The notes under the pieces: generated by a model | Seen by the model: only the letters and a program-made list of their open reading frames with translations | Told to the model about the DNA's origin: nothing | Databases searched by the model: none | IMG/VR virus record: IMGVR_UViG_2914543266_000001 | Span: 6,559 to 70,558 of that record | Length of the DNA: 64,000 nt | Direction: 5' to 3' (one strand) | From: a virus | Translations under genes and position numbers: made by a program | In this document: piece after piece, positions 1-64,000 of the stretch | Layout of the letters: each line of letters opens with the position of its first letter | Numbering within the stretch: the stretch's first letter is position 1

Positions 1-55
1 CGGGGATATCGTGCTCAGGGTTGTATTTGTTCTCTAATCTTTCAAAATCATCCAT
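1..55 (-). CDS. Partial ORF (MDDFERLENKYNPEHDIP...), runs off the window
   Basis: ATG at 55 on the minus strand with upstream GAGGA RBS and the promoter motif at 74-95. Confidence 0.5.
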   Translation of the reverse strand, partial: MDDFERLENKYNPEHDIP

Positions 56-73
56 AACTATTCCTCAATAACT

Positions 74-95
74 TATCCGTATCGTATCACGCACG
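74..95 (-). promoter_or_regulatory. Extended -10 promoter motif CGTGCGTGATACGATACGGATA
   Basis: TGnTACGAT upstream of an ORF; identical 22-mer at 26574-26595 (+). Confidence 0.6.
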
Positions 96-102
96 TACCG
101 CG

Positions 103-699
103 TTATTCTGCCCTCGATACAGAAGCTTCAAAAAAAGGGACGATCGCAGGCGGGGCAGCACCTAGCAAAAAATCCATGGTGATGATCTGCACGCGGGGCA
201 TCCAGAATTTTTGCTTACTAGCGCTGCCGTCTGCCTTGGTGCGATCGTACTGAGCCCAGCCCCATAGCTCTAGGGTGTGGGTAGGGTTGGCGAGAACCTG
301 CCGGCAGCGGTTGATGTGATCGTAGTCGCACATCTTGCGAATATGCGGTTGCCAGTCTTTGCCGCAGGCCTGCACCCATCTGTTGCGCGGCGGGGATACC
401 TCCAGCACGATCGCATCGACAATGCCTAGGATGTCACCGCTGCGGCCCGTGGCGGCGTTGTAGGTCTCACTGGCGGGAAACACTGTTTCAATCTTGGCGC
501 GACGGTTCAGGGCGCGGATACATGCGATCGTGAGGGCGCGGGTGTAGCTCTGGGTGCTGCGGCATTTGATCGCGCCGGGTTTGAAACCATAGTCTTTGCT
601 CAGTTCGTCGATGTGCTGCTGCCCTGCGATCAGTTCGTCGCGGGTGAAGGGCTTGAGCTTTGTGGTGGGTGGGTCAATGAGGCCAATTAGGTGGGTCAT
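103..699 (-). CDS. PD-(D/E)xK-like nuclease, possible Holliday-junction resolvase
   Basis: GDILGIVDAIV...WVQAC motif; located in the replication module. Confidence 0.5.
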   Translation of the reverse strand: MTHLIGLIDPPTTKLKPFTRDELIAGQQHIDELSKDYGFKPGAIKCRSTQSYTRALTIACIRALNRRAKIETVFPASETYNAATGRSGDILGIVDAIVLEVSPPRNRWVQACGKDWQPHIRKMCDYDHINRCRQVLANPTHTLELWGWAQYDRTKADGSASKQKFWMPRVQIITMDFLLGAAPPAIVPFFEASVSRAE

Positions 700-1202
700 T
701 AAGCTGCTTCTCTCATGGCGTCAAAAATACTTATTTGCTGTGCTTCAACTTGTTTTCTTTCCGTAACCGCGATGCAGCTAATCGGCACGACCTCATCGCC
801 CGCCGCGCCAAACCGAATCTTTACCCACGGCCCGTCTACCTGCACTAGATCGCCCGTGCGGTAGTGCTGCGACTTCTTCATCGCCGCCTTCACCGCCTCC
901 AACCGATCGCGCTGGCCCTGCTCCATGCACTCGGTGAATCGCGCCTGGAGCCAGTTGACGTAGGTACTGAACCGCAACTCAACGCGATCGCCCTTTTGGG
1001 GATACCATGCCAATTCCTCCACCCGCGCCGGTTCGTCTACGCCCTCTAGCGATAGCCATAGGTTGCCGTAGCGATCGTGCGTGGAAAAGGTCACGGTGTA
1101 CGGGCGAGGGTGGAAGTCGGCGCGGTAGCACACGCGATCGCCCAGAGTCGGTAGGTGGGGGGAGTTGGGGAAGAACATTACCAACTCCCCGGCGCTATCC
1201 AC
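699..1202 (-). CDS. Hypothetical phage protein
   Basis: 167 aa ORF coupled to its neighbours in the minus-strand operon. Confidence 0.6.
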   Translation of the reverse strand: MDSAGELVMFFPNSPHLPTLGDRVCYRADFHPRPYTVTFSTHDRYGNLWLSLEGVDEPARVEELAWYPQKGDRVELRFSTYVNWLQARFTECMEQGQRDRLEAVKAAMKKSQHYRTGDLVQVDGPWVKIRFGAAGDEVVPISCIAVTERKQVEAQQISIFDAMREAA

Positions 1203-1420
1203 TTCGCCAATGCTTCAAGTGCATCTGCGATTTGCCAACGATATTTGTCTGGCAATAACCAAGGCATTAGCCCTAAGGGGTCGGTGGCCCAGCGTTGATC
1301 TTTAAGTCTGCGCTCTGCGTCGGCAATGGCGTCTTCATGCGATTCATACGAGGGCAGTCCGTTAAGGGTGCGCATCCTGTTCAAGATGGCAAGAGTGGAT
1401 GAGGCTTTAGGAATACTCAC
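1178..1420 (-). CDS. Hypothetical protein
   Basis: 80 aa ORF overlapping the helicase stop codon by 4 nt. Confidence 0.55.
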   Translation of the reverse strand: MSIPKASSTLAILNRMRTLNGLPSYESHEDAIADAERRLKDQRWATDPLGLMPWLLPDKYRWQIADALEALAKWIAPGSW

Positions 1421-3621
1421 GCCGTCACCTCCCCGATCGCGCCTTGGGTCTGCCCCGCCGCCTCACGCTGCAATCGCTCTGCCTTGGCTTTGAGCCAGGT
1501 ATATCGGCCATCACTCTCCCAGCCGTTCATCACCTGCGATCGCCTGCTCGCTGAGGTCTTCGACTTCGCATGCTGCAACTGATCAAAGGTGGTCGCCTCG
1601 ATCAATCGCTGCTCGAACTCCTGCCACCAATCGGGCTTCCCTGGGGTAATCCACGCATGGGTCACAGCGCCGGTGGCATCGCGGCATCCCTGGTCTGGTG
1701 GTGCAGGGCGGTTCAGTACCGGTTCAGCACCTTGGTCCTGCACGGAGCGCGATCGATCGACTGCTACTAAGGACTCTTGGCCCCCATTTGTTAGGGTTTC
1801 AGCCGTTGATTCAGGGCGTGCAGGAGGTACGGCACCTAAATAGTCACGATTCAATTCTTCTTTTTGTTGATCGCCTTCATTTTCTTTGTTTGAAAATTCC
1901 TCGGCTTTTTGGTCTTGTACGTCCTGCACGCCCTGGACAGCCGCCTCAAGTTGCGCCAATTGCTCTGGCAATGTCCGTGCGTCGTAGGGGTATAGGTGAC
2001 CATACTGGGTGGCCCAGGCCCTGAACAACTCAACGCCACCTTCGCCCAGCTTGGAAACGATGCACTCAGGAATGCCGCTATTGCTCTCAAAAAGCCCGTG
2101 ACGGATATTGATCCACACCCATTCGATCGGCACCATCTCACCTCCGATGTGGCGACGATCGACTATGTTCTGGGTCAATATGCTTTTCATCTCAGCTTTC
2201 CAATTGTTCAGAGCATGAGCCCTGACGTTGGCCGCTGCGCAGTAGGCCTTGTAGCAGCTGTAGAGCCAACCCACCTGCACTGGCTGCCGTGGCCCGTGAA
2301 TGTCGGCGGGTTCTAAGCATTCGTTGGCAAAAGCCCACACGCTACTGGTGCTGGCGGCAATGTCGTTGAAATATTGAGCGGCACGTTCGTTGTAGCGTTT
2401 GGGGTTTTTCAGGATTTTGTCGCGCAGTTCCCTATCCATCGACAGCGCCCAGGACACCACATCGGGCACCGACTCCATGAGTTCGTTCTCGAATTGCTCC
2501 GATCGCTGCTCATTTGGGATTGGCTGCGTAAGCACTGGCACCACTCGGCGCTCGAATCCACCGCTTGAACTCGAAGCCATCAGCAGCCCTTTGGCGCTGG
2601 CCACGATGTAACGGGTGTAGTTCACCTCGTTGTCGGCTTTACTGCTGTGCAGGTTGCGGGCGGCTACAGGGCTGCATTCAACCGAGTCGTAGAATGTGGC
2701 CAATCCACTATCTATAAATTCGTTAATGTCTGAGATAGCAACAACCCGGCGACCACTAATGAATTGGCGCACCTTGTCGGGGTCTTTGAAAATGGAAAAG
2801 CTGTTGGCCGCTTGCGTTGACTCACTGCTGAAAATGCTTTGAATCAAGCGAATAAATAAGCCTTTGCCTGAACCGCTCGACCCTTGCAAATGCAAAAACC
2901 GGTGGGGCGCGGTCATGTCTAGCATTAGCGCAATGCAGGCGCGGATGTAGTTATAGTCGCCATCGAAACTCGATTCGATGTAGCGGCGCATCGGCTCAGG
3001 GCATTCGGCCCCTTCGATGTAGTTGTGGGGCACTGAGGCCGTTAGCAGGTTGCCGGGGTCGTGGGGGCTCAGCTTGCCGGTCTTGGTCGATACGGTGCCG
3101 TTTTGGAATGCGAGCAGATCGCGGTTAAAAGTGGTGTCAGTTTTTTTGTAGAGCTTGCCCGCCGCCCATGCCATGGCGTTATTGACGTTCTTGATATGGG
3201 CCAAGGTGCCTTTGCGCTTGCCTTTGCCGTCCACCCAGTAGGCTTTCTCAGCTTCTTGGATGATCGAATGCCTAATTTCGTCATCGTCAATCCGTCTCCA
3301 ATAGCCCAAGCTGGGGTCGTATTCCCTGAAGTGCGACTTCAGCACCTGCACCTGCTTTTGCTCAAAGCACAGGCGAAACAACTCAACTTCTGCTGTGCTG
3401 CCTGCCTGGCATGCGTAGCTTTTGGCGGCGATATCTTCCTGTTGCTGGTCTTTCTCAAACTCGGCGATCTTTTGATCGACGCTGACCTTGGCCATCGTCT
3501 CAATCTTGGCCAGCCTATGTTTGGGCAAGCCCTTTGCTTTACGAGTGATGGATTCCAGAATCCCTTCAAGCCCTGCGTCGCTGACTTTCCAACGGTTTGA
3601 CGTGAATGCTGCTTCTGGCAT
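1417..3621 (-). CDS. P4/D5-family SF3 helicase with C-terminal winged-helix domain
   Basis: D5_N-like LLAFQNGTV..KTGKL.PHDP, Walker A GSSGSGKG, C-terminal VWAFANECL...LYSCYKAYC; start taken as ATG 3621 (ORF track extends to 3684). Confidence 0.9.
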   Translation of the reverse strand: MPEAAFTSNRWKVSDAGLEGILESITRKAKGLPKHRLAKIETMAKVSVDQKIAEFEKDQQQEDIAAKSYACQAGSTAEVELFRLCFEQKQVQVLKSHFREYDPSLGYWRRIDDDEIRHSIIQEAEKAYWVDGKGKRKGTLAHIKNVNNAMAWAAGKLYKKTDTTFNRDLLAFQNGTVSTKTGKLSPHDPGNLLTASVPHNYIEGAECPEPMRRYIESSFDGDYNYIRACIALMLDMTAPHRFLHLQGSSGSGKGLFIRLIQSIFSSESTQAANSFSIFKDPDKVRQFISGRRVVAISDINEFIDSGLATFYDSVECSPVAARNLHSSKADNEVNYTRYIVASAKGLLMASSSSGGFERRVVPVLTQPIPNEQRSEQFENELMESVPDVVSWALSMDRELRDKILKNPKRYNERAAQYFNDIAASTSSVWAFANECLEPADIHGPRQPVQVGWLYSCYKAYCAAANVRAHALNNWKAEMKSILTQNIVDRRHIGGEMVPIEWVWINIRHGLFESNSGIPECIVSKLGEGGVELFRAWATQYGHLYPYDARTLPEQLAQLEAAVQGVQDVQDQKAEEFSNKENEGDQQKEELNRDYLGAVPPARPESTAETLTNGGQESLVAVDRSRSVQDQGAEPVLNRPAPPDQGCRDATGAVTHAWITPGKPDWWQEFEQRLIEATTFDQLQHAKSKTSASRRSQVMNGWESDGRYTWLKAKAERLQREAAGQTQGAIGEVTA
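1812..1935. repeat. Putative replication origin inside the helicase gene: 19-bp inverted repeat around an 86-bp T-rich spacer
   Basis: CAGGGCGTGCAGGAGGTAC (1812-1830) vs reverse complement of 1917-1935 (CAGGGCGTGCAGGACGTAC), 18/19 match. Confidence 0.65.
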
Positions 3622-3623
3622 AG

Positions 3624-4478
3624 CTAAACCAACCCATATTGTTTGCGGTGAGCATCGACCTTGGCCTGCATAACCTTCACCCAAGCATTGGCCTGGTTGA
3701 GCTTGTGCACCGACTCGTAGGCGGCCTTGATTGAGTCGGCATAGTTCTGTTCATGACTTTTGCCGCCGAACATTCCGGCGAGGTCAAACCCATTAACCTT
3801 GTCTAGCCATGCTTCTAAAAATTCGCTGGGGCTCATGGCACTCTTCAACACCTGACGGTATGCAGCGACCTTTGAAACATCAGTGCGATCGCCGTGGATC
3901 TTGAAAAATTCACAGGCCCCACCCGTTGGGTAATCGGGCATCGTAGGGAATAGTGCGATCGATCCTTGAGTCCAGATTGCGGCACTGATCAATGCGGTCA
4001 TGACAGTGTGTTTCCTCCACCCGTCAGAGTCAAAAACGATTGTCATTTTGCAGTCGCGAGGCACTGAGTAAGGGATAGAATCAACGCCGACAAATGCCGC
4101 AGTGGTCACTCCTAACAGTGTCGGCATTGCCGCATCTTTCCAGCCCTCGGTGCCGACTTCACAATCGCTCAGCCTGACATTGGGGCGAACCCATGCGGCG
4201 GTGGCGGTGCCCCATGGGCCGAGGTACTTTTTGGTTTGGCCGTTTTCGTCTACAGGTTTGTCGAGGCGTATTTGGCCGTAGCCTTGAGAGAACGGAAAGT
4301 AAAGCCCTGAGTGATTGCCAAGCTTCATCAGCTTTGATTCGGAGGGAGAGAGGGATCTAACGCCCCATCCCTCACAGATGGCAATTTGCTCTGGCGTAAA
4401 GCCTTCATCAAGTAAATGGTTGTAATGGGCATCGGCGAGCTTGGTTGTGGATGCAACTGCGGTGAACGTAGCAACCAT
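3624..4478 (-). CDS. DUF3854-like / Toprim primase domain protein
   Basis: GTEGWKDA...IVFDSDG Toprim-type motifs; stop codon 2 nt before the helicase ATG. Confidence 0.8.
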   Translation of the reverse strand: MVATFTAVASTTKLADAHYNHLLDEGFTPEQIAICEGWGVRSLSPSESKLMKLGNHSGLYFPFSQGYGQIRLDKPVDENGQTKKYLGPWGTATAAWVRPNVRLSDCEVGTEGWKDAAMPTLLGVTTAAFVGVDSIPYSVPRDCKMTIVFDSDGWRKHTVMTALISAAIWTQGSIALFPTMPDYPTGGACEFFKIHGDRTDVSKVAAYRQVLKSAMSPSEFLEAWLDKVNGFDLAGMFGGKSHEQNYADSIKAAYESVHKLNQANAWVKVMQAKVDAHRKQYGLV

Positions 4479-4511
4479 GAGTCAAAATCCTGTAGCGCTA
4501 AGGTTTACTGT

Positions 4512-6434
4512 TTACTGAAAAATGAAAAGGCGGTGAGAGGCACGGGTCAGCGCCACGTAGAACAGTTGGTTTCGTTCGTAAACGGTGCCGCCGTTGTGCA
4601 GTCGGTTGCGGGCTTTGCACCGCTTCAGGTTCTGCACATCAACGAACACGTACTTAAACGTGCTGCCCTGGCTGCGGTGGGCCGTGAGGGCATAGCTGTA
4701 GGCGATCTGGGCAAAGAGGCGCTTCAGTGCCCAATACTTGCTCCAGTCTTTGGCCTTATGGCGGGCAGCCAGTTCAGCCTGATACTTGGCAGAGTTCTTG
4801 GGCACAGGCACCGTCTCACCCGTATCAAGCCTGAGGTAGTAGCATTCCCATCCCGATACACTACCCTCAAACAAACCCGTGACGGTGGCTTCATCCGAAG
4901 TATTCATAATTGGTTGACCACTGCCACCCGGCATGTAAGGCGCTAAGGCGATGATGCGCTCGCCCACCACCCATGGCTCGCGGTAGCCCAGGGCATTGCG
5001 CACCGCCACGTTGAGCATGTTTACTCTGGCGTTGGTGTAGGCCAGAATGCGGCAGGTGTCTGGATCGTCAAGGTACGCCTGCGAGGTGAATGCCGCCGCG
5101 ATCGTGCCCATCCACTCCTTTTCGGTGCTGACGTAAATGCCCTTATTTCCCTCTCCCACCTCGTGGATGATCTCAGGGTAGGCAGGTGCGTCTAGAGTTT
5201 GTCGCACCTGGTCAGCGAGCACTGCGATCGGGCCGTCGTACCGCTGCACTTGGGTAAGCTCGGCACTGGGGCAGGGGTGACGGAATGCCATTGACTCCGC
5301 TTCACCTACGGGGGGCAGCTGCGCGGCATCGCCCATCAACACGAACCGAGAACCGAACAACCCGCCATCGTGGATCGCGTCTAGCAGGAACTCCCATAGG
5401 TTCTCGCTGATCGTGCTGACCTCGTCGATGATGATGATGCGATAGTCCTGATAGTGCTGGTAGGCGTCGAGGTCGCGCTCGAACACCTCCTCGCCTGCAA
5501 CTTCCTTGCCACGTACACCGAACAACTGAGCGCAGGTGAAAGCGGGGATGCCCGTTAAACCCCACTTCGCCATCATGCGCTCCTGCACCTTCTTTGCCTT
5601 GTTGAAAGGCGCTGAAACTGCAAGCTTTGGGGGAATGGGCATCGCCCTGAGGTGGCGGACAAAGGCTTGAATCGTGGTGGTCTTGCCCGTGCCAGCGTAA
5701 CCGGTGAGCCTGAATAATGGGTCTTCGCTGTAGTACCAATCGCCTAGGGCCTGTAGGGCGGCGCGCTGCTCGTCGCTGGGGGTGAAATCGGCGGGGAATG
5801 TAAAGCCGCGGTCAATGCCGGGGCTGGCTAGCGACCCTGTCTCTACTGGTAGCACCTGGTTGACGTGGTGCCAAAGCGCGATCGTTTCCTTGGGAAACTC
5901 CTTGGGCTCGTCAGTCACAGGTGCTACCTCATTAGCATCAATCCACGACTCAACCTGATCGCGGTGCTTGCAGAACCCATTGCCAAAGGTGTCGCATTCG
6001 CAATTCAGCCGCAGCCCGTGGCGGGTCACGGTGTACTCACTGCGCTTCGTCAGGTTGCGCACCGTCCAGCGATCGCGCCCCTGCACCTCCACCTGTAGCC
6101 GGTCTTGGTATTCGGCTTTGATGGGGTAGGTGATGCCCAGCTTCTTTAGCTTGGCGCGGTGGGGGTGTAGCTCGATCATGGCCTGGATCTCTTCATTAGA
6201 ATTAATCCGCCCGATTTGTTCCTCGCCCCACGGATGCCAGTCGATCCAACCCTGGGTGATCGCGGTGTTCAATGCAACCACGATACGGTTGTGCTGATCG
6301 TCTACCGTTGTTTGGGCGATATGTGTATAATCTTTTGTAAGCATTATTTTGCTTGGCATCGTTTCCTGAGTTTCTGAGTAAGCGTTGTGCCTGATGACTA
6401 TTCCTGACTGAATAAATGGGGCGGACTTATCCAC
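4512..6434 (-). CDS. RecD/Dda-like SF1B helicase with SWIM zinc finger
   Basis: GYAGTGKT, IIIIDE, GDAAQLPPV, YALTAHRSQGSTF, YVALTRA; CECDTFGNGFCKH; true start probably ATG 6359 or 6344. Confidence 0.92.
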   Translation of the reverse strand: MDKSAPFIQSGIVIRHNAYSETQETMPSKIMLTKDYTHIAQTTVDDQHNRIVVALNTAITQGWIDWHPWGEEQIGRINSNEEIQAMIELHPHRAKLKKLGITYPIKAEYQDRLQVEVQGRDRWTVRNLTKRSEYTVTRHGLRLNCECDTFGNGFCKHRDQVESWIDANEVAPVTDEPKEFPKETIALWHHVNQVLPVETGSLASPGIDRGFTFPADFTPSDEQRAALQALGDWYYSEDPLFRLTGYAGTGKTTTIQAFVRHLRAMPIPPKLAVSAPFNKAKKVQERMMAKWGLTGIPAFTCAQLFGVRGKEVAGEEVFERDLDAYQHYQDYRIIIIDEVSTISENLWEFLLDAIHDGGLFGSRFVLMGDAAQLPPVGEAESMAFRHPCPSAELTQVQRYDGPIAVLADQVRQTLDAPAYPEIIHEVGEGNKGIYVSTEKEWMGTIAAAFTSQAYLDDPDTCRILAYTNARVNMLNVAVRNALGYREPWVVGERIIALAPYMPGGSGQPIMNTSDEATVTGLFEGSVSGWECYYLRLDTGETVPVPKNSAKYQAELAARHKAKDWSKYWALKRLFAQIAYSYALTAHRSQGSTFKYVFVDVQNLKRCKARNRLHNGGTVYERNQLFYVALTRASHRLFIFQ

Positions 6435-6446
6435 CGCCCCATTTTT
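6414..6446. terminator. Intrinsic terminator hairpin
   Basis: AAATGGGGCGG-loop-CCGCCCCATTTTT. Confidence 0.7.
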
Positions 6447-6461
6447 GTGTTTACCCTTTGA

Positions 6462-7703
6462 TTACCAGTCGCCCGCAGCAACTAGCGACTGTTGCTCAGC
6501 AACGGGCTCAACAGCCACCGCCTGCGCTACTGATTCGCCTTCCCATGCTGTTACCGTCACAGGGCCACCATCAGTGGGGATGACGCCCTGCACCTTCAGG
6601 TTGGTATGGTCGATCGCGCCGATGTGCTCGGCGGGGATAATCAGGGGAACGCTGCCTTTCTCGGTCATGAACAGGGCCGTCGCGCTGCCGTCTGTGTTCA
6701 GGTTCAGCGTGGCAGCATCGATGAAGCCTGCGCCGTTGTAGGCCACGTCGCCATTGGGCAGCGTGTCAGAGTCAGCAGCACCCATGCCTCGGTTAGGAGC
6801 AGGGAATGCCTCAAACTCTAAGAACAGGTCGCGAATGACTTGGCCTAGTTCACTGGTCTTAGGGATCATGTAATCTGACCAGCGGCCACCCGTCACCTGC
6901 ACCTTGCGATCGTTCTGATCCAGCGTGGCCGTCTTGCCAGTTTTGTCGGCCCCATTCACAGGCTGATGGCGGGCAACAATACAGGTGAATGCTGATTTAT
7001 CGGCATCCTTGGGGATGTGATAACCAACGGTCATTGGCATGGCGATGTACGCCGCAGCGCTTTTGCTGAATGCAGCGCCTGAGGCTTTCTTCCCAGCAAC
7101 CCGTGAAGCTTCGCGGTAAGCTGCCCCTAACTCTTTTTGAAACGCCTGCACTTCACTGTTCAGCGACACCCGGAACGCACCCTTGGCCGTCAGCTGCAAC
7201 GGGCGATCGTGCAAAGGTTGGCCATCTTCGCCCAGAAACATCAGCAAAAACCGCTTAACTTGGCGATAGGGGCAGTCTTTGTCGTCTTTACTATCCTCAA
7301 ACAACTGCCCCCACTTGGTACGGCTATTGCTCTCCCAGGCCACGCCGAGAAAACGCCAGCGATCGTTAACCTTCTCTTGCACCTCAATTTGGCTAGAGTG
7401 CAGCACAACCAAGTTGATCTTTTGGGCAACCCAGCCATGCTCGATCGTTGCAGTTGACTGAGGGTGAATGGGGATGTCCTCGCCCTCGGTCCAGTTAACG
7501 TCGGGACGAAAGCCTACCGCTTGGGCATTGTCGGCGCTGATCGCAATCCCGAACCCTAAAGGATTTTTGTCTAGTAGCTTGGCATTCTTGCCGCCAGCGT
7601 TGATGATCTGAACGTAGGGTAATGAACCCGACTCTTCTAGATCGTCCTGAAACTGGTCAAAGAGATCGTCGTCTTGAACTGCCAAAGAACCGAAGTTAAA
7701 CAT
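6462..7703 (-). CDS. Cyanobacterial DUF5895-like protein, possible ssDNA-binding/annealing factor
   Basis: LPYVQIINAG...GIAISADNAQAVGF N-terminus; lies upstream of the helicases. Confidence 0.5.
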   Translation of the reverse strand: MFNFGSLAVQDDDLFDQFQDDLEESGSLPYVQIINAGGKNAKLLDKNPLGFGIAISADNAQAVGFRPDVNWTEGEDIPIHPQSTATIEHGWVAQKINLVVLHSSQIEVQEKVNDRWRFLGVAWESNSRTKWGQLFEDSKDDKDCPYRQVKRFLLMFLGEDGQPLHDRPLQLTAKGAFRVSLNSEVQAFQKELGAAYREASRVAGKKASGAAFSKSAAAYIAMPMTVGYHIPKDADKSAFTCIVARHQPVNGADKTGKTATLDQNDRKVQVTGGRWSDYMIPKTSELGQVIRDLFLEFEAFPAPNRGMGAADSDTLPNGDVAYNGAGFIDAATLNLNTDGSATALFMTEKGSVPLIIPAEHIGAIDHTNLKVQGVIPTDGGPVTVTAWEGESVAQAVAVEPVAEQQSLVAAGDW

Positions 7704-7796
7704 TAGAGAATTTCCAAACGAAGTGTACTACCTAGCTTTTTGAGTGGGTTCCAGGTCTGCCCACTATATCGATCGCGGAACACTATGGGCGCAAAA

Positions 7797-8009
7797 TTAC
7801 GCCGCGCTAGTCTGCGAAGAAATACACTGCTTTTTGAATTGTCGTGTCCAGTAAGAAACGTTGTGATGCCCCACGCACTCGCCACCAGGCATTGCTTTCA
7901 CATCCTGAAGCAGCTCGGCCGGGGAGATATAGCGCAGCAGTCCAGCTTTATCAGCCTCAGCTAGAATGCTTTCGACCTTTTGGCGGTGCTCTGAATACGC
8001 CCTTGCCAC
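7797..8009 (-). CDS. Cro-like small regulator
   Basis: 70 aa, divergent from the repressor-like gene, first gene of the replication operon. Confidence 0.5.
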   Translation of the reverse strand: MARAYSEHRQKVESILAEADKAGLLRYISPAELLQDVKAMPGGECVGHHNVSYWTRQFKKQCISSQTSAA

Positions 8010-8202
8010 AACTCAACCTCCTGTGTAAATCAAAAATCACTGCAAATCTTCAATACGTAGATATTAGCCTCTATTCCGCGATCGAGTCAATAGTGTATCG
8101 ACCTTAATTTGGCTGATTGCGGCAAGAATACTCATTAAAATTCGTGCGATACGATAAAAAGCCTGATATTTTAGGAGGGTTCGGTTCCATCTTGGGTGTC
8201 GT

Positions 8203-8919
8203 ATGGCAGTAGATCGGGAATATGTAGCGAGGTTGAAGCAGTGGGCCGACGAGGGCGTTGATCGATGTCAAGGGTTAAACGCCTTTGCCCGTGAAACTGC
8301 GACTCGCCTGGAACGTCATGGCCTCAAAGGGATTGCATCTGGAATGATCTCGCGGTGGCGGCGAGAAGAAATATTTGAGCCGGTTGACGATCGCACCCTG
8401 ACGCGGATCGGACTTCTAAAAAATTTCAGCGCCAACCATGACGAGGCAAGGCGGCTTGCCCGTGAATGGCTTGAGGGCGATATAAAGAAAAGCGATGATA
8501 TCCCCACTGCTCAGTACCCCGTATGGCACGGCGTTGATGCGGTGCCTTACGAGCTGCTCAAGGCAGACGAATTGGTAGAACTCGCAGCGAGGTCAGTTGG
8601 CCGCCTGGGGGAGTTGGTGCAGCAGGAGCGATCGCACGACGCGGAAGAACCGCCCGCACCGCAGCCTGAGCCCAACACCGTTACGTCGCTATTGCTGGGC
8701 AAAATGCAGCTGACTAAGCTCGACGTGGAGGGGCTAGCGATCAAACTAGGCGTTGAGCCCGATCGCGCCGCTGCAATATTGGAAGGGCATTTAATGAACT
8801 GCGAAGAATGTCGGGCCGCCGCCGACTTCACGGGGATGACGGTTGAGACCCTAGTTGACTGGGGTGGGTGCATTGAGTCGGCACTACTGCCAGTTCAACC
8901 CGTAAATCCGGCAGGCTAG
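8203..8919 (+). CDS. CI-like repressor (HTH)
   Basis: HTH-like segments (e.g. DVEGLAIKLGVEPDRAAAILEG); divergent switch layout. Confidence 0.55.
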   Translation: MAVDREYVARLKQWADEGVDRCQGLNAFARETATRLERHGLKGIASGMISRWRREEIFEPVDDRTLTRIGLLKNFSANHDEARRLAREWLEGDIKKSDDIPTAQYPVWHGVDAVPYELLKADELVELAARSVGRLGELVQQERSHDAEEPPAPQPEPNTVTSLLLGKMQLTKLDVEGLAIKLGVEPDRAAAILEGHLMNCEECRAAADFTGMTVETLVDWGGCIESALLPVQPVNPAG

Positions 8920-9184
8920 GCGGACTTACTATTTCGAAAGCGCGATCGCGCACTACATTGGCCAGGTGCTGATTCTCAAAACTGAGGGTCAACACCTGGC
9001 CTTTTAGTGTAGGCGTTGATTCCATCTGGATGTGACGTTGCAGGCCAGGGGGCTGAGCCTGCAACCACAGCTCTAAAACGTGATCGCTGAAATCAGTGTG
9101 AAGAGGGGGCATAGTGACGGTCGCACGTAAAAAAACTAATAGCTCACCATACTCAGTACGGATAAGGCTGGATGGCAGATTCAC
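8828..9184 (-). CDS. Hypothetical protein, weak resemblance to DnaA domain I
   Basis: LELWLQ...TLKGQVLTLSFENQHLANVVRD pattern; low certainty. Confidence 0.35.
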   Translation of the reverse strand: MNLPSSLIRTEYGELLVFLRATVTMPPLHTDFSDHVLELWLQAQPPGLQRHIQMESTPTLKGQVLTLSFENQHLANVVRDRAFEIVSPPSLPDLRVELAVVPTQCTHPSQLGSQPSSP

Positions 9185-9189
9185 CAGAT

Positions 9190-9621
9190 TTATAAAACTT
9201 TGCCGTAGTTTATCGCGGATTTCTGCGGAATGCTAAGCATTGGCCACGCCTGCGCCATCTTAGGGTCACCTGCTTTATGCGCGACGTTTAATTGCCGCAA
9301 GTGTTCCTGATTACTCAGTAGATCAGCCAAGGTCGTGCGGCGGGGGTTGGTGCCGGCAACCTGGCAGAGCAGCCGCAGCTTGGCTCGATAGCGGTCTCTG
9401 GGTGCTTTGCCCTTGGCCTTGGCCCATTGCGCGTCGTAGCACTGGCTGCACAAGCCTTTGGCATAGTGAGGGCGATCGGGGTGGCATGTGGCATTGGTAG
9501 GGGAAGGTGCCCGCCGTTTGCCCTTACCCCACTGCGATTTATAGCATTTGCTGCACAGACCTTTGGCATGGTAGGGGCGATCAGGATGGCATGTCGGCGG
9601 TGCGGCAATTTTGCGAGACAT
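9190..9621 (-). CDS. Protein with two Cys/His zinc-finger repeats
   Basis: TCHPDRPYHAKGLCSKCY and TCHPDRPHYAKGLCSQCY; ATG 9621 follows the promoter motif at 9637-9648. Confidence 0.7.
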   Translation of the reverse strand: MSRKIAAPPTCHPDRPYHAKGLCSKCYKSQWGKGKRRAPSPTNATCHPDRPHYAKGLCSQCYDAQWAKAKGKAPRDRYRAKLRLLCQVAGTNPRRTTLADLLSNQEHLRQLNVAHKAGDPKMAQAWPMLSIPQKSAINYGKVL

Positions 9622-9688
9622 TACATTGGGGCGGTTGTATCGTATCACTCTAGGAATGTTAGCATTTCGGGGTAGTTGCGATCGCCCC

Positions 9689-10300
9689 ATGGCCAACATG
9701 AAGCCCGCCAAAAGCAAAGATTTTCGCACCCAGGCCCGGAATGCCAACGGGCACACCGATGAAGGTATGGCGATGCTTGAGTCATCGATCGAAGAGGTTG
9801 GCTGGTTTGGCGCGATCAGTGTTGCCGCTGATGGTGAGGTGTTTGACGGCAGCGCTCGCCAAGAGGTGGTGTCTAAGGTATTGCCCGAGGATGCGGTGGT
9901 ATATGACTCCGATGGCACAAAGCCTATCTACATACGGCGGGTGGATATTCCCAACGCTCAAGACCCTAGGGCAGTAAAGGCAGGGATTTTAGCGAATCGT
10001 GTGGCCGAAAAGAACCTTTCTTGGGAGTCAGTCAACCTCGATGACATCTCGCAGGATGTTGATTTAGGCGATTGGTTTGCTGAGGAAGTGCTAGCCGATC
10101 TGATCGATGAGCTAGACACCACTACCAGCCGCTTCACCGATGACCCGGACAAAGAGACCCCGTCGATTGGGGAGGGCGGCACACCTCTGGCGATCGTGCT
10201 GTCCTCGTCGGAGTTGAAAGAGTGGCAGGTGATGAAGGAAGTCGCCGGCACGCAGTCGGATAAGACAGCATTTTTGAAACTTATGCGAGGTGAGATCTAG
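9689..10300 (+). CDS. ParB/Srx-like N-terminal domain protein
   Basis: NANGHTDEGMAMLESSIEEVGWFGAISVAADGEVFDGSAR resembles phage ParB-like proteins found near terminases. Confidence 0.7.
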   Translation: MANMKPAKSKDFRTQARNANGHTDEGMAMLESSIEEVGWFGAISVAADGEVFDGSARQEVVSKVLPEDAVVYDSDGTKPIYIRRVDIPNAQDPRAVKAGILANRVAEKNLSWESVNLDDISQDVDLGDWFAEEVLADLIDELDTTTSRFTDDPDKETPSIGEGGTPLAIVLSSSELKEWQVMKEVAGTQSDKTAFLKLMRGEI

Positions 10301-10380
10301 GCTGGCAGATACATCAATTGAATTCCGGGCTTGGAACGCTATATCTTGGATAGAATTGAGCAAACCGTAAGGTATAGCGA

Positions 10381-10938
10381 ATGGCCTCTGGCGCGGTGCG
10401 GCAAAAATTGGGAACAAGGTTTGGCGCAGGCGGAGGCGGCGCAACTAGAAGTGCCCAAAATAGTGGTAAGGACGGCAAAAACACAGCAGATAATTCATCC
10501 TTTACAGAAAATCGATTTGCTAGCATTAGGCCTTCGGATGCTGATGTTGACGGATTCGTTAAGGCGTATGCATCAAAGAACGGCGTAGAAGCAACGCGCA
10601 CTGCTGTCCTTAAGTCAATCATGAAAAGTGATTTCCCTGCTCAGTCACTAGAACCAAAACGTTCTTGGAGTCGGCAACGCAACGAGGAAGCAGGGAAGAG
10701 AACAAATGCGTTACTCACTGATCATCTCAAGATATTTCATGAGGCTAGATCCATCTCTCGTGTAGCTGGAGTCGGTGCAGTACCTAAGACAAAAGCCGAA
10801 TTTAATCGATCGCGCCGCCAGATTGTAGCCAAAGCTCACCCCGACGCTGGGGGCACTGCGAGGGGCTTCGCTGCGGCTCAAACGCGGTTGAGGTCGCTTG
10901 AACGACGACTGAAAGATTTGGGGATTCCAGATAACTAG
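10381..10938 (+). CDS. Basic protein with MASxAVRxKxGxxFG leader and C-terminal J-domain-like HPD motif
   Basis: MASGAVRQKLGTRFGAGGGG; RRQIVAKAHPDAGG. Confidence 0.75.
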   Translation: MASGAVRQKLGTRFGAGGGGATRSAQNSGKDGKNTADNSSFTENRFASIRPSDADVDGFVKAYASKNGVEATRTAVLKSIMKSDFPAQSLEPKRSWSRQRNEEAGKRTNALLTDHLKIFHEARSISRVAGVGAVPKTKAEFNRSRRQIVAKAHPDAGGTARGFAAAQTRLRSLERRLKDLGIPDN

Positions 10939-10972
10939 TGGATGCGAGATATGACCGCGCTTTGGAACTTAT

Positions 10973-12217
10973 GTGGAGCGAGATTTGATGCAAAATGGTG
11001 ATACGTTTGTGCCATTCTATGGCGGCTTTTTTGCGTCTCCGGTGCCGCTAGAGTTGAGTTTTAACTGGTGCAGCCACAACTGCCACTATTGTTTTGCGAA
11101 CCTCTCCAAGCCCAACCGACGGTCTGACATTGGGGCTACGGTCAACCTGCTGCAAAACTATCGCAGCCGCAGCACTCTAGAGGCAAAACTATTGCAGCAG
11201 GGTTACCCAACCCTCGTTAGCAACCGGGTAGACCCATTCGCCGCATCTAACTACCGTCAATCTCTGCCGGTGCTTGAGATGATGTGCGAGCTGGGCCTAC
11301 CGTTATCGTTCCAAACCAAAGGGGGGCGAGGCATTAACGAAACGCTCGACATACTCAAAGCCCCCACGGTATGGTACATCACGATCGAAACTGATCAAAA
11401 CGAATTGGCCAAGCAGATCGCACCTGGTGCCCCCAGCATTGACGAGCGCTTTGAGCTAATCGATCTACTCATCAGCCGTGGCCACTTCGTCTGCGTCGGC
11501 ATTAACCCCTGCGTGCCCGAGTGGTTCAACGACGATCGCGCCTTCCTGCAACGGCTCTACGATGCAGGCGTCTGGGGCGTGTGGTGCCAGGAGCTGCACT
11601 TCAACACCAACCAACTGCGCAATATGCCACCGCGAGGCAAGGATGCGATCGGGCCTGAGCTGATCAAGCGATGTTCTAAAAAGAAAGTCGAGCTAGTCGA
11701 TTATCACTACGCTGATCAGATGGCGGAATGGGCGCAGGAGATTGGCCTAGAGCCATTTGTAGACGGGCAGTGTCGGCGATCGAACTACTGGGACGTGTTC
11801 TTCGCCTGTTACGAAAAGACATTCCCCACGCAGCAAGAGTTTATAAATTGGTGCCATGACGAGCTTAAAACAGGTGACACCATTACATTCTCGGATTACT
11901 TAGCATTCTGGGAGGGCGAACTACCCGAAGGCATCATGCAACTTGGGCACTATATCTGTAGCCAGAACTATAGCCTGTGTAAGGCACTGGCTCAGGAGTC
12001 TGGGCGGAAATGGGATCACAAAATGACCTATGCCGACTTGCTTGGATTATCATTTGGAGATACCCGCATACCGTTCAGCCCCGGCAGTACCCTAGGTTTT
12101 CGTTATGCCGTAACACCTCAAGGTGAAACGTGGGTCGATGAAGCCGGGCAACCAATCCTTGTATGGATGGGCGGCGAATCGTCCACGGAACTGACAACTG
12201 TTGTAGAGGATTTATAA
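10973..12217 (+). CDS. Radical SAM enzyme, spore-photoproduct-lyase (COG1533)-like family
   Basis: CSHNCHYC (CxxxCxxC); DPF, FQTKG, ITIETD..LAKQIAPGAPSIDERF, VGINP motifs. Confidence 0.88.
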   Translation: MERDLMQNGDTFVPFYGGFFASPVPLELSFNWCSHNCHYCFANLSKPNRRSDIGATVNLLQNYRSRSTLEAKLLQQGYPTLVSNRVDPFAASNYRQSLPVLEMMCELGLPLSFQTKGGRGINETLDILKAPTVWYITIETDQNELAKQIAPGAPSIDERFELIDLLISRGHFVCVGINPCVPEWFNDDRAFLQRLYDAGVWGVWCQELHFNTNQLRNMPPRGKDAIGPELIKRCSKKKVELVDYHYADQMAEWAQEIGLEPFVDGQCRRSNYWDVFFACYEKTFPTQQEFINWCHDELKTGDTITFSDYLAFWEGELPEGIMQLGHYICSQNYSLCKALAQESGRKWDHKMTYADLLGLSFGDTRIPFSPGSTLGFRYAVTPQGETWVDEAGQPILVWMGGESSTELTTVVEDL

Positions 12218-12517
12218 ATGGCTTCATCTGCGGTGCGATCGAAGGTTGGGAGAAAGTTTGGAGGCAGTGGCGGCGGCGGGACTGGTGGAGGAACAAGAAA
12301 GGTCAGTGTTTCATCTGCTGACAAAAATAGTCGAAAGGCTGCGATTCGAGAAAGTATCAATAATCGTCGCGATCTTAGCGGCGGCTTTGTGAATCTAAGC
12401 CGTAATGCCACGATGATTGCAGAACGCAGCAGGTCATACCGTGGGGCTTCTGGGCCAACAAAAGCGGCGACAGCAGTGGCGGCTAGCGGTGGCTATGTAA
12501 CTCGTCGTAGACGTTAA
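12218..12517 (+). CDS. Small Gly/Arg-rich basic protein with shared leader
   Basis: MASSAVRSKVGRKFGGSGGGG; 21 K/R vs 4 D/E; starts directly after the radical SAM stop. Confidence 0.75.
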   Translation: MASSAVRSKVGRKFGGSGGGGTGGGTRKVSVSSADKNSRKAAIRESINNRRDLSGGFVNLSRNATMIAERSRSYRGASGPTKAATAVAASGGYVTRRRR

Positions 12518-12567
12518 CGTTTTGGGCACCTATTCAACTGTCAACAGCATCTTTAAGGGTTCATGAA

Positions 12568-12762
12568 ATGGCTTCATCTGCGGTGCGATCGAAGGCTGGC
12601 GGCAAATTCGGCGGCAGCGGAAATGCTCCGACAAGGCAAAGAACTTTGACGCCAGTAAGACGGATCGATCGCGCAGAGTTGGCCCAGCGCCGGATCGCAG
12701 TAGCCGGATCGCAGGCCAGCAGGCTTGGCGGTCGCAATCGCTTTATTGGGCTAGGTAGTTAG
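12568..12762 (+). CDS. Small Arg-rich basic protein with shared leader
   Basis: MASSAVRSKAGGKFGGSG; first 28 nt identical to the 12218 gene; 13 K/R vs 2 D/E. Confidence 0.72.
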   Translation: MASSAVRSKAGGKFGGSGNAPTRQRTLTPVRRIDRAELAQRRIAVAGSQASRLGGRNRFIGLGS

Positions 12763-12769
12763 GGCATAG

Positions 12770-13261
12770 ATGGCAGCTCGCATCGACTGGAGTTACTGGC
12801 GGCATAAATACGTCACAGGGGATGACTCGGTGACGCATGAAGCGTTGTCTAGGATACCTAATGCACCAGCCCTAATAACCCTTAAAAAGCGTTCTGCGCT
12901 TGAGTCGTGGACAAAGCAGCGCGACGAGTTTAGGTTGCGCAAACATACTGTGGTATCTAGTGACCCTGCCGCGATCGCAGCTGCTGAAAAAGTCAATCAG
13001 CTGGTAGATATCGCCGCCATGGTGACTCAGCACGACAAAATCGGGCGAGCATTGGAAGGCGTTGCAGGCAAGTGGCTAAAGCAATTTGAAGAGAACCCCG
13101 AACTCATTAAAAAGATGCCCGCCCGCGACATAGCTACCCTGTTGCGCATAGGCCTAGACACCCGCCGCATGGCCGCTGGCCTCGCCACACAGCACCAAGA
13201 GATCGACCTATCAGGCCTTAGCGATAAAGCACTCGAAAGGATACTCAAGGGTGACGTATAG
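12770..13261 (+). CDS. Terminase small subunit
   Basis: DW...KYVTG N-terminus, helical body, overlaps the terL start. Confidence 0.75.
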   Translation: MAARIDWSYWRHKYVTGDDSVTHEALSRIPNAPALITLKKRSALESWTKQRDEFRLRKHTVVSSDPAAIAAAEKVNQLVDIAAMVTQHDKIGRALEGVAGKWLKQFEENPELIKKMPARDIATLLRIGLDTRRMAAGLATQHQEIDLSGLSDKALERILKGDV

Positions 13262-14759
13262 CCTACGGCTCAGGGCCGCCGCAGAACTAGAGCGCAGACG
13301 TCGTCAGGGCAACACCGATCGCAGCCGCCCATTGCCTGACTGCCTCACCCCAGAGCCAGGGGAACACCCCGCCGCATTCCTCGCTCGATCGCTGCCAAAG
13401 TCCTCCCTCATTCCCACAGGCGATCGCCACAATGCCGTATGGGAATGGCTGGCCTCACTACAGCCAGGGCAACCTGCCAAACCTCGCGTCGAGATATGGG
13501 GCCGGGGCGGTGCCAAAAGTACGATCGCAGAGATGGCTTGTGCCTACCTCGCCTGCACCCTCACCCGCAGGTTTGCGCTGTATGTCTGTGGCACGCAGGA
13601 TCAGGCGGACCTGCACGTACAGGCGATCGCGGCTCTGCTGGAGCAGATGGGCATTCCTCGCGCGGTCAATGCCTACAGCGCGTCGGTGAACTGGACGGCC
13701 CAGAAGCTACAAACAATCAATGGGTTCGGCGTCGTGGGCGTAGGCCTCAACAGCCGGGTGCGGGGGGCGCGCCTGGGAGAGTTCCGCCCTGACTTAATCA
13801 TCCTCGACGACATCGACGAAACCCACGATAGCCCGCAGGCGGTCACCAAAAAGCTAAAGACCGTCACTTCTGCCGTGTTCGCCGCTGGCAGTGCCGACGC
13901 TACGGTGCTATTTATCCAAAACCGCATCCACAAAGACAGCGCGATCGCCCAGGTCGCCGACGGTCGTGCCGAGATTCTCCTAGGGGCTACGGTCACTCAG
14001 GAACCTGCCGTGCGCGATCTCGAAGTCGAGCGCATCACAACAGGCGACGGCCCACGCTATCGCATTATCGACGGCACTGCGACCTGGCCCCAGGGGCAAA
14101 GCCTAGAGGTCGCAGAGAAGCAGATCAATGAATGGGGCTTACAGGTATTCCTATCGGAGTCGCAGCACGAGGATGCGCCTGATGGTGGACTCTGGAACCG
14201 CGATCGCGATATCGACCCTTACCGCGTTGAATCTGCACCACCGCGCCTCACGCTAATTGCGATCGGCGTTGACCCCAGCGGCAGCCTGGGCACTGAGGCA
14301 GGGCTAGTCACCGCTGGCCGAGATGATGCAGGACACATCTACATTATGTCCGACGACTCGATGGCGGGCACTACGAACCAATGGGTGCAGCAAGGCATCA
14401 GCCGATACCACCGCATGCAGGCCAATGCGATCGTCGCTGAGCGCAACTATGGCGGCGATATGGTCAAGACGCTGTTCCACAATGCCGATCAGCGGGTAGC
14501 CGTCGTGGAGGTGTCGGCCTCGCGGGGCAAGCTAGTGCGCGCCGAGCCAGTGCATCAGGCCTACGAGGAAGGGCGTGTGCACCATGTGGGCCACTTCCCT
14601 GAGCTAGAGCGCGAGATGTGCACCTGGCAGCCGGGGATGCCCTCGCCCAACCGCTTGGACGCCTTGGTGTGGGTCTGTATCTACCTGATGGGCAATGCCC
14701 CTCAGCAGATCGCCACGGCACCGATCGCCACGCCGCACCCCTACGCTAGTACTTTTTAG
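13251..14759 (+). CDS. terL: Terminase large subunit
   Basis: GRGGAKS, LIILDDID, FIQN ATPase motifs; IGVDPSG, ERNYGG, SPNRLDALVW nuclease domain. Confidence 0.95.
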   Translation: MTYSLRLRAAAELERRRRQGNTDRSRPLPDCLTPEPGEHPAAFLARSLPKSSLIPTGDRHNAVWEWLASLQPGQPAKPRVEIWGRGGAKSTIAEMACAYLACTLTRRFALYVCGTQDQADLHVQAIAALLEQMGIPRAVNAYSASVNWTAQKLQTINGFGVVGVGLNSRVRGARLGEFRPDLIILDDIDETHDSPQAVTKKLKTVTSAVFAAGSADATVLFIQNRIHKDSAIAQVADGRAEILLGATVTQEPAVRDLEVERITTGDGPRYRIIDGTATWPQGQSLEVAEKQINEWGLQVFLSESQHEDAPDGGLWNRDRDIDPYRVESAPPRLTLIAIGVDPSGSLGTEAGLVTAGRDDAGHIYIMSDDSMAGTTNQWVQQGISRYHRMQANAIVAERNYGGDMVKTLFHNADQRVAVVEVSASRGKLVRAEPVHQAYEEGRVHHVGHFPELEREMCTWQPGMPSPNRLDALVWVCIYLMGNAPQQIATAPIATPHPYASTF

Positions 14760-14803
14760 GGGTTCCCTATATATCAATACTATTTAACCTTTAACTGTTA
14801 CAG

Positions 14804-14848
14804 AAAAAGGGCTTAAAGCTTTCTACACCAAGGCTTTGAGCCTTTTTT
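14804..14848 (+). terminator. Intrinsic terminator after terL
   Basis: AAAAAGGGCTTAAAGC...GCTTTGAGCCTTTTTT. Confidence 0.7.
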
Positions 14849-14880
14849 ATTGCGCCCCCACGCACCGCCCAACCGAGCAA

Positions 14881-15013
14881 GGGTGCAGGGGGTGCGGGGA
14901 GTGCAGGGGTCGAAATGTGATTTTTTTCGTGTGATCGCACTCCAAAAAATGGAATGCGATCACACACTTTTTTTGAGCTTTTTTGCCCTGCACCCCTCGC
15001 ACCCCCTGCACCC
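14881..15013 (+). repeat. Dispersed palindromic element, copy 1 (core orientation A)
   Basis: GGGTGCAGGGGGTGCG... left arm, ...CGCACCCCCTGCACCC right arm; inner hairpin GTGTGATCGCA-CTCCA-AAAAA-TGGAA-TGCGATCACAC. Confidence 0.95.
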
Positions 15014-15211
15014 GGTGATGCGATCGCACTGCACCCTAGAGACAAAGTTCTGTGGCCGCACTTTGCCTCTATCTAACTCGCCGTCGACCTGGCTCAGGGG
15101 TTTAGTTGACAAATTGAGTTTAGTTGACGGGTTTAATTAACTTGCTTGCCCTGTTAACCAAGACAGCGCGATCGCACCCCTCGATCGCTCAACCGCTGAT
15201 TCCTTCGTCAA

Positions 15212-15345
15212 GGGTGCAGGGGGTGCGAGGGGTGCAGGGGTCAAAACTTGATTTTTTTCGTATGATCGCAGTCGAAAAAAATGGAGTGCACACACTCACT
15301 TTTTTTAGCGTTTCGAGGGTCGCACCCCCTGCACCCCCTGCACCC
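15212..15345 (+). repeat. Dispersed palindromic element, copy 2 (core orientation A)
   Basis: Same arms and T-tracts; sits just upstream of the portal promoter. Confidence 0.95.
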
Positions 15346-15397
15346 ATTCCAAGCATGAGGCAGTGTCATACAATAGACGGAACGATCGCGAGAGCCC

Positions 15398-16666
15398 ATG
15401 GCCGATCCAGTTGCAGGGAAATTAGCGGCTGCCGTTGAAGCATTCGCCCAAGAGTTATTGCAGGAGGTCGCGCCGCCCGACGATCGCGGCAACGTGATCA
15501 CTGATTTTGTGGACATGATCACGACCAACCCCAGGGCTGGGGCAGGCGTCGAGGTGAGCGTCTTGAACCTGCTGCAACGAATGGGTGAGTATAAGCACCC
15601 TGACCAGGCGATCGATGATCACATCCAAGAGCAGTTTGCTCAGATGGATGGCGGCATGAAAATCTCATACGCCGAGATGGCGACCGCCAAGCCGATCGGG
15701 TGGAGCGCCAGTGAGTTTGCACTGCGAGAGCCCGTAGACGGCAAATGGTGGATCGAGTCGCTGATGCTGATTCCACCGAAGTATCACAAATTTGAAGGGA
15801 GGCTGGGGAAAATTGAGGGGGCCAAATATTTCCCCACCACGGGGCCAGAGTTCACGATTCCGTACGATCGCATCGTGCATGTGGTCAACAGAAGGCATGT
15901 GGCAGCCCTGACCGATCGCCCTTTTTATGGCGTGGCCGATTGCCGTCTGGCGATCTCGGCGCACAGGGCATGGAAGATTGTCATTAATGAGGCACTGATC
16001 GCAGGGCAGCGGCAGGCCACGCCGATCATTGTGGGCCTGGCTGATCACAACTCACAGGTGCCCTTGTACGACGATCGCGGCGTGCCATTGCGAGATTCGG
16101 CAACGCAGCAAATTATCTCGGTGCCAGCCCCTGACAAACTAAAGCGAGAATTGCAAGCGCTCAACACCAATGGCGGGGTGATTACGGCGGGCCTGGGCAG
16201 TGACATCAGGGCACTGAACCATCAAACCGATGGCGCGTTCTTCATGCAGCTGCTCGACTACCTCGATCGCACCCTCATGCAGGCGTTCATGGTGCCCTAC
16301 AGCGTCCTTGAGAATGGCGTGCAGGGTTTGGGCAATGCGGGCCTGGCCGAGACTCAGGTTGATGTGATGGTGATGATGCTGGATAGCATGGCGCAGCAGA
16401 TCCAAGAGGAACTGCTAGAGAAGGTGATCCGCCCGCTGATCGAGTGGAACTTTGGGGAGCAGGAGAGCTACGGCGAATGGATGCCGCCAGACGAGGAAGC
16501 GCACGATCGCATTGAGCTGATGAACGCGCTGACCCAGTCCTTTGCGTCGGGCATGTATAGCGCGAGCGATGAGGCTTTTGTGAACCGGCACCGCGAGCTG
16601 GCCGGGATTCCGAAGGCTGAGCAGTTGGTGACGGCGATGAGTAAACCAGTGAGGTATTGGGATTAA
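15398..16666 (+). CDS. Portal protein (DUF935 / Mu gp29-like)
   Basis: Follows terL; size 422 aa; typical motifs (IPYDRIVHV, G.PIIVG, IRPLIEWNFG). Confidence 0.88.
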   Translation: MADPVAGKLAAAVEAFAQELLQEVAPPDDRGNVITDFVDMITTNPRAGAGVEVSVLNLLQRMGEYKHPDQAIDDHIQEQFAQMDGGMKISYAEMATAKPIGWSASEFALREPVDGKWWIESLMLIPPKYHKFEGRLGKIEGAKYFPTTGPEFTIPYDRIVHVVNRRHVAALTDRPFYGVADCRLAISAHRAWKIVINEALIAGQRQATPIIVGLADHNSQVPLYDDRGVPLRDSATQQIISVPAPDKLKRELQALNTNGGVITAGLGSDIRALNHQTDGAFFMQLLDYLDRTLMQAFMVPYSVLENGVQGLGNAGLAETQVDVMVMMLDSMAQQIQEELLEKVIRPLIEWNFGEQESYGEWMPPDEEAHDRIELMNALTQSFASGMYSASDEAFVNRHRELAGIPKAEQLVTAMSKPVRYWD

Positions 16667-17397
16667 TGCAGCTGATTCAAGACCCACACTTCCGTGTCGA
16701 GATCGATCGCAATGCCAGCAGCGCTAATGCCCCAGCGGGTATTTGGTACGGGCAGCACACTTGTGTCACTGAGGGGTTTAGCCCTGACGACCCACTGCCC
16801 AAAGATCCCGAGGGGGCGATCCTACGCCATGCCCTCAAGTCTGAGCACAGTCCTCACTTTTCGGTGCTGCGTTATGGCTACCTAGCGCTGCACTGTGGCG
16901 GGTTCCCTCACTCGGTCATGGCCCAACTGACCCGGCATCAGGACTCGGCGCACCTGGTGCAGTCAGGTCGGTACACGGGGCAGCGGTTTGTGAGAGTTGC
17001 CCTTGGTGGACTGCCCGTAGACCAAGTGTTTTACTTCCGGCCCCTAGGAACCTACCAGGACAGGCAGGGGCATCGCTACGAATACACAGCCGAAGAACTG
17101 GCCTATGACCGATTCGCTTGTCTCAAAGCCTGCGAGCGCTATGCCTACCGACTAGAGAAGGGCTGGGCCGAGGAACACGCCCGCGATCAACTGCCCTACA
17201 ACTTCCGCCAGAACTTTGCGATCGCGGGCGATCTGCAATCAGTGTTCCATATCTTGGATCAACGGTCAAAAAATGACAGTCAAATAGAAATCCAGTCGTG
17301 GGCGGGCATGGCCATGGAACGCGTGATTGAGTTCGTACCGCAAATTGGCCAGTGGTACAAAGAACATCGATATGGCCGGGCAAGATTGGCTCCGTAG
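16657..17397 (+). CDS. thyX: FAD-dependent thymidylate synthase
   Basis: EHSPHF, FPHSVMAQLTRHQ...VQSGRY, ARDQLPYN motifs. Confidence 0.9.
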   Translation: MGLMQLIQDPHFRVEIDRNASSANAPAGIWYGQHTCVTEGFSPDDPLPKDPEGAILRHALKSEHSPHFSVLRYGYLALHCGGFPHSVMAQLTRHQDSAHLVQSGRYTGQRFVRVALGGLPVDQVFYFRPLGTYQDRQGHRYEYTAEELAYDRFACLKACERYAYRLEKGWAEEHARDQLPYNFRQNFAIAGDLQSVFHILDQRSKNDSQIEIQSWAGMAMERVIEFVPQIGQWYKEHRYGRARLAP

Positions 17398-17448
17398 CAT
17401 GCCGCTGTTTCAGGCTCGGAATGGTAAAATAGGTGTACCGGGCAGTGC

Positions 17449-18228
17449 TTGCAACACCCCCGGAATGGCAACCTAGTTTCGGTAGGTCACATGAATAATT
17501 TACCACCTCTTGTCAAAGACCGACGAGGCATGAAGTTTGGTCGGCTGTTGGTCAAAGAGTTTGTCAAAGTTGAAAACAGGCGCTCTTATTGGCTTTGCGA
17601 GTGTGACTGTGGCAATACCAGCATCGTCATGGGAGTAAATTTAAGGCACGGCGGCGGCACCAATAGTTGTGGTTGCGCATCCAAGGAAGCGATCGCAAGC
17701 ACTGGCAAGCTGAGGCCAAGCAAGTCACTAGCCCCAGCAGGCCCAGATTACAGAAGACTTTGGAAGATTCGGGTGGGCATGATCGCTCGATGCTATGACC
17801 CCCGACAATTGTTTTACAAAGACTACGGCGGCAGGGGCATCACCGTTTGCGATGAGTGGCTGCACAGCTTTGATGCTTTCTACTTTTGGGCGATCGCATC
17901 TGGTTATTCCCCTGAACTTTCCATAGACAGAAAGAACAACGACGAAGGCTACAGCCCTGATAATTGCAAGTGGTCAACCGCAAAAGAGCAGGCCCACAAC
18001 AGAAGATCCAGCAAAAGATACGAAGCCTTTGGTGAGTCAAAAGTGCTGGAAGAGTGGGGGCGAGATAGTCGTGCCGTAGTGTGCAAAAACACAATCAAAA
18101 TTCGTGTAGCTAATGGCTGGGATTTTCAATCTGCAATGACTACCCCTGCGATGCCTAGGCGCGATCGCGCACTGCTAGGGCACCAAGGGCGAAGGAAGAA
18201 AACAGAAAAGAGGATTGAAACATGCTGA
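17449..18228 (+). CDS. HNH homing endonuclease
   Basis: KFGRLLV..WLCECDCGN..SCGC; YGGRGITVCDEW; SIDRKNNDEGYSPDNCKW. Confidence 0.88.
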   Translation: MQHPRNGNLVSVGHMNNLPPLVKDRRGMKFGRLLVKEFVKVENRRSYWLCECDCGNTSIVMGVNLRHGGGTNSCGCASKEAIASTGKLRPSKSLAPAGPDYRRLWKIRVGMIARCYDPRQLFYKDYGGRGITVCDEWLHSFDAFYFWAIASGYSPELSIDRKNNDEGYSPDNCKWSTAKEQAHNRRSSKRYEAFGESKVLEEWGRDSRAVVCKNTIKIRVANGWDFQSAMTTPAMPRRDRALLGHQGRRKKTEKRIETC

Positions 18229-18902
18229 TCTACATTGCTGGCCCATATCGTGGCGACGTTAAGCAGAACATTGAGAATGCTCGCAAAGCTGCAATTGCAG
18301 TGTGGCAAGCAGGACATGTCGCTATCTGCCCCCACCTCAATACCGCCAATTTTGAGGAAGATTCTGGCCTAGCTGACGAGGTCTACCTCAAGGGCGACTT
18401 GGTGATTTTGCAGCGGTGTGACGCTTGCCTATTTCTGCCGAACTGGAAGCAATCGGAGGGGGCGATCGCCGAGCGTGAATTCTGCGAGGCCCAGGGCATT
18501 GCTTGCTATACCCTCATGGGTGGCAGTATCGACGGCGATGAAATCTCTGGGTGGCAGCTGCCTGCGTTAATGCCATGCCCTCACCCTGTAGAGCGTGATT
18601 GCCCGCAGCAGGTTGAGGGGTTTATGTCGGTGTTGATGGGCATGTATCGTTTGCACCTCAGCAAAAATATGGACTACTCGCCAGCCAACATCTTGGGCAC
18701 TGGCGAGGTCGGCACCGTCGTGAGGCTGTGGGACAAAATCGCCCGGCTTATGAACTTGATGGGGTTTCAGTTGCAGGTACAGCCCGGCACCTATTCATCG
18801 CCCAAAGACCCTAAGCATGAGAGCGTCAATGACACTTTGATGGACGCTGCAAATTATGCCGTCATTGCCCTGCTGTACCGCATGGGCAAATGGGGCCGCT
18901 AA
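18222..18902 (+). CDS. DUF4406 (nucleoside deoxyribosyltransferase-like) fused to DUF1599/Nmad1 (MazG-like) domain
   Basis: IYIAGPYRG...LQRCDACLFLPNWKQSEGAIAE; KNMDY...VRLWDKIARL...ESVNDTLMDAANY. Confidence 0.8.
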   Translation: MLIYIAGPYRGDVKQNIENARKAAIAVWQAGHVAICPHLNTANFEEDSGLADEVYLKGDLVILQRCDACLFLPNWKQSEGAIAEREFCEAQGIACYTLMGGSIDGDEISGWQLPALMPCPHPVERDCPQQVEGFMSVLMGMYRLHLSKNMDYSPANILGTGEVGTVVRLWDKIARLMNLMGFQLQVQPGTYSSPKDPKHESVNDTLMDAANYAVIALLYRMGKWGR

Positions 18903-19465
18903 ACCCTGCACTTTATACCCTATACCCACCCATGACCAAACCCAACCTCTCTCCTCTGTTCGATCGCATCAATGCCCGTGCCTACGCCATTCTTCAGCAG
19001 CATGGCAAGACGCTGGAGCAGCTGCAAGAGTACACCGTTGAACAGCTCAACGAGATCAAAGGCATCGGCGATCGCTGGGCCACCGACATCCGCGCCGCCC
19101 TAGACTCGCTGCAACCTGTCCCCGCCGTCACCGATCCACCAGATTGGGAGTACATCGACACGGATGCACCTACTGCGATCGAACTGGCCCACACCCCCAT
19201 GGATGAGCTGAGCGACGCTGAGGGCGCGACCTTGCTTGAGGCAGTATTGACCGAGGTGCCCGACGACGAATCGCCCCTAGACATGGCCCTGCGCTATCTG
19301 AGGGAGTGTGGCCGCGAGGCTGATGCGGAGGTGTTAGCGCGCAAGGTCGATCGCGATGGGGCCGATGCAGTGACGGAGACTGCGATCGCGATCTTGGAAG
19401 GGTTGCCCGGTGGGGAGCTGCCGAAGAACCTGGCGCAGGATGTCAGGGAGAAGGCGGGGCTATAA
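18890..19465 (+). CDS. Acidic protein with helix-hairpin-helix motif
   Basis: TVEQLNEIKGIGDRWATDI. Confidence 0.6.
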   Translation: MGPLNPALYTLYPPMTKPNLSPLFDRINARAYAILQQHGKTLEQLQEYTVEQLNEIKGIGDRWATDIRAALDSLQPVPAVTDPPDWEYIDTDAPTAIELAHTPMDELSDAEGATLLEAVLTEVPDDESPLDMALRYLRECGREADAEVLARKVDRDGADAVTETAIAILEGLPGGELPKNLAQDVREKAGL

Positions 19466-19469
19466 ATTC

Positions 19470-19488
19470 CTGTACCCAAATTGGGCCA
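19470..19488 (+). promoter_or_regulatory. Putative late-operon upstream site CTGTACCCAAATTGGGCCA
   Basis: Identical 19-mer at 47692-47710; both are followed by CGTTCCG and a structural operon. Confidence 0.55.
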
Positions 19489-19548
19489 TCGTTCCGCCCG
19501 ATCGCGCCGTGGCCGATACGCTAGGGATGACAGCCTACAGGTAGCGGC

Positions 19549-19908
19549 ATGGCGCAGTCCTTCAACATTGCACGGGTGGTGACCAGCACCACGACTGAGG
19601 CCAGCTCGCAGTCCGTGGCCGTCCACGAAGTTTCACCCAATATCACCTACTGCGATCGCACTGCCACCATCAGCGGTAACCTGACGCTATTGGGCCGCAT
19701 CAAGATCACTCGGGAAACCTCCGGCAGCCTTCAGCGCGACACGATTCAATATCTCGACTTTAGCAGCACGATCGCCACATTTACCGCCGCTGCTGTCACC
19801 ACGCCGTTTTCAGATGCTGAGGCCGATCGCATTGTTGACCTGGGGAGTACGCCTTGGATTGATATGAATGCTGTCTATACCGCCAATGGCGATACCACGG
19901 GAGCGTAG
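19549..19908 (+). CDS. Hypothetical (structural operon)
   Basis: 119 aa, first gene of the tail-tube operon. Confidence 0.6.
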   Translation: MAQSFNIARVVTSTTTEASSQSVAVHEVSPNITYCDRTATISGNLTLLGRIKITRETSGSLQRDTIQYLDFSSTIATFTAAAVTTPFSDAEADRIVDLGSTPWIDMNAVYTANGDTTGA

Positions 19909-20109
19909 ATGCTTTACAAAAACTTGAGCGATGACACCTTGACCATTGAGTCTGCGATCGGCCCTATGCGGGTTGCGCCGGGGGATGAGGTTGCGATCGC
20001 GCCCTCTGCGGCAAAGCCTTACCTCGATGCGAAGCACCTGGAGTTGGTGCAGTCCGAGTTTGAGGGTGAGACGAAGAAATCCCGCCGCGCCACTAAGGAG
20101 GCCGAATAA
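19909..20109 (+). CDS. Small hypothetical virion-associated protein
   Basis: 66 aa, abuts its neighbours; basic C-terminal tail. Confidence 0.6.
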   Translation: MLYKNLSDDTLTIESAIGPMRVAPGDEVAIAPSAAKPYLDAKHLELVQSEFEGETKKSRRATKEAE

Positions 20110-20113
20110 ATAG

Positions 20114-20923
20114 ATGGCTACATTACAAGATAGAAAGCTCAAAGGCCTTACTAATATTGCGGTGTTCGATACCAGCGTGAGCCCCAAGCTGGCCTACATC
20201 TTGGAAACCCCGACCGGCGCAGAGCTCGACCTAGGCATCGAAGAAGTGTTGAACGAAACTACTTCAGAGCTAGGCGAGACAGTGATCGAGTCGTCATTCA
20301 TTTCGGCACAGCGGCCCATCTTGTCGATGACGCTGCCCAGTGGATCGCCTACAGCTACGGCGTTGCGGTTTGGCCGCAAGTTACAGACGGCTGTGGGTAA
20401 GACTGTGGCGGTAGAGAAGCGCATCCGAGTCACGGCGACGAACAATATTAAAGTAGGGGCCGCGTCGGGTAAAGAAGGCAACGGCATGACGGCGGATCAA
20501 GCACTGTCGCAGGCGTGGGCGCTTGATGGCCTCGGCATCCCTGTGGCGCTGACTCGTGTTGCCCACGCGACCATTAACCCTGAAACCGATACGATGTCCT
20601 TCAGTCAGGGTGCTGATGGGGCCTACAAATTCACCGAAGATTTGATCGGTAGTGACGTCTTCTACAGCTTCCCATTGACCAATCAGTCGGTGTTGGAGAT
20701 TGGTGAGGATAGCCTTGATCAATTGGAGATTAATCTCACTGGAATTATGCGGGATCTCCGCTTGTTCCGAATGGAGATCCCGTCAGCATCTATCGATTTT
20801 GGGGGGTCAGGCAATTTGCCTATTGGGCCGGGAGAGTTGAGTCTCAACCTGAGAATTCAATATGACGGAAGTACGTGCCAGCCCATCAAAATTTATTGGT
20901 TAGGTCAAGCACGGGCCTGTTAG
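20114..20923 (+). CDS. Major tail tube protein
   Basis: 269 aa beta-rich protein upstream of the tail chaperone and tape measure. Confidence 0.65.
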   Translation: MATLQDRKLKGLTNIAVFDTSVSPKLAYILETPTGAELDLGIEEVLNETTSELGETVIESSFISAQRPILSMTLPSGSPTATALRFGRKLQTAVGKTVAVEKRIRVTATNNIKVGAASGKEGNGMTADQALSQAWALDGLGIPVALTRVAHATINPETDTMSFSQGADGAYKFTEDLIGSDVFYSFPLTNQSVLEIGEDSLDQLEINLTGIMRDLRLFRMEIPSASIDFGGSGNLPIGPGELSLNLRIQYDGSTCQPIKIYWLGQARAC

Positions 20924-20956
20924 TCGCAGTGTATCGAGCTTGAAATGATACAATAG

Positions 20957-20984
20957 AGGGGAGGATTGCAGTCCTCCCCTTTTT
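20957..20984 (+). terminator. Intrinsic terminator
   Basis: AGGGGAGGAT-TGCA-GTCCTCCCCT-TTTT. Confidence 0.7.
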
Positions 20985-20996
20985 AATTACTCCCTT

Positions 20997-21755
20997 GTGC
21001 AAGAAGGAAGCAATATGAATAGATTAACACCTGAAGCGATCGCCGAAGGCCTGGAGTCGGGCAGGTATCGCTACATGAGAAAACAGTGCAAGCAAGGGCA
21101 TGAATGGGCTGGCACTGGGAAGTCCCTCAGCAGAACGTCTGATAAAGGCTGCTTATTTTGCTCAATTGAAAGCGCTCGGGCTCAATACAAAAATACAGAT
21201 AGAAATACAGAAGAGTATCGCGAAATCAGGCGGATCAGGAATCAGAGGTACCGCGATCGCCTCAAAGCTGAAGGCGGCGATCGACTAAAAGAGCATCGCC
21301 GTAAGCACATAGAGCGAAACTTACAATGGAGAATAGAGTCAGCAGAGTCCTACCGCGAAACTTTACGGCGTTATCGGGCATCCGAAAAGGGTAAGCTTCT
21401 CAAGAAGAAGAATGAAAACAAGCGGCGGGCGGCAAAAGCAGGTAACCACAGCGTGCCGTATAGCAGGAAAGACTTGCGATCGCGACTGTCCGAGTTTGAC
21501 AGCAAATGTGTTTACTGCGCTAAGACTGTGACAACTGAAAACACCCATAGCTGGGATCATTTCATACCGCTATCCAAAGGTGGTTGTGACACGCTTGGAA
21601 ATTTAGTGCTAGCCTGCCGATTCTGCAACAATAGCAAGAAAGACCGCGATCCTGAGGCATGGTATTTCGCTCAGCCGTTTGCGACAAAGCGAAAATGGAG
21701 TGCGTTACTTAAACAATTGGGGAAAACTGAGGCTAATCAACTCCCATTGATCTAA
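20997..21755 (+). CDS. HNH endonuclease
   Basis: CVYCAK...WDHFIPLSKGG...NLVLACRFCNNSKK; lower GC; likely ATG 21015. Confidence 0.9.
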   Translation: MQEGSNMNRLTPEAIAEGLESGRYRYMRKQCKQGHEWAGTGKSLSRTSDKGCLFCSIESARAQYKNTDRNTEEYREIRRIRNQRYRDRLKAEGGDRLKEHRRKHIERNLQWRIESAESYRETLRRYRASEKGKLLKKKNENKRRAAKAGNHSVPYSRKDLRSRLSEFDSKCVYCAKTVTTENTHSWDHFIPLSKGGCDTLGNLVLACRFCNNSKKDRDPEAWYFAQPFATKRKWSALLKQLGKTEANQLPLI

Positions 21756-21952
21756 AGCTTGGTGCGCTGAGTAGTGTCATGGGGCGAGGCTATCTGCGGC
21801 CTCGCTTTTTTGTGGGAGTGCGATCGCCTAAAAGCTCAAAGCGCCAATGCCCCGAGAGTGCAGTTCAGGACGTTGGCGCGATCGCATTCTATCACCGCTC
21901 ACCGTACCTCGCCTACAATAGTTTCATTCCACTCTCGGCACGATCGCACCCC

Positions 21953-22480
21953 ATGAAGACCCTCGACATTCGCATCGGCGACGAATTGGTGACCATTCGC
22001 CCGGTGCCGCGATCGCAGCTCAGCCTCCTCAGCCAAAAGCTGCTAGAGCTGCAAAGCCTGTGGATTGAGGAAGAATTCTCAACGGGTGACACCCTAGCCC
22101 GCGAAGATGCGTGGGCGCTGGTTAAGGCATTGTGGGGAATGCTGCCGATCGCAGCCACTCCAGAGGCCTGCCTGAGCCCTGCCAGCCTAGACAAGCTCGC
22201 CAGCGACTATGAGCAGCTGCAACAGATATTCTTTGGCGATCCGACGGCGGCCTGGCAGGGCTCGATGGCTACTTTTGACCTAGACGCATTCCAGGGCTGC
22301 GCACTGTGGCGGCTGCATGAGGTAACCCCCAGAAAAAAGCTGGTACTGGCGGACGAGTTACGCCGGGCGAGGCTCCAACCCGAGAACTCACCGCCGCAGA
22401 CGTCCCCATCGAGCCATCAGGAAACGCTGAAGCCGACACTATTGCCAACCTCATCAACGGCTTTGGCGAAGTCGGCTTAA
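21953..22480 (+). CDS. Tail assembly chaperone (G form); -1 frameshift extension to 22731
   Basis: Upstream of the tape measure gene; in-frame A AAA AAG at 22333-22339; -1 frame open to TGA 22729-22731. Confidence 0.75.
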   Translation: MKTLDIRIGDELVTIRPVPRSQLSLLSQKLLELQSLWIEEEFSTGDTLAREDAWALVKALWGMLPIAATPEACLSPASLDKLASDYEQLQQIFFGDPTAAWQGSMATFDLDAFQGCALWRLHEVTPRKKLVLADELRRARLQPENSPPQTSPSSHQETLKPTLLPTSSTALAKSA

Positions 22481-22850
22481 CGCTCTACTACACCCTCGAC
22501 GCCGATACCCTCGACGGGCTCATCTACACCAGCAATCAACTACGCCAAGACCCAGAGCGCCGCCTCGACGACTACCTCAAGCGCTGCGTCGATGAACACT
22601 TTGGCAACGACGAGGGCGCACGGTTGGCTGCCCTAGGGGTGACTGAGGACATGGTTGTAGTGAGCGATCGCCCTGCTGACCCCATGGCGGTGCTGCGACG
22701 GATCGAGGCTGGCACTACCGCCGAAGACTGATCGCACCCCTGCACCCACCCGCCGCCCGCCGCCTGGGGCGGCTTTTTCTTAGCTACATCCATTTATTAA
22801 ACCCTATATATATTTATTCTTCTATAGGTACAGATATATAAATAGGCGTT

Positions 22851-22984
22851 TAGTGCAGGGCGTGCGAGGGGTGCAGGGGTCAAAATGCGATTTTTTTCGT
22901 GTGATCGCATTCCGTTTTTTTGGAGAACGCACACCCACTTTTTTTGACGTTTTGAGGGTCGCACCTCCTGCACCCCCTGCACCC
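22851..22984 (+). repeat. Dispersed palindromic element, copy 3 (core orientation T)
   Basis: Same arms; preceded by an AT-rich CCCTATATAT stretch and followed by the tape-measure promoter; lone right arm at 22734-22747. Confidence 0.95.
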
Positions 22985-23051
22985 GGTTGGTAGGTCGTAT
23001 CGCCCGTGGAACGCTGGCATAGAATGGGGGCAGTGTTCTTAGGCCCTGTGC

Positions 23052-26000
23052 ATGACCGATCGCGAGTTGACGATTAAGTTTGTTGGCAAGGATGCGGGGC
23101 TGGAGAGGGCGGCACTGGCTGGTGCGGATGCTGTAGACCGGCTGGGCGAAAAAGCACTGGGTGCGGCTCGAAAACTAGAGGATGCGGGAGGGTCCACAAA
23201 AGGATTCAGTGGCGCGATCGCAGGCTTGGCGGCAGGCGCATCCTTCGCGGCGATCGACCTCCTGACAAATGCGTTGCAGTCGGCAGGTGCGGCGGTGCTG
23301 GGTTTTGTCTCTAGCACGTTCCAGGTCGGTGGCGCGGCGCAGCAGGCTGACGTGGCATTTACGACAATGCTAGGCAGCGCAGAAAAGGCCCAAGCGGTAT
23401 TGAGTGAACTGAGCGACTTCGCAGCCACAACTCCGTTTGACTTGCCAGGGGTAAGGGCGGCGGGGCAGCAGCTGCTTGCATTTGGTTTTGTGCCTGAGGC
23501 GCTCACAGAGAACTTGACTCGATTAGGCGACGTGGCGGCAGGGGTGAATACTGACTTTGGGGAGTTGGCTACCATTTACGGAAAGGCGAAGGTAGCAGGA
23601 CGTCTCTATGCCGAGGATGTGAACCAGCTGACCGAGCGAGGCATCCCAATTATTCAAGAGTTTGCCAAGCAATTTGGGGTGGCCGAGAGCCAGGTCAAAA
23701 TACTGGTTGAACAGGGAAAGATTGGGTTCCCTGAGTTAGAGAAAGCTTTCATTGGCATGACCAGCGAGGGCGGGAAATTTGGCGGGCTGATGGCGGCGCA
23801 GGCCAAAACTATTCCAGGCCAGGTCAGCAACATTCAAGACAGCTTTATTCGGTTGCAAGAGGCTATCTTCAAAGCCCTTGGCCCAGCGACTGCGGCAGTA
23901 CTCACCACGTTTCAGGCCACGCTGAACGAAACCGGGAAAAACTTTGACGGGTTCGGCCCATTGGCGGCTGCGGGGGAAAGGCTCAATAAGGTGCTGAGCG
24001 AAAACCCAGAGATTGCTAAGCGCTTGGGTGAGGCATTAGGGACGCTGGCTAACGAGGGCGTAGAGCAATTGGCGTCGCTGATTGAGGCGGCCGCTGGGTT
24101 TGCTGAGAACCAAGAGAACATTGACGGATTGGCCGAGGCGATCGAGGGCGTGGCCATTAGCATCAACTTTGCGGCGGCAGGCGCGGGTAAGTTGCTGGAA
24201 TTGCGCGACGCAATCACGGGACTTATAGACAAGGCGGGTGATATTCCGATTGTGGGCCAAGCGCTTAACTTGGTACTGGCCCCATTGTTGGCCGTGCAAG
24301 GGTTCCCCGGTGCAGTGCAGGGGCTAGGTGAACTGCGCGATCGCGCTGAAAGGCTCAAAGATAACCTGCTGGGCGTGCGCAATGAGTTTGAGGGATTAGG
24401 TGCTAGTACCGGGAAGGCACTAGCTGGAGCTGGAGCTAATGTAAGTGCAGCGCTAGATACAGCCCTAAAAAATGTCCAAAAAACTAGCCAAAACCAAAAG
24501 CCAAAAGAACCGGAAAAGCCCAAGCCTCCTGACCTAAGCGCGATCGAAGATAAATATAAAGGACTCACAGCGACAATCGACATTGAAGAGTCGAAGCAAA
24601 TTGCCGCGCTGGTCAGAAGCGGCGCAACTCAGGAGAAGATCGCGGCAGAGGAACAGAAGTTTCTGCAAAAGCGCATTGACCTAAACCAGCAAAAAGCTAA
24701 TGAACTCAGGGCGGTTAACGCCAACGCCCTTGACGAAAAAGGGCAGGCCAAACTTAGAGACGACTTACTGAAGCTTGACCAGGACCTGGCAAGCGATCGC
24801 CTCAAAATTGCCGAAGCCGCCGCCGCCGCGAGGGAAGCCGCCGAGAAAAAAGCATTGGAGGCGATCGAGGAAGCCGCAGAGAAGGCCAACAACGTCGCCA
24901 CCGAAGGAGAGCAACAGCGTCAGATCGAACTGGCCAAGCTGCGGCGCGATGGGGTGATCGGCGAGGAAGAGTATCAGGAGCAGTTGACCAATGCAGGGCG
25001 CGATCGCATTAAGGCTGAACTTGCAGCGGAGCAAGCAAAATTTGCCGCGCTGAAGAACGCAGCCGGGGCCGACGAGGATGATAAGACCGCATCTCGCCAG
25101 CGCATCAACTCCTTGACTCTTGAGCTGATTGAGTCAGAGATTGAGGCAGAGGAAGAGGCCACCAAAACAATCGAGGCTGAGCTAGAAAAGCGTAAAGAGG
25201 CGATCGAGGCTCAAGCTCAAGCCGCCGAAAACTCTGCCCAAGCCGAGGTGCTGAGCCTAGAGCAAGTGGCCACCGCACTAGAGGCCATCAACGGCGCATA
25301 CGATCGCCAGGCCCAACTGCTCAGCGCCCGTACCAACCTCCTCAACACCCTAGGCAGTGCCCTCAGTGACTCGTTCAACAATGGCGTCACCCTCCTTAAC
25401 CAAGACATCGCCAATGCCAAAAAAGAGAAGGATCGCACCCGACTGACAAAGGAGCGCGACAACCTGGAGAAGCAAGCCGCCACTGCCCGTCGCGCATCCC
25501 TGGAACGATCGCAGGCACTGGAACTGCTGACTTTCGACCTTAGACAGAAGCAGCTGCAAATAGAGAACCAGATCGAACAGGCCCGCATTCGAGGCGCGAT
25601 CGCAGAGAACCAGGCGGCGCAGGCCAGAGCACAGGCCAATATCGCCACGCTACAGGCGGAGGGGGCCAGCGCGGAACAGGTGCAGGCGGCCCAGCTCGAC
25701 CTACAAGCGTCTAGGCAGTCGGGCGAGGCATTGGCCCAACAATTTGCCGCCACCATTCAGCAGAGTGGGCTGATTCAGGAGCTAGGAGGCATTGAGCGTC
25801 AGGGCATCCAAGCATCCCAGCGCAGTGCGTTAACCACCTTTGACACGCAAGAACTCGATCGCCGGTTTCAGGCTCTAGACGATCGCGAGGCCAATGCCCG
25901 CAGTGGTCGTGAGCGCCGAGAAATTGAGCGTGAACGTGAGCAGCTGCAAGGGCAGAACAACCGACTACAACGACAGACACAGCAGGATATTCAATTCTTT

Positions 26001-26525
26001 GGCGGTGGCGAGGCATCAGCATTCCAAGATGCTGTTTCAGGCCTGAACCAATTTGCCGATCGCATGAATGGCGTGCCTATGTTAAACGGCGGGGGCGGGG
26101 CACCGACTGGGCCGTTGGGCGGTGGCAGAACCGTTGTACCTACCGGGCTAGATGATGCTGGTGCTCAACGCTTTCTGGATGGGGCCAAGCAAAACCTAGA
26201 AGCGTCGCAGCGTAACGCTGAGGGTGTTTTTGCTGGCATCAAGGCAATGTACGAAGAGGCGGGTATTCAGTTCGGCGATCGCCCTGTAGACCCGGCGCAA
26301 CGGGCTCAGGATAGAGCAAGTATTGAACAAGAGATCGCCTCAAGAGTACAGCAGGCTACAGGGCAAATGGGCGGGGCAGCAGGTGGCACTAACATCACCA
26401 ACGACGTGACGATCAACATCACCGGGGCCGACACTGCCGACGGTGGCCTGGCGCAGAACGTCGAGGACCAGGTGTTCGCAGGCCTCAGCCGCGTGATCAG
26501 CCGCACCCAATCACTACTCGGCTAG
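23052..26525 (+). CDS. Tape measure protein
   Basis: 1157 aa; FTTMLGSAEKA...FAATTPFDL...LGDVAAG tape-measure N-terminus; long coiled coil. Confidence 0.95.
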   Translation: MTDRELTIKFVGKDAGLERAALAGADAVDRLGEKALGAARKLEDAGGSTKGFSGAIAGLAAGASFAAIDLLTNALQSAGAAVLGFVSSTFQVGGAAQQADVAFTTMLGSAEKAQAVLSELSDFAATTPFDLPGVRAAGQQLLAFGFVPEALTENLTRLGDVAAGVNTDFGELATIYGKAKVAGRLYAEDVNQLTERGIPIIQEFAKQFGVAESQVKILVEQGKIGFPELEKAFIGMTSEGGKFGGLMAAQAKTIPGQVSNIQDSFIRLQEAIFKALGPATAAVLTTFQATLNETGKNFDGFGPLAAAGERLNKVLSENPEIAKRLGEALGTLANEGVEQLASLIEAAAGFAENQENIDGLAEAIEGVAISINFAAAGAGKLLELRDAITGLIDKAGDIPIVGQALNLVLAPLLAVQGFPGAVQGLGELRDRAERLKDNLLGVRNEFEGLGASTGKALAGAGANVSAALDTALKNVQKTSQNQKPKEPEKPKPPDLSAIEDKYKGLTATIDIEESKQIAALVRSGATQEKIAAEEQKFLQKRIDLNQQKANELRAVNANALDEKGQAKLRDDLLKLDQDLASDRLKIAEAAAAAREAAEKKALEAIEEAAEKANNVATEGEQQRQIELAKLRRDGVIGEEEYQEQLTNAGRDRIKAELAAEQAKFAALKNAAGADEDDKTASRQRINSLTLELIESEIEAEEEATKTIEAELEKRKEAIEAQAQAAENSAQAEVLSLEQVATALEAINGAYDRQAQLLSARTNLLNTLGSALSDSFNNGVTLLNQDIANAKKEKDRTRLTKERDNLEKQAATARRASLERSQALELLTFDLRQKQLQIENQIEQARIRGAIAENQAAQARAQANIATLQAEGASAEQVQAAQLDLQASRQSGEALAQQFAATIQQSGLIQELGGIERQGIQASQRSALTTFDTQELDRRFQALDDREANARSGRERREIEREREQLQGQNNRLQRQTQQDIQFFGGGEASAFQDAVSGLNQFADRMNGVPMLNGGGGAPTGPLGGGRTVVPTGLDDAGAQRFLDGAKQNLEASQRNAEGVFAGIKAMYEEAGIQFGDRPVDPAQRAQDRASIEQEIASRVQQATGQMGGAAGGTNITNDVTINITGADTADGGLAQNVEDQVFAGLSRVISRTQSLLG

Positions 26526-26573
26526 ATCGCGCTTCACTAATTCAATACATTGCCACCGTTGCTGCTGCTGTAT

Positions 26574-26595
26574 CGTGCGTGATACGATACGGATA
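26574..26595 (+). promoter_or_regulatory. Extended -10 promoter motif (copy of 74-95)
   Basis: 22/22 identity to the reverse complement of 74-95; ATG about 20 nt downstream. Confidence 0.6.
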
Positions 26596-26866
26596 CAGTC
26601 ACGGAACGATCGCCATGGACACCTACGCAGCCTCTTTCGGAACACCTACACTCCCTGCCTATTACGAGGCTGATGAGCAGGCGTGTTTTGCAGCCGGGCG
26701 AGCGTGGGCAGCGGTAGGCAATGCCAAGTTACCTCGCATGGCAACGGTGCAGTGTGGGGAGCGCGTGCGACAGGTGCCGGTTGTGGGTTCATCGCATGAG
26801 TTCGCGAAGGCATTTGTGCGTGGCTGGCGGGTGCAGAAATTAGAGCAACAGTTACCACAAGGATAG
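26579..26866 (+). CDS. Hypothetical protein
   Basis: ORF downstream of the promoter; real start probably the downstream ATG (MDTYAA). Confidence 0.5.
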   Translation: MIRYGYSHGTIAMDTYAASFGTPTLPAYYEADEQACFAAGRAWAAVGNAKLPRMATVQCGERVRQVPVVGSSHEFAKAFVRGWRVQKLEQQLPQG

Positions 26867-26872
26867 TCAGTC

Positions 26873-27022
26873 ATGGATAGAGGATCGGGTCGGAATATTG
26901 CGATCGCGCTGATCGCATTGCAGGTATTTCTAGGAGCAGGTGCAGCAATAGCAAGCGATCGCGGTTCATTCCCCGAAAAGATGTGCGCACCGGGGCGGGA
27001 CGGCGGCATTGTTTGCACTTAA
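26873..27022 (+). CDS. Small protein with signal peptide and Cys pair (MDRGSGRNIAIALIALQVFLGAGAAIASDRGSFPEKMCAPGRDGGIVCT)
   Basis: Read by eye; 49 aa, below the ORF-track cutoff. Confidence 0.45.
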   Translation: MDRGSGRNIAIALIALQVFLGAGAAIASDRGSFPEKMCAPGRDGGIVCT

Positions 27023-27087
27023 AGCGAGGTAGGGGGTACTGCCCAGGCATCTGCACCAGGGCAAGCATTTTTAGCAGGTAAAACGCT

Positions 27088-28128
27088 ATGAATAAGCGCG
27101 AAGAATTAAGGGTAAAAATTCTAGAAAAGGTCAATGTAGCAAAAGAAGCTCCCACCAAGAAATCGTTGGCGCAGTCATGCGGTGAAACCAGAATCTACCG
27201 CAAAGGATCGCATGGGGAGCAGCATCGCCTGTCAGACATCTTCGCTGCGGTAATCGACGACATGGTGTCCAAGGGCGAGGTAGTTCTAGACGATCGCCCC
27301 ATCTACAATGCACCCCGCGTGCGCCTGCCCGACCGCCCTGCCAAGCCTCTATTTCAAGACCACCAAGGCCCGCCTGTGGTGACCTGGCGCGACCCATCGG
27401 TGATTGACCCAGCGATCGCACGGGCCAAACCCACGACGCAGCCTAAGGAGAAGGAAGCCGAGATAGTGGACATTAAGCTGCCACCCTCGCTGCTGCCCGT
27501 TGCGGTGGCTAAGGCTGAGGTTGCTGCGGTGGACAAGGTTGCGCCAATGTCCGCAGCTGCCAAGGCGATCGCGCAGCCTGTGGCGGTGACTCGGGTTAAG
27601 GTTCCCAAGAAGAAACCTAACCAACGTGCGATCGAGGCATGGGCTTCGCTGATAGAGGCAGGTAAACCGTTTAGCCGCACGACATGGTGCCATCTAGCCC
27701 ACATTTCCTCAGGGGCGATCGGTCGATGGGTGGTCGTGCATGACGCTGTAGACGTGGCGATCCGATGCATGACGGCGGCGGACTGGCAGGGCATGGATCA
27801 GTGGCTCGATGTGGTGGCCGACTCCATTGTCAAAAGTGAACTACCGCCCGTGCCTACGCCTAGCAACGACGGCACGATCGCAGATCTTGAGCGACGGCTG
27901 GCGGTATTGCAGGCAGAGAACGCTGAACTGAAAGCGCGATCGCCCGAGCCCGCTGCGATACTGCCGTCGCCCATTGAGGTGCTGGTGGGTAAAGTGCGTG
28001 ACTTGGATGTGGTGCTAAATAAGCGCAACAGCGAGGCATTGGCCCATGCTGCTGAGACGCAGCAATTGGAGAATGAGAGAACTGCGCTATTGACTGCGAT
28101 CGGTGTTCTACAAAAGGAGAGTAAGTGA
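27088..28128 (+). CDS. Hypothetical protein with C-terminal coiled coil
   Basis: 346 aa ORF, Pro/Ala-rich linker. Confidence 0.7.
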   Translation: MNKREELRVKILEKVNVAKEAPTKKSLAQSCGETRIYRKGSHGEQHRLSDIFAAVIDDMVSKGEVVLDDRPIYNAPRVRLPDRPAKPLFQDHQGPPVVTWRDPSVIDPAIARAKPTTQPKEKEAEIVDIKLPPSLLPVAVAKAEVAAVDKVAPMSAAAKAIAQPVAVTRVKVPKKKPNQRAIEAWASLIEAGKPFSRTTWCHLAHISSGAIGRWVVVHDAVDVAIRCMTAADWQGMDQWLDVVADSIVKSELPPVPTPSNDGTIADLERRLAVLQAENAELKARSPEPAAILPSPIEVLVGKVRDLDVVLNKRNSEALAHAAETQQLENERTALLTAIGVLQKESK

Positions 28129-28454
28129 TGGGTTGGTCATCAGGATCTATGTTAATGTCCCAAATCATTGAAGCGTACAAACCGCTTCAAATTAGGTTAG
28201 ATCACTCTATTCAAGTTCAGTTTTGGCTAAAAGTTATTGAAGGTTTTCAAGACGAAGATTGCGATACGTTGGACGAATGTATTGACGGTAAACAAGTCCC
28301 GTCTAGCTACAAAGAAGCGTATTTCAAGCTTAATCCTTGGACTCATGGTTACAGAACGGGATGCGGATTAGAACCAGGGCCAAACCCTTGGGATCGTGAA
28401 GAATTCTCTGATCAGTGGGAGCGGTGGAATGATGGATATGCCGAGGGGGATTAA
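28125..28454 (+). CDS. Hypothetical acidic protein
   Basis: ATGA-type overlap with the upstream gene; lower GC. Confidence 0.6.
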   Translation: MMGWSSGSMLMSQIIEAYKPLQIRLDHSIQVQFWLKVIEGFQDEDCDTLDECIDGKQVPSSYKEAYFKLNPWTHGYRTGCGLEPGPNPWDREEFSDQWERWNDGYAEGD

Positions 28455-28457
28455 ACA

Positions 28458-28916
28458 ATGGGCCAAGCTAAACGCCGCAGACAGCACGATCGCACCTGGG
28501 GCACCCCGTTGCTTTACGAAGCCTATTTCTTCGGTGCCGACGTCGAGCAGGTGTGCTCGATCCAAGTGCAGGTGCCCCGCCGCCGCGCTGTCATCGACCA
28601 AGACACCGCCGCCGTGCAGATAGCCCAGTGCCTACATTGGTGCACTATGTACCGCGCGACGAGCGATGCACGGGACAGGGCGATCGCGCGGCTAGGATTC
28701 GATGCTGAGACCTGGGCGCAGTTTGTGGAACTGTGCGATCAGTCGTTGCCGGAGGTTGCGTGGTGCATGGAGTTGTGGCCCCCTACTGGTGACGCAGTTT
28801 ATGCGGGCTATGGTGGGACAGACCTCGATCGCGCGAAGGCATTGCGCGGGCACGAGGGGGAGTTGCATCGGACGGATGAGCGATCGGCTGGAGTAGGCGT
28901 GGGGATAGTGCGGTAA
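28458..28916 (+). CDS. Hypothetical protein
   Basis: MGQAKRRRQ N-terminus; coupled in the operon. Confidence 0.6.
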   Translation: MGQAKRRRQHDRTWGTPLLYEAYFFGADVEQVCSIQVQVPRRRAVIDQDTAAVQIAQCLHWCTMYRATSDARDRAIARLGFDAETWAQFVELCDQSLPEVAWCMELWPPTGDAVYAGYGGTDLDRAKALRGHEGELHRTDERSAGVGVGIVR

Positions 28917-28955
28917 TGGGCTTAAATGTAGTTTTTTTAGGCAGGTGAGTTAGTT

Positions 28956-29162
28956 ATGGATTCAGATACAGCACAGGCAGCGATTGTGTTGGGTTCGGTA
29001 GTAGTAGGCTCCTTAGCCTCGCAAGCCTTTGCCTACAGTCGCCATCGAGCAGAGCTGCGTAAGATGGATGAGCAGTTGGCAGCTATAGATGATAGGATAG
29101 CGAGCTCTATGAAACGGTTAAGAGAGAAGATGGAATCTGATAGGGCGAAACGTGAACGGTGA
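28956..29162 (+). CDS. Small membrane-anchored coiled-coil protein
   Basis: Hydrophobic N-terminus followed by heptad pattern. Confidence 0.55.
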   Translation: MDSDTAQAAIVLGSVVVGSLASQAFAYSRHRAELRKMDEQLAAIDDRIASSMKRLREKMESDRAKRER

Positions 29163-29246
29163 CTATTGCAGGTAAAGCTATTTGGCTTGGGGTTGGTAAT
29201 GAATAACCCACAGCTACAATAGACTCAGCCCGATCGCACCCTTGCC

Positions 29247-29798
29247 ATGCCTCCCTGTGACATCAGCCGCCGCACCCGCAAGCGCATCTTGATCGCGGCA
29301 CCCCAGACATTGAAAACTACCTACGACGCTCCCGCCGATGCCTTTGATGGCACTGTGACGATCGGGGGCGTTGTTTATGATCTGCTGCGGGTGTTTCCTA
29401 CCCCTGACGGCTATAAGCGACGAGAGCGCAACCGGGAAAACAAGGGGCTACGGTTCAACTACGATCGCGCCACATTCACGCCTTACACCCCTGGCAAGGA
29501 CGTGGACATAGAGATCACAGCGATAGTCAACGCGGCCACAGTGCGGGTATTGCAGGCGGTGTATGAGCTGCACGCGACCTCGGGCATGAGTGGTGGCGCT
29601 GCGTCCCTGGTGACGCTGTACGATTATTGCAGGCCAGACTTAGCGGACTGGGCCACGGCGATCGCGGGCAATACCGAGCCCGTAACAGTGCGGCATGGTG
29701 CGATCGAGCTAGGGGAGATGGGCGCGGTGGTGGGTCGTGCGATCGGGCCGTGGTCGGAGCAGGGGCCGGTGACGATAACGTTTAGGCAGGTGAGTTAG
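29247..29798 (+). CDS. Probable distal tail protein
   Basis: Precedes the large tail protein; beta-rich. Confidence 0.5.
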   Translation: MPPCDISRRTRKRILIAAPQTLKTTYDAPADAFDGTVTIGGVVYDLLRVFPTPDGYKRRERNRENKGLRFNYDRATFTPYTPGKDVDIEITAIVNAATVRVLQAVYELHATSGMSGGAASLVTLYDYCRPDLADWATAIAGNTEPVTVRHGAIELGEMGAVVGRAIGPWSEQGPVTITFRQVS

Positions 29799-29800
29799 CC

Positions 29801-30070
29801 GTGCAGTTTCACCAGCTATCGGCCAAAGACCAAAAACGATACCGTAAGAAGTTTGAAGAGAGCACCGTTAGGGCGATGCAGCGGTATGAAGTCGCACCCC
29901 GATGGCTCAAGCAAATTAACCCATTGCAGGCTGCGATCGTTGACGGTGACTTTGATCGGTATGCCGAGTTGCTAGACAGCGTTGACGATGACGCTTTGCA
30001 GCAAGAGATCATTGCCCCGGGAACAAGCCAGGAAGTTAAACCTGAAGATCTCGACTATCAAACGTATTAA
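29801..30070 (+). CDS. Hypothetical protein
   Basis: 89 aa between tail genes. Confidence 0.45.
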   Translation: MQFHQLSAKDQKRYRKKFEESTVRAMQRYEVAPRWLKQINPLQAAIVDGDFDRYAELLDSVDDDALQQEIIAPGTSQEVKPEDLDYQTY

Positions 30071-30075
30071 CCCCA

Positions 30076-32808
30076 ATGCCCTGGACTCTCGCCAACCCTT
30101 ATCTCCCCACCATTGCCACCCCCACCACATCACCAGGGGGCTTGCTCAGCACGATCGCAGGCGGAACCAACGGCGGCGGGCCCCTCGCTACCGTAGACTA
30201 CGCCCCACCGATCGCGCAGCAACACCCCACGACGATCGCCACGACGGGCACGATCGCGGGCAGCACCTACACCGTGACGACCGATGCCGTGGCGGTCTTT
30301 GCGGTGGGCAGCAGTGGGGGCGCGGTGTGGCGTCCGGCGGTAGATGTCGAGGCACCAGAGCCGGGTGAGTTTGTTTTCAACCCTTACACAGGCGCGATCG
30401 AGTTGACCCTGGGCGAGGGGTTTGAGCTAGTGCCGGGGCAGGCGGTGAGCGTGATCGCGGCGGCATCGGTGCTGACCACTGACCTGGTGCAGGTGGTGCC
30501 GCCTTTTGCCAGGCAGGTGCAGCTGCGGGCTCTGTCGTGGGGTGTGTCGGTGGAGGAACACCCCGGCGGATCGCTCGAGATTCAGGCCAACGATGTCACA
30601 CTTCCCGCCGTCAAGTCACTATTGAGTAAGGGCACTGAGTTTTCACTCTACGGCATCGGCTTCAGATGCGGGCAGATGCGGATCGCTACAGCATCGCGCC
30701 GTGACTTTCCTGTGGGTCTGCACGTTGTTAGCATTGGCCTTGAAGGCAAGTGGCAGAATTACGTCGAAGAACCTTACCCCTGGCGCAAGCTGGGGCAGTT
30801 CAGCGCGGGCCAGGCAGACGCAGCCGTGGGCGATGAAGTGGTCGCCGCCTCGGTTAGCCTCGTAGAAATCGCAGATGTGATCGGTGCGGTGTACCAGGGG
30901 CCTGCGGGTGTGGTGCCAGTGCCGGAGAATGCAGGGCCGGGTGAGTCTACAACTTTTGCCCAGGAGGTAGGCGATTTCACCCGCATTAATGCCTCAGTTA
31001 TTGACTACAGCAGTGCCGATGCGATCAGAATGAAGCCGATCGCAGGTGGCCGTGTCTGGGACTATCGAGGCGCGGCGCTGATTGGCGACACCCTGGTTCA
31101 GGACGTGGGGGCCGTGTCGACGCCTTCGCAGTTCATGCCTAGCGAGTCGTTGCTGATGCCTGAGCCAGTGCCGGGACTGCCGTCGTTGCCCGGTGCGATC
31201 GCGCCTTACACCCTGCGCGAGGAATCGGGCAGCGGAGTAATAATTGAGTGGGAAAATGTGCAGCTCACTGGCGAGTTCAGCGAGGTGGCTGAGGCAGACG
31301 AAAGCGAGGGCACACTAGCCGATGGCGACGGGCGATCGCGCTGGGTCAAGAATCGCCGCGAGGTGACCGTGCTGGGCGAGGGTGATCCTGACCCGACGTT
31401 GCCGCCTGCGGGCGCGATCGCGGTGAGGGATGTGTCGTTGAACTTCGATCAGAGCGGCCCTACCAAGACGCTCACCCGCACGCGCAAGGAAGATGGCTTC
31501 ATCGTGCTGGTCGAGCAATGGCGCTACGGCTATGCGTTCACGGCTGCGCAGGCCACGAACGATGACGGCGAGTTGCGGGGTGTGCCGTCGGCGTGGTGGA
31601 AGGTTGTGGAATATACCCGCAAGGAACGTGCGATCGATCGGGCAAACACGGGCTACGCCTACGGCTGGAACACCACAGGCTGGCGGCTGGGGCGCTTCAA
31701 GCAAGAGACAGCGACGAATCCCGAAACACTGGGCCTGGGCTCGGGCGATCCTGAGTTGAAGCTGTACCAATTTCAGCAGGTGCCGATCGCTGAACGAGAG
31801 CGAGAACTGCTGCGCCAGCACCGTGACTACTACGACAACATCGACGTGCGCGATCAGCAGGGCGAGGTCGTGCAGTACACCCTGCCCGATGGCACCCAGG
31901 CCAGCACTTACCTGCGCAATCCAAACTATGCCGAGCCTATGTTCGTGGCCTCGCATAGCCGGGAGATGATCGCGTTCATCTCGACGCCTAACCCAGACAG
32001 TGCCGATGATGCACCGCTGCCACCGCTGATCAGTGGGCGCGAAGAATTCAGCCGCATGGCCAGGCAGTTGGAGCCAGGGCGAAAGCGTCGCATCAGGATT
32101 GGTGGGGCCGAGCAACCGGGCGATCGCACCCCTGATCGCTACACCGATTATTCGTCTGGCTTTACGGCCCAAGATGGGCAGTACGACAATTCTCTGGAGA
32201 ATACGCAGTTTCAGGACTACGAGGGGCGACCTGGCGAGGCAGATCGCTTGCCACATGAGTACACGCAAGAGGCACCGCCAGAGGGCAACGAGGGTAGCAC
32301 AGCGGGCGATGATGAGGCAGCAGGGCAACGGCTCTACCTACTGAACTCAGGGGCACCGACGCAGACTCTAGGGCAGCAACTCAACTACCCACGGGCGGCG
32401 ACGCTGGAGCAGGGGCTAACGGCGGCACGGACAGACGCGACGCTGGAGAACTTGGAGCAGGGCACGTCAGAGCAGGTGACGATCGCCTGGAACGATGCGA
32501 TCAGGCCTGGCGACATGTTTATCTACGAGGATGCCGGGGAGGTGCGGCGGCGGTGGGTGCAGTCCTGCGAGTGGCAGCCCGAGTTCGATCGCGATGGGAT
32601 GCGGGGCGTGGTGGTGCTGAGTCTAGCGCGATGGGTCGATGCCGGGACGCTGCTGTCGTTTAGTGCGATCGATCTGCCTGCGTCGGGTGGCGGGGGCGGT
32701 GCAGATGGGGGCGGCGATCTGGTGGTGGGGAATCGGTTTGATCGGTTGACGACGCTGGGGGGTCTGTTGCCGTTGGCAGTGAAGAGTAGGACTAGGGGGA
32801 ATTATTAG
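30076..32808 (+). CDS. Large minor tail / baseplate-hub-like protein
   Basis: 910 aa; position; C-terminal IAWNDAIRPGD...WVQSCEW hub-like signature. Confidence 0.65.
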   Translation: MPWTLANPYLPTIATPTTSPGGLLSTIAGGTNGGGPLATVDYAPPIAQQHPTTIATTGTIAGSTYTVTTDAVAVFAVGSSGGAVWRPAVDVEAPEPGEFVFNPYTGAIELTLGEGFELVPGQAVSVIAAASVLTTDLVQVVPPFARQVQLRALSWGVSVEEHPGGSLEIQANDVTLPAVKSLLSKGTEFSLYGIGFRCGQMRIATASRRDFPVGLHVVSIGLEGKWQNYVEEPYPWRKLGQFSAGQADAAVGDEVVAASVSLVEIADVIGAVYQGPAGVVPVPENAGPGESTTFAQEVGDFTRINASVIDYSSADAIRMKPIAGGRVWDYRGAALIGDTLVQDVGAVSTPSQFMPSESLLMPEPVPGLPSLPGAIAPYTLREESGSGVIIEWENVQLTGEFSEVAEADESEGTLADGDGRSRWVKNRREVTVLGEGDPDPTLPPAGAIAVRDVSLNFDQSGPTKTLTRTRKEDGFIVLVEQWRYGYAFTAAQATNDDGELRGVPSAWWKVVEYTRKERAIDRANTGYAYGWNTTGWRLGRFKQETATNPETLGLGSGDPELKLYQFQQVPIAERERELLRQHRDYYDNIDVRDQQGEVVQYTLPDGTQASTYLRNPNYAEPMFVASHSREMIAFISTPNPDSADDAPLPPLISGREEFSRMARQLEPGRKRRIRIGGAEQPGDRTPDRYTDYSSGFTAQDGQYDNSLENTQFQDYEGRPGEADRLPHEYTQEAPPEGNEGSTAGDDEAAGQRLYLLNSGAPTQTLGQQLNYPRAATLEQGLTAARTDATLENLEQGTSEQVTIAWNDAIRPGDMFIYEDAGEVRRRWVQSCEWQPEFDRDGMRGVVVLSLARWVDAGTLLSFSAIDLPASGGGGGADGGGDLVVGNRFDRLTTLGGLLPLAVKSRTRGNY

Positions 32809-33047
32809 TGAACTTTAAGAAAGGTACTTTCATGAATCAGCTCCAGATCAATACACAGGGCAGAAAATACAACAATCCAGGCGACAGCCGCCTATTGCTG
32901 TTCCGATGGGTGTCGTCTAAGTTTCTCTACGGTTCTGGATGGAAAATTTCGTTTTCGATTCATCCCCGCCTTTGTTATTGGAAAAGGGATTGGCGAGAAT
33001 TTCGCTTAACTTTGCTGGGACTGAACGTTCACTTTAGACGGCAGTAA
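32808..33047 (+). CDS. Small aromatic-rich hypothetical protein
   Basis: 79 aa, overlaps the upstream stop codon. Confidence 0.5.
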   Translation: MNFKKGTFMNQLQINTQGRKYNNPGDSRLLLFRWVSSKFLYGSGWKISFSIHPRLCYWKRDWREFRLTLLGLNVHFRRQ

Positions 33048-33067
33048 TTTACCTGATAGAGCAAATC

Positions 33068-33235
33068 ATGAGCACGATCGCAGAAACCGCCGCACAGCTC
33101 GCCGCATTGCTCAAGGCGCAGCAGCCCAAATTCAAGGCGACCGCCACGACACTGGAGATCACCCAGGGGCGCACGACTCAGGTGGTGAATCTGGAACAGC
33201 GAAGCACGGGCGGCAGAGGGGTTCAGGCGCGATAG
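33068..33235 (+). CDS. Small hypothetical protein (MSTIAETAAQLAALLKAQQ...)
   Basis: Read by eye, 55 aa. Confidence 0.45.
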   Translation: MSTIAETAAQLAALLKAQQPKFKATATTLEITQGRTTQVVNLEQRSTGGRGVQAR

Positions 33236-33265
33236 GGCAGTGTGTCGCGATCGTGCTGAGGTGAT

Positions 33266-33331
33266 GTGCCGGTGGGGTGTGCCAGATATTCCGCGATCGG
33301 TATTGACGTAACAGTCAGTAGGCGCTACATT
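33266..33331 (+). promoter_or_regulatory. Promoter P1: GTGCC(A/G)G direct repeats + TTGACG-17-TACATT
   Basis: Repeats at 33266 and 33279; -35 at 33303, -10 at 33326. Confidence 0.8.
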
Positions 33332-33337
33332 GATAAC

Positions 33338-33433
33338 AACCGGGCGGGATCCCCGGTATACAAATTCCGCCACCTCCGGCCAGTGACGCGAACTCAGGCA
33401 CGGAACCCCGGCTGCAATAGTGCCGGGGTTTTC
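33338..33433 (+). ncRNA. Candidate ~95-nt small RNA
   Basis: Lies between P1 and a strong terminator (AACCCCGGC..GCCGGGGTTTT, 33404-33432); 5' hairpin ACCGGG/CCCGGT; no ATG-initiated ORF. Confidence 0.5.
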
Positions 33434-33456
33434 TGTTTCTACCCTATGGTGACCCC

Positions 33457-33702
33457 ATGACAAACCCCGATGCGCCTCAATGCCCCGCCTGTGGGCATTC
33501 ACCTATGAATTCCGCTGGCAAGCGCTGGCGGTGCCGTGAGTGCGGCAAACAACTGGTCAAAAACCCAAAACCGAAGGGCGGCTATCGTCACGGCACCAGG
33601 GGCGGCACAGCAGAGAAAGAGCGGACTAGGGCAAGTCGTGCACGTACTGGCAAGACTGGGAATGAGGCCCGCGATCGCAAAAAGAACAAAAGCGCGGAAT
33701 AG
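33457..33702 (+). CDS. Zinc-ribbon protein with basic tail
   Basis: CPACGH...WRCRECGK followed by a K/R-rich C-terminus. Confidence 0.65.
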   Translation: MTNPDAPQCPACGHSPMNSAGKRWRCRECGKQLVKNPKPKGGYRHGTRGGTAEKERTRASRARTGKTGNEARDRKKNKSAE

Positions 33703-33703
33703 T

Positions 33704-33769
33704 GTGCCAGCATTATGTGCCAGATATTCCGCCCGCGATATTGACGTAACACTCAATCGGATATAAATT
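33704..33769 (+). promoter_or_regulatory. Promoter P2: GTGCCAG-N6-GTGCCAG + TTGACG-17-TAAATT
   Basis: Repeats at 33704 and 33717; -35 at 33741, -10 at 33764. Confidence 0.85.
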
Positions 33770-33891
33770 AAATACATGCCCGGCGGGGAGAAAACCGCAA
33801 GGGCAGTGGGGGAAGAGCCCACGACGGGGGCCACAGGGCACACCACCCCTAGGGAGGGGCAAAATAGCCCGCAGTTGTACTCACCACGGAG

Positions 33892-34095
33892 ATGACGACC
33901 ATGGATGCGATTTCTACCGCTTACCTGAACGCTGTTAACGCTGGCGACGAGGCAACCGCTACCGCACTGCTCAACCGGATGTTTAACGACTACGGCGACG
34001 CACTGGGGACAGCGGCCAACCGACTCGACGAGGCCGCCGCTGCCACTCTGGGGCTTTTCGAGGCTGCAAACGAGTTGGTCGCCGCGCACAGCTAG
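33892..34095 (+). CDS. Small acidic Ala-rich protein
   Basis: 67 aa, GGAG RBS, downstream of P2, followed by hairpin 34103-34122. Confidence 0.7.
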   Translation: MTTMDAISTAYLNAVNAGDEATATALLNRMFNDYGDALGTAANRLDEAAAATLGLFEAANELVAAHS

Positions 34096-34174
34096 CACCG
34101 ATGCCCCGGTTCACGCCGGGGCTAACACGGTATCCCGAACGAAATAAACATTACATTCCTTGAACAAAACAACT

Positions 34175-34240
34175 GTGCCAGCGTGGTGTGCCAGATATTT
34201 CGAGATCGGTATTGACGTAACACTCAATCGGATATAAATT
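34175..34240 (+). promoter_or_regulatory. Promoter P3: GTGCCAG-N6-GTGCCAG + TTGACG-17-TAAATT
   Basis: Repeats at 34175 and 34188; -35 at 34212, -10 at 34235. Confidence 0.85.
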
Positions 34241-34293
34241 GATTACATGCAGCACCCACTACACCGCTGCCCCACCCACCGAGGAATTCCACC

Positions 34294-34473
34294 ATGCAAC
34301 TATTCGACATTTTCCAAGGAGACGAAACGGCCCAGTACACGATCAACCTGATGCAGATCTCCGACATCGATCGCACCAACGACGACTCCTGGGAAGTGAC
34401 CACCGCCAGCGGCAAGGACTACACCCTCGAAGATGACGACCTCGCCCGCTTCAGAGCCGCCCTAGGCCTCTAA
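34294..34473 (+). CDS. Small acidic protein (MQLFDIFQGDETAQYTINLMQISDIDRTNDDSWEVTTASGKDYTLEDDDLARFRAALGL)
   Basis: Read by eye; 59 aa; GAGGA RBS at 34281; 13 D/E vs 4 K/R. Confidence 0.75.
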   Translation: MQLFDIFQGDETAQYTINLMQISDIDRTNDDSWEVTTASGKDYTLEDDDLARFRAALGL

Positions 34474-34558
34474 TTCCACGCCCTGGGCACGGCGCAAAAC
34501 TGCCCACACCGCCCACCACTTCACGGGCACTACAAACCACTATTCGGGAATTACGATC

Positions 34559-35008
34559 ATGTTCAACACCAACTGTTTTGCTCATGGCATTGCCCAATCT
34601 ATTGGCGACACCGCCATCGCCTACGCTTTAACTGCCGCCCGCTGGGGTGTGCTGGGGGCTGAGTGGTACTACGAGGCATTCTTTAGTGCAAATGCACAAC
34701 AGCGCTACCGACTCATCGGCGAAATTGTGGGGCATTGCCTCATTCTGGGGCTACTGGCCTGGCGCATGGCTCAGCAATGGGCCGACGATGAGGTGCAGGA
34801 GGCAATGATTGCCGACGATGTCATTGTCGAAATACCTTGCAGCTTCTACACCGACGGCGAAAAGTATTGGAGCTATGGAGAGGACTGTTATGTACAGTCG
34901 GTGGCTGTAACGGTTAGCCGCTCATTCCATTGGGAAGAAGATTGGGAATTGTTAGAAGCTGTTGAGGCAGGAGACAATCGCGTCAAAATAGCTGTACCAC
35001 CGTTTTAA
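34559..35008 (+). CDS. Hypothetical protein
   Basis: 149 aa; hydrophobic middle, acidic C-terminus. Confidence 0.6.
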   Translation: MFNTNCFAHGIAQSIGDTAIAYALTAARWGVLGAEWYYEAFFSANAQQRYRLIGEIVGHCLILGLLAWRMAQQWADDEVQEAMIADDVIVEIPCSFYTDGEKYWSYGEDCYVQSVAVTVSRSFHWEEDWELLEAVEAGDNRVKIAVPPF

Positions 35009-35010
35009 CC

Positions 35011-35169
35011 ATGACCCGCCGCAACGCTCTCACCCGCAAGATGCGCCCCGATCCCGCCGCGATCATGGCGACCGACCTAGCCCGCGATCGCCGTCGCATC
35101 CTGGCGCAACCCGTGCCGGATGTGGTGGCCTTGGGTGCGATCGAGGCTGTTATGGATGAAATATTCTGA
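35011..35169 (+). CDS. Small hypothetical protein (MTRRNALTRKMRPDP...)
   Basis: Read by eye, 52 aa, fills the gap between neighbours. Confidence 0.45.
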   Translation: MTRRNALTRKMRPDPAAIMATDLARDRRRILAQPVPDVVALGAIEAVMDEIF

Positions 35170-35171
35170 CA

Positions 35172-35360
35172 ATGAAATGGCCTAAAGGTAAATACAACGG
35201 TCGAAAAATAGCGGGCATCAGGTTTAAGCTGGCCATCAATGTTTTCAATTGGCAATGGATGCCCCATTACCGCGCAGGCGAAGCAGCATTGTCCTACGAT
35301 TGCTGGGTTTTCTTTCGCTGGCTGTGCTTCATGATTCACTTTGGCGCTGAATACGAATGA
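35172..35360 (+). CDS. Small aromatic-rich hypothetical protein
   Basis: MKWPKGKYNGRKIAG...; 62 aa. Confidence 0.55.
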   Translation: MKWPKGKYNGRKIAGIRFKLAINVFNWQWMPHYRAGEAALSYDCWVFFRWLCFMIHFGAEYE

Positions 35361-35413
35361 TGCTCAGCGTTCCGCGCGTACAATAGGGGCATTCCACCCA
35401 GCGCGATCGCCCC

Positions 35414-38350
35414 ATGAGCCACGTACAATACGCCGCCCTTCGCCAGACGTTGCCCGCCCCGACGATCGCAGCAGTCAGCGGCGGCAATCTCAGCGGCAGC
35501 GGCACTATTGAGCTTACGTACCAGGGCCGCAACCGCGCAGGCTGGAACCTCCCCACCGCCCTACAGAGCGTCAGTTACACCGCAGGACAACGGATCAGCA
35601 TCACCATTCCAGCCACGGCACGGGCAGCGGGGGAGGACATTCACGAGTGGACCATCTCGATCGCAGCAACGCCCGGCACGGCTAACAGCATTAGACAGAT
35701 CGCGATCGTGCAGGCCTACGACAGCGATCAAATCACGCCCCGTAGCTTACCCGCCACCATTTATCTAGACGAGCCCGAGCACATTGTTGTGGGCACTGGG
35801 CAGCAGGTGGCGACGTTGGCGGCATTGCCTGTGAGCGATGCGCTGATCAACGGCATGGTGCGCGAGGTGCTGAACATTGGCGATAGCACCGGGCGTATTC
35901 TTGAGTATCGGGCCGAGTCAATCGCCACAGCAGACAGCGATACCGTATTCCCAGCAGCGATCGGACGGTGGCACGCGATCCAGGGGTTCAGCACCTACAT
36001 CACCGATACCTTGGCGGCAGGAGGATGCGATCGCGCTCTCAGTGCCCTAGACCTCGACAAAGTGATCGCACCGCCGCCCTATGCCGTAGACGGCAGCACA
36101 GGGACAGCGGTTAGGTATTGGTTCTTCGGCAGCCGCACCGGTGGAGGGCCAGCAACGGCAGAAGGCACGCGGGTGGGGTTGTTGGTTTACGACGGGGGTG
36201 TGGAGCGATCGGCCCAGTTCGATGGGCTGTTGAAGTATCGCTTCACGGGCTATGTCGATCCGAGTGATGGCACGATCGACACCTCCGGCATGACGGTCGG
36301 GGCTGAGCAGACCTACACATATGGCAAGGCAGGGTCACATGTACTGGAGAAAGATCTTCCGTCGGGTGAGGCAGCAGAGTTTGCTGTGGCCCCTGACTTT
36401 TCGCTGGCAGAGGCCGCAGACTTGGTGCAGGGGGCAAAGATTTCGGTGAAGCTGCGGGCCTACACCCAGGCAGGTAGCGTCAACCCACTGCCGGGGTTCT
36501 TTGGCAATGCGATCGCGCCTGAGGGTGATCGCCTGCGGGTGGTGCCCGACGGCAGCGGCGTCAAAGTCTTGAGCGGTGCAGCTGCGGTAGGCACCCTAGC
36601 ATTTCCTGTGGTGGGTGAGCAGCAGGTGGTGGGCCTCGCGGAGAACACGGCGGGGCAGTTCGTGCACGTCAATGGCAATAGCATCGCTTATGTAGACGAC
36701 GGCGCTCCGGGGCAGCAGGAGGCGATCAGGGCCAAGGTGTCGACGGCAGCGGGGCGATCGGCTGCGGGGGCTGCGAGCAGCTATGCGGTGGTGGGGGCGG
36801 GCGATACCCTCACGGTGACGGTGAACCACGGCAGGGTGGTGCGATCGGACTATCCCGAGCCGAGTGGGGCCACGTCGGTGCTGGCGGGCAGTAGCGATGG
36901 CACCTTCACGCCGCCGCAAATGGCTGTGTACTTGGAACGACAGTCTGATGGCGAGTTGTGGGAGTACCTGTTCCCTGTGACGGATACGGCCACGCAGGAG
37001 GTGACGATCGCGTCGTTGGCCAGTGCCGATGCTATGCCCGCGTCAATCCCGGTTGCGCCATCTGCCAATTACTCGCTGTTTGCCCCAGGCGATGCGTCGC
37101 TTGCATCGCCTGCTGGCACTAGCGACCTGACGGCGGGCAGCTACCGGGTGCGCTTCGCCTATGTCTACGACGGCGGACAGGTGACTGCGATCCAGCATGA
37201 ACCCGAGTCGCCTGTGGGGGATTGGCTGCGCGAGGTCGATGTGACTTTGGCGGAGCTTGCAGCAGGGGCAGGCGCGGGCGGCACTCAACTGCTCTACCGT
37301 CTGAGTTCGGCAACGACGGCACCACCTGGGGCGGCTGAGGTGTCATTCAATGATCCGGTGCCGGGTGATGCCTTTGAGATTTATGTCAGCACCACAGCCC
37401 AGAACGGCATAGACGCAACCTCATTTCTGGAGCAGCTGCAACCTGCGGCTAAGGTGTTGATCGCCAATCGCTTCGACAATGGCGGCCACGTTTTCTACGA
37501 CGTGGATTTTGTGTCGGAGGAAGCGGGCTACTATGCGATCGCGGTTTCTGCCATCAGCAGTAGCGGCATGCTGTCGAGCGATGTGGTCGTGGGCTTTGTC
37601 TTTGCGGGGACGCCGGGGGCAACAGGGCCAGCGGGACCTACCGGAGCTACAGGCGCGATCGGACCAGCGGGGCCGCCGGGGGCGACGGGGCCACAGGGCG
37701 ATCCAGGGGCGGGCATCAACCCTAGGGGCGCATACAACGGCTCAACTGCCTACGCTGTGGCAGACTCGGTGAGCTATTTGGGCAGCAGCTACATTGCGAT
37801 CGCGCCTACAACTGGCAACCTGCCCACAAACACCAGCTTTTGGCAGCTGCTAGCGGAGGCTGGCGAGGATGGGGCAGACGGGGCAACGGGGTCAGTATCA
37901 TCAGCGTCCACAATTATTTTGGCAGAGCAAGGCAGCACACCAAGCACGCCTGCCAGCGGCAATGTCACCTTTTACGCCAAGACTGATAATTTCTTACATT
38001 TTCTTGATGACTTAGGGAATGAGCGGCGCATCCCCTACACCAACATTCAGATCAATTTTCAAACGAACAACTACGTTCTGGCGCTGACCGATGAATATAA
38101 GCTGGTGACGCTTTCCAGCGCGGGGGTGATCACGCTGACGGTGCCCACTAACGCCACCGTCGCTTTCCCTGTGGGCACTCAAATTGTCATCAGGCAGGGT
38201 GGTGCGGGGCAAATTTCAGTGATAGCGGCAAGTGGGGTAATCATTCAAAGCAAGTCGAGCTACCTCAAGCTGTCGGGCCAGTACTCAGCGGCAACACTCG
38301 TCAAGATTGACACCAACACCTGGTGGTTATTTGGAGATTTAGCAGCATGA
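35414..38350 (+). CDS. Tail fibre with collagen-like segment
   Basis: 12 G-X-Y triplets at 37607-37714; C-terminal TLTVP..FPVGTQIVIRQGGAGQI module. Confidence 0.85.
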   Translation: MSHVQYAALRQTLPAPTIAAVSGGNLSGSGTIELTYQGRNRAGWNLPTALQSVSYTAGQRISITIPATARAAGEDIHEWTISIAATPGTANSIRQIAIVQAYDSDQITPRSLPATIYLDEPEHIVVGTGQQVATLAALPVSDALINGMVREVLNIGDSTGRILEYRAESIATADSDTVFPAAIGRWHAIQGFSTYITDTLAAGGCDRALSALDLDKVIAPPPYAVDGSTGTAVRYWFFGSRTGGGPATAEGTRVGLLVYDGGVERSAQFDGLLKYRFTGYVDPSDGTIDTSGMTVGAEQTYTYGKAGSHVLEKDLPSGEAAEFAVAPDFSLAEAADLVQGAKISVKLRAYTQAGSVNPLPGFFGNAIAPEGDRLRVVPDGSGVKVLSGAAAVGTLAFPVVGEQQVVGLAENTAGQFVHVNGNSIAYVDDGAPGQQEAIRAKVSTAAGRSAAGAASSYAVVGAGDTLTVTVNHGRVVRSDYPEPSGATSVLAGSSDGTFTPPQMAVYLERQSDGELWEYLFPVTDTATQEVTIASLASADAMPASIPVAPSANYSLFAPGDASLASPAGTSDLTAGSYRVRFAYVYDGGQVTAIQHEPESPVGDWLREVDVTLAELAAGAGAGGTQLLYRLSSATTAPPGAAEVSFNDPVPGDAFEIYVSTTAQNGIDATSFLEQLQPAAKVLIANRFDNGGHVFYDVDFVSEEAGYYAIAVSAISSSGMLSSDVVVGFVFAGTPGATGPAGPTGATGAIGPAGPPGATGPQGDPGAGINPRGAYNGSTAYAVADSVSYLGSSYIAIAPTTGNLPTNTSFWQLLAEAGEDGADGATGSVSSASTIILAEQGSTPSTPASGNVTFYAKTDNFLHFLDDLGNERRIPYTNIQINFQTNNYVLALTDEYKLVTLSSAGVITLTVPTNATVAFPVGTQIVIRQGGAGQISVIAASGVIIQSKSSYLKLSGQYSAATLVKIDTNTWWLFGDLAA

Positions 38351-39162
38351 TCCCTATGGCTTATGGAGCAGCAGCAGCTATCCCTGCACTTGGCGATCCG
38401 ATTTTGGCCACGCCCGATCTGTACTGGTACGCCAACGCTAACTATGAAATATTCCAAAGCAATGGCGGCGCGGCGTCAGGCACGGGCAACCCAGTGGGCT
38501 ACATCATTACGCGAGGCAGTAGCGCGATCAATGTTGAGCAACTGACCAGTGCGGCTAGACCGACGGCAAGCTTGGTCAATGCCAAGCCCAGCCTGAGTTA
38601 TGATGGCGGCGACTTCTTTCAGGTAGGCGACAACAACGATTGGAACTTCCTGCATAACACCAATGGCTTTACTGCGGTACTGGCGTTTAAGAAAAACCTC
38701 AGCAATCCCGGTAATGTGCTGATGACATTGCTAGACACAGTGGGCATTTCATCAGCCAACATTGGGCTCACTATTTTCTATGACAACCGAGCCGTGGTGC
38801 CTGCGGTCGATCGTCTCCGAATCTTTATTGGCCGGGGTGTCTCGGGCGAACCATTGCAGGACAGGCAATCGTTAGACGGGAGGCTTTTTGGCACAGGGCC
38901 ACATGTCATTGTGGTTCGGTTTGATGGATCGTCATCTCTTAGAGCCAATGTAGACGGCACGCAAGTTATAGCCTTTGATAGCAACAATTTTGGAGTTGCA
39001 TCGAACGGCGATAGTACATTTCCTCTCAACCTGGCTCGAACCGGCAGTAACTTGTTTTATCTGACCGGCGAAATGCCATTCAAGGCGCTATTCAACCGAC
39101 GATTGACCGATACTGAGGTGGAAGCGATCGAAGATTATTGGATAGCAGAGCTTGGGATCTAA
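38347..39162 (+). CDS. Tail-fibre-associated LamG/concanavalin-like protein
   Basis: PSLSYDGGDFF...FNRRLTDTEVEAIEDYW signature; ATGA overlap with the fibre gene. Confidence 0.65.
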   Translation: MIPMAYGAAAAIPALGDPILATPDLYWYANANYEIFQSNGGAASGTGNPVGYIITRGSSAINVEQLTSAARPTASLVNAKPSLSYDGGDFFQVGDNNDWNFLHNTNGFTAVLAFKKNLSNPGNVLMTLLDTVGISSANIGLTIFYDNRAVVPAVDRLRIFIGRGVSGEPLQDRQSLDGRLFGTGPHVIVVRFDGSSSLRANVDGTQVIAFDSNNFGVASNGDSTFPLNLARTGSNLFYLTGEMPFKALFNRRLTDTEVEAIEDYWIAELGI

Positions 39163-39941
39163 TCTTGGCATCACTTAAAGGCGCGATCGCGGTGTTCATT
39201 GCCGCCTACCATTATTGGGCTTGGGGCATTGGGCAGCCCGCCGACTGGGCCGTAAATCTGGCGCAATTTGGGGTGGTGCTGTTCTTTACGATGAGCGGCT
39301 ATGGTCTAGCCCAGGGCTACCAAGTCCCAGTGAATTGGCGGCGATTTTGGAGAAGGCGGGCACAGCGCATCTTGCCTTGGTTTTGGGTAGCCACGATCGC
39401 CACGGTGCTGCTAGCAGGATGGCCTAGCCTGCGATCGCTGGTTCTCAACCTTATCCTACTGTGGCCCATCGTTGACCTGCGTGGCTATATCGCTACCGGG
39501 GCATGGGCGATCGGCTGTGAGGCACTGTTTTATGCCTGGTTTTGGCTGTGGGGGCTAGGTGGCTTTAGCCAGTGGACGGGCTGGGCGATCGTGGCGGCGT
39601 CTGTGGCTATTGGTTGGGCCATGCTGAGCCCTGACTACACACTGGCGGTGCAGTGGGCGGCGTGGATCAATCCCACGGTGCAGGCCTCGGCATTCTTCGC
39701 TGGTGCCCTGCTGGTGCCTCGTCTGAGCGCTAGCTGGGTATGGCCTTTGTCGTGGCTGGCGCTGTGTCTGCTAGTGCCGACGCCTTGGGCTATCTCCTGG
39801 CTGCGGCCTCTACTCATTGTGGCGGGGTGTGGCCTGGTGGCAGCCTTGGTGAAGTGGCGATCGCCCGCCGATATCCTAGGCAAATATAGCTACCAGATCT
39901 ATTTACTTCATCCCATAGTCTGGAACTTATTGATTCTATGA
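39138..39941 (+). CDS. Membrane acyltransferase family 3 (OafA-like)
   Basis: SLKGAIAVFIAAYH, GVVLFFTMSGY, RRRAQRILP, AWAIGCEALFY, GKYSYQIYLLHP; many TM segments. Confidence 0.9.
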   Translation: MDSRAWDLILASLKGAIAVFIAAYHYWAWGIGQPADWAVNLAQFGVVLFFTMSGYGLAQGYQVPVNWRRFWRRRAQRILPWFWVATIATVLLAGWPSLRSLVLNLILLWPIVDLRGYIATGAWAIGCEALFYAWFWLWGLGGFSQWTGWAIVAASVAIGWAMLSPDYTLAVQWAAWINPTVQASAFFAGALLVPRLSASWVWPLSWLALCLLVPTPWAISWLRPLLIVAGCGLVAALVKWRSPADILGKYSYQIYLLHPIVWNLLIL

Positions 39942-41077
39942 CGCTTGATCGCACTGCCAAAGAACTAACGGATCTAGTACAGCAAGCCTCCACAGTGCGG
40001 CAGTCATCTGCTCCTAGCGGTGGGAATGCGGGCACCACCATCTCGCTACGGTTCAACGGGCGACCATTCCAGGCGCGGTGCCTCAGTGCGATCGCGCCTG
40101 GACCAGTGGTCGCAGTGCTTACGACGACGGGTTGGGCTTGCATGCCTGTGGCAGCAACTCGGTTACTGGGCGTGCGCGAGGTCGAGTCTAGGCAACGACG
40201 GGGCGGCAGTGTGCCCGTTAAGATGATCATCTTTAGCTTCATTATTCGCCGAAATAGCGATAACAGGCTATTCCTGGCTAAGGGCCTGGATATTGGGGAC
40301 CGGGCACCGATCGCGGCTGAAATGATGCAAGATTTGGGCGGCAGCGTGGCAGGTAGTGCAATCGTGCTAACGGTGGCGTATCAAGACCCTGCATTTTCTG
40401 TGGGCGCAGTCACATCGGCTATCGAGCCATTTGAGGCGCGATTTTTTGAAGGGATATACCCCGAGAGTGTGGCCACGTCCGAAATATTAAACAGTGACTT
40501 TGCCGCCAATTTTTCCAACAACAACGTCACTCCGGGGGGCTTTTGGCTGCACGAAGGGGCATGGGGCCAAGCTGCGTTTTCGTTTGGGGGTTTAGACCTG
40601 AACGATTTCCAAATCCAAAGCTTTGATGCCTCTGGCATTGTCAGCGTGAGCACGGCAGATAACCCCGAAGGCTCAGCGATTTCAGGCAATCCAGTAAGAA
40701 GCTACATCCTCCCAACGGTGCGGCTGCAACCTGGTGAAAGCACTGTAACCGTAAACGGTCGATCGCTGATTTGCAAAAACGATCTATCAGCCGCTATCTA
40801 TTCTCTAGATGGCCTAGAAGGTAAATACTACGACGGCAGCCATCGCGACTTGATCCGAGGTGCTAACGTTCCCGGGATTGATGCACTTGGCACATCGGGC
40901 AGCACCAATTGGCAGGGCGATCGCATTTACCTGTTTGCCAATAACGCCGTCACCATTTTCGGCATCAATACGACAATCCCCTCGATCGAGCGTATTGCCG
41001 TTATCCCGGTGCAACTGCCTGTCGTTCCAGACGGACATAGTATCCAAATCGCCAAATGTGAATTCATAGAAGAGTAA
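39938..41077 (+). CDS. Hypothetical tail-associated protein
   Basis: 379 aa, coupled by ATGA overlap. Confidence 0.6.
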   Translation: MTLDRTAKELTDLVQQASTVRQSSAPSGGNAGTTISLRFNGRPFQARCLSAIAPGPVVAVLTTTGWACMPVAATRLLGVREVESRQRRGGSVPVKMIIFSFIIRRNSDNRLFLAKGLDIGDRAPIAAEMMQDLGGSVAGSAIVLTVAYQDPAFSVGAVTSAIEPFEARFFEGIYPESVATSEILNSDFAANFSNNNVTPGGFWLHEGAWGQAAFSFGGLDLNDFQIQSFDASGIVSVSTADNPEGSAISGNPVRSYILPTVRLQPGESTVTVNGRSLICKNDLSAAIYSLDGLEGKYYDGSHRDLIRGANVPGIDALGTSGSTNWQGDRIYLFANNAVTIFGINTTIPSIERIAVIPVQLPVVPDGHSIQIAKCEFIEE

Positions 41078-41080
41078 CCC

Positions 41081-41587
41081 ATGGCAAACGATCGCAGCCT
41101 CGGCGTCCAAATCGACGAAAAAGAACTTGCCAGCATTGTGCGCCAGCTCAACCAAACCGCGATCGACATTGGGCAGCCCGCGATCGCCCGTGAGATTCGG
41201 CAGGTGGTGCTCGCTGATGTTGATGAGCGCTTTGCCTCGGCACCCTCGGTGGAGTCAGGCGGCGTGGTCTACGGCGGGGTGTACTGGCCGCCGCTGAGCC
41301 CTAGCTATTTGGCTCGGAGACCAGAGCGATCGGGCGGACAACTGCTGCGCGATACCGGTGAGCTAGAGCAATCATTCACAGGTAATGGGGCGGTGTTCCA
41401 GTCAGGCGCTGATGAGGTAGTGGTGGGAACCTCCCTACCCAAGGCGCGCGGGCTGCACGGTGGGGTGTTCTGGGGTGTGTCGAAACCTGATCTGGCTAGA
41501 CCGATCCTGTTCGTGCACGATGCTCTAGCTGATGACGTAGTGGAGGCGATCGCGCTGGCCTTTGATAGGTTGCAGCGGAAGTCGTAG
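41081..41587 (+). CDS. Virion morphogenesis protein (Mu gpG / P2 S-like)
   Basis: WPPLSPSY...LLRDTGELEQS...VVVGT...ARPIL. Confidence 0.85.
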   Translation: MANDRSLGVQIDEKELASIVRQLNQTAIDIGQPAIAREIRQVVLADVDERFASAPSVESGGVVYGGVYWPPLSPSYLARRPERSGGQLLRDTGELEQSFTGNGAVFQSGADEVVVGTSLPKARGLHGGVFWGVSKPDLARPILFVHDALADDVVEAIALAFDRLQRKS

Positions 41588-41590
41588 GAA

Positions 41591-41724
41591 GGGTGCAGGG
41601 AGTGCGAGGGGTGCAGGGGTCGAAATGCGATTTTTTTCGTGTGATCGCATTCCATTTTTTTGGAGAGCACACACCCCTTTTTTTTGAGCTTTTTTGGCCT
41701 GCACCCCCTGCACCCTTTGCACCC
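41591..41724 (+). repeat. Dispersed palindromic element, copy 4 (core orientation T)
   Basis: Same arms; begins 4 nt after the gpG stop codon. Confidence 0.95.
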
Positions 41725-41888
41725 TATTAAGGGACAGTGACAAGACCGTGCGATCGCGTAGCCGGTGGCGGGCATATTCCTGATGTGGGCAGCAGTGCCC
41801 GAATGATGATGGTTCGATGAATGCTGAGCAAAGCATTCGGAACCTAGAAGGCTGCGATGTAACTATTGGAATTATTAAAGGTCTAACT

Positions 41889-42296
41889 ATGTTGAAGCGA
41901 TTGATCTTGCCTCTAGCCTTAGCCGCCACAACCGCCGCCGTGTTGCCAGCTCATGCCCAGGTCACTGACTGCGGCATGTCTGTGATGGTGCTGCCCAATG
42001 GCGAGTGCTTGGACATGGACTACATCACGGTGCTGGGTGCTAGCCGTCGCAACGTTGGACAGGCCAATGCCATCTATAACGAACTGTTTGACACCAACGT
42101 CAGGATCGAGATGATCTACAGCGAGTTCCCTCAGCTAGACAATGAAACTGAGGAAGAACGCCGGGAGCGCTACGAGTCGCTTTTGCGGGTTAGAGATGGC
42201 AGGGACGCAGTAGCCGCATCAGGGCAGAGCGTCGAAGATAAGCTATTCCCTCTGCATGTGCGGGCAATGAATGCTGTTGGCCGAGCCTACCGTTAG
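41889..42296 (+). CDS. Secreted hypothetical protein
   Basis: Signal peptide MLKRLILPLALAATTAAVLPAHA; Cys pair. Confidence 0.65.
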   Translation: MLKRLILPLALAATTAAVLPAHAQVTDCGMSVMVLPNGECLDMDYITVLGASRRNVGQANAIYNELFDTNVRIEMIYSEFPQLDNETEEERRERYESLLRVRDGRDAVAASGQSVEDKLFPLHVRAMNAVGRAYR

Positions 42297-42361
42297 CGAC
42301 CGCGGACTCAAAGCAAAGCCCCTGGCAGAGTTGTTCTACCAGGGGCTTTGCTTTAGAAGGA

Positions 42362-43300
42362 TTAGCCCTGAGCATTCATTGAGCTAGATTCCATTGCCGC
42401 TAAATCGCTGTCTAATGTGCGGCGATCGTAAGGGTAGAGTGGTCCGTACTGCCTAGCCCACTGCTGGAACTCAGCGACTCCGCCATCATCTAGTCGAGTA
42501 GGGATGATTTTGGGTGCTCCATTGTCAAAGCAGAACAGGCCAAACCGTACATCAATCCATACCCATTCAATTGGAACCATCTCGCCGCCAACATGCCGAC
42601 GCCGCACCACGTTAAAGGGCAATATTGATTTGACTTCGCTTTTCCAGTTGTTTTCGCCAATGGGCAGTCGTCCGATCGCCACGCAGTATGCTTTGTAGCA
42701 GGAATACAGCCAATCGATCGGCACAGGTTGCCGTGCCCCCTTGATGTCGGCAGGCTTCAAGCACTCGTCAATGAATGCCCAAGTGCTGCTGACATCGGGC
42801 TTAGGCGTCGGCACTGTCTCGGGCTGCGGGGCCGCGGCGATCGGTGGACTGCTATGTCCAAGCGCCGCTGACACCAGCGCCGGGTCAATCAACGCGAGTT
42901 TGTAGGCAAGGTCTAAGGATCGTTCTCTAGATCGCGATAGTTCTAGCTCTAGGCAGAAAGGCGCTAGGTCATCACGATGGGCGGGAAGTGATTGTTGCAT
43001 CTGTCGCTCACACTCTAGGAAGTATTTGCGAATCTCCCTGCCCTTGTCTGTGCCTGCCATCATGCCCAGTGACTTGAAACAGTCAACAGTCAGAATGATG
43101 TGTTCGCTAGGACGCCCACCAGTAGAGCTTTTTACCCCTTTGGGTAGGAAATCAAAACCACTCTCAAAATTGTTTTTTAGCTTCTCTGTGGCCTTTTGCT
43201 TAGTACAGTAACCGAGCCACTGCCAAGCATCGTCAATATCCACAGGAAACTGGTCTTCAGATTGAACCAGTGCCAACGCCAAATCATGCGAAAATTCCAT
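42362..43300 (-). CDS. AntA/AntB-like antirepressor fused to a copy of the helicase winged-helix domain
   Basis: [18 protein letters not shown]...FESGFDF...[37 protein letters not shown]; C-terminal 126 aa 79/126 identical to helicase 1969-2346. Confidence 0.88.
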
Positions 43301-43376
43301 CAGGCTTTCCTTTGTGTTTACTACGGGGATAGGTCTAAGGCGATCGCTTTGCTTTCGAGGGCAGCGATCGCCTCCA

Positions 43377-43601
43377 CTAACTACTGACATCAACACTTTG
43401 CCCTACCCACTCCAGCAGCTCTCCTGGCTGCACTTCGTAGGCATTGCAAATCTTGTCAAGCACCGATGATCGCGGCAACTGTTCAGGCTTGTTGTACAGG
43501 TCGTAGGCGGTGCGCTGGGCGATCCCAACATCCTGTCTAAACTTGTACGGCGTAATACCTCGAGCATCAACGAACTCCTTGATCCTGTTTTTTACCGCCA
43601 T
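43377..43601 (-). CDS. XRE/Cro-type HTH regulator
   Basis: [22 protein letters not shown]...[18 protein letters not shown]. Confidence 0.88.
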
Positions 43602-43628
43602 TCCATGGCCTTCCTCGGCATTACTATC

Positions 43629-43644
43629 ATGCTAATAGTAGCAT
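43629..43644. promoter_or_regulatory. Palindromic operator ATGCTA-ATAG-TAGCAT
   Basis: Perfect 6-bp arms just upstream of the XRE gene. Confidence 0.5.
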
Positions 43645-43722
43645 TAATCTCGGAATGGTCGCAAATTATCTCTTGAATGATACGGCGGTATGATTGGGGC
43701 ATCGTTACTCCCACGGAATGCC

Positions 43723-44223
43723 ATGCTGCCCAATGCCCTGCGTGATCGCCCGATGGAGGCACTGGCCGAGCACTTGAAGGCATCACTGAACGATCGCCTG
43801 TGGGCCATCTTCGACGAGGCCGATCAGCCCAGGGAGGATGCCTGCCGGGTAGCGGTACCCTATCGCCCCGATTTGCTGAGCACTAAGGTCTATCCACTGA
43901 TCAGCTGCTACCGCACCGGGCGGGTGAACGTGAGCGAGGATAGGTGGCGGGGTGAGCTGCGCTGGCACATGCCGATGGCTACCAACCAGCAGTCTGAGCA
44001 ACAGCACTACCTTTACTGGGTAGAGAAATCTATGGTTGATATTCTTGACTTGTATCAGGACGCTGAAGAGCCCTGCATCATTGTTGACATGTCGGTGCTG
44101 CGATCGACCCTGGGATATTTGACAGTGACCAGGGGCAACCCGCAGACGGCTCTATCATTCCCTACAGTGCAAATAGATTTTGAGTTTATAGATCTAGAAA
44201 GCAAGTATGGGGTTGGCAGCTAA
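43723..44223 (+). CDS. Probable tail completion/terminator protein
   Basis: 166 aa; YPLISCYRTG...VQIDFEF pattern; own -10 box TATGAT at 43689. Confidence 0.5.
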   Translation: MLPNALRDRPMEALAEHLKASLNDRLWAIFDEADQPREDACRVAVPYRPDLLSTKVYPLISCYRTGRVNVSEDRWRGELRWHMPMATNQQSEQQHYLYWVEKSMVDILDLYQDAEEPCIIVDMSVLRSTLGYLTVTRGNPQTALSFPTVQIDFEFIDLESKYGVGS

Positions 44224-44303
44224 TCAATATCCTTGCTGTGATTGAATTGTGACTCTTTTGAACTTTAGTGCCGCCTACCCATGGCGGCTTTTTATTGGCC
44301 ATA

Positions 44304-44437
44304 GGGTGCAGGGGGTGCGAGGGGTGCAGGGGTCGAAATGCGATTTTTTTCGAGTGATCGCATTCCATTTTTTTCGCTCGCACACACTCCCTTTTTTTTG
44401 CGTTTCAAGGGTCGCACCCCATGCACCCCTCGCACCC
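44304..44437 (+). repeat. Dispersed palindromic element, copy 5 (core orientation T)
   Basis: Same arms; between a terminator (44270-44294) and the MuF promoter. Confidence 0.95.
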
Positions 44438-44478
44438 ACGATACGGCGGTATGATTGGGGCACCGTACCGCGATCGAT

Positions 44479-47100
44479 ATGGACTCTGTATTTACCCCGC
44501 ATCTACGCTTTGCCGACGAGCTACTCATCCCGATCGCAGAGATTGAAGCCGCGCAGCAGCAAGTAGAGGACTCAGCCACCGCCGCGATCATGGCGGCCAT
44601 TGAGGAGGAGACCCAGGGGCTATTGCAGCGGGTTGAGCAGGCGCTACTCGACGGCGATGTGGGTGCGATCAACATGGCGCGATGGCCACTGGCGGGGCGG
44701 CTAGCGCGAGCGATCGTGGGGCTATGGGGCGGTGGCTTTGACGCGGGCGCGAGGCAGGGGCTTGAGGAGATGCGTGCGGCGGTGGAGGAGGTGCGATCGT
44801 TCGTGCACCGCTTTGCCCTGGCTGATGACGCGCGGCGGGTGCTGACACTGGAGCCACAGCAGTTAGTCAACAGCGATGCAGTAGACGCCGTGGTGGGCAG
44901 GGCGAACTTGCTGGCGGGTGATTTCAGCGACGATGTGTTTACGAGGTTGAAGGGTGATCTGACTGCTGCGATCGTGCCTCAGCCTGGGACGGGCGAACCG
45001 ATCGCGCGGCCAGAGTTGCTGCGGCGGATTCAGAGCACCTTGGGCGTGGCAAAGGGCAGGGCCACGACGATCGCACGCACCGAGACAACCTATGCCTACA
45101 ACACGGGGCGCATGGCGAGTTTCAACGACTCGGAGCTCGTTGACTACGTGCGCGTGATCGCAATTCGTGACCGGCGCACCTCTGACGTGTGCCAGTCCAG
45201 AGACGGGTTGGTCGTGCCCAAGGGTGAACTGGCGACGATTGGGGGCCCGCCTCCGTGGCACTACCGCTGCCGAACCACCATTGGGGCGGTGATGTCGCAG
45301 TTGTCGCGGTTCAAGGCGATGGTCGCAGACCCGGCAAATGACCCGGCGAACCGTGCGATCGCGCCTTTGCCGAAGGGATGGCGCACGACTGGCGAGGCAA
45401 TTAAATCTGAGGCCAGCGGGAGGGTAACGGCACAGACAGAGCCCAAGGCGATCAAGGCCAATATCATGAGCCCCATTGATCGCAGGGCCCCAGGGGCTGC
45501 CCAGCAAGCTGAGAAACGACAGCAGCAGGTTGGGAAACTCTACGACAAACTCGCGACAGGGCGGCTAAAGCCGGGGGATGGCGACGACGATCGCACTGTG
45601 AAGGGCAAGATGGGCGCACTTAATGCCCTTAGCGATGCCCAGAACCCCAAGGTGGGTCTAGCCGCTACCCGCAACGACGCGGGCGAATACACCGGGTTCT
45701 TGAGCTTTAAGGCGGGGCGGCGTGAGGTAGAAATCGAGAACCTTGGCACAGACGGCACGCAGCCAGGCTCAGGGCGTGCGCTGTTTCGGCAGGTGGCGGA
45801 ATACGCAGCCAGGGAGGGGAAGGGCCTCGTTGTCGCGCCTGTACCTGATGCGATTGGGTTTTACGAACGCATGGGGATGAGGAAGGTTAGCGAAGGGGCG
45901 TTGGAACTTAGCCCTGAAGAGGTGCAAGCGTTGATTCAGGGCAAGGCAGCCCAGCAAAGTCAAGGGAGCAAAAAAGATGTTCAGTTTGATTCGTGGACTG
46001 ATAGGCCGGGACCGCAAGCTGCGAGTGGCATCATCACAAGAGCTAAGCGGCGTAAGGCAATGATGGACACAGAGTTGCCCATCATTGATCAAGAGCTTGA
46101 TAGGTTAGATTCTGTGATTGAAGATCACAGGGTTAGATACGATGAATTCAGGGCCAATAATCCGGGGTTATCGCGGGAAGAACGCCTTAATTCCCCTATA
46201 GCAAAGGAGGGTGAGAAGCTTTATGCAGAGCGCACCGAGTTAGAGAAGCGAATTGAAAAGATTAGCAACGATGGCACAGCTTCTGAAGGCATCCTTGCTG
46301 GGGTTGGGTCTATTCCTGCCAAGATAAGATCTACGCTAGAAAAGCGTGATCGCGCCGTGAGAAAGGATGCAGCCGAAGCTCAAGCTGAAATCAAAAGACT
46401 TGAACTAGAGATAGCATTGTCCATTGATCGAGATGGATTTGGCGGTGGCGATGTGGAAGGCCGTATCGCTAGACGTAGCCGAATGAATGAATTGATCACT
46501 GAGAACAAGCTAAGGTTTGGCGACAAAGATGGAATAGCCGCAATGGCAGATCTGAGAGATCAACTGCTACGACGAGGGACGGGGCAAGTCGTAAATCCAA
46601 GCTTTGATCTGCCGTCTAGACTGAAACCACTACAGCAAGATTTTGCGGATACATTCAACGAGTTTGTTCAACTAACTAATGGCAGGGGTGGCCGTAGCCT
46701 TAAGAAGGTTGCTTATACAGGCGATCGCGCTTCAGCCAGCCAGAACGGATATTTGAACGTTGGGGCCAGCTCCAATGGGGTTGATCGTCCTGTTATGTTT
46801 CATGAGATGGGGCATCACGTTGAGTTTGAGTCAAAAACTCTTAGGGACAGAGCTAACGCCATCATCAGATCCCGCTCAACAGCAGAAGCCCCACAACAAT
46901 TGCCGGGGTACGAAAAGGGAGAGGTAGCCTTCCCTAACCACTGGAGCAGCGCGTACACTGCTAAGTCGTACTCTGATAAGAGTACAGAGGTTTATTCTAT
47001 GGGCTTACAGCACTTTACCTCTCCGCAAGATATGTGGCGGCTTTATTTAGAGGATAAAGAGCATTTTTTTATCACGATGGGGATTTTTGCGGATGATTAA
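44479..47100 (+). CDS. MuF (SPP1 gp7-like) head morphogenesis protein with GNAT and zincin metallopeptidase extensions
   Basis: RATTIARTETTYAYNTG...DRRTSDVC...PPWHYRCRT; GTQPGSGRALF...AIGFYERMGM; MFHEMGHHVE. Confidence 0.88.
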   Translation: MDSVFTPHLRFADELLIPIAEIEAAQQQVEDSATAAIMAAIEEETQGLLQRVEQALLDGDVGAINMARWPLAGRLARAIVGLWGGGFDAGARQGLEEMRAAVEEVRSFVHRFALADDARRVLTLEPQQLVNSDAVDAVVGRANLLAGDFSDDVFTRLKGDLTAAIVPQPGTGEPIARPELLRRIQSTLGVAKGRATTIARTETTYAYNTGRMASFNDSELVDYVRVIAIRDRRTSDVCQSRDGLVVPKGELATIGGPPPWHYRCRTTIGAVMSQLSRFKAMVADPANDPANRAIAPLPKGWRTTGEAIKSEASGRVTAQTEPKAIKANIMSPIDRRAPGAAQQAEKRQQQVGKLYDKLATGRLKPGDGDDDRTVKGKMGALNALSDAQNPKVGLAATRNDAGEYTGFLSFKAGRREVEIENLGTDGTQPGSGRALFRQVAEYAAREGKGLVVAPVPDAIGFYERMGMRKVSEGALELSPEEVQALIQGKAAQQSQGSKKDVQFDSWTDRPGPQAASGIITRAKRRKAMMDTELPIIDQELDRLDSVIEDHRVRYDEFRANNPGLSREERLNSPIAKEGEKLYAERTELEKRIEKISNDGTASEGILAGVGSIPAKIRSTLEKRDRAVRKDAAEAQAEIKRLELEIALSIDRDGFGGGDVEGRIARRSRMNELITENKLRFGDKDGIAAMADLRDQLLRRGTGQVVNPSFDLPSRLKPLQQDFADTFNEFVQLTNGRGGRSLKKVAYTGDRASASQNGYLNVGASSNGVDRPVMFHEMGHHVEFESKTLRDRANAIIRSRSTAEAPQQLPGYEKGEVAFPNHWSSAYTAKSYSDKSTEVYSMGLQHFTSPQDMWRLYLEDKEHFFITMGIFADD

Positions 47101-47383
47101 ATATCAATTGGCTCAAGATGTCGTGGTCACCATTGATAGCCCTACACCGAATACCCCCGCAAGACTTGATTGGACTGGCCCAAATAACGAAATTGACAAA
47201 ATAAAGCAATTTTTGGCGGGGCAGTATGGCCCAAATGGTCGATTCTTTAACCCTGATATTGATACCCCCGTAGCATTGCACTCAATATTGATGGCAAATC
47301 GTGGGTACACCGAATCCCGATTGGTTGAAGGGTCTGCGCCGCCCTTGCCACAGTCAGAGTTGCCCGACGGCTCAATAATATAG
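47093..47383 (+). CDS. Small protein coupled to the MuF C-terminus, possible immunity protein
   Basis: Overlaps the MuF stop (ATGATTAA); same low GC as the MuF tip. Confidence 0.55.
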   Translation: MIKYQLAQDVVVTIDSPTPNTPARLDWTGPNNEIDKIKQFLAGQYGPNGRFFNPDIDTPVALHSILMANRGYTESRLVEGSAPPLPQSELPDGSII

Positions 47384-47399
47384 GAAGTTTTTTACAGAC

Positions 47400-47648
47400 C
47401 TAATCCTCTGGGAATATTTCATCCCATTGCAGCTTCAGTTCCCGGCGCATGGCTGCCAGTATCTCAAGAGATTCGCGGAACTGCTTGCCGCGAGTTTCCC
47501 TATACGATCGCCTGCCGTAGACTGTTCGCCGCAACGCTTTGCTTGATATGTTGAGTCGATTGGCTAGCGCTTCGTCGCTGATGCCGCGATCAAGTTGAGC
47601 CTGGCGCAGTCGCTGAATTGGATCGAGTTCTGGGGGCTGGGCGGTCAT
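47400..47648 (-). CDS. HTH regulator
   Basis: RGISDEALANRLNISSKALRRTVYG. Confidence 0.7.
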   Translation of the reverse strand: MTAQPPELDPIQRLRQAQLDRGISDEALANRLNISSKALRRTVYGRRSYRETRGKQFRESLEILAAMRRELKLQWDEIFPED

Positions 47649-47691
47649 GGGCAGATATGTTTTGTGTCTAGTTTACCTCAATGAATAATTA

Positions 47692-47710
47692 CTGTACCCA
47701 AATTGGGCCA
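47692..47710 (+). promoter_or_regulatory. Putative late-operon upstream site (copy of 19470-19488)
   Basis: 19/19 identity. Confidence 0.55.
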
Positions 47711-47774
47711 ATGCGTTCCGTGCATGGAATGGCACGGGTAGGCTTGGGGGTAGAAACCCTTGTGTGTTCTATAG

Positions 47775-49211
47775 ATGCCTACTGCACTCGCCACAGAACC
47801 CCGTCGCAATGAGGACGCATTCCTTTATCTAAAGACGGAAGCCGAACAGGTTGACGACGGGGTTTTGGTCCCTGCCCTGCTGTTCACCGAAGGCGATTTT
47901 GTCGATGCTACGGGCAAGCCAGGAAAATACACCAAGACAGACCTCGATCGCATCGTGCGCGCGACCCGCAAGTATTACAGCGCTGGCGACGACATCCCCA
48001 TCTTCGAAAGCAACCACGACCTAGGCGGCGGTGGGTACAGAAACGCCGACAAGATCGGCAAGCTAGCCGTAGACGAAGGGTTGTCGGTTGACCAGATCAC
48101 CACCGAGAATTTGCCTGACCCACGGCTTACTGACCTTGTGGGTCGCTACGGCATTTTCGGCAACGGCTTGATCACTCGCACTGACGCGGTGCAGCGCTAC
48201 AGCCAGAAACTTATCAAGCCCCTATCGATCGCATTTGACCCCAGCGGCGGTCGCACCAACGGCAACAAATGGTCTGTGTTTGAGGTGTCAGCAGTGCCCT
48301 GGGGAGCGGTGCGTGGCGCGATGTTTTTCTCTAAATACTTTCCCGAGGAATCTGTCGCCCGTTTTGCTCTGACGCTTGACGGCGCAATGGCCGAGAGCAA
48401 GGGTCGTTACGACGACCCGATGGATGAAAGAACGGGGCAGGCGTTGATGGTTTTCAACGATGTCCTGAGAAACATTCGCAACACCACGGATGACGAGTTG
48501 CAGGGCCGATCGCGCGACGGCTTGACCCGGCAGGCGATCGCGGATCTGAGCGCAAAGCTGACTGAAATGTTGGGAGTTGCAGCGCCAGAATTGCCGCCTG
48601 TGACACTGAGTAAATTTATCCAGGAGGGAACCACCGCCATGACTACCGATAACAAAGCCACCGAAGACAACAAGCCCAAGAACGAAGCTACCACGACCGA
48701 GCCGCCCAAGGCTGAAACCGTAGACATTGCGGGGCTGATGAAGCGCATTGATGAGCTAGAGGCTAAGGCCAAGCAGCAGGAGAACCGTGCTGAGGAAGCC
48801 GAGCAAGTAGTGGCACACCTCAAAGCCGAGGGCGAGTCGCTGAAGTTTGAGCGCAAGGTGAGCGATCGCGTCACCCGCCTTTACGCCAAAGCACAGAAGC
48901 TTTTGAGCGTTGGCAAGATCAAGCCCGCTGCCTTTGCCGAATGGTTCCCTGAAACCGAATCGACCGCCGATGCCGTGGTGCGCTTTAGCCAAGCGATCCA
49001 GTCTGAAGAAACCCAGGGCGATCCGCTCGACGAAATTGAAGCCGCGCTGAAATACGCCGACAAATATGCTGAGCCGGTTCGCTTTGGTAGCTTCATGGGC
49101 CAGCAGGCGATCGGCGACAATCCCCTGCGCGATAAAGACGAAATTAGCGAGGCTGACCAGGCCAAAGTTAATGCCGTCGTGAAATCCGCCGCCGCTAAGC
49201 GCTACTACTAG
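47775..49211 (+). CDS. Prohead protease/scaffold (Mu gpI-like)
   Basis: LLFTEGDF..HDL..SIAF..EVSAVPWGAVRG protease part followed by a coiled-coil scaffold part. Confidence 0.8.
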   Translation: MPTALATEPRRNEDAFLYLKTEAEQVDDGVLVPALLFTEGDFVDATGKPGKYTKTDLDRIVRATRKYYSAGDDIPIFESNHDLGGGGYRNADKIGKLAVDEGLSVDQITTENLPDPRLTDLVGRYGIFGNGLITRTDAVQRYSQKLIKPLSIAFDPSGGRTNGNKWSVFEVSAVPWGAVRGAMFFSKYFPEESVARFALTLDGAMAESKGRYDDPMDERTGQALMVFNDVLRNIRNTTDDELQGRSRDGLTRQAIADLSAKLTEMLGVAAPELPPVTLSKFIQEGTTAMTTDNKATEDNKPKNEATTTEPPKAETVDIAGLMKRIDELEAKAKQQENRAEEAEQVVAHLKAEGESLKFERKVSDRVTRLYAKAQKLLSVGKIKPAAFAEWFPETESTADAVVRFSQAIQSEETQGDPLDEIEAALKYADKYAEPVRFGSFMGQQAIGDNPLRDKDEISEADQAKVNAVVKSAAAKRYY

Positions 49212-49270
49212 ACCGAGCGATCGCCCTTTTCCCTGACCAATGAATGACTTTGCCGTAGGAGGCTGAAACT

Positions 49271-50155
49271 GTGGCCGTTAATTTGATTCAATCGACTGGC
49301 AGCTTTGCCCAAGAGGATGTGATCGTGGCCTCCGACGCTGGGCTATTGTCGCGACGCGGGTTGACCGTAGACCCTGACAAGATCGCAGCCGATGCTGGCG
49401 GCAAAAAGATTATTCGCCCTGGCACCATTCTCTACAAAATTGAAGGCGCGACAAAGCACCGCGTGGGTCTGCGGGCCAAGCTTGCGGCGGCGGTCACATC
49501 TGGCGCAACCACGGCGCTGAACTTGGGCGAGATTGGCATCTCTTACAAGACCAAAGCCGCTCAATACTTTGCACCCGGTGACGTGATCAAGGTGCTGCGA
49601 CCTTACGCCACCCTTACCCTCGCAGGCACTTGGGCCGCTGACGACGAGATCACCGTCACCGTGAACGGTCAATCAAAAGTCATCATTGCCGGGTCTACCA
49701 CCCTCGCCACGATCGCAACCAATGTTGCCACCGCTATCAATGGCGATGGGGCACTGAGCACTGTTGTCGAGGCGATCGCAGCCGGTGCAGTAGTTAGTTT
49801 GTTCAGCCGCACCCTAGAAGCTTTCGAGGTCTTAGCGACCGATGACGGCGCGGGCACGGTTACGGCATCGGCGGTCACACCTGGCGGGGCAACCGTCGGC
49901 ACGATCGACGCAAACGGGGTGAATGCTACTACTGGCCTCGTCACTCTGGCCGCAGCAGCTGCGGTGAGTCTGCCTATCGGCGCTCCTGTTGGTGTCGCTG
50001 AGGGCAAGCCCTGGGGGCTGATTCTTGAAGCTCATGACGCTGGCAAGTTCGACAACGATATTGCCGGGTTCACAGGCGCTGCGGTCTACGGCGATCGGCT
50101 TCCCTATTGGGATAGCGATATCGCTAAGTCCTTAGGCCAAATTTATTTCGTTTAG
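49271..50155 (+). CDS. Head decoration-like protein with inserted Ig-like domain
   Basis: Between scaffold and capsid genes; GLTVD...IIRPGTIL. Confidence 0.6.
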   Translation: MAVNLIQSTGSFAQEDVIVASDAGLLSRRGLTVDPDKIAADAGGKKIIRPGTILYKIEGATKHRVGLRAKLAAAVTSGATTALNLGEIGISYKTKAAQYFAPGDVIKVLRPYATLTLAGTWAADDEITVTVNGQSKVIIAGSTTLATIATNVATAINGDGALSTVVEAIAAGAVVSLFSRTLEAFEVLATDDGAGTVTASAVTPGGATVGTIDANGVNATTGLVTLAAAAAVSLPIGAPVGVAEGKPWGLILEAHDAGKFDNDIAGFTGAAVYGDRLPYWDSDIAKSLGQIYFV

Positions 50156-50199
50156 GGCCTCCTTTCGGCCACGTTCTCTACTTTTGATTGGAGGCTTTG

Positions 50200-51330
50200 A
50201 TGGTTTCTTCGTTTGTCGATTTTTATACTCGAAACACTCGCCTTGTGGGTGCTGCGGTCAATAATACCGATCGCGAACTCATGGAGAGTACCGCGCCCCT
50301 AGATGCCTTGTTCCCTATCACTTCATACCAGAGCACCGAATTGCTGCTGCTGAAAATGCAGGGCAATATCACGGTGGCTTCAATCGTAGCTCCAGACCAG
50401 GAATTGCCTAACGATGACGGCAATTTCACCCTAACCGAAGAGCTGTTGGGTCGTACTTTGATCGGTAAACAGCATGTGTTTCTAGACAAGGAATACGAAG
50501 GCCTCGAGAAGATGCGGGTTTACTTGGCAGCCGGCGGGGCGCAGGGCGCGGCGGTTGTTACGGCATATGAGAAATATCTCTATGGCCTTGCAGCAGACAT
50601 GCCCGCTGCGATCAATGCCAAGCATCTGATCCTGCTGATGCAGGTGATGACCACGGGCCGTTGTGAGTACACAGACCCGCTGACTGAACTGCGGGTAGAA
50701 ATGACTTACCAGGATCGCGTCGCTGACTTGTTTCCTGCGGCACTCACCGGCACTGCTCGATGGAGCCAGCCCACCACGGCTACGGGGTTGACCGATCTAG
50801 ACAACCTCAGCGAAGAGTGGCGCGACATTCACGGTTCAAAGCCGACATGGATGCTGGCCCACTACGACGACCTCCGCAATTTGGCCAACCAGGCTTTTAC
50901 TAAGCAAGCCTTGGGCGCAATGAGTGGCACGCAGTCAGACCAAAACAACTCTCTGTACCTCGCCGTTTCGTACGATCGCAATTCACTGGAGCTTGCCCCA
51001 GGGCCATTGCTCGAACTGATCCAGGCGCGCACCGGGGTGTCTCGAGTGCTGATCGTTGACGCTAAATACGCCGAAACGACCAAAGCTGGGATCAAGCGGA
51101 CCGAGTATTACCTACCTGAGCACTATATCTGCTTTGGCGATGAGATGGGCATGTACGAGCGCGCACGCGTGCCGTTTAAGGAAAACAACTTTGCCCCTGG
51201 CATCTACGTTGCGACCAAGCAGCTAGACGACGCGCCCCTGCGTGAGCGCCTTGCCGGGATGTCGGCGGGTGTGCCCTTTGTCCGCGATGGTCGTTACTTG
51301 AGCGCTCAGAAGATCGATGGTGACGCCTAA
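50200..51330 (+). CDS. Major capsid protein (lambda gpE-like)
   Basis: 376 aa after the scaffold and decoration genes; GGAGG RBS; capsid-E-like layout. Confidence 0.8.
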   Translation: MVSSFVDFYTRNTRLVGAAVNNTDRELMESTAPLDALFPITSYQSTELLLLKMQGNITVASIVAPDQELPNDDGNFTLTEELLGRTLIGKQHVFLDKEYEGLEKMRVYLAAGGAQGAAVVTAYEKYLYGLAADMPAAINAKHLILLMQVMTTGRCEYTDPLTELRVEMTYQDRVADLFPAALTGTARWSQPTTATGLTDLDNLSEEWRDIHGSKPTWMLAHYDDLRNLANQAFTKQALGAMSGTQSDQNNSLYLAVSYDRNSLELAPGPLLELIQARTGVSRVLIVDAKYAETTKAGIKRTEYYLPEHYICFGDEMGMYERARVPFKENNFAPGIYVATKQLDDAPLRERLAGMSAGVPFVRDGRYLSAQKIDGDA

Positions 51331-51571
51331 ACTCCCAGACCCAGTTGATTACGAGGTGACGGCAGCGGGTGTGGGTCGCCCAATACTGGGCAGCCGCTAC
51401 CGTGAAGTGGGAACCGCGATCCGGGGCAACCCTGCGCTATATGGCCCCTACGTCACCTCGGGGCATCTGGCAATCAAGACGGCACTCGTAGAGTCAGTGG
51501 CACCAAAACCAACACGGCAGAGGCGCATAAGTGAAGTACACGACGATCGACGAACTGAACCGACGCCTTGA
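51317..51571 (+). CDS. Small hypothetical head-associated protein
   Basis: Overlaps the capsid stop codon. Confidence 0.5.
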   Translation: MVTPKLPDPVDYEVTAAGVGRPILGSRYREVGTAIRGNPALYGPYVTSGHLAIKTALVESVAPKPTRQRRISEVHDDRRTEPTP

Positions 51572-51977
51572 CGGTCGCCTGAAGATTGGCGGCAACGTCA
51601 GCAGCTTGGGCGAGACCACGATCACCGGCGATCTGGTGATCCAGGTCGTCGAGCAGGTCGAGGACTTGATCGACGGACTGCTGCGCCGACGATATCAACT
51701 GCCACTCGCGGGCACCCACCCATTTCTCGCGGGCATTGTCGAAAAGGGTTGTGCCTGTCAGTTGTTGGCCCAGTATTTCGTGGGGCAATCGCCGTCTGAA
51801 TCACCGACAGGTGATGGAGCCGTGTGCGCTGATTACCGCCGCGATCTGAAGTTGCTAGAGATGATCGCGCTGGATGGCGAGCTGCTGGCAGACCCGACTG
51901 CGAATCAGAAGGGCTTGGAGTGGGGCAGCATCCAGTCGGGGCCAAGGAACGATCCGACGCAAACGGTGGTGTGGTAG
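51531..51977 (+). CDS. Head-tail adaptor (Mu gp36 / DUF1320-like)
   Basis: MKYTTIDEL...IDGLLRRRYQLPL... Confidence 0.8.
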   Translation: MKYTTIDELNRRLDGRLKIGGNVSSLGETTITGDLVIQVVEQVEDLIDGLLRRRYQLPLAGTHPFLAGIVEKGCACQLLAQYFVGQSPSESPTGDGAVCADYRRDLKLLEMIALDGELLADPTANQKGLEWGSIQSGPRNDPTQTVVW

Positions 51978-52254
51978 GCGATGACTCGACGTGAGGCGCT
52001 GTTTTTTGTGGGTGTTGCGATCGCCTATTCAATTTTTGAACTGAGGCGCATTGCTTTGGCGAAGCAGAAAAGGTCTGGCAGTGGTCGGAGGCAGATGCGC
52101 CCATGAGTTTTACCCCAGGGCCACAGAGCGAGGAAGAAAAGCGGCGGCTACAGCCCCTTGGCGGGTGGCGGTGGCGTCTAACTCGCGTGCTGCACTATCC
52201 CCGGTTTGTGGCGCAGAAAGTGCGATCGCGCTGGGTTGAGCTGAGGGACATCAG

Positions 52255-53142
52255 ATGGCGGTAGTTGTAGCTCGGCTCATCCCAGGCGTAACCATCGTCG
52301 GCGGCGGTTCCAGCTTTGCCCTCGATGGCCAAGTCACCCCCGCAGAGACAAGCGCCACGTTTACCCAAGCAGCCTTCACTGTCTATGGTGCGGCGTTCCT
52401 CAGCCCTAGCAGCACGCCGACGGGGGCAGCGGTTGAGGCGGGGACTGGGGCGGTGGCAGTGACATCGGGAAGTGCGATCGCCTCGATAGGTTTTACCGGG
52501 CTATCAGCGGGCACTACTTACGATTTCTACTTTGCAGGCAAAAATGCAGCGGGGCAATACACCGCTGTCACCAAGATTACCGCGACGACCAGCGGTAGCA
52601 GTGGAGTGCCGGGGATAATCCCAGTTGATAGCGCCGCGCTGCTGATTCAGTCTGACGCAATTACCTTTGTGTCAGGTGCGGCAACGTTCTTGGCTGACAT
52701 TGCGGGATCACAATCAGTCGCCAACGATGTTGTTTTTGCCAGTAGAACTTCTCTAGATATTGGTTCCGCGATCGCAATTGCCGCATCTGATGCGATTAAT
52801 TTTGCGCCCAGTTTTGTGGCTTTTGGGGTTAACTCGGCCACTGGATCGGCTTTAAGTGATGACCCATTCCTTGGATCTGGTGTCTTAGGCTTTTTGCCTG
52901 ATTCTGCGGCGGCCTCTGCTCAATCTAGTGACCCATTCTTTACATCTGGAGGGGTTGCGTTACAGGTTGATTCGGCTGAATCAATCACATCTTCGATAGA
53001 CCCAGCATTTGTCCCTGGGGCGATTGATTTCGTTGCTAATTCTGCCTTGGCTTCTACCTCGGCTGATGACATAGTGCTTGCCACTGTGGGAGATGGAAAT
53101 GTTTGGGTAGCTCCAGTCATGGTTGCAACTCAAACTCTTTAA
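52255..53142 (+). CDS. Structural protein with Fn3-like domain and Ala/Ser/Asp-rich repeats
   Basis: TGLSAGTTYDFYFAGKNAAG; repeated SxDPF motifs. Confidence 0.6.
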   Translation: MAVVVARLIPGVTIVGGGSSFALDGQVTPAETSATFTQAAFTVYGAAFLSPSSTPTGAAVEAGTGAVAVTSGSAIASIGFTGLSAGTTYDFYFAGKNAAGQYTAVTKITATTSGSSGVPGIIPVDSAALLIQSDAITFVSGAATFLADIAGSQSVANDVVFASRTSLDIGSAIAIAASDAINFAPSFVAFGVNSATGSALSDDPFLGSGVLGFLPDSAAASAQSSDPFFTSGGVALQVDSAESITSSIDPAFVPGAIDFVANSALASTSADDIVLATVGDGNVWVAPVMVATQTL

Positions 53143-53160
53143 CTAATTCAAGGTGAAACA

Positions 53161-53580
53161 ATGGCAAGTAAAGTTTATCCAAAAGCTATAGAACTCCTGA
53201 ATGCAGGAACTCTCAACTGGACAGCAGACACTATTAGAATTCTTCTAGTTAATGCGTCTGGAAGTTACAACAGAACCCACGGGTTTGTGAGTGCCGTTGT
53301 AGCCAATGAACTATCAGGCGGCTCCTACGCTCGACAAACTTTAGGAACCAAAACAAGTGCTGATAATGGCACCGACAAATGGATTTTTGACGCCGCCGAC
53401 GTTACGTTTACAGCTGTTGCAGGAGGGCAAACCGCAGCCGCTGCCATTGTCTACAAGTTTATTACAAACGATGCAGCCAGCCCAGTATTGGCGTTCTTAG
53501 ATGGAGTCGATGTCGTCGCTAATGGTGGCGACATTACGGTTCAGTTTGCGGCAACTGGTGTCTTTAATCTTGCGTACTAA
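53161..53580 (+). CDS. Small tail-associated structural protein
   Basis: LNWTADTIRILLV...ELSGGSYARQTL...FDAADVTF. Confidence 0.7.
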   Translation: MASKVYPKAIELLNAGTLNWTADTIRILLVNASGSYNRTHGFVSAVVANELSGGSYARQTLGTKTSADNGTDKWIFDAADVTFTAVAGGQTAAAAIVYKFITNDAASPVLAFLDGVDVVANGGDITVQFAATGVFNLAY

Positions 53581-53582
53581 TT

Positions 53583-54773
53583 ATGACCACACGAATTAAT
53601 AGTGCAACAGACGCCTATCGGTTAAACGAAGCCGACGTATTGGGCAATGGTAAGGACGATACTACATCGGCGAATGCGGGGCGATCGGTAATACTTGATG
53701 TAGAGGCAGGGTTAGCTTCTACTACGACTGCCACCGATGGAGATCTAAGAGTAGTTGACACTGTTGCGGAGGCGCTATCGGCTGACCCTACGGCTAACAC
53801 GACAGGTAATGCCACGCTGAAGTATAGTCGCGCATTCCTGTTGCGGTGGCTAGTTAAGTTGATCCAGCCGCTAGCGGGGGCCGTTGCTGGGGGTAGGGTA
53901 CAGGTTGATATTGTTAATGCCTCTACGCTTGCTGTTAGTGGGCCTTTGACAAACACAGAGCTAAGAGCCACGCCTGTTCCAGTCTCAGGCAATGTGACAG
54001 CGAATACCGGGCTGGCTCAACCCCTGACTGATACCCAGATACGGGCCACACCATTACCCATCAGCGGCACTGTCAGCACTGGCTTGTCTCAGCCCTTGAC
54101 CGACGCTCAAGCCAGGGCCACGCCATTGCCTGTAAGCGGGACGGTGACGGCCAACACCGGGCTAAGCCAGCCTTTGACCGATACACAGCTCAGGGCGACT
54201 CCGTTGCCCGTCAGTGGCACTGTGAGCACGGGGTTAACCCAGCCATTGACTGATGCTCAACTCAGAGCGACACCGATCCCTGTCAGTGGCACGGTCAGTA
54301 CAGGACTAAATCAACCCCTTACAGACGCCCAGCTTAGGGCCACGCCGCTACCAGTGAGTGGCACCGTGAGCACTGGCCTAGCTCAACCGTTAACCGACGC
54401 ACAGCTAAGAGCCGCCGCACTTACCGTTTTGGTCTCCAGCGCTGCCCCTGAAGGTCGCACGATCAACACGACGACAGCCAACCTCCAGGCCACCGACGCC
54501 GGGGCCATCATCTACTACGACAACGTCGCGGACGGGAACATCACCATCCCGATCGCAACAATTGCGGCCCGCGAGACCGTGCAGATTATGCAGATCAACA
54601 CGGGCAAGGCCACGCTAGTAGCGGGCACTGGGGCAACCCTAAGAATCCCCACCCACCCCAACTCACCGACGACTAACTACGTGGCAAGGACTGAGGGCCG
54701 CTATGCCACGATTACAGTCTTTCACCGGGGCAGTGAGGAGTTTGTGGTGGGTGGTCGTTTAGGGGTCGTCTAA
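53583..54773 (+). CDS. Fibre-like protein with seven 24-26 aa repeats
   Basis: PLTD(A/T)QLRATPLPVSGTV(S/TAN)TGLxQ repeats at about 53943-54415. Confidence 0.8.
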   Translation: MTTRINSATDAYRLNEADVLGNGKDDTTSANAGRSVILDVEAGLASTTTATDGDLRVVDTVAEALSADPTANTTGNATLKYSRAFLLRWLVKLIQPLAGAVAGGRVQVDIVNASTLAVSGPLTNTELRATPVPVSGNVTANTGLAQPLTDTQIRATPLPISGTVSTGLSQPLTDAQARATPLPVSGTVTANTGLSQPLTDTQLRATPLPVSGTVSTGLTQPLTDAQLRATPIPVSGTVSTGLNQPLTDAQLRATPLPVSGTVSTGLAQPLTDAQLRAAALTVLVSSAAPEGRTINTTTANLQATDAGAIIYYDNVADGNITIPIATIAARETVQIMQINTGKATLVAGTGATLRIPTHPNSPTTNYVARTEGRYATITVFHRGSEEFVVGGRLGVV

Positions 54774-55717
54774 TGGCTAGAAACTCGTTCTTAGTACCAG
54801 CGATCGCCCATCGGCGGCTGATTCGACCTAAGGTGAATCTGGCACCTGAGGTCGTGAACATTGCCGCTGCAACCTACTTGCTGAGCGGGTCAGACTTGGG
54901 GAAAGTCCTCGATGTTTCGTCCACCTGCGCGATCACAATACCTAACTCAACCTTTAGCAGCCAAGACCAGATTCTGTTGCTGCAAAGTGGCACGGGCACG
55001 GTAAGTTTTACCGCTGAGTCTGGACTGACGTTGCTTACTTACCCTTTAGGCGGTTTAGCTCAGATCCCAGGCCGCTGGCAGTATGTTGTGCTGCGGTTCC
55101 TGAGCCCTACTTTGTGTGTGGTGACAAAGATTCTACCCACCTACACAATGACCATCCAAGACCAGGCTGCGGGGACAGGACTTATCCAGGGCAGAACCCC
55201 CGACACGACCAGCGCTGGTACTACATGGACAAATGTAAACGCTGATGCCACGGTGTCAGCGTTCAACGGCTATTTTGGCGCAACCAATTCAGCGGCGGCA
55301 AACTCTTCCTTTTTCGCTGTCATCGCGTATCCAGAAGCCAAGGCGATCAAGATTACTCAGGGGATGCAATGGCGACTTACTTCAACTACCATCCCCATCG
55401 GAATATTCTTTGACTATATCGACGCCAACAACTATAGAGAAGTTACTCAAACAAGAGACGGCACAGTCCAGCTGCGCACTATCGTTGCTGGTGCCGTAAC
55501 CGTTGTGGCCACGGGCGCGGCTCCAAGTACTAACATCAACACCACCGTTACCGGAGTGCTAGAACTAAGTGCAAGTGGGGCTGTGTATCGATTTGGTGGA
55601 ACAGCTTATATAACCTACACCGCAGAGAATTTTGCCAACATCAACAGGGTTGCTGGGTTTAGAACTCGGGCTGCTGTGGATAGAGTTTTGAACTGGCGAT
55701 TGGAGATCTTGAGATGA
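54773..55717 (+). CDS. Tail-fibre-associated protein
   Basis: N-terminal module like the 35414 fibre tip; lectin-like C-terminus. Confidence 0.65.
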   Translation: MARNSFLVPAIAHRRLIRPKVNLAPEVVNIAAATYLLSGSDLGKVLDVSSTCAITIPNSTFSSQDQILLLQSGTGTVSFTAESGLTLLTYPLGGLAQIPGRWQYVVLRFLSPTLCVVTKILPTYTMTIQDQAAGTGLIQGRTPDTTSAGTTWTNVNADATVSAFNGYFGATNSAAANSSFFAVIAYPEAKAIKITQGMQWRLTSTTIPIGIFFDYIDANNYREVTQTRDGTVQLRTIVAGAVTVVATGAAPSTNINTTVTGVLELSASGAVYRFGGTAYITYTAENFANINRVAGFRTRAAVDRVLNWRLEILR

Positions 55718-57378
55718 TCTATTCCACAGACTTCACTGCGTTTAATGGTGGCCCTGTGGGTGCTCCATTCGTCGGTGATCTGGCAAGCACTAACGTTATG
55801 GGTGGGCAGGTTTATTTTACGTCTGCGTCGAAAGGAATTGCTTACAACGCAAAGCAAAGAAGTTACGCGGTACAAGTGACCTGGACACCTGCTCTGGGCA
55901 GTTCAATCGTTCAATTATTTTGCCGAAACTACACAGGCGCAAGCGACGATGATTACATAGCGATGCGTGTCGATTCAGGTGCCGATACAGTGTCGCTTAG
56001 GTTTGACGACAGGCGCACTTCAGAAATCACTGTAGACTCAAAAAGTTTTACGTTCAATGCAGACACAGCCTATGTATTGAAATTAGTTGCCCGTGGGCGA
56101 TTCATTGAAGCTTACGTTAACGGTGTTCTGCAACTGAACTTCAGGACAGCAATGAATCAGTACGGGTCTTATGTAGGGTTTCGCACTTTGGCAGGCAGTG
56201 ATCTTTTTGGTAGATTCACAAGCTTTTCTGTGTCTACTGCTAGATCAACGAATAATGATTTTTGGAACCCTGAATTCCCAAAGCTAACTAAGCATCCAAG
56301 CAACCCTATATTTTCGGGAGCGGCCCAGGTCGGCTTTGACGCGTTTTTGAACTTCAGCGTAATCAAATGCACCGACCTGGGCATCACGCCCTTAGTTGCT
56401 GGTCAGCCCTACCAAGCCTACTACAGCAAAGACCACGCAGCAGGCACGGAGAAAGGGGGGACGTTCGTTGCCACAGCCCCGACACCGCTGGGGCCTTGGA
56501 CTCGGTTCGGGTCAGCAACGACACCGTACTACGCGCCCCCCGATGCGGGCTACCAGCAGTGTGAAACACCTGTGGTGATCAAGGACCCGATCACCGGGGA
56601 TTTGATTATGATCCACCAAGCTCTGGGTAGCAATTTTTCGGGGGTGAGCCAGGGCAGTTTGATGGCACGCGCAGGCAGTAACCAGGTATTCAGTTTTGCC
56701 GGATTAGTGTTGCCGCCCTCCATCAACGACAACATCAGAGATCGCGGCCACACAGGTTACTTCAAGTTCTACGGCAGAGACTCCAGCGGCTATTGGTGGG
56801 GTAACGGCTACCTCGGCACCAGGACGGGTGGCAATGGCGCATTTAGAGAGGCGGGTAGGCGAGGAGTGTGGAAGATTTCGCCCGACTTCACGGTCTGGAA
56901 ACTGTGGGCAGAAGAAGAAGAGCCTGGCACTGAAGCCGGAAAGTTCTACACTTCGGGCCAGCCGCTAATTTACAAAAACGAACCCTATGTGATTTCCTCT
57001 GCGGTTGAGCAAGTCGGGGCGGGGCAGTTCGATGTCCGAGGGGAGTTACGCCTATTCAAAATGAACTCAGGCATGACGGGGCCGAGGCCAGGTTCGGTGA
57101 GCATCATTGACACCTCCCCAACATCGCCAGAGTACCAATCCTGGGAAGGGGCTAGCGACAATATTGGATGCTGCGGCATTTTTGTGGAAACCTCAAACCC
57201 TACAAAAGATACTCTTTATGTTTACTACAGCGTTTCCCGCAGTCCTACGAAAATGGGGGTGGCCTATGTCGATCTTCCCAAAGGTCACGCGCAGGGGCCG
57301 CAGGGAACGTTCAAACCCATTCAGCGCAACGAAGCTAGAGGGCGCGGGCTAAACTTTTTGATGCGGGGGATCGGATAA
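55714..57378 (+). CDS. Tail protein with lectin-like domain and GH43-like five-bladed propeller
   Basis: LTKHPSNPIF...ATAPTPLGPWT...ETPVVIKDP; ATGA-coupled. Confidence 0.65.
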   Translation: MIYSTDFTAFNGGPVGAPFVGDLASTNVMGGQVYFTSASKGIAYNAKQRSYAVQVTWTPALGSSIVQLFCRNYTGASDDDYIAMRVDSGADTVSLRFDDRRTSEITVDSKSFTFNADTAYVLKLVARGRFIEAYVNGVLQLNFRTAMNQYGSYVGFRTLAGSDLFGRFTSFSVSTARSTNNDFWNPEFPKLTKHPSNPIFSGAAQVGFDAFLNFSVIKCTDLGITPLVAGQPYQAYYSKDHAAGTEKGGTFVATAPTPLGPWTRFGSATTPYYAPPDAGYQQCETPVVIKDPITGDLIMIHQALGSNFSGVSQGSLMARAGSNQVFSFAGLVLPPSINDNIRDRGHTGYFKFYGRDSSGYWWGNGYLGTRTGGNGAFREAGRRGVWKISPDFTVWKLWAEEEEPGTEAGKFYTSGQPLIYKNEPYVISSAVEQVGAGQFDVRGELRLFKMNSGMTGPRPGSVSIIDTSPTSPEYQSWEGASDNIGCCGIFVETSNPTKDTLYVYYSVSRSPTKMGVAYVDLPKGHAQGPQGTFKPIQRNEARGRGLNFLMRGIG

Positions 57379-57779
57379 TGGCAACCCTTTACTTATCCAT
57401 AGGCACCCCAGGAATAACCGGGCTCACGGTCCGCACCTTCGCTGGCGACGACTTCAGTAGTCCGTCGCCCTTAATCGAGGTGTCGGGAAGTGATGGGCTT
57501 TACCGGGGGACAGTTGCTGATGAGTTTGACGTGGCCCAGGTTTACGACACGGTGGGGTCGCTAATTGCTGACGCTCACTTCAGCTTTGGCCCCAGCTCGA
57601 TCGCAGACCTTGCCGCTGCAAAACTCGCTGCCGAAACTGCCCAGAAATTGCTCCAAGCCGACGAGCGTATCAGGCCCAATCGCTACCAAAAACTTGAGGC
57701 GGGCACCACTAACGTTATCCTCGACAAAGACGTCACCCAAACCGGCGACGAAAATATCGACCTTGTGGAGCACGTCTAG
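57378..57779 (+). CDS. Hypothetical structural protein
   Basis: 133 aa, coupled. Confidence 0.6.
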   Translation: MATLYLSIGTPGITGLTVRTFAGDDFSSPSPLIEVSGSDGLYRGTVADEFDVAQVYDTVGSLIADAHFSFGPSSIADLAAAKLAAETAQKLLQADERIRPNRYQKLEAGTTNVILDKDVTQTGDENIDLVEHV

Positions 57780-57781
57780 TC

Positions 57782-57910
57782 ATGGCCTGGAATTTCCTTT
57801 GGTATAAGCAGGGGCAAGGGCCAGGGCCAGGTCAAACCGTCGTGGTCGCACCACCTGTCAAAGCGGTAAGGGTCGATCGCATTCTCAAAGCCAAAAAGGT
57901 GTGCTCATGA
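57782..57910 (+). CDS. Small hypothetical protein (MAWNFLWYKQG...)
   Basis: Read by eye, 42 aa; ATGA overlap with the next gene. Confidence 0.5.
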   Translation: MAWNFLWYKQGQGPGPGQTVVVAPPVKAVRVDRILKAKKVCS

Positions 57911-58245
57911 TCCCTGAAGTTCGATTAGTACTCTATCAGTACAGCCCTGAAATAAAGCAGATTGCGCTGTTCTCTGAGTTCGGCGGCGATGATATTGCCG
58001 TGGCGGTGCCGATTACGCTCTACGCCAGGGTGCCGGGGGCGGACGTGCCATCGTTCAGTGTCTTCTGCACCGCCGTCGGTAACCTGTTGTCGATTCCGTT
58101 CACTGCGATCGAGCTGGCCGAGGCAGGGAACTTTGATTATTCGGTCTATGTAGAGCCTGTGGACGCTGCGCCCGCATTGAAATTGCGCGGCGTGGTGGGG
58201 CATGGGACGGGGTTGGAGATTGTGGCGGTGCCGGGGGCGGCATAG
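57907..58245 (+). CDS. Hypothetical (baseplate-upper-like) protein
   Basis: Last gene of the operon, followed by a bidirectional hairpin at about 58250-58276. Confidence 0.5.
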   Translation: MIPEVRLVLYQYSPEIKQIALFSEFGGDDIAVAVPITLYARVPGADVPSFSVFCTAVGNLLSIPFTAIELAEAGNFDYSVYVEPVDAAPALKLRGVVGHGTGLEIVAVPGAA

Positions 58246-58297
58246 GGAAAGCCTCGACCTATGCGATCGAGGCTTCTTGCTGGTCAAAGTTGGGAGG

Positions 58298-58711
58298 TCA
58301 GAGGTCTAGCGCTAGGTGGCCCAGGTCATTAATCAGCGCCCCCACACACCACGCCACAGCCAGCGCTGGCAACAGATTCCACAGCAACCAGAGCATGGGC
58401 CACCAACCATAGGCTAAGCGCACCACCGTGCCAATCACTAGGCCATGGCTGAGCAAGCCTCTGTGCTTCACTATGTGGCCATAGGGTAGCCAGTAGAGGC
58501 ATGGCGGCTTGCGGCTAGGCTCAACGTCACGGTCTGCCGTAGCCCAAGCTTCTTGCCCGTAACAGGCTGCTGCGGTGGTCAACCACAAAGGCCATAGGTC
58601 GTAGGCGTAGTAATAGCCCGTGGCTGCGATCGCGCTGGTCAGGGTCATGGACATCCGCAGGTGGTGTTGGCGATTGCTGCCGCCGAAGATGAGGCGTAGG
58701 GGTGTGGTCAT
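58298..58711 (-). CDS. DUF2227-like membrane metal-binding protein
   Basis: DRD...YWLPYGHIVKHRGLLSHGLVIGTVVRLAY...DLGHLALD. Confidence 0.8.
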   Translation of the reverse strand: MTTPLRLIFGGSNRQHHLRMSMTLTSAIAATGYYYAYDLWPLWLTTAAACYGQEAWATADRDVEPSRKPPCLYWLPYGHIVKHRGLLSHGLVIGTVVRLAYGWWPMLWLLWNLLPALAVAWCVGALINDLGHLALDL

Positions 58712-58714
58712 GAG

Positions 58715-58855
58715 TTAGTTCTCCTGGCCTGGTTGCCATTGGTGATTGCAGGTGCGGCATTGCCAAATTTCTGTGCTGCCTTTTATCGTTCCGCGAAGAT
58801 GGCGAGAATTGCAGACAGGGCAGTTCTGAGGCATCGGCGGGTGTTGGTAGCTCAT
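58715..58855 (-). CDS. Small zinc-ribbon protein (MSYQHPPMPQNCPVCNSRHLRGTIKGSTEIWQCRTCNHQWQPGQEN)
   Basis: Read by eye; CPVC...CRTC; ATGA overlap with the upstream gene. Confidence 0.7.
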   Translation of the reverse strand: MSYQHPPMPQNCPVCNSRHLRGTIKGSTEIWQCRTCNHQWQPGQEN

Positions 58856-59055
58856 CGTGTCTCTCCAAAGAAGTTAGCAATGCTCTGATTTGCCCGTCGC
58901 CCCCAGTGCAGTGGGCTGAAGTATTGGTCAGGGGTTCTGGGGTCATCAAATCCAAGGGCACCCCACCCAAAAGTGATGATGCAGACGTAGCCGAGTATCC
59001 GGGCGATCGCGCCGAGGTTGTCTTTGTCGCGCTTGGGCGGGGGTGCGTCGGGCAT
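58852..59055 (-). CDS. Small single-pass membrane protein
   Basis: LGAIARILGYVCIITFGWGALGF. Confidence 0.65.
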   Translation of the reverse strand: MPDAPPPKRDKDNLGAIARILGYVCIITFGWGALGFDDPRTPDQYFSPLHWGRRANQSIANFFGETR

Positions 59056-59058
59056 GGG

Positions 59059-60951
59059 TTAGCTCAGTGTGATAGTCCATGTCTTCTCATCAACCGGGGC
59101 CAGCAACCCCATGCCCTGAAGCGTTGCCATAATGGGGCGCAGCGTCTCGTTTTTGGCGTTGGGTAGTTTGCCCTGCCTGCGGGCTTTTGCCGCCCATGCA
59201 GAGGTAGCAGCCTTTGACGTGGTCACCTCGCCACCGTCGCCCAACTCCTTCAACCACAACAGCACAGCAGCATTTAGCTCGTCGCTGGATGCGATCAGGC
59301 TGTCAATGCGGGGGTATGAGGTAGGGGCAGAGAACAGCGACAGGGGGGCAACCTCCACCGCCACAATGGGCTCAGCCACGGCGACCGCACCTTGGGCCAT
59401 TTCAGGCATGGCGAGCTGCCGGGGTTGGGCTAGGGGCTCGGCCAACATGTCGGGGGTGGTGCCTAGGGGTAGCCAGCGATCGCCAACAAAGGCAATGCGG
59501 TCGTGGCCAATCTCGGCAATCCCAGGGCGAGTGATGGTGTAGTTGTAGCCGACCTGCTCAAACAGCTGTTCGTCAAACCCCACCCCCTGCCCCTGCCATT
59601 CAACATTCTTGCCGGGGGGCACTGACACATAGACAACCTCCATTGACTTGATGGCCTTACCGCTAGGGGTCAGGTTGTCGGCCACCATTTTAGGGGCCAC
59701 TGCCCAGACAGCCAGGGTGCGCTTCATGCCGCTGCTGGTGAGGGCCGACATCTTGCCAGCGATGAGCCCGATTAAGGCTTGCAGCAAGTTGGCATACTGG
59801 CAATCTTTGGCGGCAAGGTAAGCCCATTCATCCACAATCAGAATGGCGTCTTCCTGCTCCCACCATTCGTTGACCAGCGCGATCGCATCGCCGACCAGTA
59901 CCCGCACCTCGGGCTCTGCCATTTTCGAGATGTCACCGCGCACCGACTTGACGCAGTGCTGGGTGTATTTGGCATCCTCGTCTAGCCCTTGTTTGGCATA
60001 GCTCAGTAGGTTGAGATGGTAGGCTTTGGTGCCGCGATCGGTCATCTGCTTTGAAGCGATGGCGACGAGCATAGACTTGCCCGAACGTTGTGCCCCAAAG
60101 AAAATGCGGGAGCGGTAGGGCGATTGTAGGATTTGAGCAAGTGCTGTCTTGGGCACCACCGAGAGGGTGGCGGCTAAAGGTTGCTCAACCACAGGCACCT
60201 GCGCGGCATACTGGGCTGCGGGCATTGCCTGGCTAGGCAGGCTCACCGCAGGCTCAACCCAAGGATCTTGCACCGTCACAGCGGGAACATCCACCGCTGT
60301 GAGTTGGGTGGTAGGGCCGACGGTGGAGGGTAGTTCCTGGGGGACAGGGGGTGCGGTGAGTGCAATCCGCCGCAGTTCGTCGGCATCGGCCAAGATAAAC
60401 CGCACCAAGTCCTCTCGGGGTGCTCCTTCGGCGATTGCGTCGGGGTTGTCCTTTAGCTCTCGCGAGTAAGTTTGGTGGAATCGCCGCGACATCCTAGACC
60501 AGGCCGCACGGCGTACCGCATCGCTAGGCATCGACTCAAGAGCGGCGGCAATCTCAGGGAGAATCATCGACAGCAAAGCATAGTCGCTCTTTTGGTGCGA
60601 GTCGAGATAGTGGTAGGGGATAACCCCATCGCTATCATCGCCGCCGCCGACCTTGGCCACACTTCGAGCTACTGCATCCAGCCCCACGGGCAAGAATGGC
60701 AGCGGCATCACCCGTCCAGTTTTGCGGCCTTCAGCAATCAAAGCGCCTAGGTAACCCAGCCCTGAACCGGCCAGGACCAGCGCCCCCCAACCAGTAAGGG
60801 AGAACATAGTCAGAGTGCCAAGGCCAAGGCCACTTAGCCCAGTAAGTTTGAATAGACCGCTAAACGCCTTCGACTGCTGAGCCTCACTATCGAGGTGGTT
60901 TAAGTAGTCGATCAGAGTGTTATAGGCTTTGCTGTCGATGATGCTTTCCAT
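59059..60951 (-). CDS. Membrane-anchored P-loop ATPase, FtsK/HerA/TraB-like architecture
   Basis: Two N-terminal TM helices, Pro/Ala linker, GAQRSGKS, ILIVDEW, C-terminal wHTH-like segment. Confidence 0.75.
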   Translation of the reverse strand: MESIIDSKAYNTLIDYLNHLDSEAQQSKAFSGLFKLTGLSGLGLGTLTMFSLTGWGALVLAGSGLGYLGALIAEGRKTGRVMPLPFLPVGLDAVARSVAKVGGGDDSDGVIPYHYLDSHQKSDYALLSMILPEIAAALESMPSDAVRRAAWSRMSRRFHQTYSRELKDNPDAIAEGAPREDLVRFILADADELRRIALTAPPVPQELPSTVGPTTQLTAVDVPAVTVQDPWVEPAVSLPSQAMPAAQYAAQVPVVEQPLAATLSVVPKTALAQILQSPYRSRIFFGAQRSGKSMLVAIASKQMTDRGTKAYHLNLLSYAKQGLDEDAKYTQHCVKSVRGDISKMAEPEVRVLVGDAIALVNEWWEQEDAILIVDEWAYLAAKDCQYANLLQALIGLIAGKMSALTSSGMKRTLAVWAVAPKMVADNLTPSGKAIKSMEVVYVSVPPGKNVEWQGQGVGFDEQLFEQVGYNYTITRPGIAEIGHDRIAFVGDRWLPLGTTPDMLAEPLAQPRQLAMPEMAQGAVAVAEPIVAVEVAPLSLFSAPTSYPRIDSLIASSDELNAAVLLWLKELGDGGEVTTSKAATSAWAAKARRQGKLPNAKNETLRPIMATLQGMGLLAPVDEKTWTITLS

Positions 60952-60960
60952 GATGTGCCT

Positions 60961-61914
60961 CTACTCTTTTTCGTCGGCTTGCTGAGCGATCGACCATGCC
61001 AGCTCGAACCCGAACACATTAATCAAGGCATAGACTGCCATTGTGAAAAACGGAAGCTGAAGCCCTGAGATGCTGCGGAAGAAAGCGTAGAACTCAACCC
61101 CGTAGACCATGATGATCAGCAGGAATACTCCAACGTATCCGTCAGTGCCTTCTAGCTGTAGCTCAGCGCGGGCAGCACGGGCGGCAATCACTGCCGACGG
61201 GCTTAGGTCAGGCACCTTGCGGCTGTTGAGCTTTTGGAATTTGGCATAACGCTTTTCCCACGTTCCTTGCATCCGGCGAATTGCCATGGCTTCAACGCCT
61301 CCAATAGCCAGCGCGATCGCAAGGGCCGCATACCAGTTTGGGTCGCCCCAAACTGTCCACTGCTTGTTTGGCTTGAAGTTGGTTCCAAAGGGTAGCCACC
61401 CGGTTGCAAAGTTGGCTGTCGCCCCCATCGTGGTGAGCGCCATGGGGATAGGGTTGAGCTGGGCAATGTCGGCCCCGTCGGGGATGCCTGGCTTGGGCAG
61501 CGCCCTAGGGTTCTCAATGCCGTGGGTCTGCGCTGACTGGCTTAGCGGCAGCGCGGTGTAGACCGTTTCGGTTGAGAGAATCATGCAGCCGACCGACATG
61601 GTGTAGGCCACAAACTTAAGCCCGCCCCGTGCTGTGGGGTTGGTTAACCATGCGATCGACTTTGCCGCCCATTCGGCAGGGGCGAAGAGGTTAGCTCCAA
61701 ACGGTCTTGGTGATGCTGATTTCATTGGCTGCTTACCCTGAGTTTGCTTTTGCTTGCCCTGCCCCTGCTGTTGGGCTTGGGGTTTTTGTTGTTGCTGTTG
61801 CCCTTGGGGAGGCATTACTTGTGCTTGTGGGATTTGGCCCATCACGTAGCCTTGGGCTTGCATCTGCGCCAGTATGTGGTCTGCAAATTGATCTGCCTGC
61901 GATTTCTGCGTCAT
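60961..61914 (-). CDS. Multi-pass membrane protein with Gln-rich N-terminus
   Basis: Four predicted hydrophobic helices. Confidence 0.75.
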   Translation of the reverse strand: MTQKSQADQFADHILAQMQAQGYVMGQIPQAQVMPPQGQQQQQKPQAQQQGQGKQKQTQGKQPMKSASPRPFGANLFAPAEWAAKSIAWLTNPTARGGLKFVAYTMSVGCMILSTETVYTALPLSQSAQTHGIENPRALPKPGIPDGADIAQLNPIPMALTTMGATANFATGWLPFGTNFKPNKQWTVWGDPNWYAALAIALAIGGVEAMAIRRMQGTWEKRYAKFQKLNSRKVPDLSPSAVIAARAARAELQLEGTDGYVGVFLLIIMVYGVEFYAFFRSISGLQLPFFTMAVYALINVFGFELAWSIAQQADEKE

Positions 61915-62441
61915 GGTTGAGTCTCCGATAATTGATTAAGGTTGCAGATGCTTGCGTGATGCAGTGCCTGTTGGTCGGCTTGGGCTAAGACTTGCTGACC
62001 TGTGCCAGGGTCAACCCGGATAGCGGCAAACAGTAGACCCGAGCTATCAAACAGCGGATACCAACGATCGCTGTTGTATCGAGGCGCGCCCCAGTCAAAG
62101 CCGAATAGGTTGAGTTGATCCGCTACTGGCATCCCCGCCGCAAAGCTGAACCCCTGGAGGGTGTCGCCCTGACAGTTGGGTTGCCGCAGTCCCAACTCTG
62201 AATACTTCTCGGCTACCTTCACCTCGCCCTCGATCTCTGCTGTCTTCGCCTCAATCGCTTGGATAGCAGCCCGGTGTTCCGCCTCAATGCGATCCTCGTG
62301 GTCGAGCTTTGCAGTGCTGTCCTCGTTCCACACTGCGATGGTATTGGCGGCCCCAGCAAAGCCCACCACGGCGAGAAGACCGAGGGTAGATAGGACAGCA
62401 ACACGGGGCCAGAATCGAGAGTGAGTGGTGATAAAAGTCAT
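61911..62441 (-). CDS. Membrane-anchored coiled-coil protein with Cys pair
   Basis: VAVLSTLGLLAVVGFAGAA then coiled coil; start taken as ATG 62441 (ORF track extends to TTG 62618). Confidence 0.7.
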   Translation of the reverse strand: MTFITTHSRFWPRVAVLSTLGLLAVVGFAGAANTIAVWNEDSTAKLDHEDRIEAEHRAAIQAIEAKTAEIEGEVKVAEKYSELGLRQPNCQGDTLQGFSFAAGMPVADQLNLFGFDWGAPRYNSDRWYPLFDSSGLLFAAIRVDPGTGQQVLAQADQQALHHASICNLNQLSETQP

Positions 62442-62446
62442 GTTTT

Positions 62447-62638
62447 TTGACGATGAAAAGGGAGGGGCTAAGTGCTTTGCGGGGGTGTCAATGCCGTCAA
62501 TGAGGTCGGTCGTCAATGCACCATTAAAGTTTTGACGGCTTGCTGCGCTTAGCTTTGGCGCTTTATGACTGGGGTGGAGGTCGTCAAAACTTTTTCCCCA
62601 CCCCAGCGCTCGTGTCAAAGGATTCTGAGTAGCGTCAA
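62447..62638. repeat. Array of eight TTGAC/GTCAA motifs
   Basis: At 62447, 62487, 62496, 62512, 62532, 62583, 62614, 62634. Confidence 0.8.
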
Positions 62639-62662
62639 AAAGCTGCTTAAGAACCCCTAGGA

Positions 62663-63106
62663 CTAGCGCTCCGTCGCGTCTGCGGCACCGCTCAAGTAGC
62701 TGGGTTGAGTCGCCGGTTGTAAGGGCTTCAACGATAAGCGCTTCAACATCGGCTCCCCCAGGCTGGCCTTCTCCCCCATAGGGTGCTGAGACATCAAAGC
62801 CCCAACGTTCTGCCCAATCTGGGTGAAGGCGGTGCGGCCAGAAAGCATGTCGTAGATAAGCTGGGAAGCCTCATCTACCAGGGGCTGGATGGATTGCTCA
62901 TACTCGGTGGCGATCGCGTTGATACCCGCTGTCTGCCCCTGAACAGCTTGATTTACTTGGCTTCGTAGCTGGGCAATTTCAGCTGCTACCTGAGCCCGGT
63001 AGGCCCGGTCATCCCCCGAACCAGCCTGTGTAGGGGTTGTTGCCTTGGGGCTGTTGCCAAAACCCTTGCTGTTGCTGGGGTTGCTGCGGTCGGTTGCTTG
63101 TGTCAT
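62663..63106 (-). CDS. Hypothetical coiled-coil protein
   Basis: 147 aa; GGAG RBS. Confidence 0.7.
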   Translation of the reverse strand: MTQATDRSNPSNSKGFGNSPKATTPTQAGSGDDRAYRAQVAAEIAQLRSQVNQAVQGQTAGINAIATEYEQSIQPLVDEASQLIYDMLSGRTAFTQIGQNVGALMSQHPMGEKASLGEPMLKRLSLKPLQPATQPSYLSGAADATER

Positions 63107-63359
63107 TGGTCTGCACTCCTAGAAATAGTTCGATTTCGTTGACTGAGTAGCCCTGCCGCATCCATTGAGCGACCTGCGCAAGGCGAAAACATTGATGCTC
63201 CGTGAACTCTTTCAGCCCCGATTCGATGCCCGCGAGTTTGCACCAGCGCCACATCGTAGGAATCGAGATTGTTTTCATGGCCCCTGGGTAACGAAGTGCC
63301 GAAAGCTGCCTAATGGCAGTGCTTCTGGCGATTGTTGCGGGGGTATCAAATGTTTTCAT
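63009..63359 (-). CDS. MerR/excisionase-like HTH protein
   Basis: ISIPTMWRWCKLAGIESGLKEFTEHQCFRLAQVAQWMRQGYSVNEI; its Gln-rich tail overlaps the next gene by 98 nt. Confidence 0.6.
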   Translation of the reverse strand: MKTFDTPATIARSTAIRQLSALRYPGAMKTISIPTMWRWCKLAGIESGLKEFTEHQCFRLAQVAQWMRQGYSVNEIELFLGVQTNDTSNRPQQPQQQQGFWQQPQGNNPYTGWFGG

Positions 63360-63392
63360 GACCTTTCACGAGTTTTCACGAGGCTTTCATGA
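63354..63392. promoter_or_regulatory. Four helically phased TTTCAYGA direct repeats
   Basis: Starts at 63354, 63364, 63374, 63385 (10/10/11 bp spacing), overlapping the operon start codon. Confidence 0.75.
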
Positions 63393-63497
63393 GACTAGTT
63401 ATAGCCCATAAAGTATTCCATTTGCAACCCAAGTGGAATCTACTCCGGGTGGTTAGGATAGAATTACGGTCGTACCGTATGATTTTGGAGTCCCTGA

Positions 63498-63845
63498 ATG
63501 GCCGAACTTATGCCTCCTGCTAGCAACGCCGACAACCTAGAGAAGCGTTCCGTAGCATTGCCGCCCGCGCTGTGGCAAGCCTGCGAAGAATTTGCCGCAG
63601 CCAATGGGGAGAAATTATCGGAGGTCTATCGGCGAGTCGTAACGCTGGGGGTATCGGCTGAACGAGAGCGGCGCACGGCTGACCTGAGCTATGAGAATAA
63701 ATATCTGGTCAATGAACGACTCAAGGCAAAGCGAGGCGGGGCAGTTGAGGCAATACGAAAGCTTGAGGTGTCCCTCAATGAAGCAACCTCGATCGGAGAG
63801 CTGCAAGCTGCGATCGCAGCGCTCAGGCTTTGGCTGAGCGAATAA
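63498..63845 (+). CDS. Ribbon-helix-helix (CopG-like) regulator
   Basis: KRSVALPPALWQACEEFAAANGEKLSEVYRRVV; divergent from the ATPase operon. Confidence 0.7.
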   Translation: MAELMPPASNADNLEKRSVALPPALWQACEEFAAANGEKLSEVYRRVVTLGVSAERERRTADLSYENKYLVNERLKAKRGGAVEAIRKLEVSLNEATSIGELQAAIAALRLWLSE

Positions 63846-63899
63846 CGCCACCCCATACCGCGATCGATACAATAGGAACATCGCCTAGGTGTTCCGCTC

Positions 63900-64000
63900 A
63901 TGACCTCGATCGCTGGCATCATTCGCACACGGCAGCAGACCTACCTTAAGAAATCGACGGCTAACTCTAGCGACCTCGGCGACAATGCAAAGGTGCTGCT
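63900..64000 (+). CDS. Partial ORF, possible cell-wall hydrolase/peptidase N-terminus
   Basis: QTYLKKSTANSSDLGDNAKV resembles the T.LK....SS.L repeat of cyanobacterial peptidases/amidases; TACAAT -10 upstream. Confidence 0.5.
   Translation, partial: MTSIAGIIRTRQQTYLKKSTANSSDLGDNAKVL

Follow-up and report, generated by a model that had tools for sequence, protein, structure and literature searches.

A cyanobacterial prophage carries, just upstream of its packaging genes, a gene for a radical SAM enzyme (rSAM), a ParB-like gene and three open reading frames (ORFs) whose products begin with the same short N-terminal tag. The arrangement recurs in distant phages, including uncultivated ones of other bacteria in which toxin-like enzymes bear the tag; the tag is under selection at the protein level and travels exclusively with the rSAM and the ParB-like gene. 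The module looks undescribed, and it apparently serves to mark proteins that are probably brought into the host by the phage. Our best explanation, which we hold tentatively, is that the tag is an address recognised, and probably modified, by the rSAM/ParB-like pair on proteins that are packaged and injected. The window analysed here is a stretch of 64,000 nucleotides of this prophage (positions 6,559 to 70,558 of IMG/VR record IMGVR_UViG_2914543266_000001).

The locus and its three tagged proteins

All genes of the cluster lie on the + strand, and their order and coordinates are those of the preliminary description, with a ParB-like gene in front and the small terminase gene, terS, behind the last peptide. 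The ParB-like protein (9689..10300) combines a ParB/Srx N-domain with a conserved C-terminal segment and matches the ParB-like family phrog_620 (E 2e-8); its reading frame extends back to a TTG at 9611, the ATG at 9689 being the likely start. There follow tagged protein 1 (10381..10938, 185 aa); the rSAM (10973..12217; CSHNCHYC motif; Pfam PF04055, E 5e-10), which in its database copy begins at the ATG at 10988 (409 aa); tagged protein 2 (12218..12517, 99 aa), whose start codon immediately adjoins the rSAM stop codon; and tagged protein 3 (12568..12762, 64 aa), the positional counterpart of a small basic protein encoded between the rSAM and terS in the relatives L004 and L006. A gap of 7 nt leads to terS (12770..13261), which has no family match of its own in Pfam or PHROG and is recognised by its position and its resemblance to the gene preceding terL in L004 and L006. 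Next come terL (13251..14759; phrog_38, E 6e-57; PF17289) and the gene for the portal protein (15398..16666; phrog_113, E 6e-17), which thyX and DUF4406 genes adjoin. Between 9.6 and 14.8 kb the window holds only the ParB-like gene, the rSAM, the three tagged ORFs, terS and terL, with no leader peptidase or exporter, and a promoter and terminator scan of the cluster gave nothing above chance.

The three tagged proteins have in common an N-terminal tag of 14-20 residues and nothing else, with N-termini as first reported and a paralog identity of 17% after the tag. In tagged protein 1 the tag reads MASGAVRQKLGTRFG and is succeeded by a Gly-rich linker and then the cargo. Recounting also confirmed the composition given earlier: all three proteins are Cys-free, and the two short ones, proteins 2 and 3, are strongly basic (21 K/R vs 4 D/E and 13 K/R vs 2 D/E, respectively). 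Tag copies 2 and 3 are identical across 28 nt, where shuffled sequences lead one to expect 0 matches; neither the window nor the 6.16 Mb genome to which it belongs has a further copy. The two basic proteins have no Pfam match of any kind and no match to a SASP family. The cargo of tagged protein 1 has no match in Pfam, PHROG or NCBIfam and no assigned fold, and one homologue (70% identity) was found for it in a metagenome. It includes an HPD motif; a J-domain was considered for it and rejected, the DnaJ HMM giving no match even at E 10.

Recurrence, selection and cargo across phages

The rSAM belongs to a phage/prophage family, and 147 homologues were found. Among the hosts of the temperate phages that carry the module are cyanobacteria and Bacteroidota; relatives of the module occur in uncultivated phages and in a prophage of Oculatella sp. 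LEGE 06141. The rSAM family has zero members among 50,697 GenBank phage records, and neither the region nor three diverse family members had a relative among GenBank phages beyond weak matches to the core. Of 401 cyanobacterial genomes scanned, only that of the window contained a family member.

At 16 of 29 family loci the start of a tag-like ORF falls between -45 and +160 nt relative to the rSAM stop codon, the starts observed lying 0-32 nt past it, versus 4 of 139 control loci (distant COG1533 rSAMs, mostly actinobacterial, from genome-contig and metagenome scans), as counted with a regular expression composed after the tags had been seen and over loci that are not independent of one another. 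In many cases the start codon of the tagged ORF touches or overlaps the rSAM stop codon. Tagged genes number 2-9 in each of eight phages (among them four each in the Oculatella prophage and L092, nine in G001, three in L210 and two each in L212 and L213), and the rSAMs of these diverged tag-bearing members are 38-61% identical. In IMG/VR, N-terminal matches with the unconstrained continuation that fits a tag were confined to three contigs, all encoding the rSAM, and pattern scans of the same resource for window-type and L210-type tags found none. A broader pattern scan there returned mostly an unrelated C-terminal motif rather than tags, and the matches listed in another were dominated by an unrelated conserved motif in an alternative frame. 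A pair in L094 from the N-terminus screen was not counted as tagged, being a case of longer paralogy away from the rSAM. Some family loci have no tag (L097, L098, L102 and L141).

Module-wide, the tag comprises ~13 residues: its first two are MA, small or Gly residues come next, and positions 9-11 form a basic-x-Gly core. Many phages have the form MA[AS]xGGxWK[SG]GxF and the window has MASSAVRSKxGxKF, M1 and A2 being the only residues strictly invariant across genomes. Beyond the tag come a flexible Gly/Ala/Ser linker and freely exchangeable cargo: paralog tags are 67-94% identical in residues, and identity falls to 0-17% thereafter. Of the identical residues in paralog tags, 32-60% are encoded by different codons, both Ser codon families included, and the DNA upstream of the tags is not conserved beyond the ribosome-binding site; both features are seen in seven genomes. 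Thus, selection on the tag acts at the protein level, because its residues have been kept through many synonymous changes. The idea that the repeat lacks any role of its own, as a duplication remnant or a DNA-level element (for instance a recombination box or a translation-initiation region common to the ORFs), could draw on the 28-nt identity of window copies 2 and 3, but is already contradicted by this codon analysis and by the unconserved upstream DNA, and we regard it as extremely improbable. The tag also goes with the genome, not with the cargo, because the cargos that L210 and Oculatella have in homologous form (36% identity, E 1e-23) bear, in each case, the tag variant of their own genome. 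The earlier proposal that the common N-terminus serves as a tag with a function tied to the rSAM thereby gains strong comparative support from recurrence, selection and enrichment beside the enzyme.

The cargo includes small basic Cys-free proteins, two ADP-ribosyltransferases (ARTs; in Oculatella and L213) and one NUDIX enzyme; that of G001, L210 and L095 has no family match. Tagged products span 30-99 aa at many loci and 185-751 aa, with enzyme domains, at others, the folded-enzyme cargos measuring 217-751 aa. Most single tagged products are short, basic and unstructured-looking, and several relatives encode a sole peptide of 30-45 aa right after the rSAM. The Oculatella ART matches the C-termini of MuF-/polyvalent-type virion proteins (phrog_21789, phrog_595), and in G001 the tagged genes are scattered among the terL, portal and capsid genes. 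Both the ART and the NUDIX classes are reported to be head-packaged and encoded next to terminase and portal genes (PMC9503650). We infer packaging of the tagged proteins because these classes are reported as head-packaged elsewhere and because the G001 genes lie among head genes; most likely, the tagged proteins would enter the head and reach the host together with the DNA. MuF-toxin fusions and polyvalent proteins likewise place ART and NUDIX effectors in the packaging/head module and are predicted to be injected (PMC5512222, PMC9503650). Their delivery, however, relies on covalent fusion to a structural domain, where the present module has a 13-residue tag instead.

The ParB-like partner and a possible division of functions

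A ParB-like gene lies beside the rSAM at 23 of 27 testable family loci and abuts the rSAM start at 19 of those 23, as detected with a profile built from five rSAM-neighbouring ParB-like proteins. This pairing is tighter than that between the rSAM and the tag. Little else is common to these phages: at a BLASTP threshold of 1e-5, three that each have several tags (that of the window, G001 and G002) have nothing in common but the rSAM and the ParB-like protein, plus part of terL in one pair, and portal and terminase families differ among tag-bearing phages.

These observations bear on the strongest alternative, possible though on balance unlikely, in which two separate functions stand side by side as late genes. 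A T4-like capsid-targeting peptide would bring internal or ejected proteins into the prohead, and the ParB-like protein and the rSAM would form a pair that modifies DNA bases after replication, on the model of ParB-dependent thymine dioxygenases. The prevalence of ParB-like genes abutting the rSAM would fit such a pair, as would L006, which has this ParB N-domain in fusion with a DNA methyltransferase as well; Dulem virus 36, in which a distant ParB/rSAM pair has an MTase-like neighbour and no tags; and thyX and DUF4406 next to the portal gene in the window. Moreover, experiments have demonstrated that one phage DNA dioxygenase has a ParB-like activator (PMC13229309), and the ART/NUDIX cargo and the placement in the head module suit packaging (PMC9503650, PMC3012670). 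Yet covariation with scaffold, portal or capsid would be expected of a capsid-targeting peptide, and the tag-bearing phages share no detectable structural protein and use differing portal and terminase families. The tags are, furthermore, found solely in contigs with this rSAM, which in three distant phages is bracketed by tagged genes. The tag-modification reading that we prefer has points of its own to answer here: the ParB/rSAM pairing is the tighter one, ParB-like partners are known for DNA-modifying enzymes (PMC13229309), and the pair in Dulem virus 36, like some loci of the family, is untagged.

Each half of this alternative has a described counterpart. The phage pairs of 5mYOX and ParB resemble the present one in that a short ParB-like protein is encoded against the enzyme gene, just before the terminase genes (PMC13229309). 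They differ in that their enzyme is an Fe/2-oxoglutarate (5-methylpyrimidine) dioxygenase rather than an rSAM, and in having no tagged protein set; a DNA substrate is hypothetical for the present enzyme. As to the tag, we know of no resemblance in sequence between it and the capsid targeting sequence (CTS) of T4. The T4 internal proteins IPI-III and Alt are alike in bearing a short conserved N-terminal peptide on otherwise unrelated proteins, in part small and basic and in part ARTs, in the location of their genes among late/head genes and in the hypervariability of the cargo set (PMC3012670, PMC9503650). T4 has no rSAM or ParB-like partner, and its CTS works via the scaffolding core, whereas the tag described here is conserved across phages with no detectable common head proteins and travels with an enzyme pair. 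The preliminary description knew of no described system of tagged basic head proteins; on this point T4, whose internal proteins and Alt share a capsid targeting sequence, provides the precedent that it had missed (PMC3012670).

Candidate substrates of the radical SAM enzyme and implications

The rSAM contains a single CxxxCxxC cluster (C33, C37 and C40), invariant in 30 aligned sequences, and a family-specific C-terminal domain of ~150 aa. Its nearest relatives are uncharacterised Rv2578c-type proteins, with Rv2578c the best AFDB match (E 4e-12, TM 0.47-0.56). It is only a distant relative of the Rv2578c and PA0069 (COG1533) families, scoring far under the NCBIfam cut-offs (36 bits vs 430 and 24.6 vs 360, respectively). 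The enzyme had initially been characterised as resembling both spore photoproduct lyase (SPL) and COG1533. The COG1533-type affiliation stands, at a distance, and the fold is near that of SPL, but by sequence there is no match to an SPL model in NCBIfam, and the family profile retrieved no SPL chain from the PDB at E<=1. Nor is an SPL-type hydrogen-donor Cys outside the cluster conserved in the family alignment. In fold matching of the whole AF2 model (pLDDT 94), PFL-activase (Z 16.6) and SPL (Z 16.2) tie as the nearest folds, so the predicted structure does not discriminate the substrate. The C-terminal domain is confidently folded, weakly winged-helix-like (Z <=4.8) and unmatched by any AFDB cluster; as modelled, it is equally uninformative on whether the substrate is a peptide or DNA. 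The enzyme thus has the minimal rSAM core of SPL and Rv2578c/PA0069 but differs from them in its low family scores, in an equally good match to PFL-activase and in an additional C-terminal domain with no clear relative.

One suggestion that these results address is a SASP/SPL-type pair, in which basic proteins would coat the packaged DNA and the rSAM would repair spore-photoproduct-like lesions after injection. Two strongly basic proteins in the window, the JGI label 'DNA repair photolyase' on relatives of the rSAM and the place of SPL among the two best structural matches are in keeping with it. Against it stand the missing SPL sequence match, the missing fourth invariant Cys and the lack of any SASP family match, and it leaves the same tag on ART and NUDIX enzymes unexplained. 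We consider such a pair very improbable; of the original proposal, a packaging tag on basic head proteins alongside a DNA enzyme is compatible with the data, whereas the SASP/SPL analogy is unsupported.

It is also improbable, if somewhat more thinkable, that the ParB-like protein recruits an SPL/Rv2578c-like rSAM to DNA, where the enzyme joins a residue of the tag core (Lys or Gly) to a base, yielding a peptidyl hypermodification or a covalently tethered protein. Such joining would explain all three conserved partners together, and a fold equally near SPL (thymine radical) and PFL-activase (protein Gly radical) would suit it, as would the short, basic, unstructured-looking nature of most single tagged products; amino-acid adducts on thymine are known from phages (PMC5889632). 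The scheme is nonetheless conjectural throughout, cargos of 500-750 aa could not pass the portal along with DNA, and Pfam and PHROG identified in the window cluster none of the kinases or transferases that take part in known pathways of amino-acid hypermodification.

PFL-activase acts on a Gly in a protein loop and, as the best solved match of the rSAM, speaks for a protein substrate. The modelled fold is fitted equally well by SPL, a DNA enzyme, which counts against this reading, as does the fact that no tag residue except M1 and A2 is strictly invariant across genomes. In the mechanism that we tentatively prefer, all module genes would be expressed at the head of the late operon, and the tag would be the recognition handle for the neighbouring pair of ParB-like protein and COG1533-type rSAM. 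The rSAM, we infer, would most likely abstract a hydrogen within the tag, leaving the tag modified. This modification may license exchangeable effectors for packaging and injection, a RiPP-style logic applied to whole proteins. The effectors would be, in the window, three Cys-free proteins, two of them strongly basic, and, in relatives, Alt-like ARTs and the NUDIX enzyme.

The rSAM RiPP systems (e.g. streptide, darobactin, PQQ, sactipeptides) are alike in setting a conserved N-terminal recognition sequence and a variable rest immediately beside the rSAM, and in using one enzyme for several precursors. In a classic pathway of this type, the three ORFs would be precursors whose cores the rSAM modifies, and cleavage of the leader would yield a small bioactive product; the sole 30-45 aa peptide after the rSAM in several relatives would agree with this. 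However, the clients here include full-size folded enzymes, their cores have nothing in common for an enzyme to recognise, and the conserved part is probably the target itself. Most peptide-modifying rSAMs have a SPASM/twitch auxiliary Fe-S domain. In the present family the three cluster Cys are the only invariant ones in the 30-sequence alignment, which speaks against a conserved auxiliary cluster; the clients of the window have no Cys, no PqqD/RRE family is matched in Pfam, the winged-helix likeness of the C-terminal domain is weak, and the window cluster encodes no protease or transporter. The earlier suggestion of a phage peptide-modification system therefore holds in its logic, but not for cargo that reaches 751 aa with the tag itself conserved, and we judge a classic RiPP pathway highly unlikely.

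Every one of these readings can be put to a direct test, since Oculatella sp. LEGE 06141, the source named for one of the related prophages, appears to be a strain from a culture collection. If the ParB/rSAM pair acts on DNA instead of on the tag, it would represent a new ParB-dependent DNA modification. Modification of the tag by the rSAM, if real, would extend radical-SAM peptide chemistry from small natural products to whole proteins, and the large uncharacterised branch related to Rv2578c/PA0069 would gain its first functional context. If the tag is a portable head-loading address, it would be the second example after the T4 capsid targeting sequence, and a mechanistically distinct one, and would offer a handle for identifying injected anti-defence or host-takeover proteins, most of which are ORFans in these phages.

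Gene order in a cyanobacterial prophage

The window corresponds to G000:C23:36404-100403 in a genome of 6.16 Mb. The HIP1 octamer of cyanobacteria, GCGATCGC, occurs 83 times in it, alongside terminase, portal, and tape-measure genes, which together identify it as a cyanobacterial prophage. On the plus strand, a ParB-like gene (phrog_620; open from 9611, likely ATG at 9689, end at 10300) is followed by an ORF of 185 aa (10381-10938), the radical SAM enzyme gene (rSAM; 10973-12217, with the motif CSHNCHYC and PF04055), an ORF of 99 aa (12218-12517) whose ATG abuts the rSAM stop codon, and one of 64 aa (12568-12762); then come terS (12770-13261), 7 nt farther on, terL (13251-14759), and the portal gene (15398-16666). 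The ORF list confirms the preliminary description of three ORFs with a common N-terminus around rSAM, with the ParB-like gene before and terS after them, and its charge and Cys counts for the tagged proteins were right on recount. The three begin with MASGAVRQKLGTRFG, MASSAVRSKVGRKFG, and MASSAVRSKAGGKFG, a short tag without Trp that keeps a Lys-x-Gly core and a Phe. Its second and third copies are identical over 28 nt (0 expected by chance); no further copies were found in the window or the whole 6.16 Mb genome.

In the region 16657-18902, thyX (PF02511) overlaps the portal stop codon, and downstream of it lie genes for an HNH protein and a DUF4406/DUF7768 deoxyribosyltransferase-like protein; such nucleotide-metabolism genes within the late operon hint at modified DNA. 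The gap between terL and portal contains two palindromic elements of ~135 nt (14878-15013 and 15209-15345), the arms of which are built from 9-nt GGGTGCAGG-like units. A minus-strand ORF (9190-9918), the 5' part of which overlaps the ParB-like gene start as drawn, encodes a duplicated CHPDRPxxAKGLCxxCY zinc-ribbon unit with weak matches to HNH-type PHROGs.

The enzyme family and its ParB-like partner

A search of 5.8 billion proteins recovered 147 rSAM relatives, many on contigs of 40-78 kb; no family member was found among 50,697 GenBank phage records, and across 401 cyanobacterial genomes the family occurred only in the window's own genome. Only C33, C37, and C40 are invariant among the cysteines in an alignment of 30 relatives, and the enzyme thus has a single Fe-S cluster, with neither a SPASM nor a twitch site. 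Sequence searches found no solved relative, and the only NCBIfam matches, Rv2578c and PA0069, are uncharacterised families scoring far below threshold. In the confident AF2 model (pLDDT 94), the core fold fits PFL-activating enzyme (Z 16.6) and spore photoproduct lyase (SPL; Z 16.2) equally well, the top AFDB match is Rv2578c, and the C-terminal ~150 residues form a confidently folded, family-specific domain that is weakly winged-helix-like (Z 4.8 or less). The earlier label "SPL-like" was overstated in view of the sub-threshold matches and the tied folds; what stands is a distant enzyme of the COG1533 type. An SPL acting with small basic spore proteins (SASP) is given small weight.

In loci drawn from public assemblies, IMG/VR, and metagenomes, the ParB-like gene lies beside rSAM in 23 of 27 testable cases and abuts the rSAM start in 19; in the window and the Oculatella sp. 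LEGE 06141 prophage, a tagged gene is inserted between the two. This association is tighter than that between rSAM and the tag, which a few family loci lack altogether, and the ParB-like/rSAM pairing is probably older than the tag. In locus L006, the ParB N-domain is duplicated (3092-4324 and 4381-5001), the copies matching exactly over no fewer than 45 residues; an N6/N4 DNA methyltransferase is fused to one of them, and the other is a stand-alone ParB-like protein abutting rSAM. Dulem virus 36 (L465/L466; PP511521.1) has a distant trio of ParB, methyltransferase-like protein, and 261-aa PA0069-type rSAM just before its terminase (50581-52521), a locus where no shared-tag ORFs were found. Moreover, experiments have shown that a phage DNA dioxygenase is activated by a ParB-like protein (PMC13229309). 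These observations, with thyX and the DUF4406 gene next to the portal gene, therefore keep a DNA role for the pair in serious contention. The tag would then independently target proteins to the head, a combination that we regard as a serious rival, if on balance a doubtful one.

Recurrence and nature of the tag

The Oculatella prophage encodes four proteins starting MASKGGSWKSGKF, three from genes flanking rSAM and the fourth 12 kb downstream. Locus L092 has four starting MAASGGHWKSGxF, one encoded upstream of rSAM; L210 has three starting MAVGLGNGKSG; and L212 and L213 have two tagged proteins each. A 33 kb IMG/VR contig (G001) has nine starting MAAAGGSWKGGSF, four encoded after rSAM and the rest between terL and portal, after portal, and before the capsid genes. 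At many other loci, one small basic Cys-free ORF with a start of the form MA..GG lies directly 3' of rSAM. Over 20 genomes the consensus is M, A, small, small, G, G, x, W, K, S/G, G, x, F. A tag-like ORF start falls between -45 and +160 nt relative to the rSAM stop in 16/29 family loci vs 4/139 distant-COG1533 loci, counts that come from non-independent loci and a pattern composed after the tags were seen.

At L132, two ORFs beside a family rSAM (4799-5209 and 5450-5803) have in common a longer module, in which an acidic stretch (EETEENLQ) precedes CGRGGGP[GS]AKSGGGGGA, placing the K-S-G core away from the very N-terminus of the ORFs as called. In two tag-less high-GC loci, L098 (2099-2698) and L102 (6630-7229), a terS-looking 199-aa gene directly after rSAM starts MPRAPRTPKTG or MARPPRTPKKG, with a tag-like Lys-x-Gly at positions 9-11.

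Within one genome, paralog tags have 67-94% residue identity, falling to 0-17% beyond residue 16; 32-60% of the identical residues are nevertheless encoded by differing codons, with serine drawn from both of its codon families, and the ribosome-binding site is the sole common element upstream. A DNA repeat or recent duplication is thereby excluded, and the tag behaves as a protein-level element; its retention through codon changes also counts against a functionless repeat, which receives small weight. Homologous cargos, the portions behind the tag, in L210 (161 aa) and Oculatella (196 aa; 36% identity, E 1e-23) each bear their own genome's variant, aligned position for position; the tag tracks the genome and not the cargo.

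At BLASTP 1e-5, the window, G001, and the Oculatella prophage have in common only rSAM, the ParB-like protein, and, in one pair, part of terL. Tag-bearing phages vary in terminase (Terminase_3 or Terminase_6) and portal (SPP1-, HK97-, Mu-, or DUF4055-type). An IMG/VR scan for M-A-[AST]-x-G-G-x-W-K gave 64 loci, where only 12 ORF starts continue as the unconstrained [SG]-G-x-F; these fall on three contigs, 3/3 with rSAM. Therefore, the tag travels with the rSAM/ParB pair. Two unrelated conserved motifs mimic it in IMG/VR DNA pattern scans (L117-L129, L347-L425), a C-terminal ...MAARGGSWK stop and an alternative-frame MASRxRxWKSGNFAQASS, and call for caution in any regex census.

Cargo and candidate roles

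The window's cargos are a 185-aa protein, with no fold assignment and a single, metagenomic homologue, and two strongly basic proteins. The C-terminal segment of the former has a J-domain-like look, with an HPD motif conserved in the homologue; a DnaJ HMM gave no match there, and J-domain identity was rejected. Elsewhere, cargos include two independent ADP-ribosyltransferases matching Alt-like and virion-protein PHROGs and a NUDIX enzyme; the remainder are mostly ORFans. It has been argued that ART and NUDIX domains whose genes neighbor those for terminase and portal are packaged into the head and injected (PMC9503650, PMC5512222). In one head module (L267+L268, IMGVR_UViG_3300029288_000527; 13176-19157), tagged genes flank those for a GT2 glycosyltransferase, an FkbM methyltransferase, and an NAD-dependent epimerase/dehydratase, enzymes with a possible role in glycosylation of DNA or protein.

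Among known systems, the nearest parallel is the capsid targeting sequence of T4, a short peptide at the N-terminus of diverse internal proteins (PMC3012670). However, a scaffold-directed peptide of this type is expected to co-vary with head proteins, whereas the tag goes with the rSAM/ParB pair instead. Peptide-DNA conjugation and a classic RiPP are each given small weight. The tag/rSAM/ParB module is real and recurrent, and the searchable literature yielded no prior description of it. Mainly because the tag travels with the enzyme pair, we tentatively favor its recognition by that pair: the rSAM/ParB module would recognize, and then probably modify, the tag on proteins destined for the virion.

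Follow-up and report, generated by a model that had tools for sequence, protein, structure and literature searches.

An AntA-type head joined to a helicase-derived winged helix: a putative regulator in a cyanobacterial prophage

What use would a phage have for a protein that carries the winged helix of a replicative helicase, lacks the ATPase and begins like an antirepressor? The question is raised by a minus-strand gene at 42362-43300 of the window, the 64,000-nt stretch of DNA analysed here (G000:C23:36404-100403, within a 6.16-Mb genome of 45 contigs). The nearest protein relatives of the window originate from filamentous cyanobacteria, and Planktothrix phage PaV-LD is the only phage record with DNA similarity to it. 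The window is read as a prophage of a cyanobacterial host; a weak integrase-like match, the sole one found, lies ~5.5 kb before it. Its plus strand carries the terminase and virion genes, and a replication module on the minus strand encodes a DUF5895 protein, an SF1 helicase, a 284-aa primase-like protein and a D5_N/SF3 helicase. The original prediction described the product of 42362-43300 as an ATPase-less origin binder. The fusion of an AntA-type head to a paralogue of the helicase winged helix, with no ATPase, holds up, whereas the term antirepressor survives as a nominal label.

The gene, its modules and its neighbours

The gene, the modules that it encodes and the elements around it are as follows:

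41593-41724, plus strand: dispersed palindromic element 4 (repeat family D1), ~640 bp beyond the stop of the gene
42310-42354, no strand: hairpin with a 20-bp stem between convergent genes, arms 95% complementary, 5-nt loop
42362-43300, minus strand: complete AntA-head/winged-helix gene, 312 aa (ATG 43300, stop 42362-42364)
42368-42793, minus strand: C-terminal winged-helix domain, residues 170-311, a paralogue of the post-ATPase domain of the helicase
42794-42862, minus strand: Pro/Ala-rich disordered spacer, residues 147-169 (pLDDT below 50 for model residues 148-167)
42863-42988, minus strand: long helical adaptor, residues 105-146 (AF2 helices 85-104, 106-138 and 140-146)
42989-43300, minus strand: N-terminal AntA/Bro-network domain, residues 1-104 (Pfam, PHROG, AF2 winged HTH)
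43338-43373, minus strand: hairpin in the spacer between the XRE gene and 42362-43300, two GCGATCGC (HIP1-type) palindromes, 11-nt arms 100% complementary
43377-43601, minus strand: XRE/Cro-type HTH regulator gene, 74 aa (HTH_26, E 4e-14)
44306-44437, plus strand: dispersed palindromic element 5, ~700 bp upstream of the XRE start

The start at ATG 43300 is fixed by the homologues P0003, P0006 and P0012, which open with the same MEFSH, and the upstream GTG at 43396 (ORF 42362-43396) was rejected on that ground. From this start the protein runs through an AntA-type head, a long helix, a Pro-rich spacer and the helicase-derived winged helix. The public record for the locus, P0004, is a 212-aa product that begins at an internal Met at window ~43000 and is missing the AntA-type head. 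This gene call looks truncated, its start Met being Val in the orthologue P0003. A genuine 212-aa isoform from the internal start was rejected on the same substitution, and because a nearby promoter-like match is no better than shuffles. The short public call might also be taken to mean that the gene is a decaying, functionless relic of a recombination accident. This is very hard to credit, as the frame is intact over 312 aa, the Met of the truncated call is not shared by P0003, the full architecture is kept in two orthologues from other samples and the substitution pattern, given below, shows purifying selection.

The XRE regulator gene, with which the original prediction had 42362-43300 co-transcribed, lies upstream on the same strand. 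The two genes are separated by 76 nt with no terminator predicted between them, an arrangement that makes their co-transcription plausible. The hairpin at 43338-43373 within this spacer was rejected as a terminator (RNA fold z-score only -1.84, no U-tract) and its significance is doubtful. A palindromic operator of its own had also been ascribed to the XRE gene; this was not recovered, there being no inverted repeat of at least 8 nt in 43550-43760, where only 6-7-nt symmetries can be picked out by eye. At the far end, the hairpin at 42310-42354 has T/A runs on both sides and is likely a bidirectional terminator that closes the cassette. The cassette is oriented with the XRE gene first and this hairpin last, opposite to the virion genes, and the whole locus is flanked by palindromic elements 4 and 5 as predicted. 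An operon set against the virion genes and closed by a strong hairpin is the typical layout of a prophage-expressed 'moron'. The layout of the cassette fits prophage expression, and hence origin silencing or the exclusion of relatives.

The surroundings hold some further features. A 159-aa plus-strand ORF at 41817-42296, within the element-flanked cassette, has no family match and converges on 42362-43300 at the hairpin 42310-42354; a signal peptide is suspected by eye. A 27-nt direct repeat (43679-43705 and 44440-44466, 96% identical) brackets the ORF 43690-44223 together with element 5. One copy lies over the start of ORF 43690 and the other past element 5 at the start of a head-morphogenesis gene, and the pair may be a recombination or insertion scar. 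An Rfam scan of 41400-44600 gave nothing near gathering score. Among sequencing runs, no RNA run was listed as matching, and a single DNA run, from a sediment metagenome, contained 9% of the sampled words.

The N-terminus had been described as AntA/AntB-like. The single protein matches AntA (PF08346) weakly (E 1.6e-3, 19.4-21.1 bits, cut-off 27). Of the aligned head homologues, 55/60 reach AntA with E values no higher than 0.01 (best 4.1e-6), and the head itself is matched by PHROG anti-repressor families at 4e-10. AF2 blocks over residues 1-100 have a mean pLDDT of 75-94, against 77.7 for the whole model, and the fold of the head matches the DdrC N-domain (Z 6.7), the pSK1 Par DNA-binding domain (Z 5.1) and Mbp1 (Z 4.3). 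A profile search of solved structures with the head alignment gave no matches. As modelled, the head would be a winged-HTH module resembling known DNA-binding domains, a likeness that by itself tells neither for nor against the inactivation of a repressor, and Pfam and PHROG scans found no nuclease family (T5orf172/GIY-YIG) in it. AntA and Phage_pRha are listed among the Bro-network Pfam families that swap partners (PMC10111431). The head homologues found here likewise carry varied tails, among them ANT (P0057, P0094), P63C (P0087) and unknown ones. The word antirepressor is thus a family label for the head, its activity putative, because the head models as a Bro-network winged HTH and is replaced by Rha in one orthologue.

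These features could be accommodated by an ordinary antirepressor or Bro-type regulator, in which the head would act on a repressor or a promoter and the winged helix would be one of many interchangeable oligomerisation or targeting modules, unconnected with replication. The head recurs in more than 100 homologues whose tails are unrelated (KilAC/ANT, P63C, unknown domains), and many of these bear the source label 'phage anti-repressor protein'. The succession of a small HTH gene and an ant-like gene in the late region also recalls P22 immI (mnt-arc-ant), where a small DNA-binding regulator gene and an ant-family gene likewise stand among late genes. The C-terminal module here is, however, a helicase-derived winged helix, and neither P22_AR_N nor P22_AR_C has a Pfam match in the protein. 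Late transcription regulated through the dispersed elements, which lie in intergenic gaps of the morphogenesis region, is a possible variant. We judge an ordinary regulator to be unlikely. The modelled head is like known DNA-binding domains and we know of no repressor-binding function for it. In P0005, the head is swapped for Rha while the adaptor and the winged helix are kept, so it is the tail that is the conserved, defining part of the orthologue group. In addition, the winged helix of a related phage, L005, has been spun off without any head.

The adaptor is common to orthologues with another head (P0005) or another tail (P0006, P0012), and its LELELS-SRER segment is conserved across P0003, P0005, P0006 and P0012. 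Judged from the model, residues 105-146 probably form a coiled coil.

Ancestry, fold and distribution of the tail

The helicase gene contributes three features to the comparison:

1417-3684, minus strand: D5_N + SF3 helicase gene, likely start ATG 3621, the donor lineage of the winged helix
1812-1935, no strand: origin-like palindrome in the helicase gene, arms of 9-bp GTGCAGGAC-type units, 66-nt A/T-rich spacer
1924-2349, minus strand: winged-helix segment of the helicase, after the ATPase, paralogous to 42368-42793

The helicase matches D5_N in Pfam (E 3.6e-11) and PHROG DNA primase families down to 8e-27. Its start is likely ATG 3621, as the homologue P0123 begins at the position of this internal Met. 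It consists of D5_N, SF3 and winged helix, and in P4 alpha, too, a winged helix follows the SF3 helicase. Unlike in P4 alpha, the putative primase is here a separate 284-aa protein. This protein (3624-4478, minus strand), encoded upstream of the helicase, has no Pfam match. It resembles the N-terminal part of P0132, a fused homologue of 996 aa (34% identity, E 2e-38), which makes it probable that primase and helicase are split in this phage. A 238-aa plus-strand ORF at 8203-8919, divergent from the minus-strand replication operon, has no Pfam match and could, judged by its position, be a lysogeny or early regulator.

The tail of the 312-aa protein aligns without gaps to the post-ATPase region of the helicase, with 83/142 residues identical (58%, BLASTP E 1e-56; 42368-42793 against 1924-2349). 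The count of 79/126 gapless identities first given for 42413-42790 and 1969-2346 proved exact on translating both minus-strand coordinate sets. The two winged-helix segments are 57.5% identical in DNA, and 0.65, 0.70 and 0.37 identical at first, second and third codon positions. This pattern, with third positions near saturation and first and second positions not, marks the duplication as old and shows purifying selection on both copies. Outside the domain, in-register identity is at chance level (0.2-0.4) in 9/10 30-nt blocks. The similarity stops within 1907-1935, the near arm of the inverted repeat 1812-1840/1907-1935, in agreement with the prediction that the copy stops just before the origin-like segment. 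Only these two copies of the winged helix are found in the 6.16-Mb genome.

Conservation between the paralogues is uneven. The predicted HTH core and wing (H2, H3, beta2-beta3) are 33/42 identical, and the probable DNA-contacting surface is therefore the best-kept part. The H2-H3 turn (0/7), the beta-extension (9/22) and the tail segment of the domain (4/14) have diverged, and both domains are slightly acidic overall (net charge -1 and -3), a point against DNA recognition. An alternative to DNA recognition is that the copied winged helix pairs with that of the helicase, altering its dimerisation or loading and so setting the replication level. The P4 protein Cnr has reportedly been proposed to act on the origin-binding domain of P4 alpha in this way, via winged-helix heterodimerisation. 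Paralogues at 58% identity, and at 96% in L005, are expected to retain any self-association surface. A family-specific extension after the wing, with an invariant G111 and a nearly invariant F115 (numbering of alignment A1), is also kept in long and short forms. However, the best-conserved segments are the HTH core and wing and not an obvious separate interface. On balance we think a Cnr-like partner improbable, but such a heterodimer would be a serious alternative and the main rival of site recognition; it would not be exclusive of competition for DNA sites.

The assignment of the tail to a fold draws on several comparisons. Against Pox_D5 (PF03288) the 312-aa protein scores 16.8-18 bits (cut-off 21.4), and 17/17 aligned tail-family members match at E 0.05 or below (best 1.3e-7). 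The tail profile matches PDB 7ola, titled 'DNA primase', over residues 705-751 of 797 (E 1.4e-3), and also the RFX5 DNA-binding domain. In the AF2 model (pLDDT 84), a winged helix is followed by a beta-extension and two helices. Comparison by VIA-align with 48,161 representative chains gave matches at Z of at least 5 to RFX5 (Z 6.7), RFX1 (Z 6.6) and P4 1ka8 (Z 6.6; 83 of 100 residues, rmsd 3.9, identity 17%), a Z of 6-7 being middling for that aligner. The ASFV PrimPol C-terminus (Z 4.9) and then Orc/Cdc6 winged helices come next. Foldseek searches of the PDB with the tail and head models returned no match at E 0.001 or below. In the ESM Atlas, the shape neighbours of the tail are D5_N/DUF5906/Pox_D5 primase-helicases. 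The model thus suggests a winged helix of the P4 origin-binding-domain type at a middling Z, an assignment supported by the agreement of position, family matches and Atlas shape neighbours.

The tail subfamily of the window protein is rare. A whole-protein query retrieved >260 proteins with the same head and other tails (KilAC/ANT, P63C, unknown), and the full architecture in only two others, P0003 (AntA head, 71% identical) and P0005 (Rha head, 49%), which are full-length orthologues from other samples. Among 5.8 billion proteins, a tail-only search found, at similar size, P0003, P0005 and the window's own record and no more. When 1.84 billion representatives were searched exhaustively with the tail, 13 proteins came up, and six of these (503-996 aa) are helicases. 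Most short winged-helix matches were rejected as helicase fragments (P0124-P0126 and P0130 begin within helicase-domain sequence), and P0131 was set aside because it starts 43 nt from its contig end. Wherever the domain turned up among 400 other genomes of the phylum, it did so as a single copy in a long ORF. No short ORF with the domain was found there with the subfamily profile or the Pfam model, every match falling in an ORF of at least 424 aa, in a survey whose sensitivity is limited in that the Pfam model missed the window's own winged-helix copies.

A search for further AntA + D5-wHTH fusions, which the original prediction had suggested, yielded P0003, the Rha-headed P0005 and a distant AntA + D5-like winged-helix protein, P0085 (hhalign probability 92.5%). 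The ESM Atlas adds clusters of about 230-295 aa annotated as Bro-N+Pox_D5 or ORF6N+Pox_D5, and a 154-aa cluster with Pox_D5 alone. The architecture is therefore less unusual than was implied, and the Bro-N/ORF6N+Pox_D5 class is already in databases. No functional description of that architecture was found.

In the winged-helix tree, the fused copies P0001 and P0003 (AntA heads) and P0005 (Rha head) form one clade (94/96), nested in a 96/99 clade with the window's helicase and the helicase P0123. This nesting indicates a single duplication from this helicase lineage and a later swap of the head. In L003, an unrelated HTH_3 gene stands 76 nt upstream of P0005, the same position as the window's XRE gene. 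No homology could be detected among the XRE genes that adjoin the window's gene, adjoin P0005 and open the replication module of L005; only gene order is common to the three loci. In L004, the gene that precedes P0003 gave no HTH match. A 151-aa ORF directly upstream of P0003 (L004:724-1179) shows a weak resemblance to GIY-YIG (E 0.034), which is not significant, and that identity was rejected.

Palindromes of the helicase gene and their copies

A palindrome lies directly after the winged-helix coding segment in 4/4 helicase genes with DNA, those of the window (1812-1935), L005 (7215-7335), L006 (4155-4275) and L020 (1724-1856). The arms consist of two or three 9-bp RTGCAGG-type units, the A/T-rich spacer measures 66-87 nt, and the palindrome is overprinted on the peptide (V/M)Q(G/D)(V/M)Q of the helicase proteins. 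The dispersed elements 4 and 5 align with these embedded palindromes and have the same layout. Five such 132-nt elements lie in the window and a sixth just past its end (C23:102448-102582); outside contig C23, none is found in the 6.16-Mb genome. Base composition predicts about 12 occurrences of GTGCAGG, whereas 46 are present, about 20 of them in the elements and 4 within 1701-1929. A similar palindrome lies in L003, 555 bp upstream of the XRE/Rha-winged-helix operon, and in both L005 and L006 the embedded palindrome has a second copy in an intergenic position. The TGCAGG core of the iterons is common to phages whose winged helices are only about 35% identical, so that another factor may be what reads the motif. 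It may also be that the dispersed elements are terminators or RNA structures rather than protein-binding sites.

L005 provides a further case. Its contig has the same replication-module synteny as the window. The helicase encoded there shares its winged helix with a 171-aa protein, P0128, at 96% protein and 94% DNA identity (segments 6798-7200 and 10064-10466, 94% nt). The 134-bp palindrome embedded in the helicase gene has been duplicated as well (7215-7348 and 9783-9916, 91% nt), and the copies of domain and palindrome stand in permuted order. The palindrome copy lies 80 bp upstream of P0128 and adjoins a near-consensus promoter, TTGACG-17-TACAAT. Judged by these identities, the L005 event is a second, independent and recent detachment of the helicase winged helix. 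The conservation of the palindrome in four helicase genes and the duplication of both domain and palindrome in L005 strengthen the link to origin-like palindromes. In L006, the palindrome is duplicated without a copy of the winged helix.

The L005 copy is placed in an early/replication operon, co-oriented with its genes, and not in a lysogeny-type cassette. This position would fit a role of P0128 in lytic replication at least as well as one in exclusion. It would also suit a positive accessory of the initiator, which would mark palindromes as second sites resembling P4 crr, recruit or bridge the helicase, and stimulate replication or couple it to packaging. P4 replication requires both ori and crr, and several iteron clusters are present per genome here, including the second intergenic palindromes of L005 and L006. 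We nonetheless regard such a role as quite improbable for the window protein, whose gene is transcribed opposite to all of its neighbours under an XRE-type regulator. L006 also has its second palindrome with no winged-helix copy, so the extra protein would be dispensable for whatever that palindrome does.

The reading that we prefer, held tentatively and just short of even confidence, is that the protein, without an ATPase of its own, binds the iteron palindromes of the helicase and modulates the use of the origin. It would be a three-module phage regulator composed of an AntA-type winged-HTH head, a probably dimerising helical adaptor and a helicase-derived winged helix. The tail would keep recognising the DNA sites of the helicase, namely the palindromes of RTGCAGG units, one in the helicase gene and six dispersed. 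This is the most economical reading because the HTH core and wing are kept and the domain and palindrome were duplicated together in L005. Having no ATPase, the protein would occupy the palindromes and modulate, most likely restrain, helicase loading; whether the origin is inhibited or activated is a guess. As a result, the origin of the prophage would be kept quiet or the replication of incoming relatives blocked. The interchangeable head would serve as an effector or bridge, and expression of the gene would be under the control of the upstream XRE protein.

Known systems and significance

Comparable arrangements have been described elsewhere. In P4, too, iterons are clustered at two or more sites, and a small protein regulates the winged helix of the initiator in trans. 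The window's putative regulator differs from Cnr in that its tail is genuinely paralogous to the helicase domain and is joined to a Bro-network head. The role of cnr in P4 has been reported (PMC8628076). In ICP1, an initiator-derived DNA-binding domain directs Odn to a replication origin with iterons (PMC8263062), and the window protein also carries a predicted DNA-binding domain of initiator derivation. The borrowed domain of Odn comes from the RepA of a parasite and is fused to an origin-cutting nuclease, whereas the donor here is the phage's own helicase lineage and no nuclease family is detected in the head. The Bro-network clusters of the Atlas resemble the window protein in joining a Bro-N or ORF6N head to a Pox_D5 tail, the head being AntA in the window and Rha in P0005. 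These clusters are automatic annotations from other phyla, whereas the tail of the window protein is traceable to a resident helicase.

The independent recurrence in L005 and the co-duplicated palindrome are new here and are the most interesting points. They raise a wider possibility, which we hold to be doubtful, that phages of this cyanobacterial group repeatedly detach the putative origin-recognition winged helix from their SF3 helicase and, along with palindrome copies, turn it into bare or Bro-headed trans-acting proteins. This would be an undescribed system of initiator decoys and decoy sites for control of a phage's own replication or for exclusion, a paralogous counterpart of P4 Cnr/crr.

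For phages with P4/D5-type helicase initiators, the regulation of origin firing is known in detail only for P4. If the preferred reading is true, a regulator has been made by copying the initiator's own DNA-recognition module, beside copies of the origin-like palindrome. A function would then be explained for the unannotated 'BRO family + Pox_D5' and stand-alone Pox_D5 proteins of phages, with the Bro-network heads serving as swappable effectors attached to a targeting domain. Cyanobacterial prophages are very poorly characterised, and for them the locus offers a candidate origin and a candidate system of replication control or superinfection exclusion.
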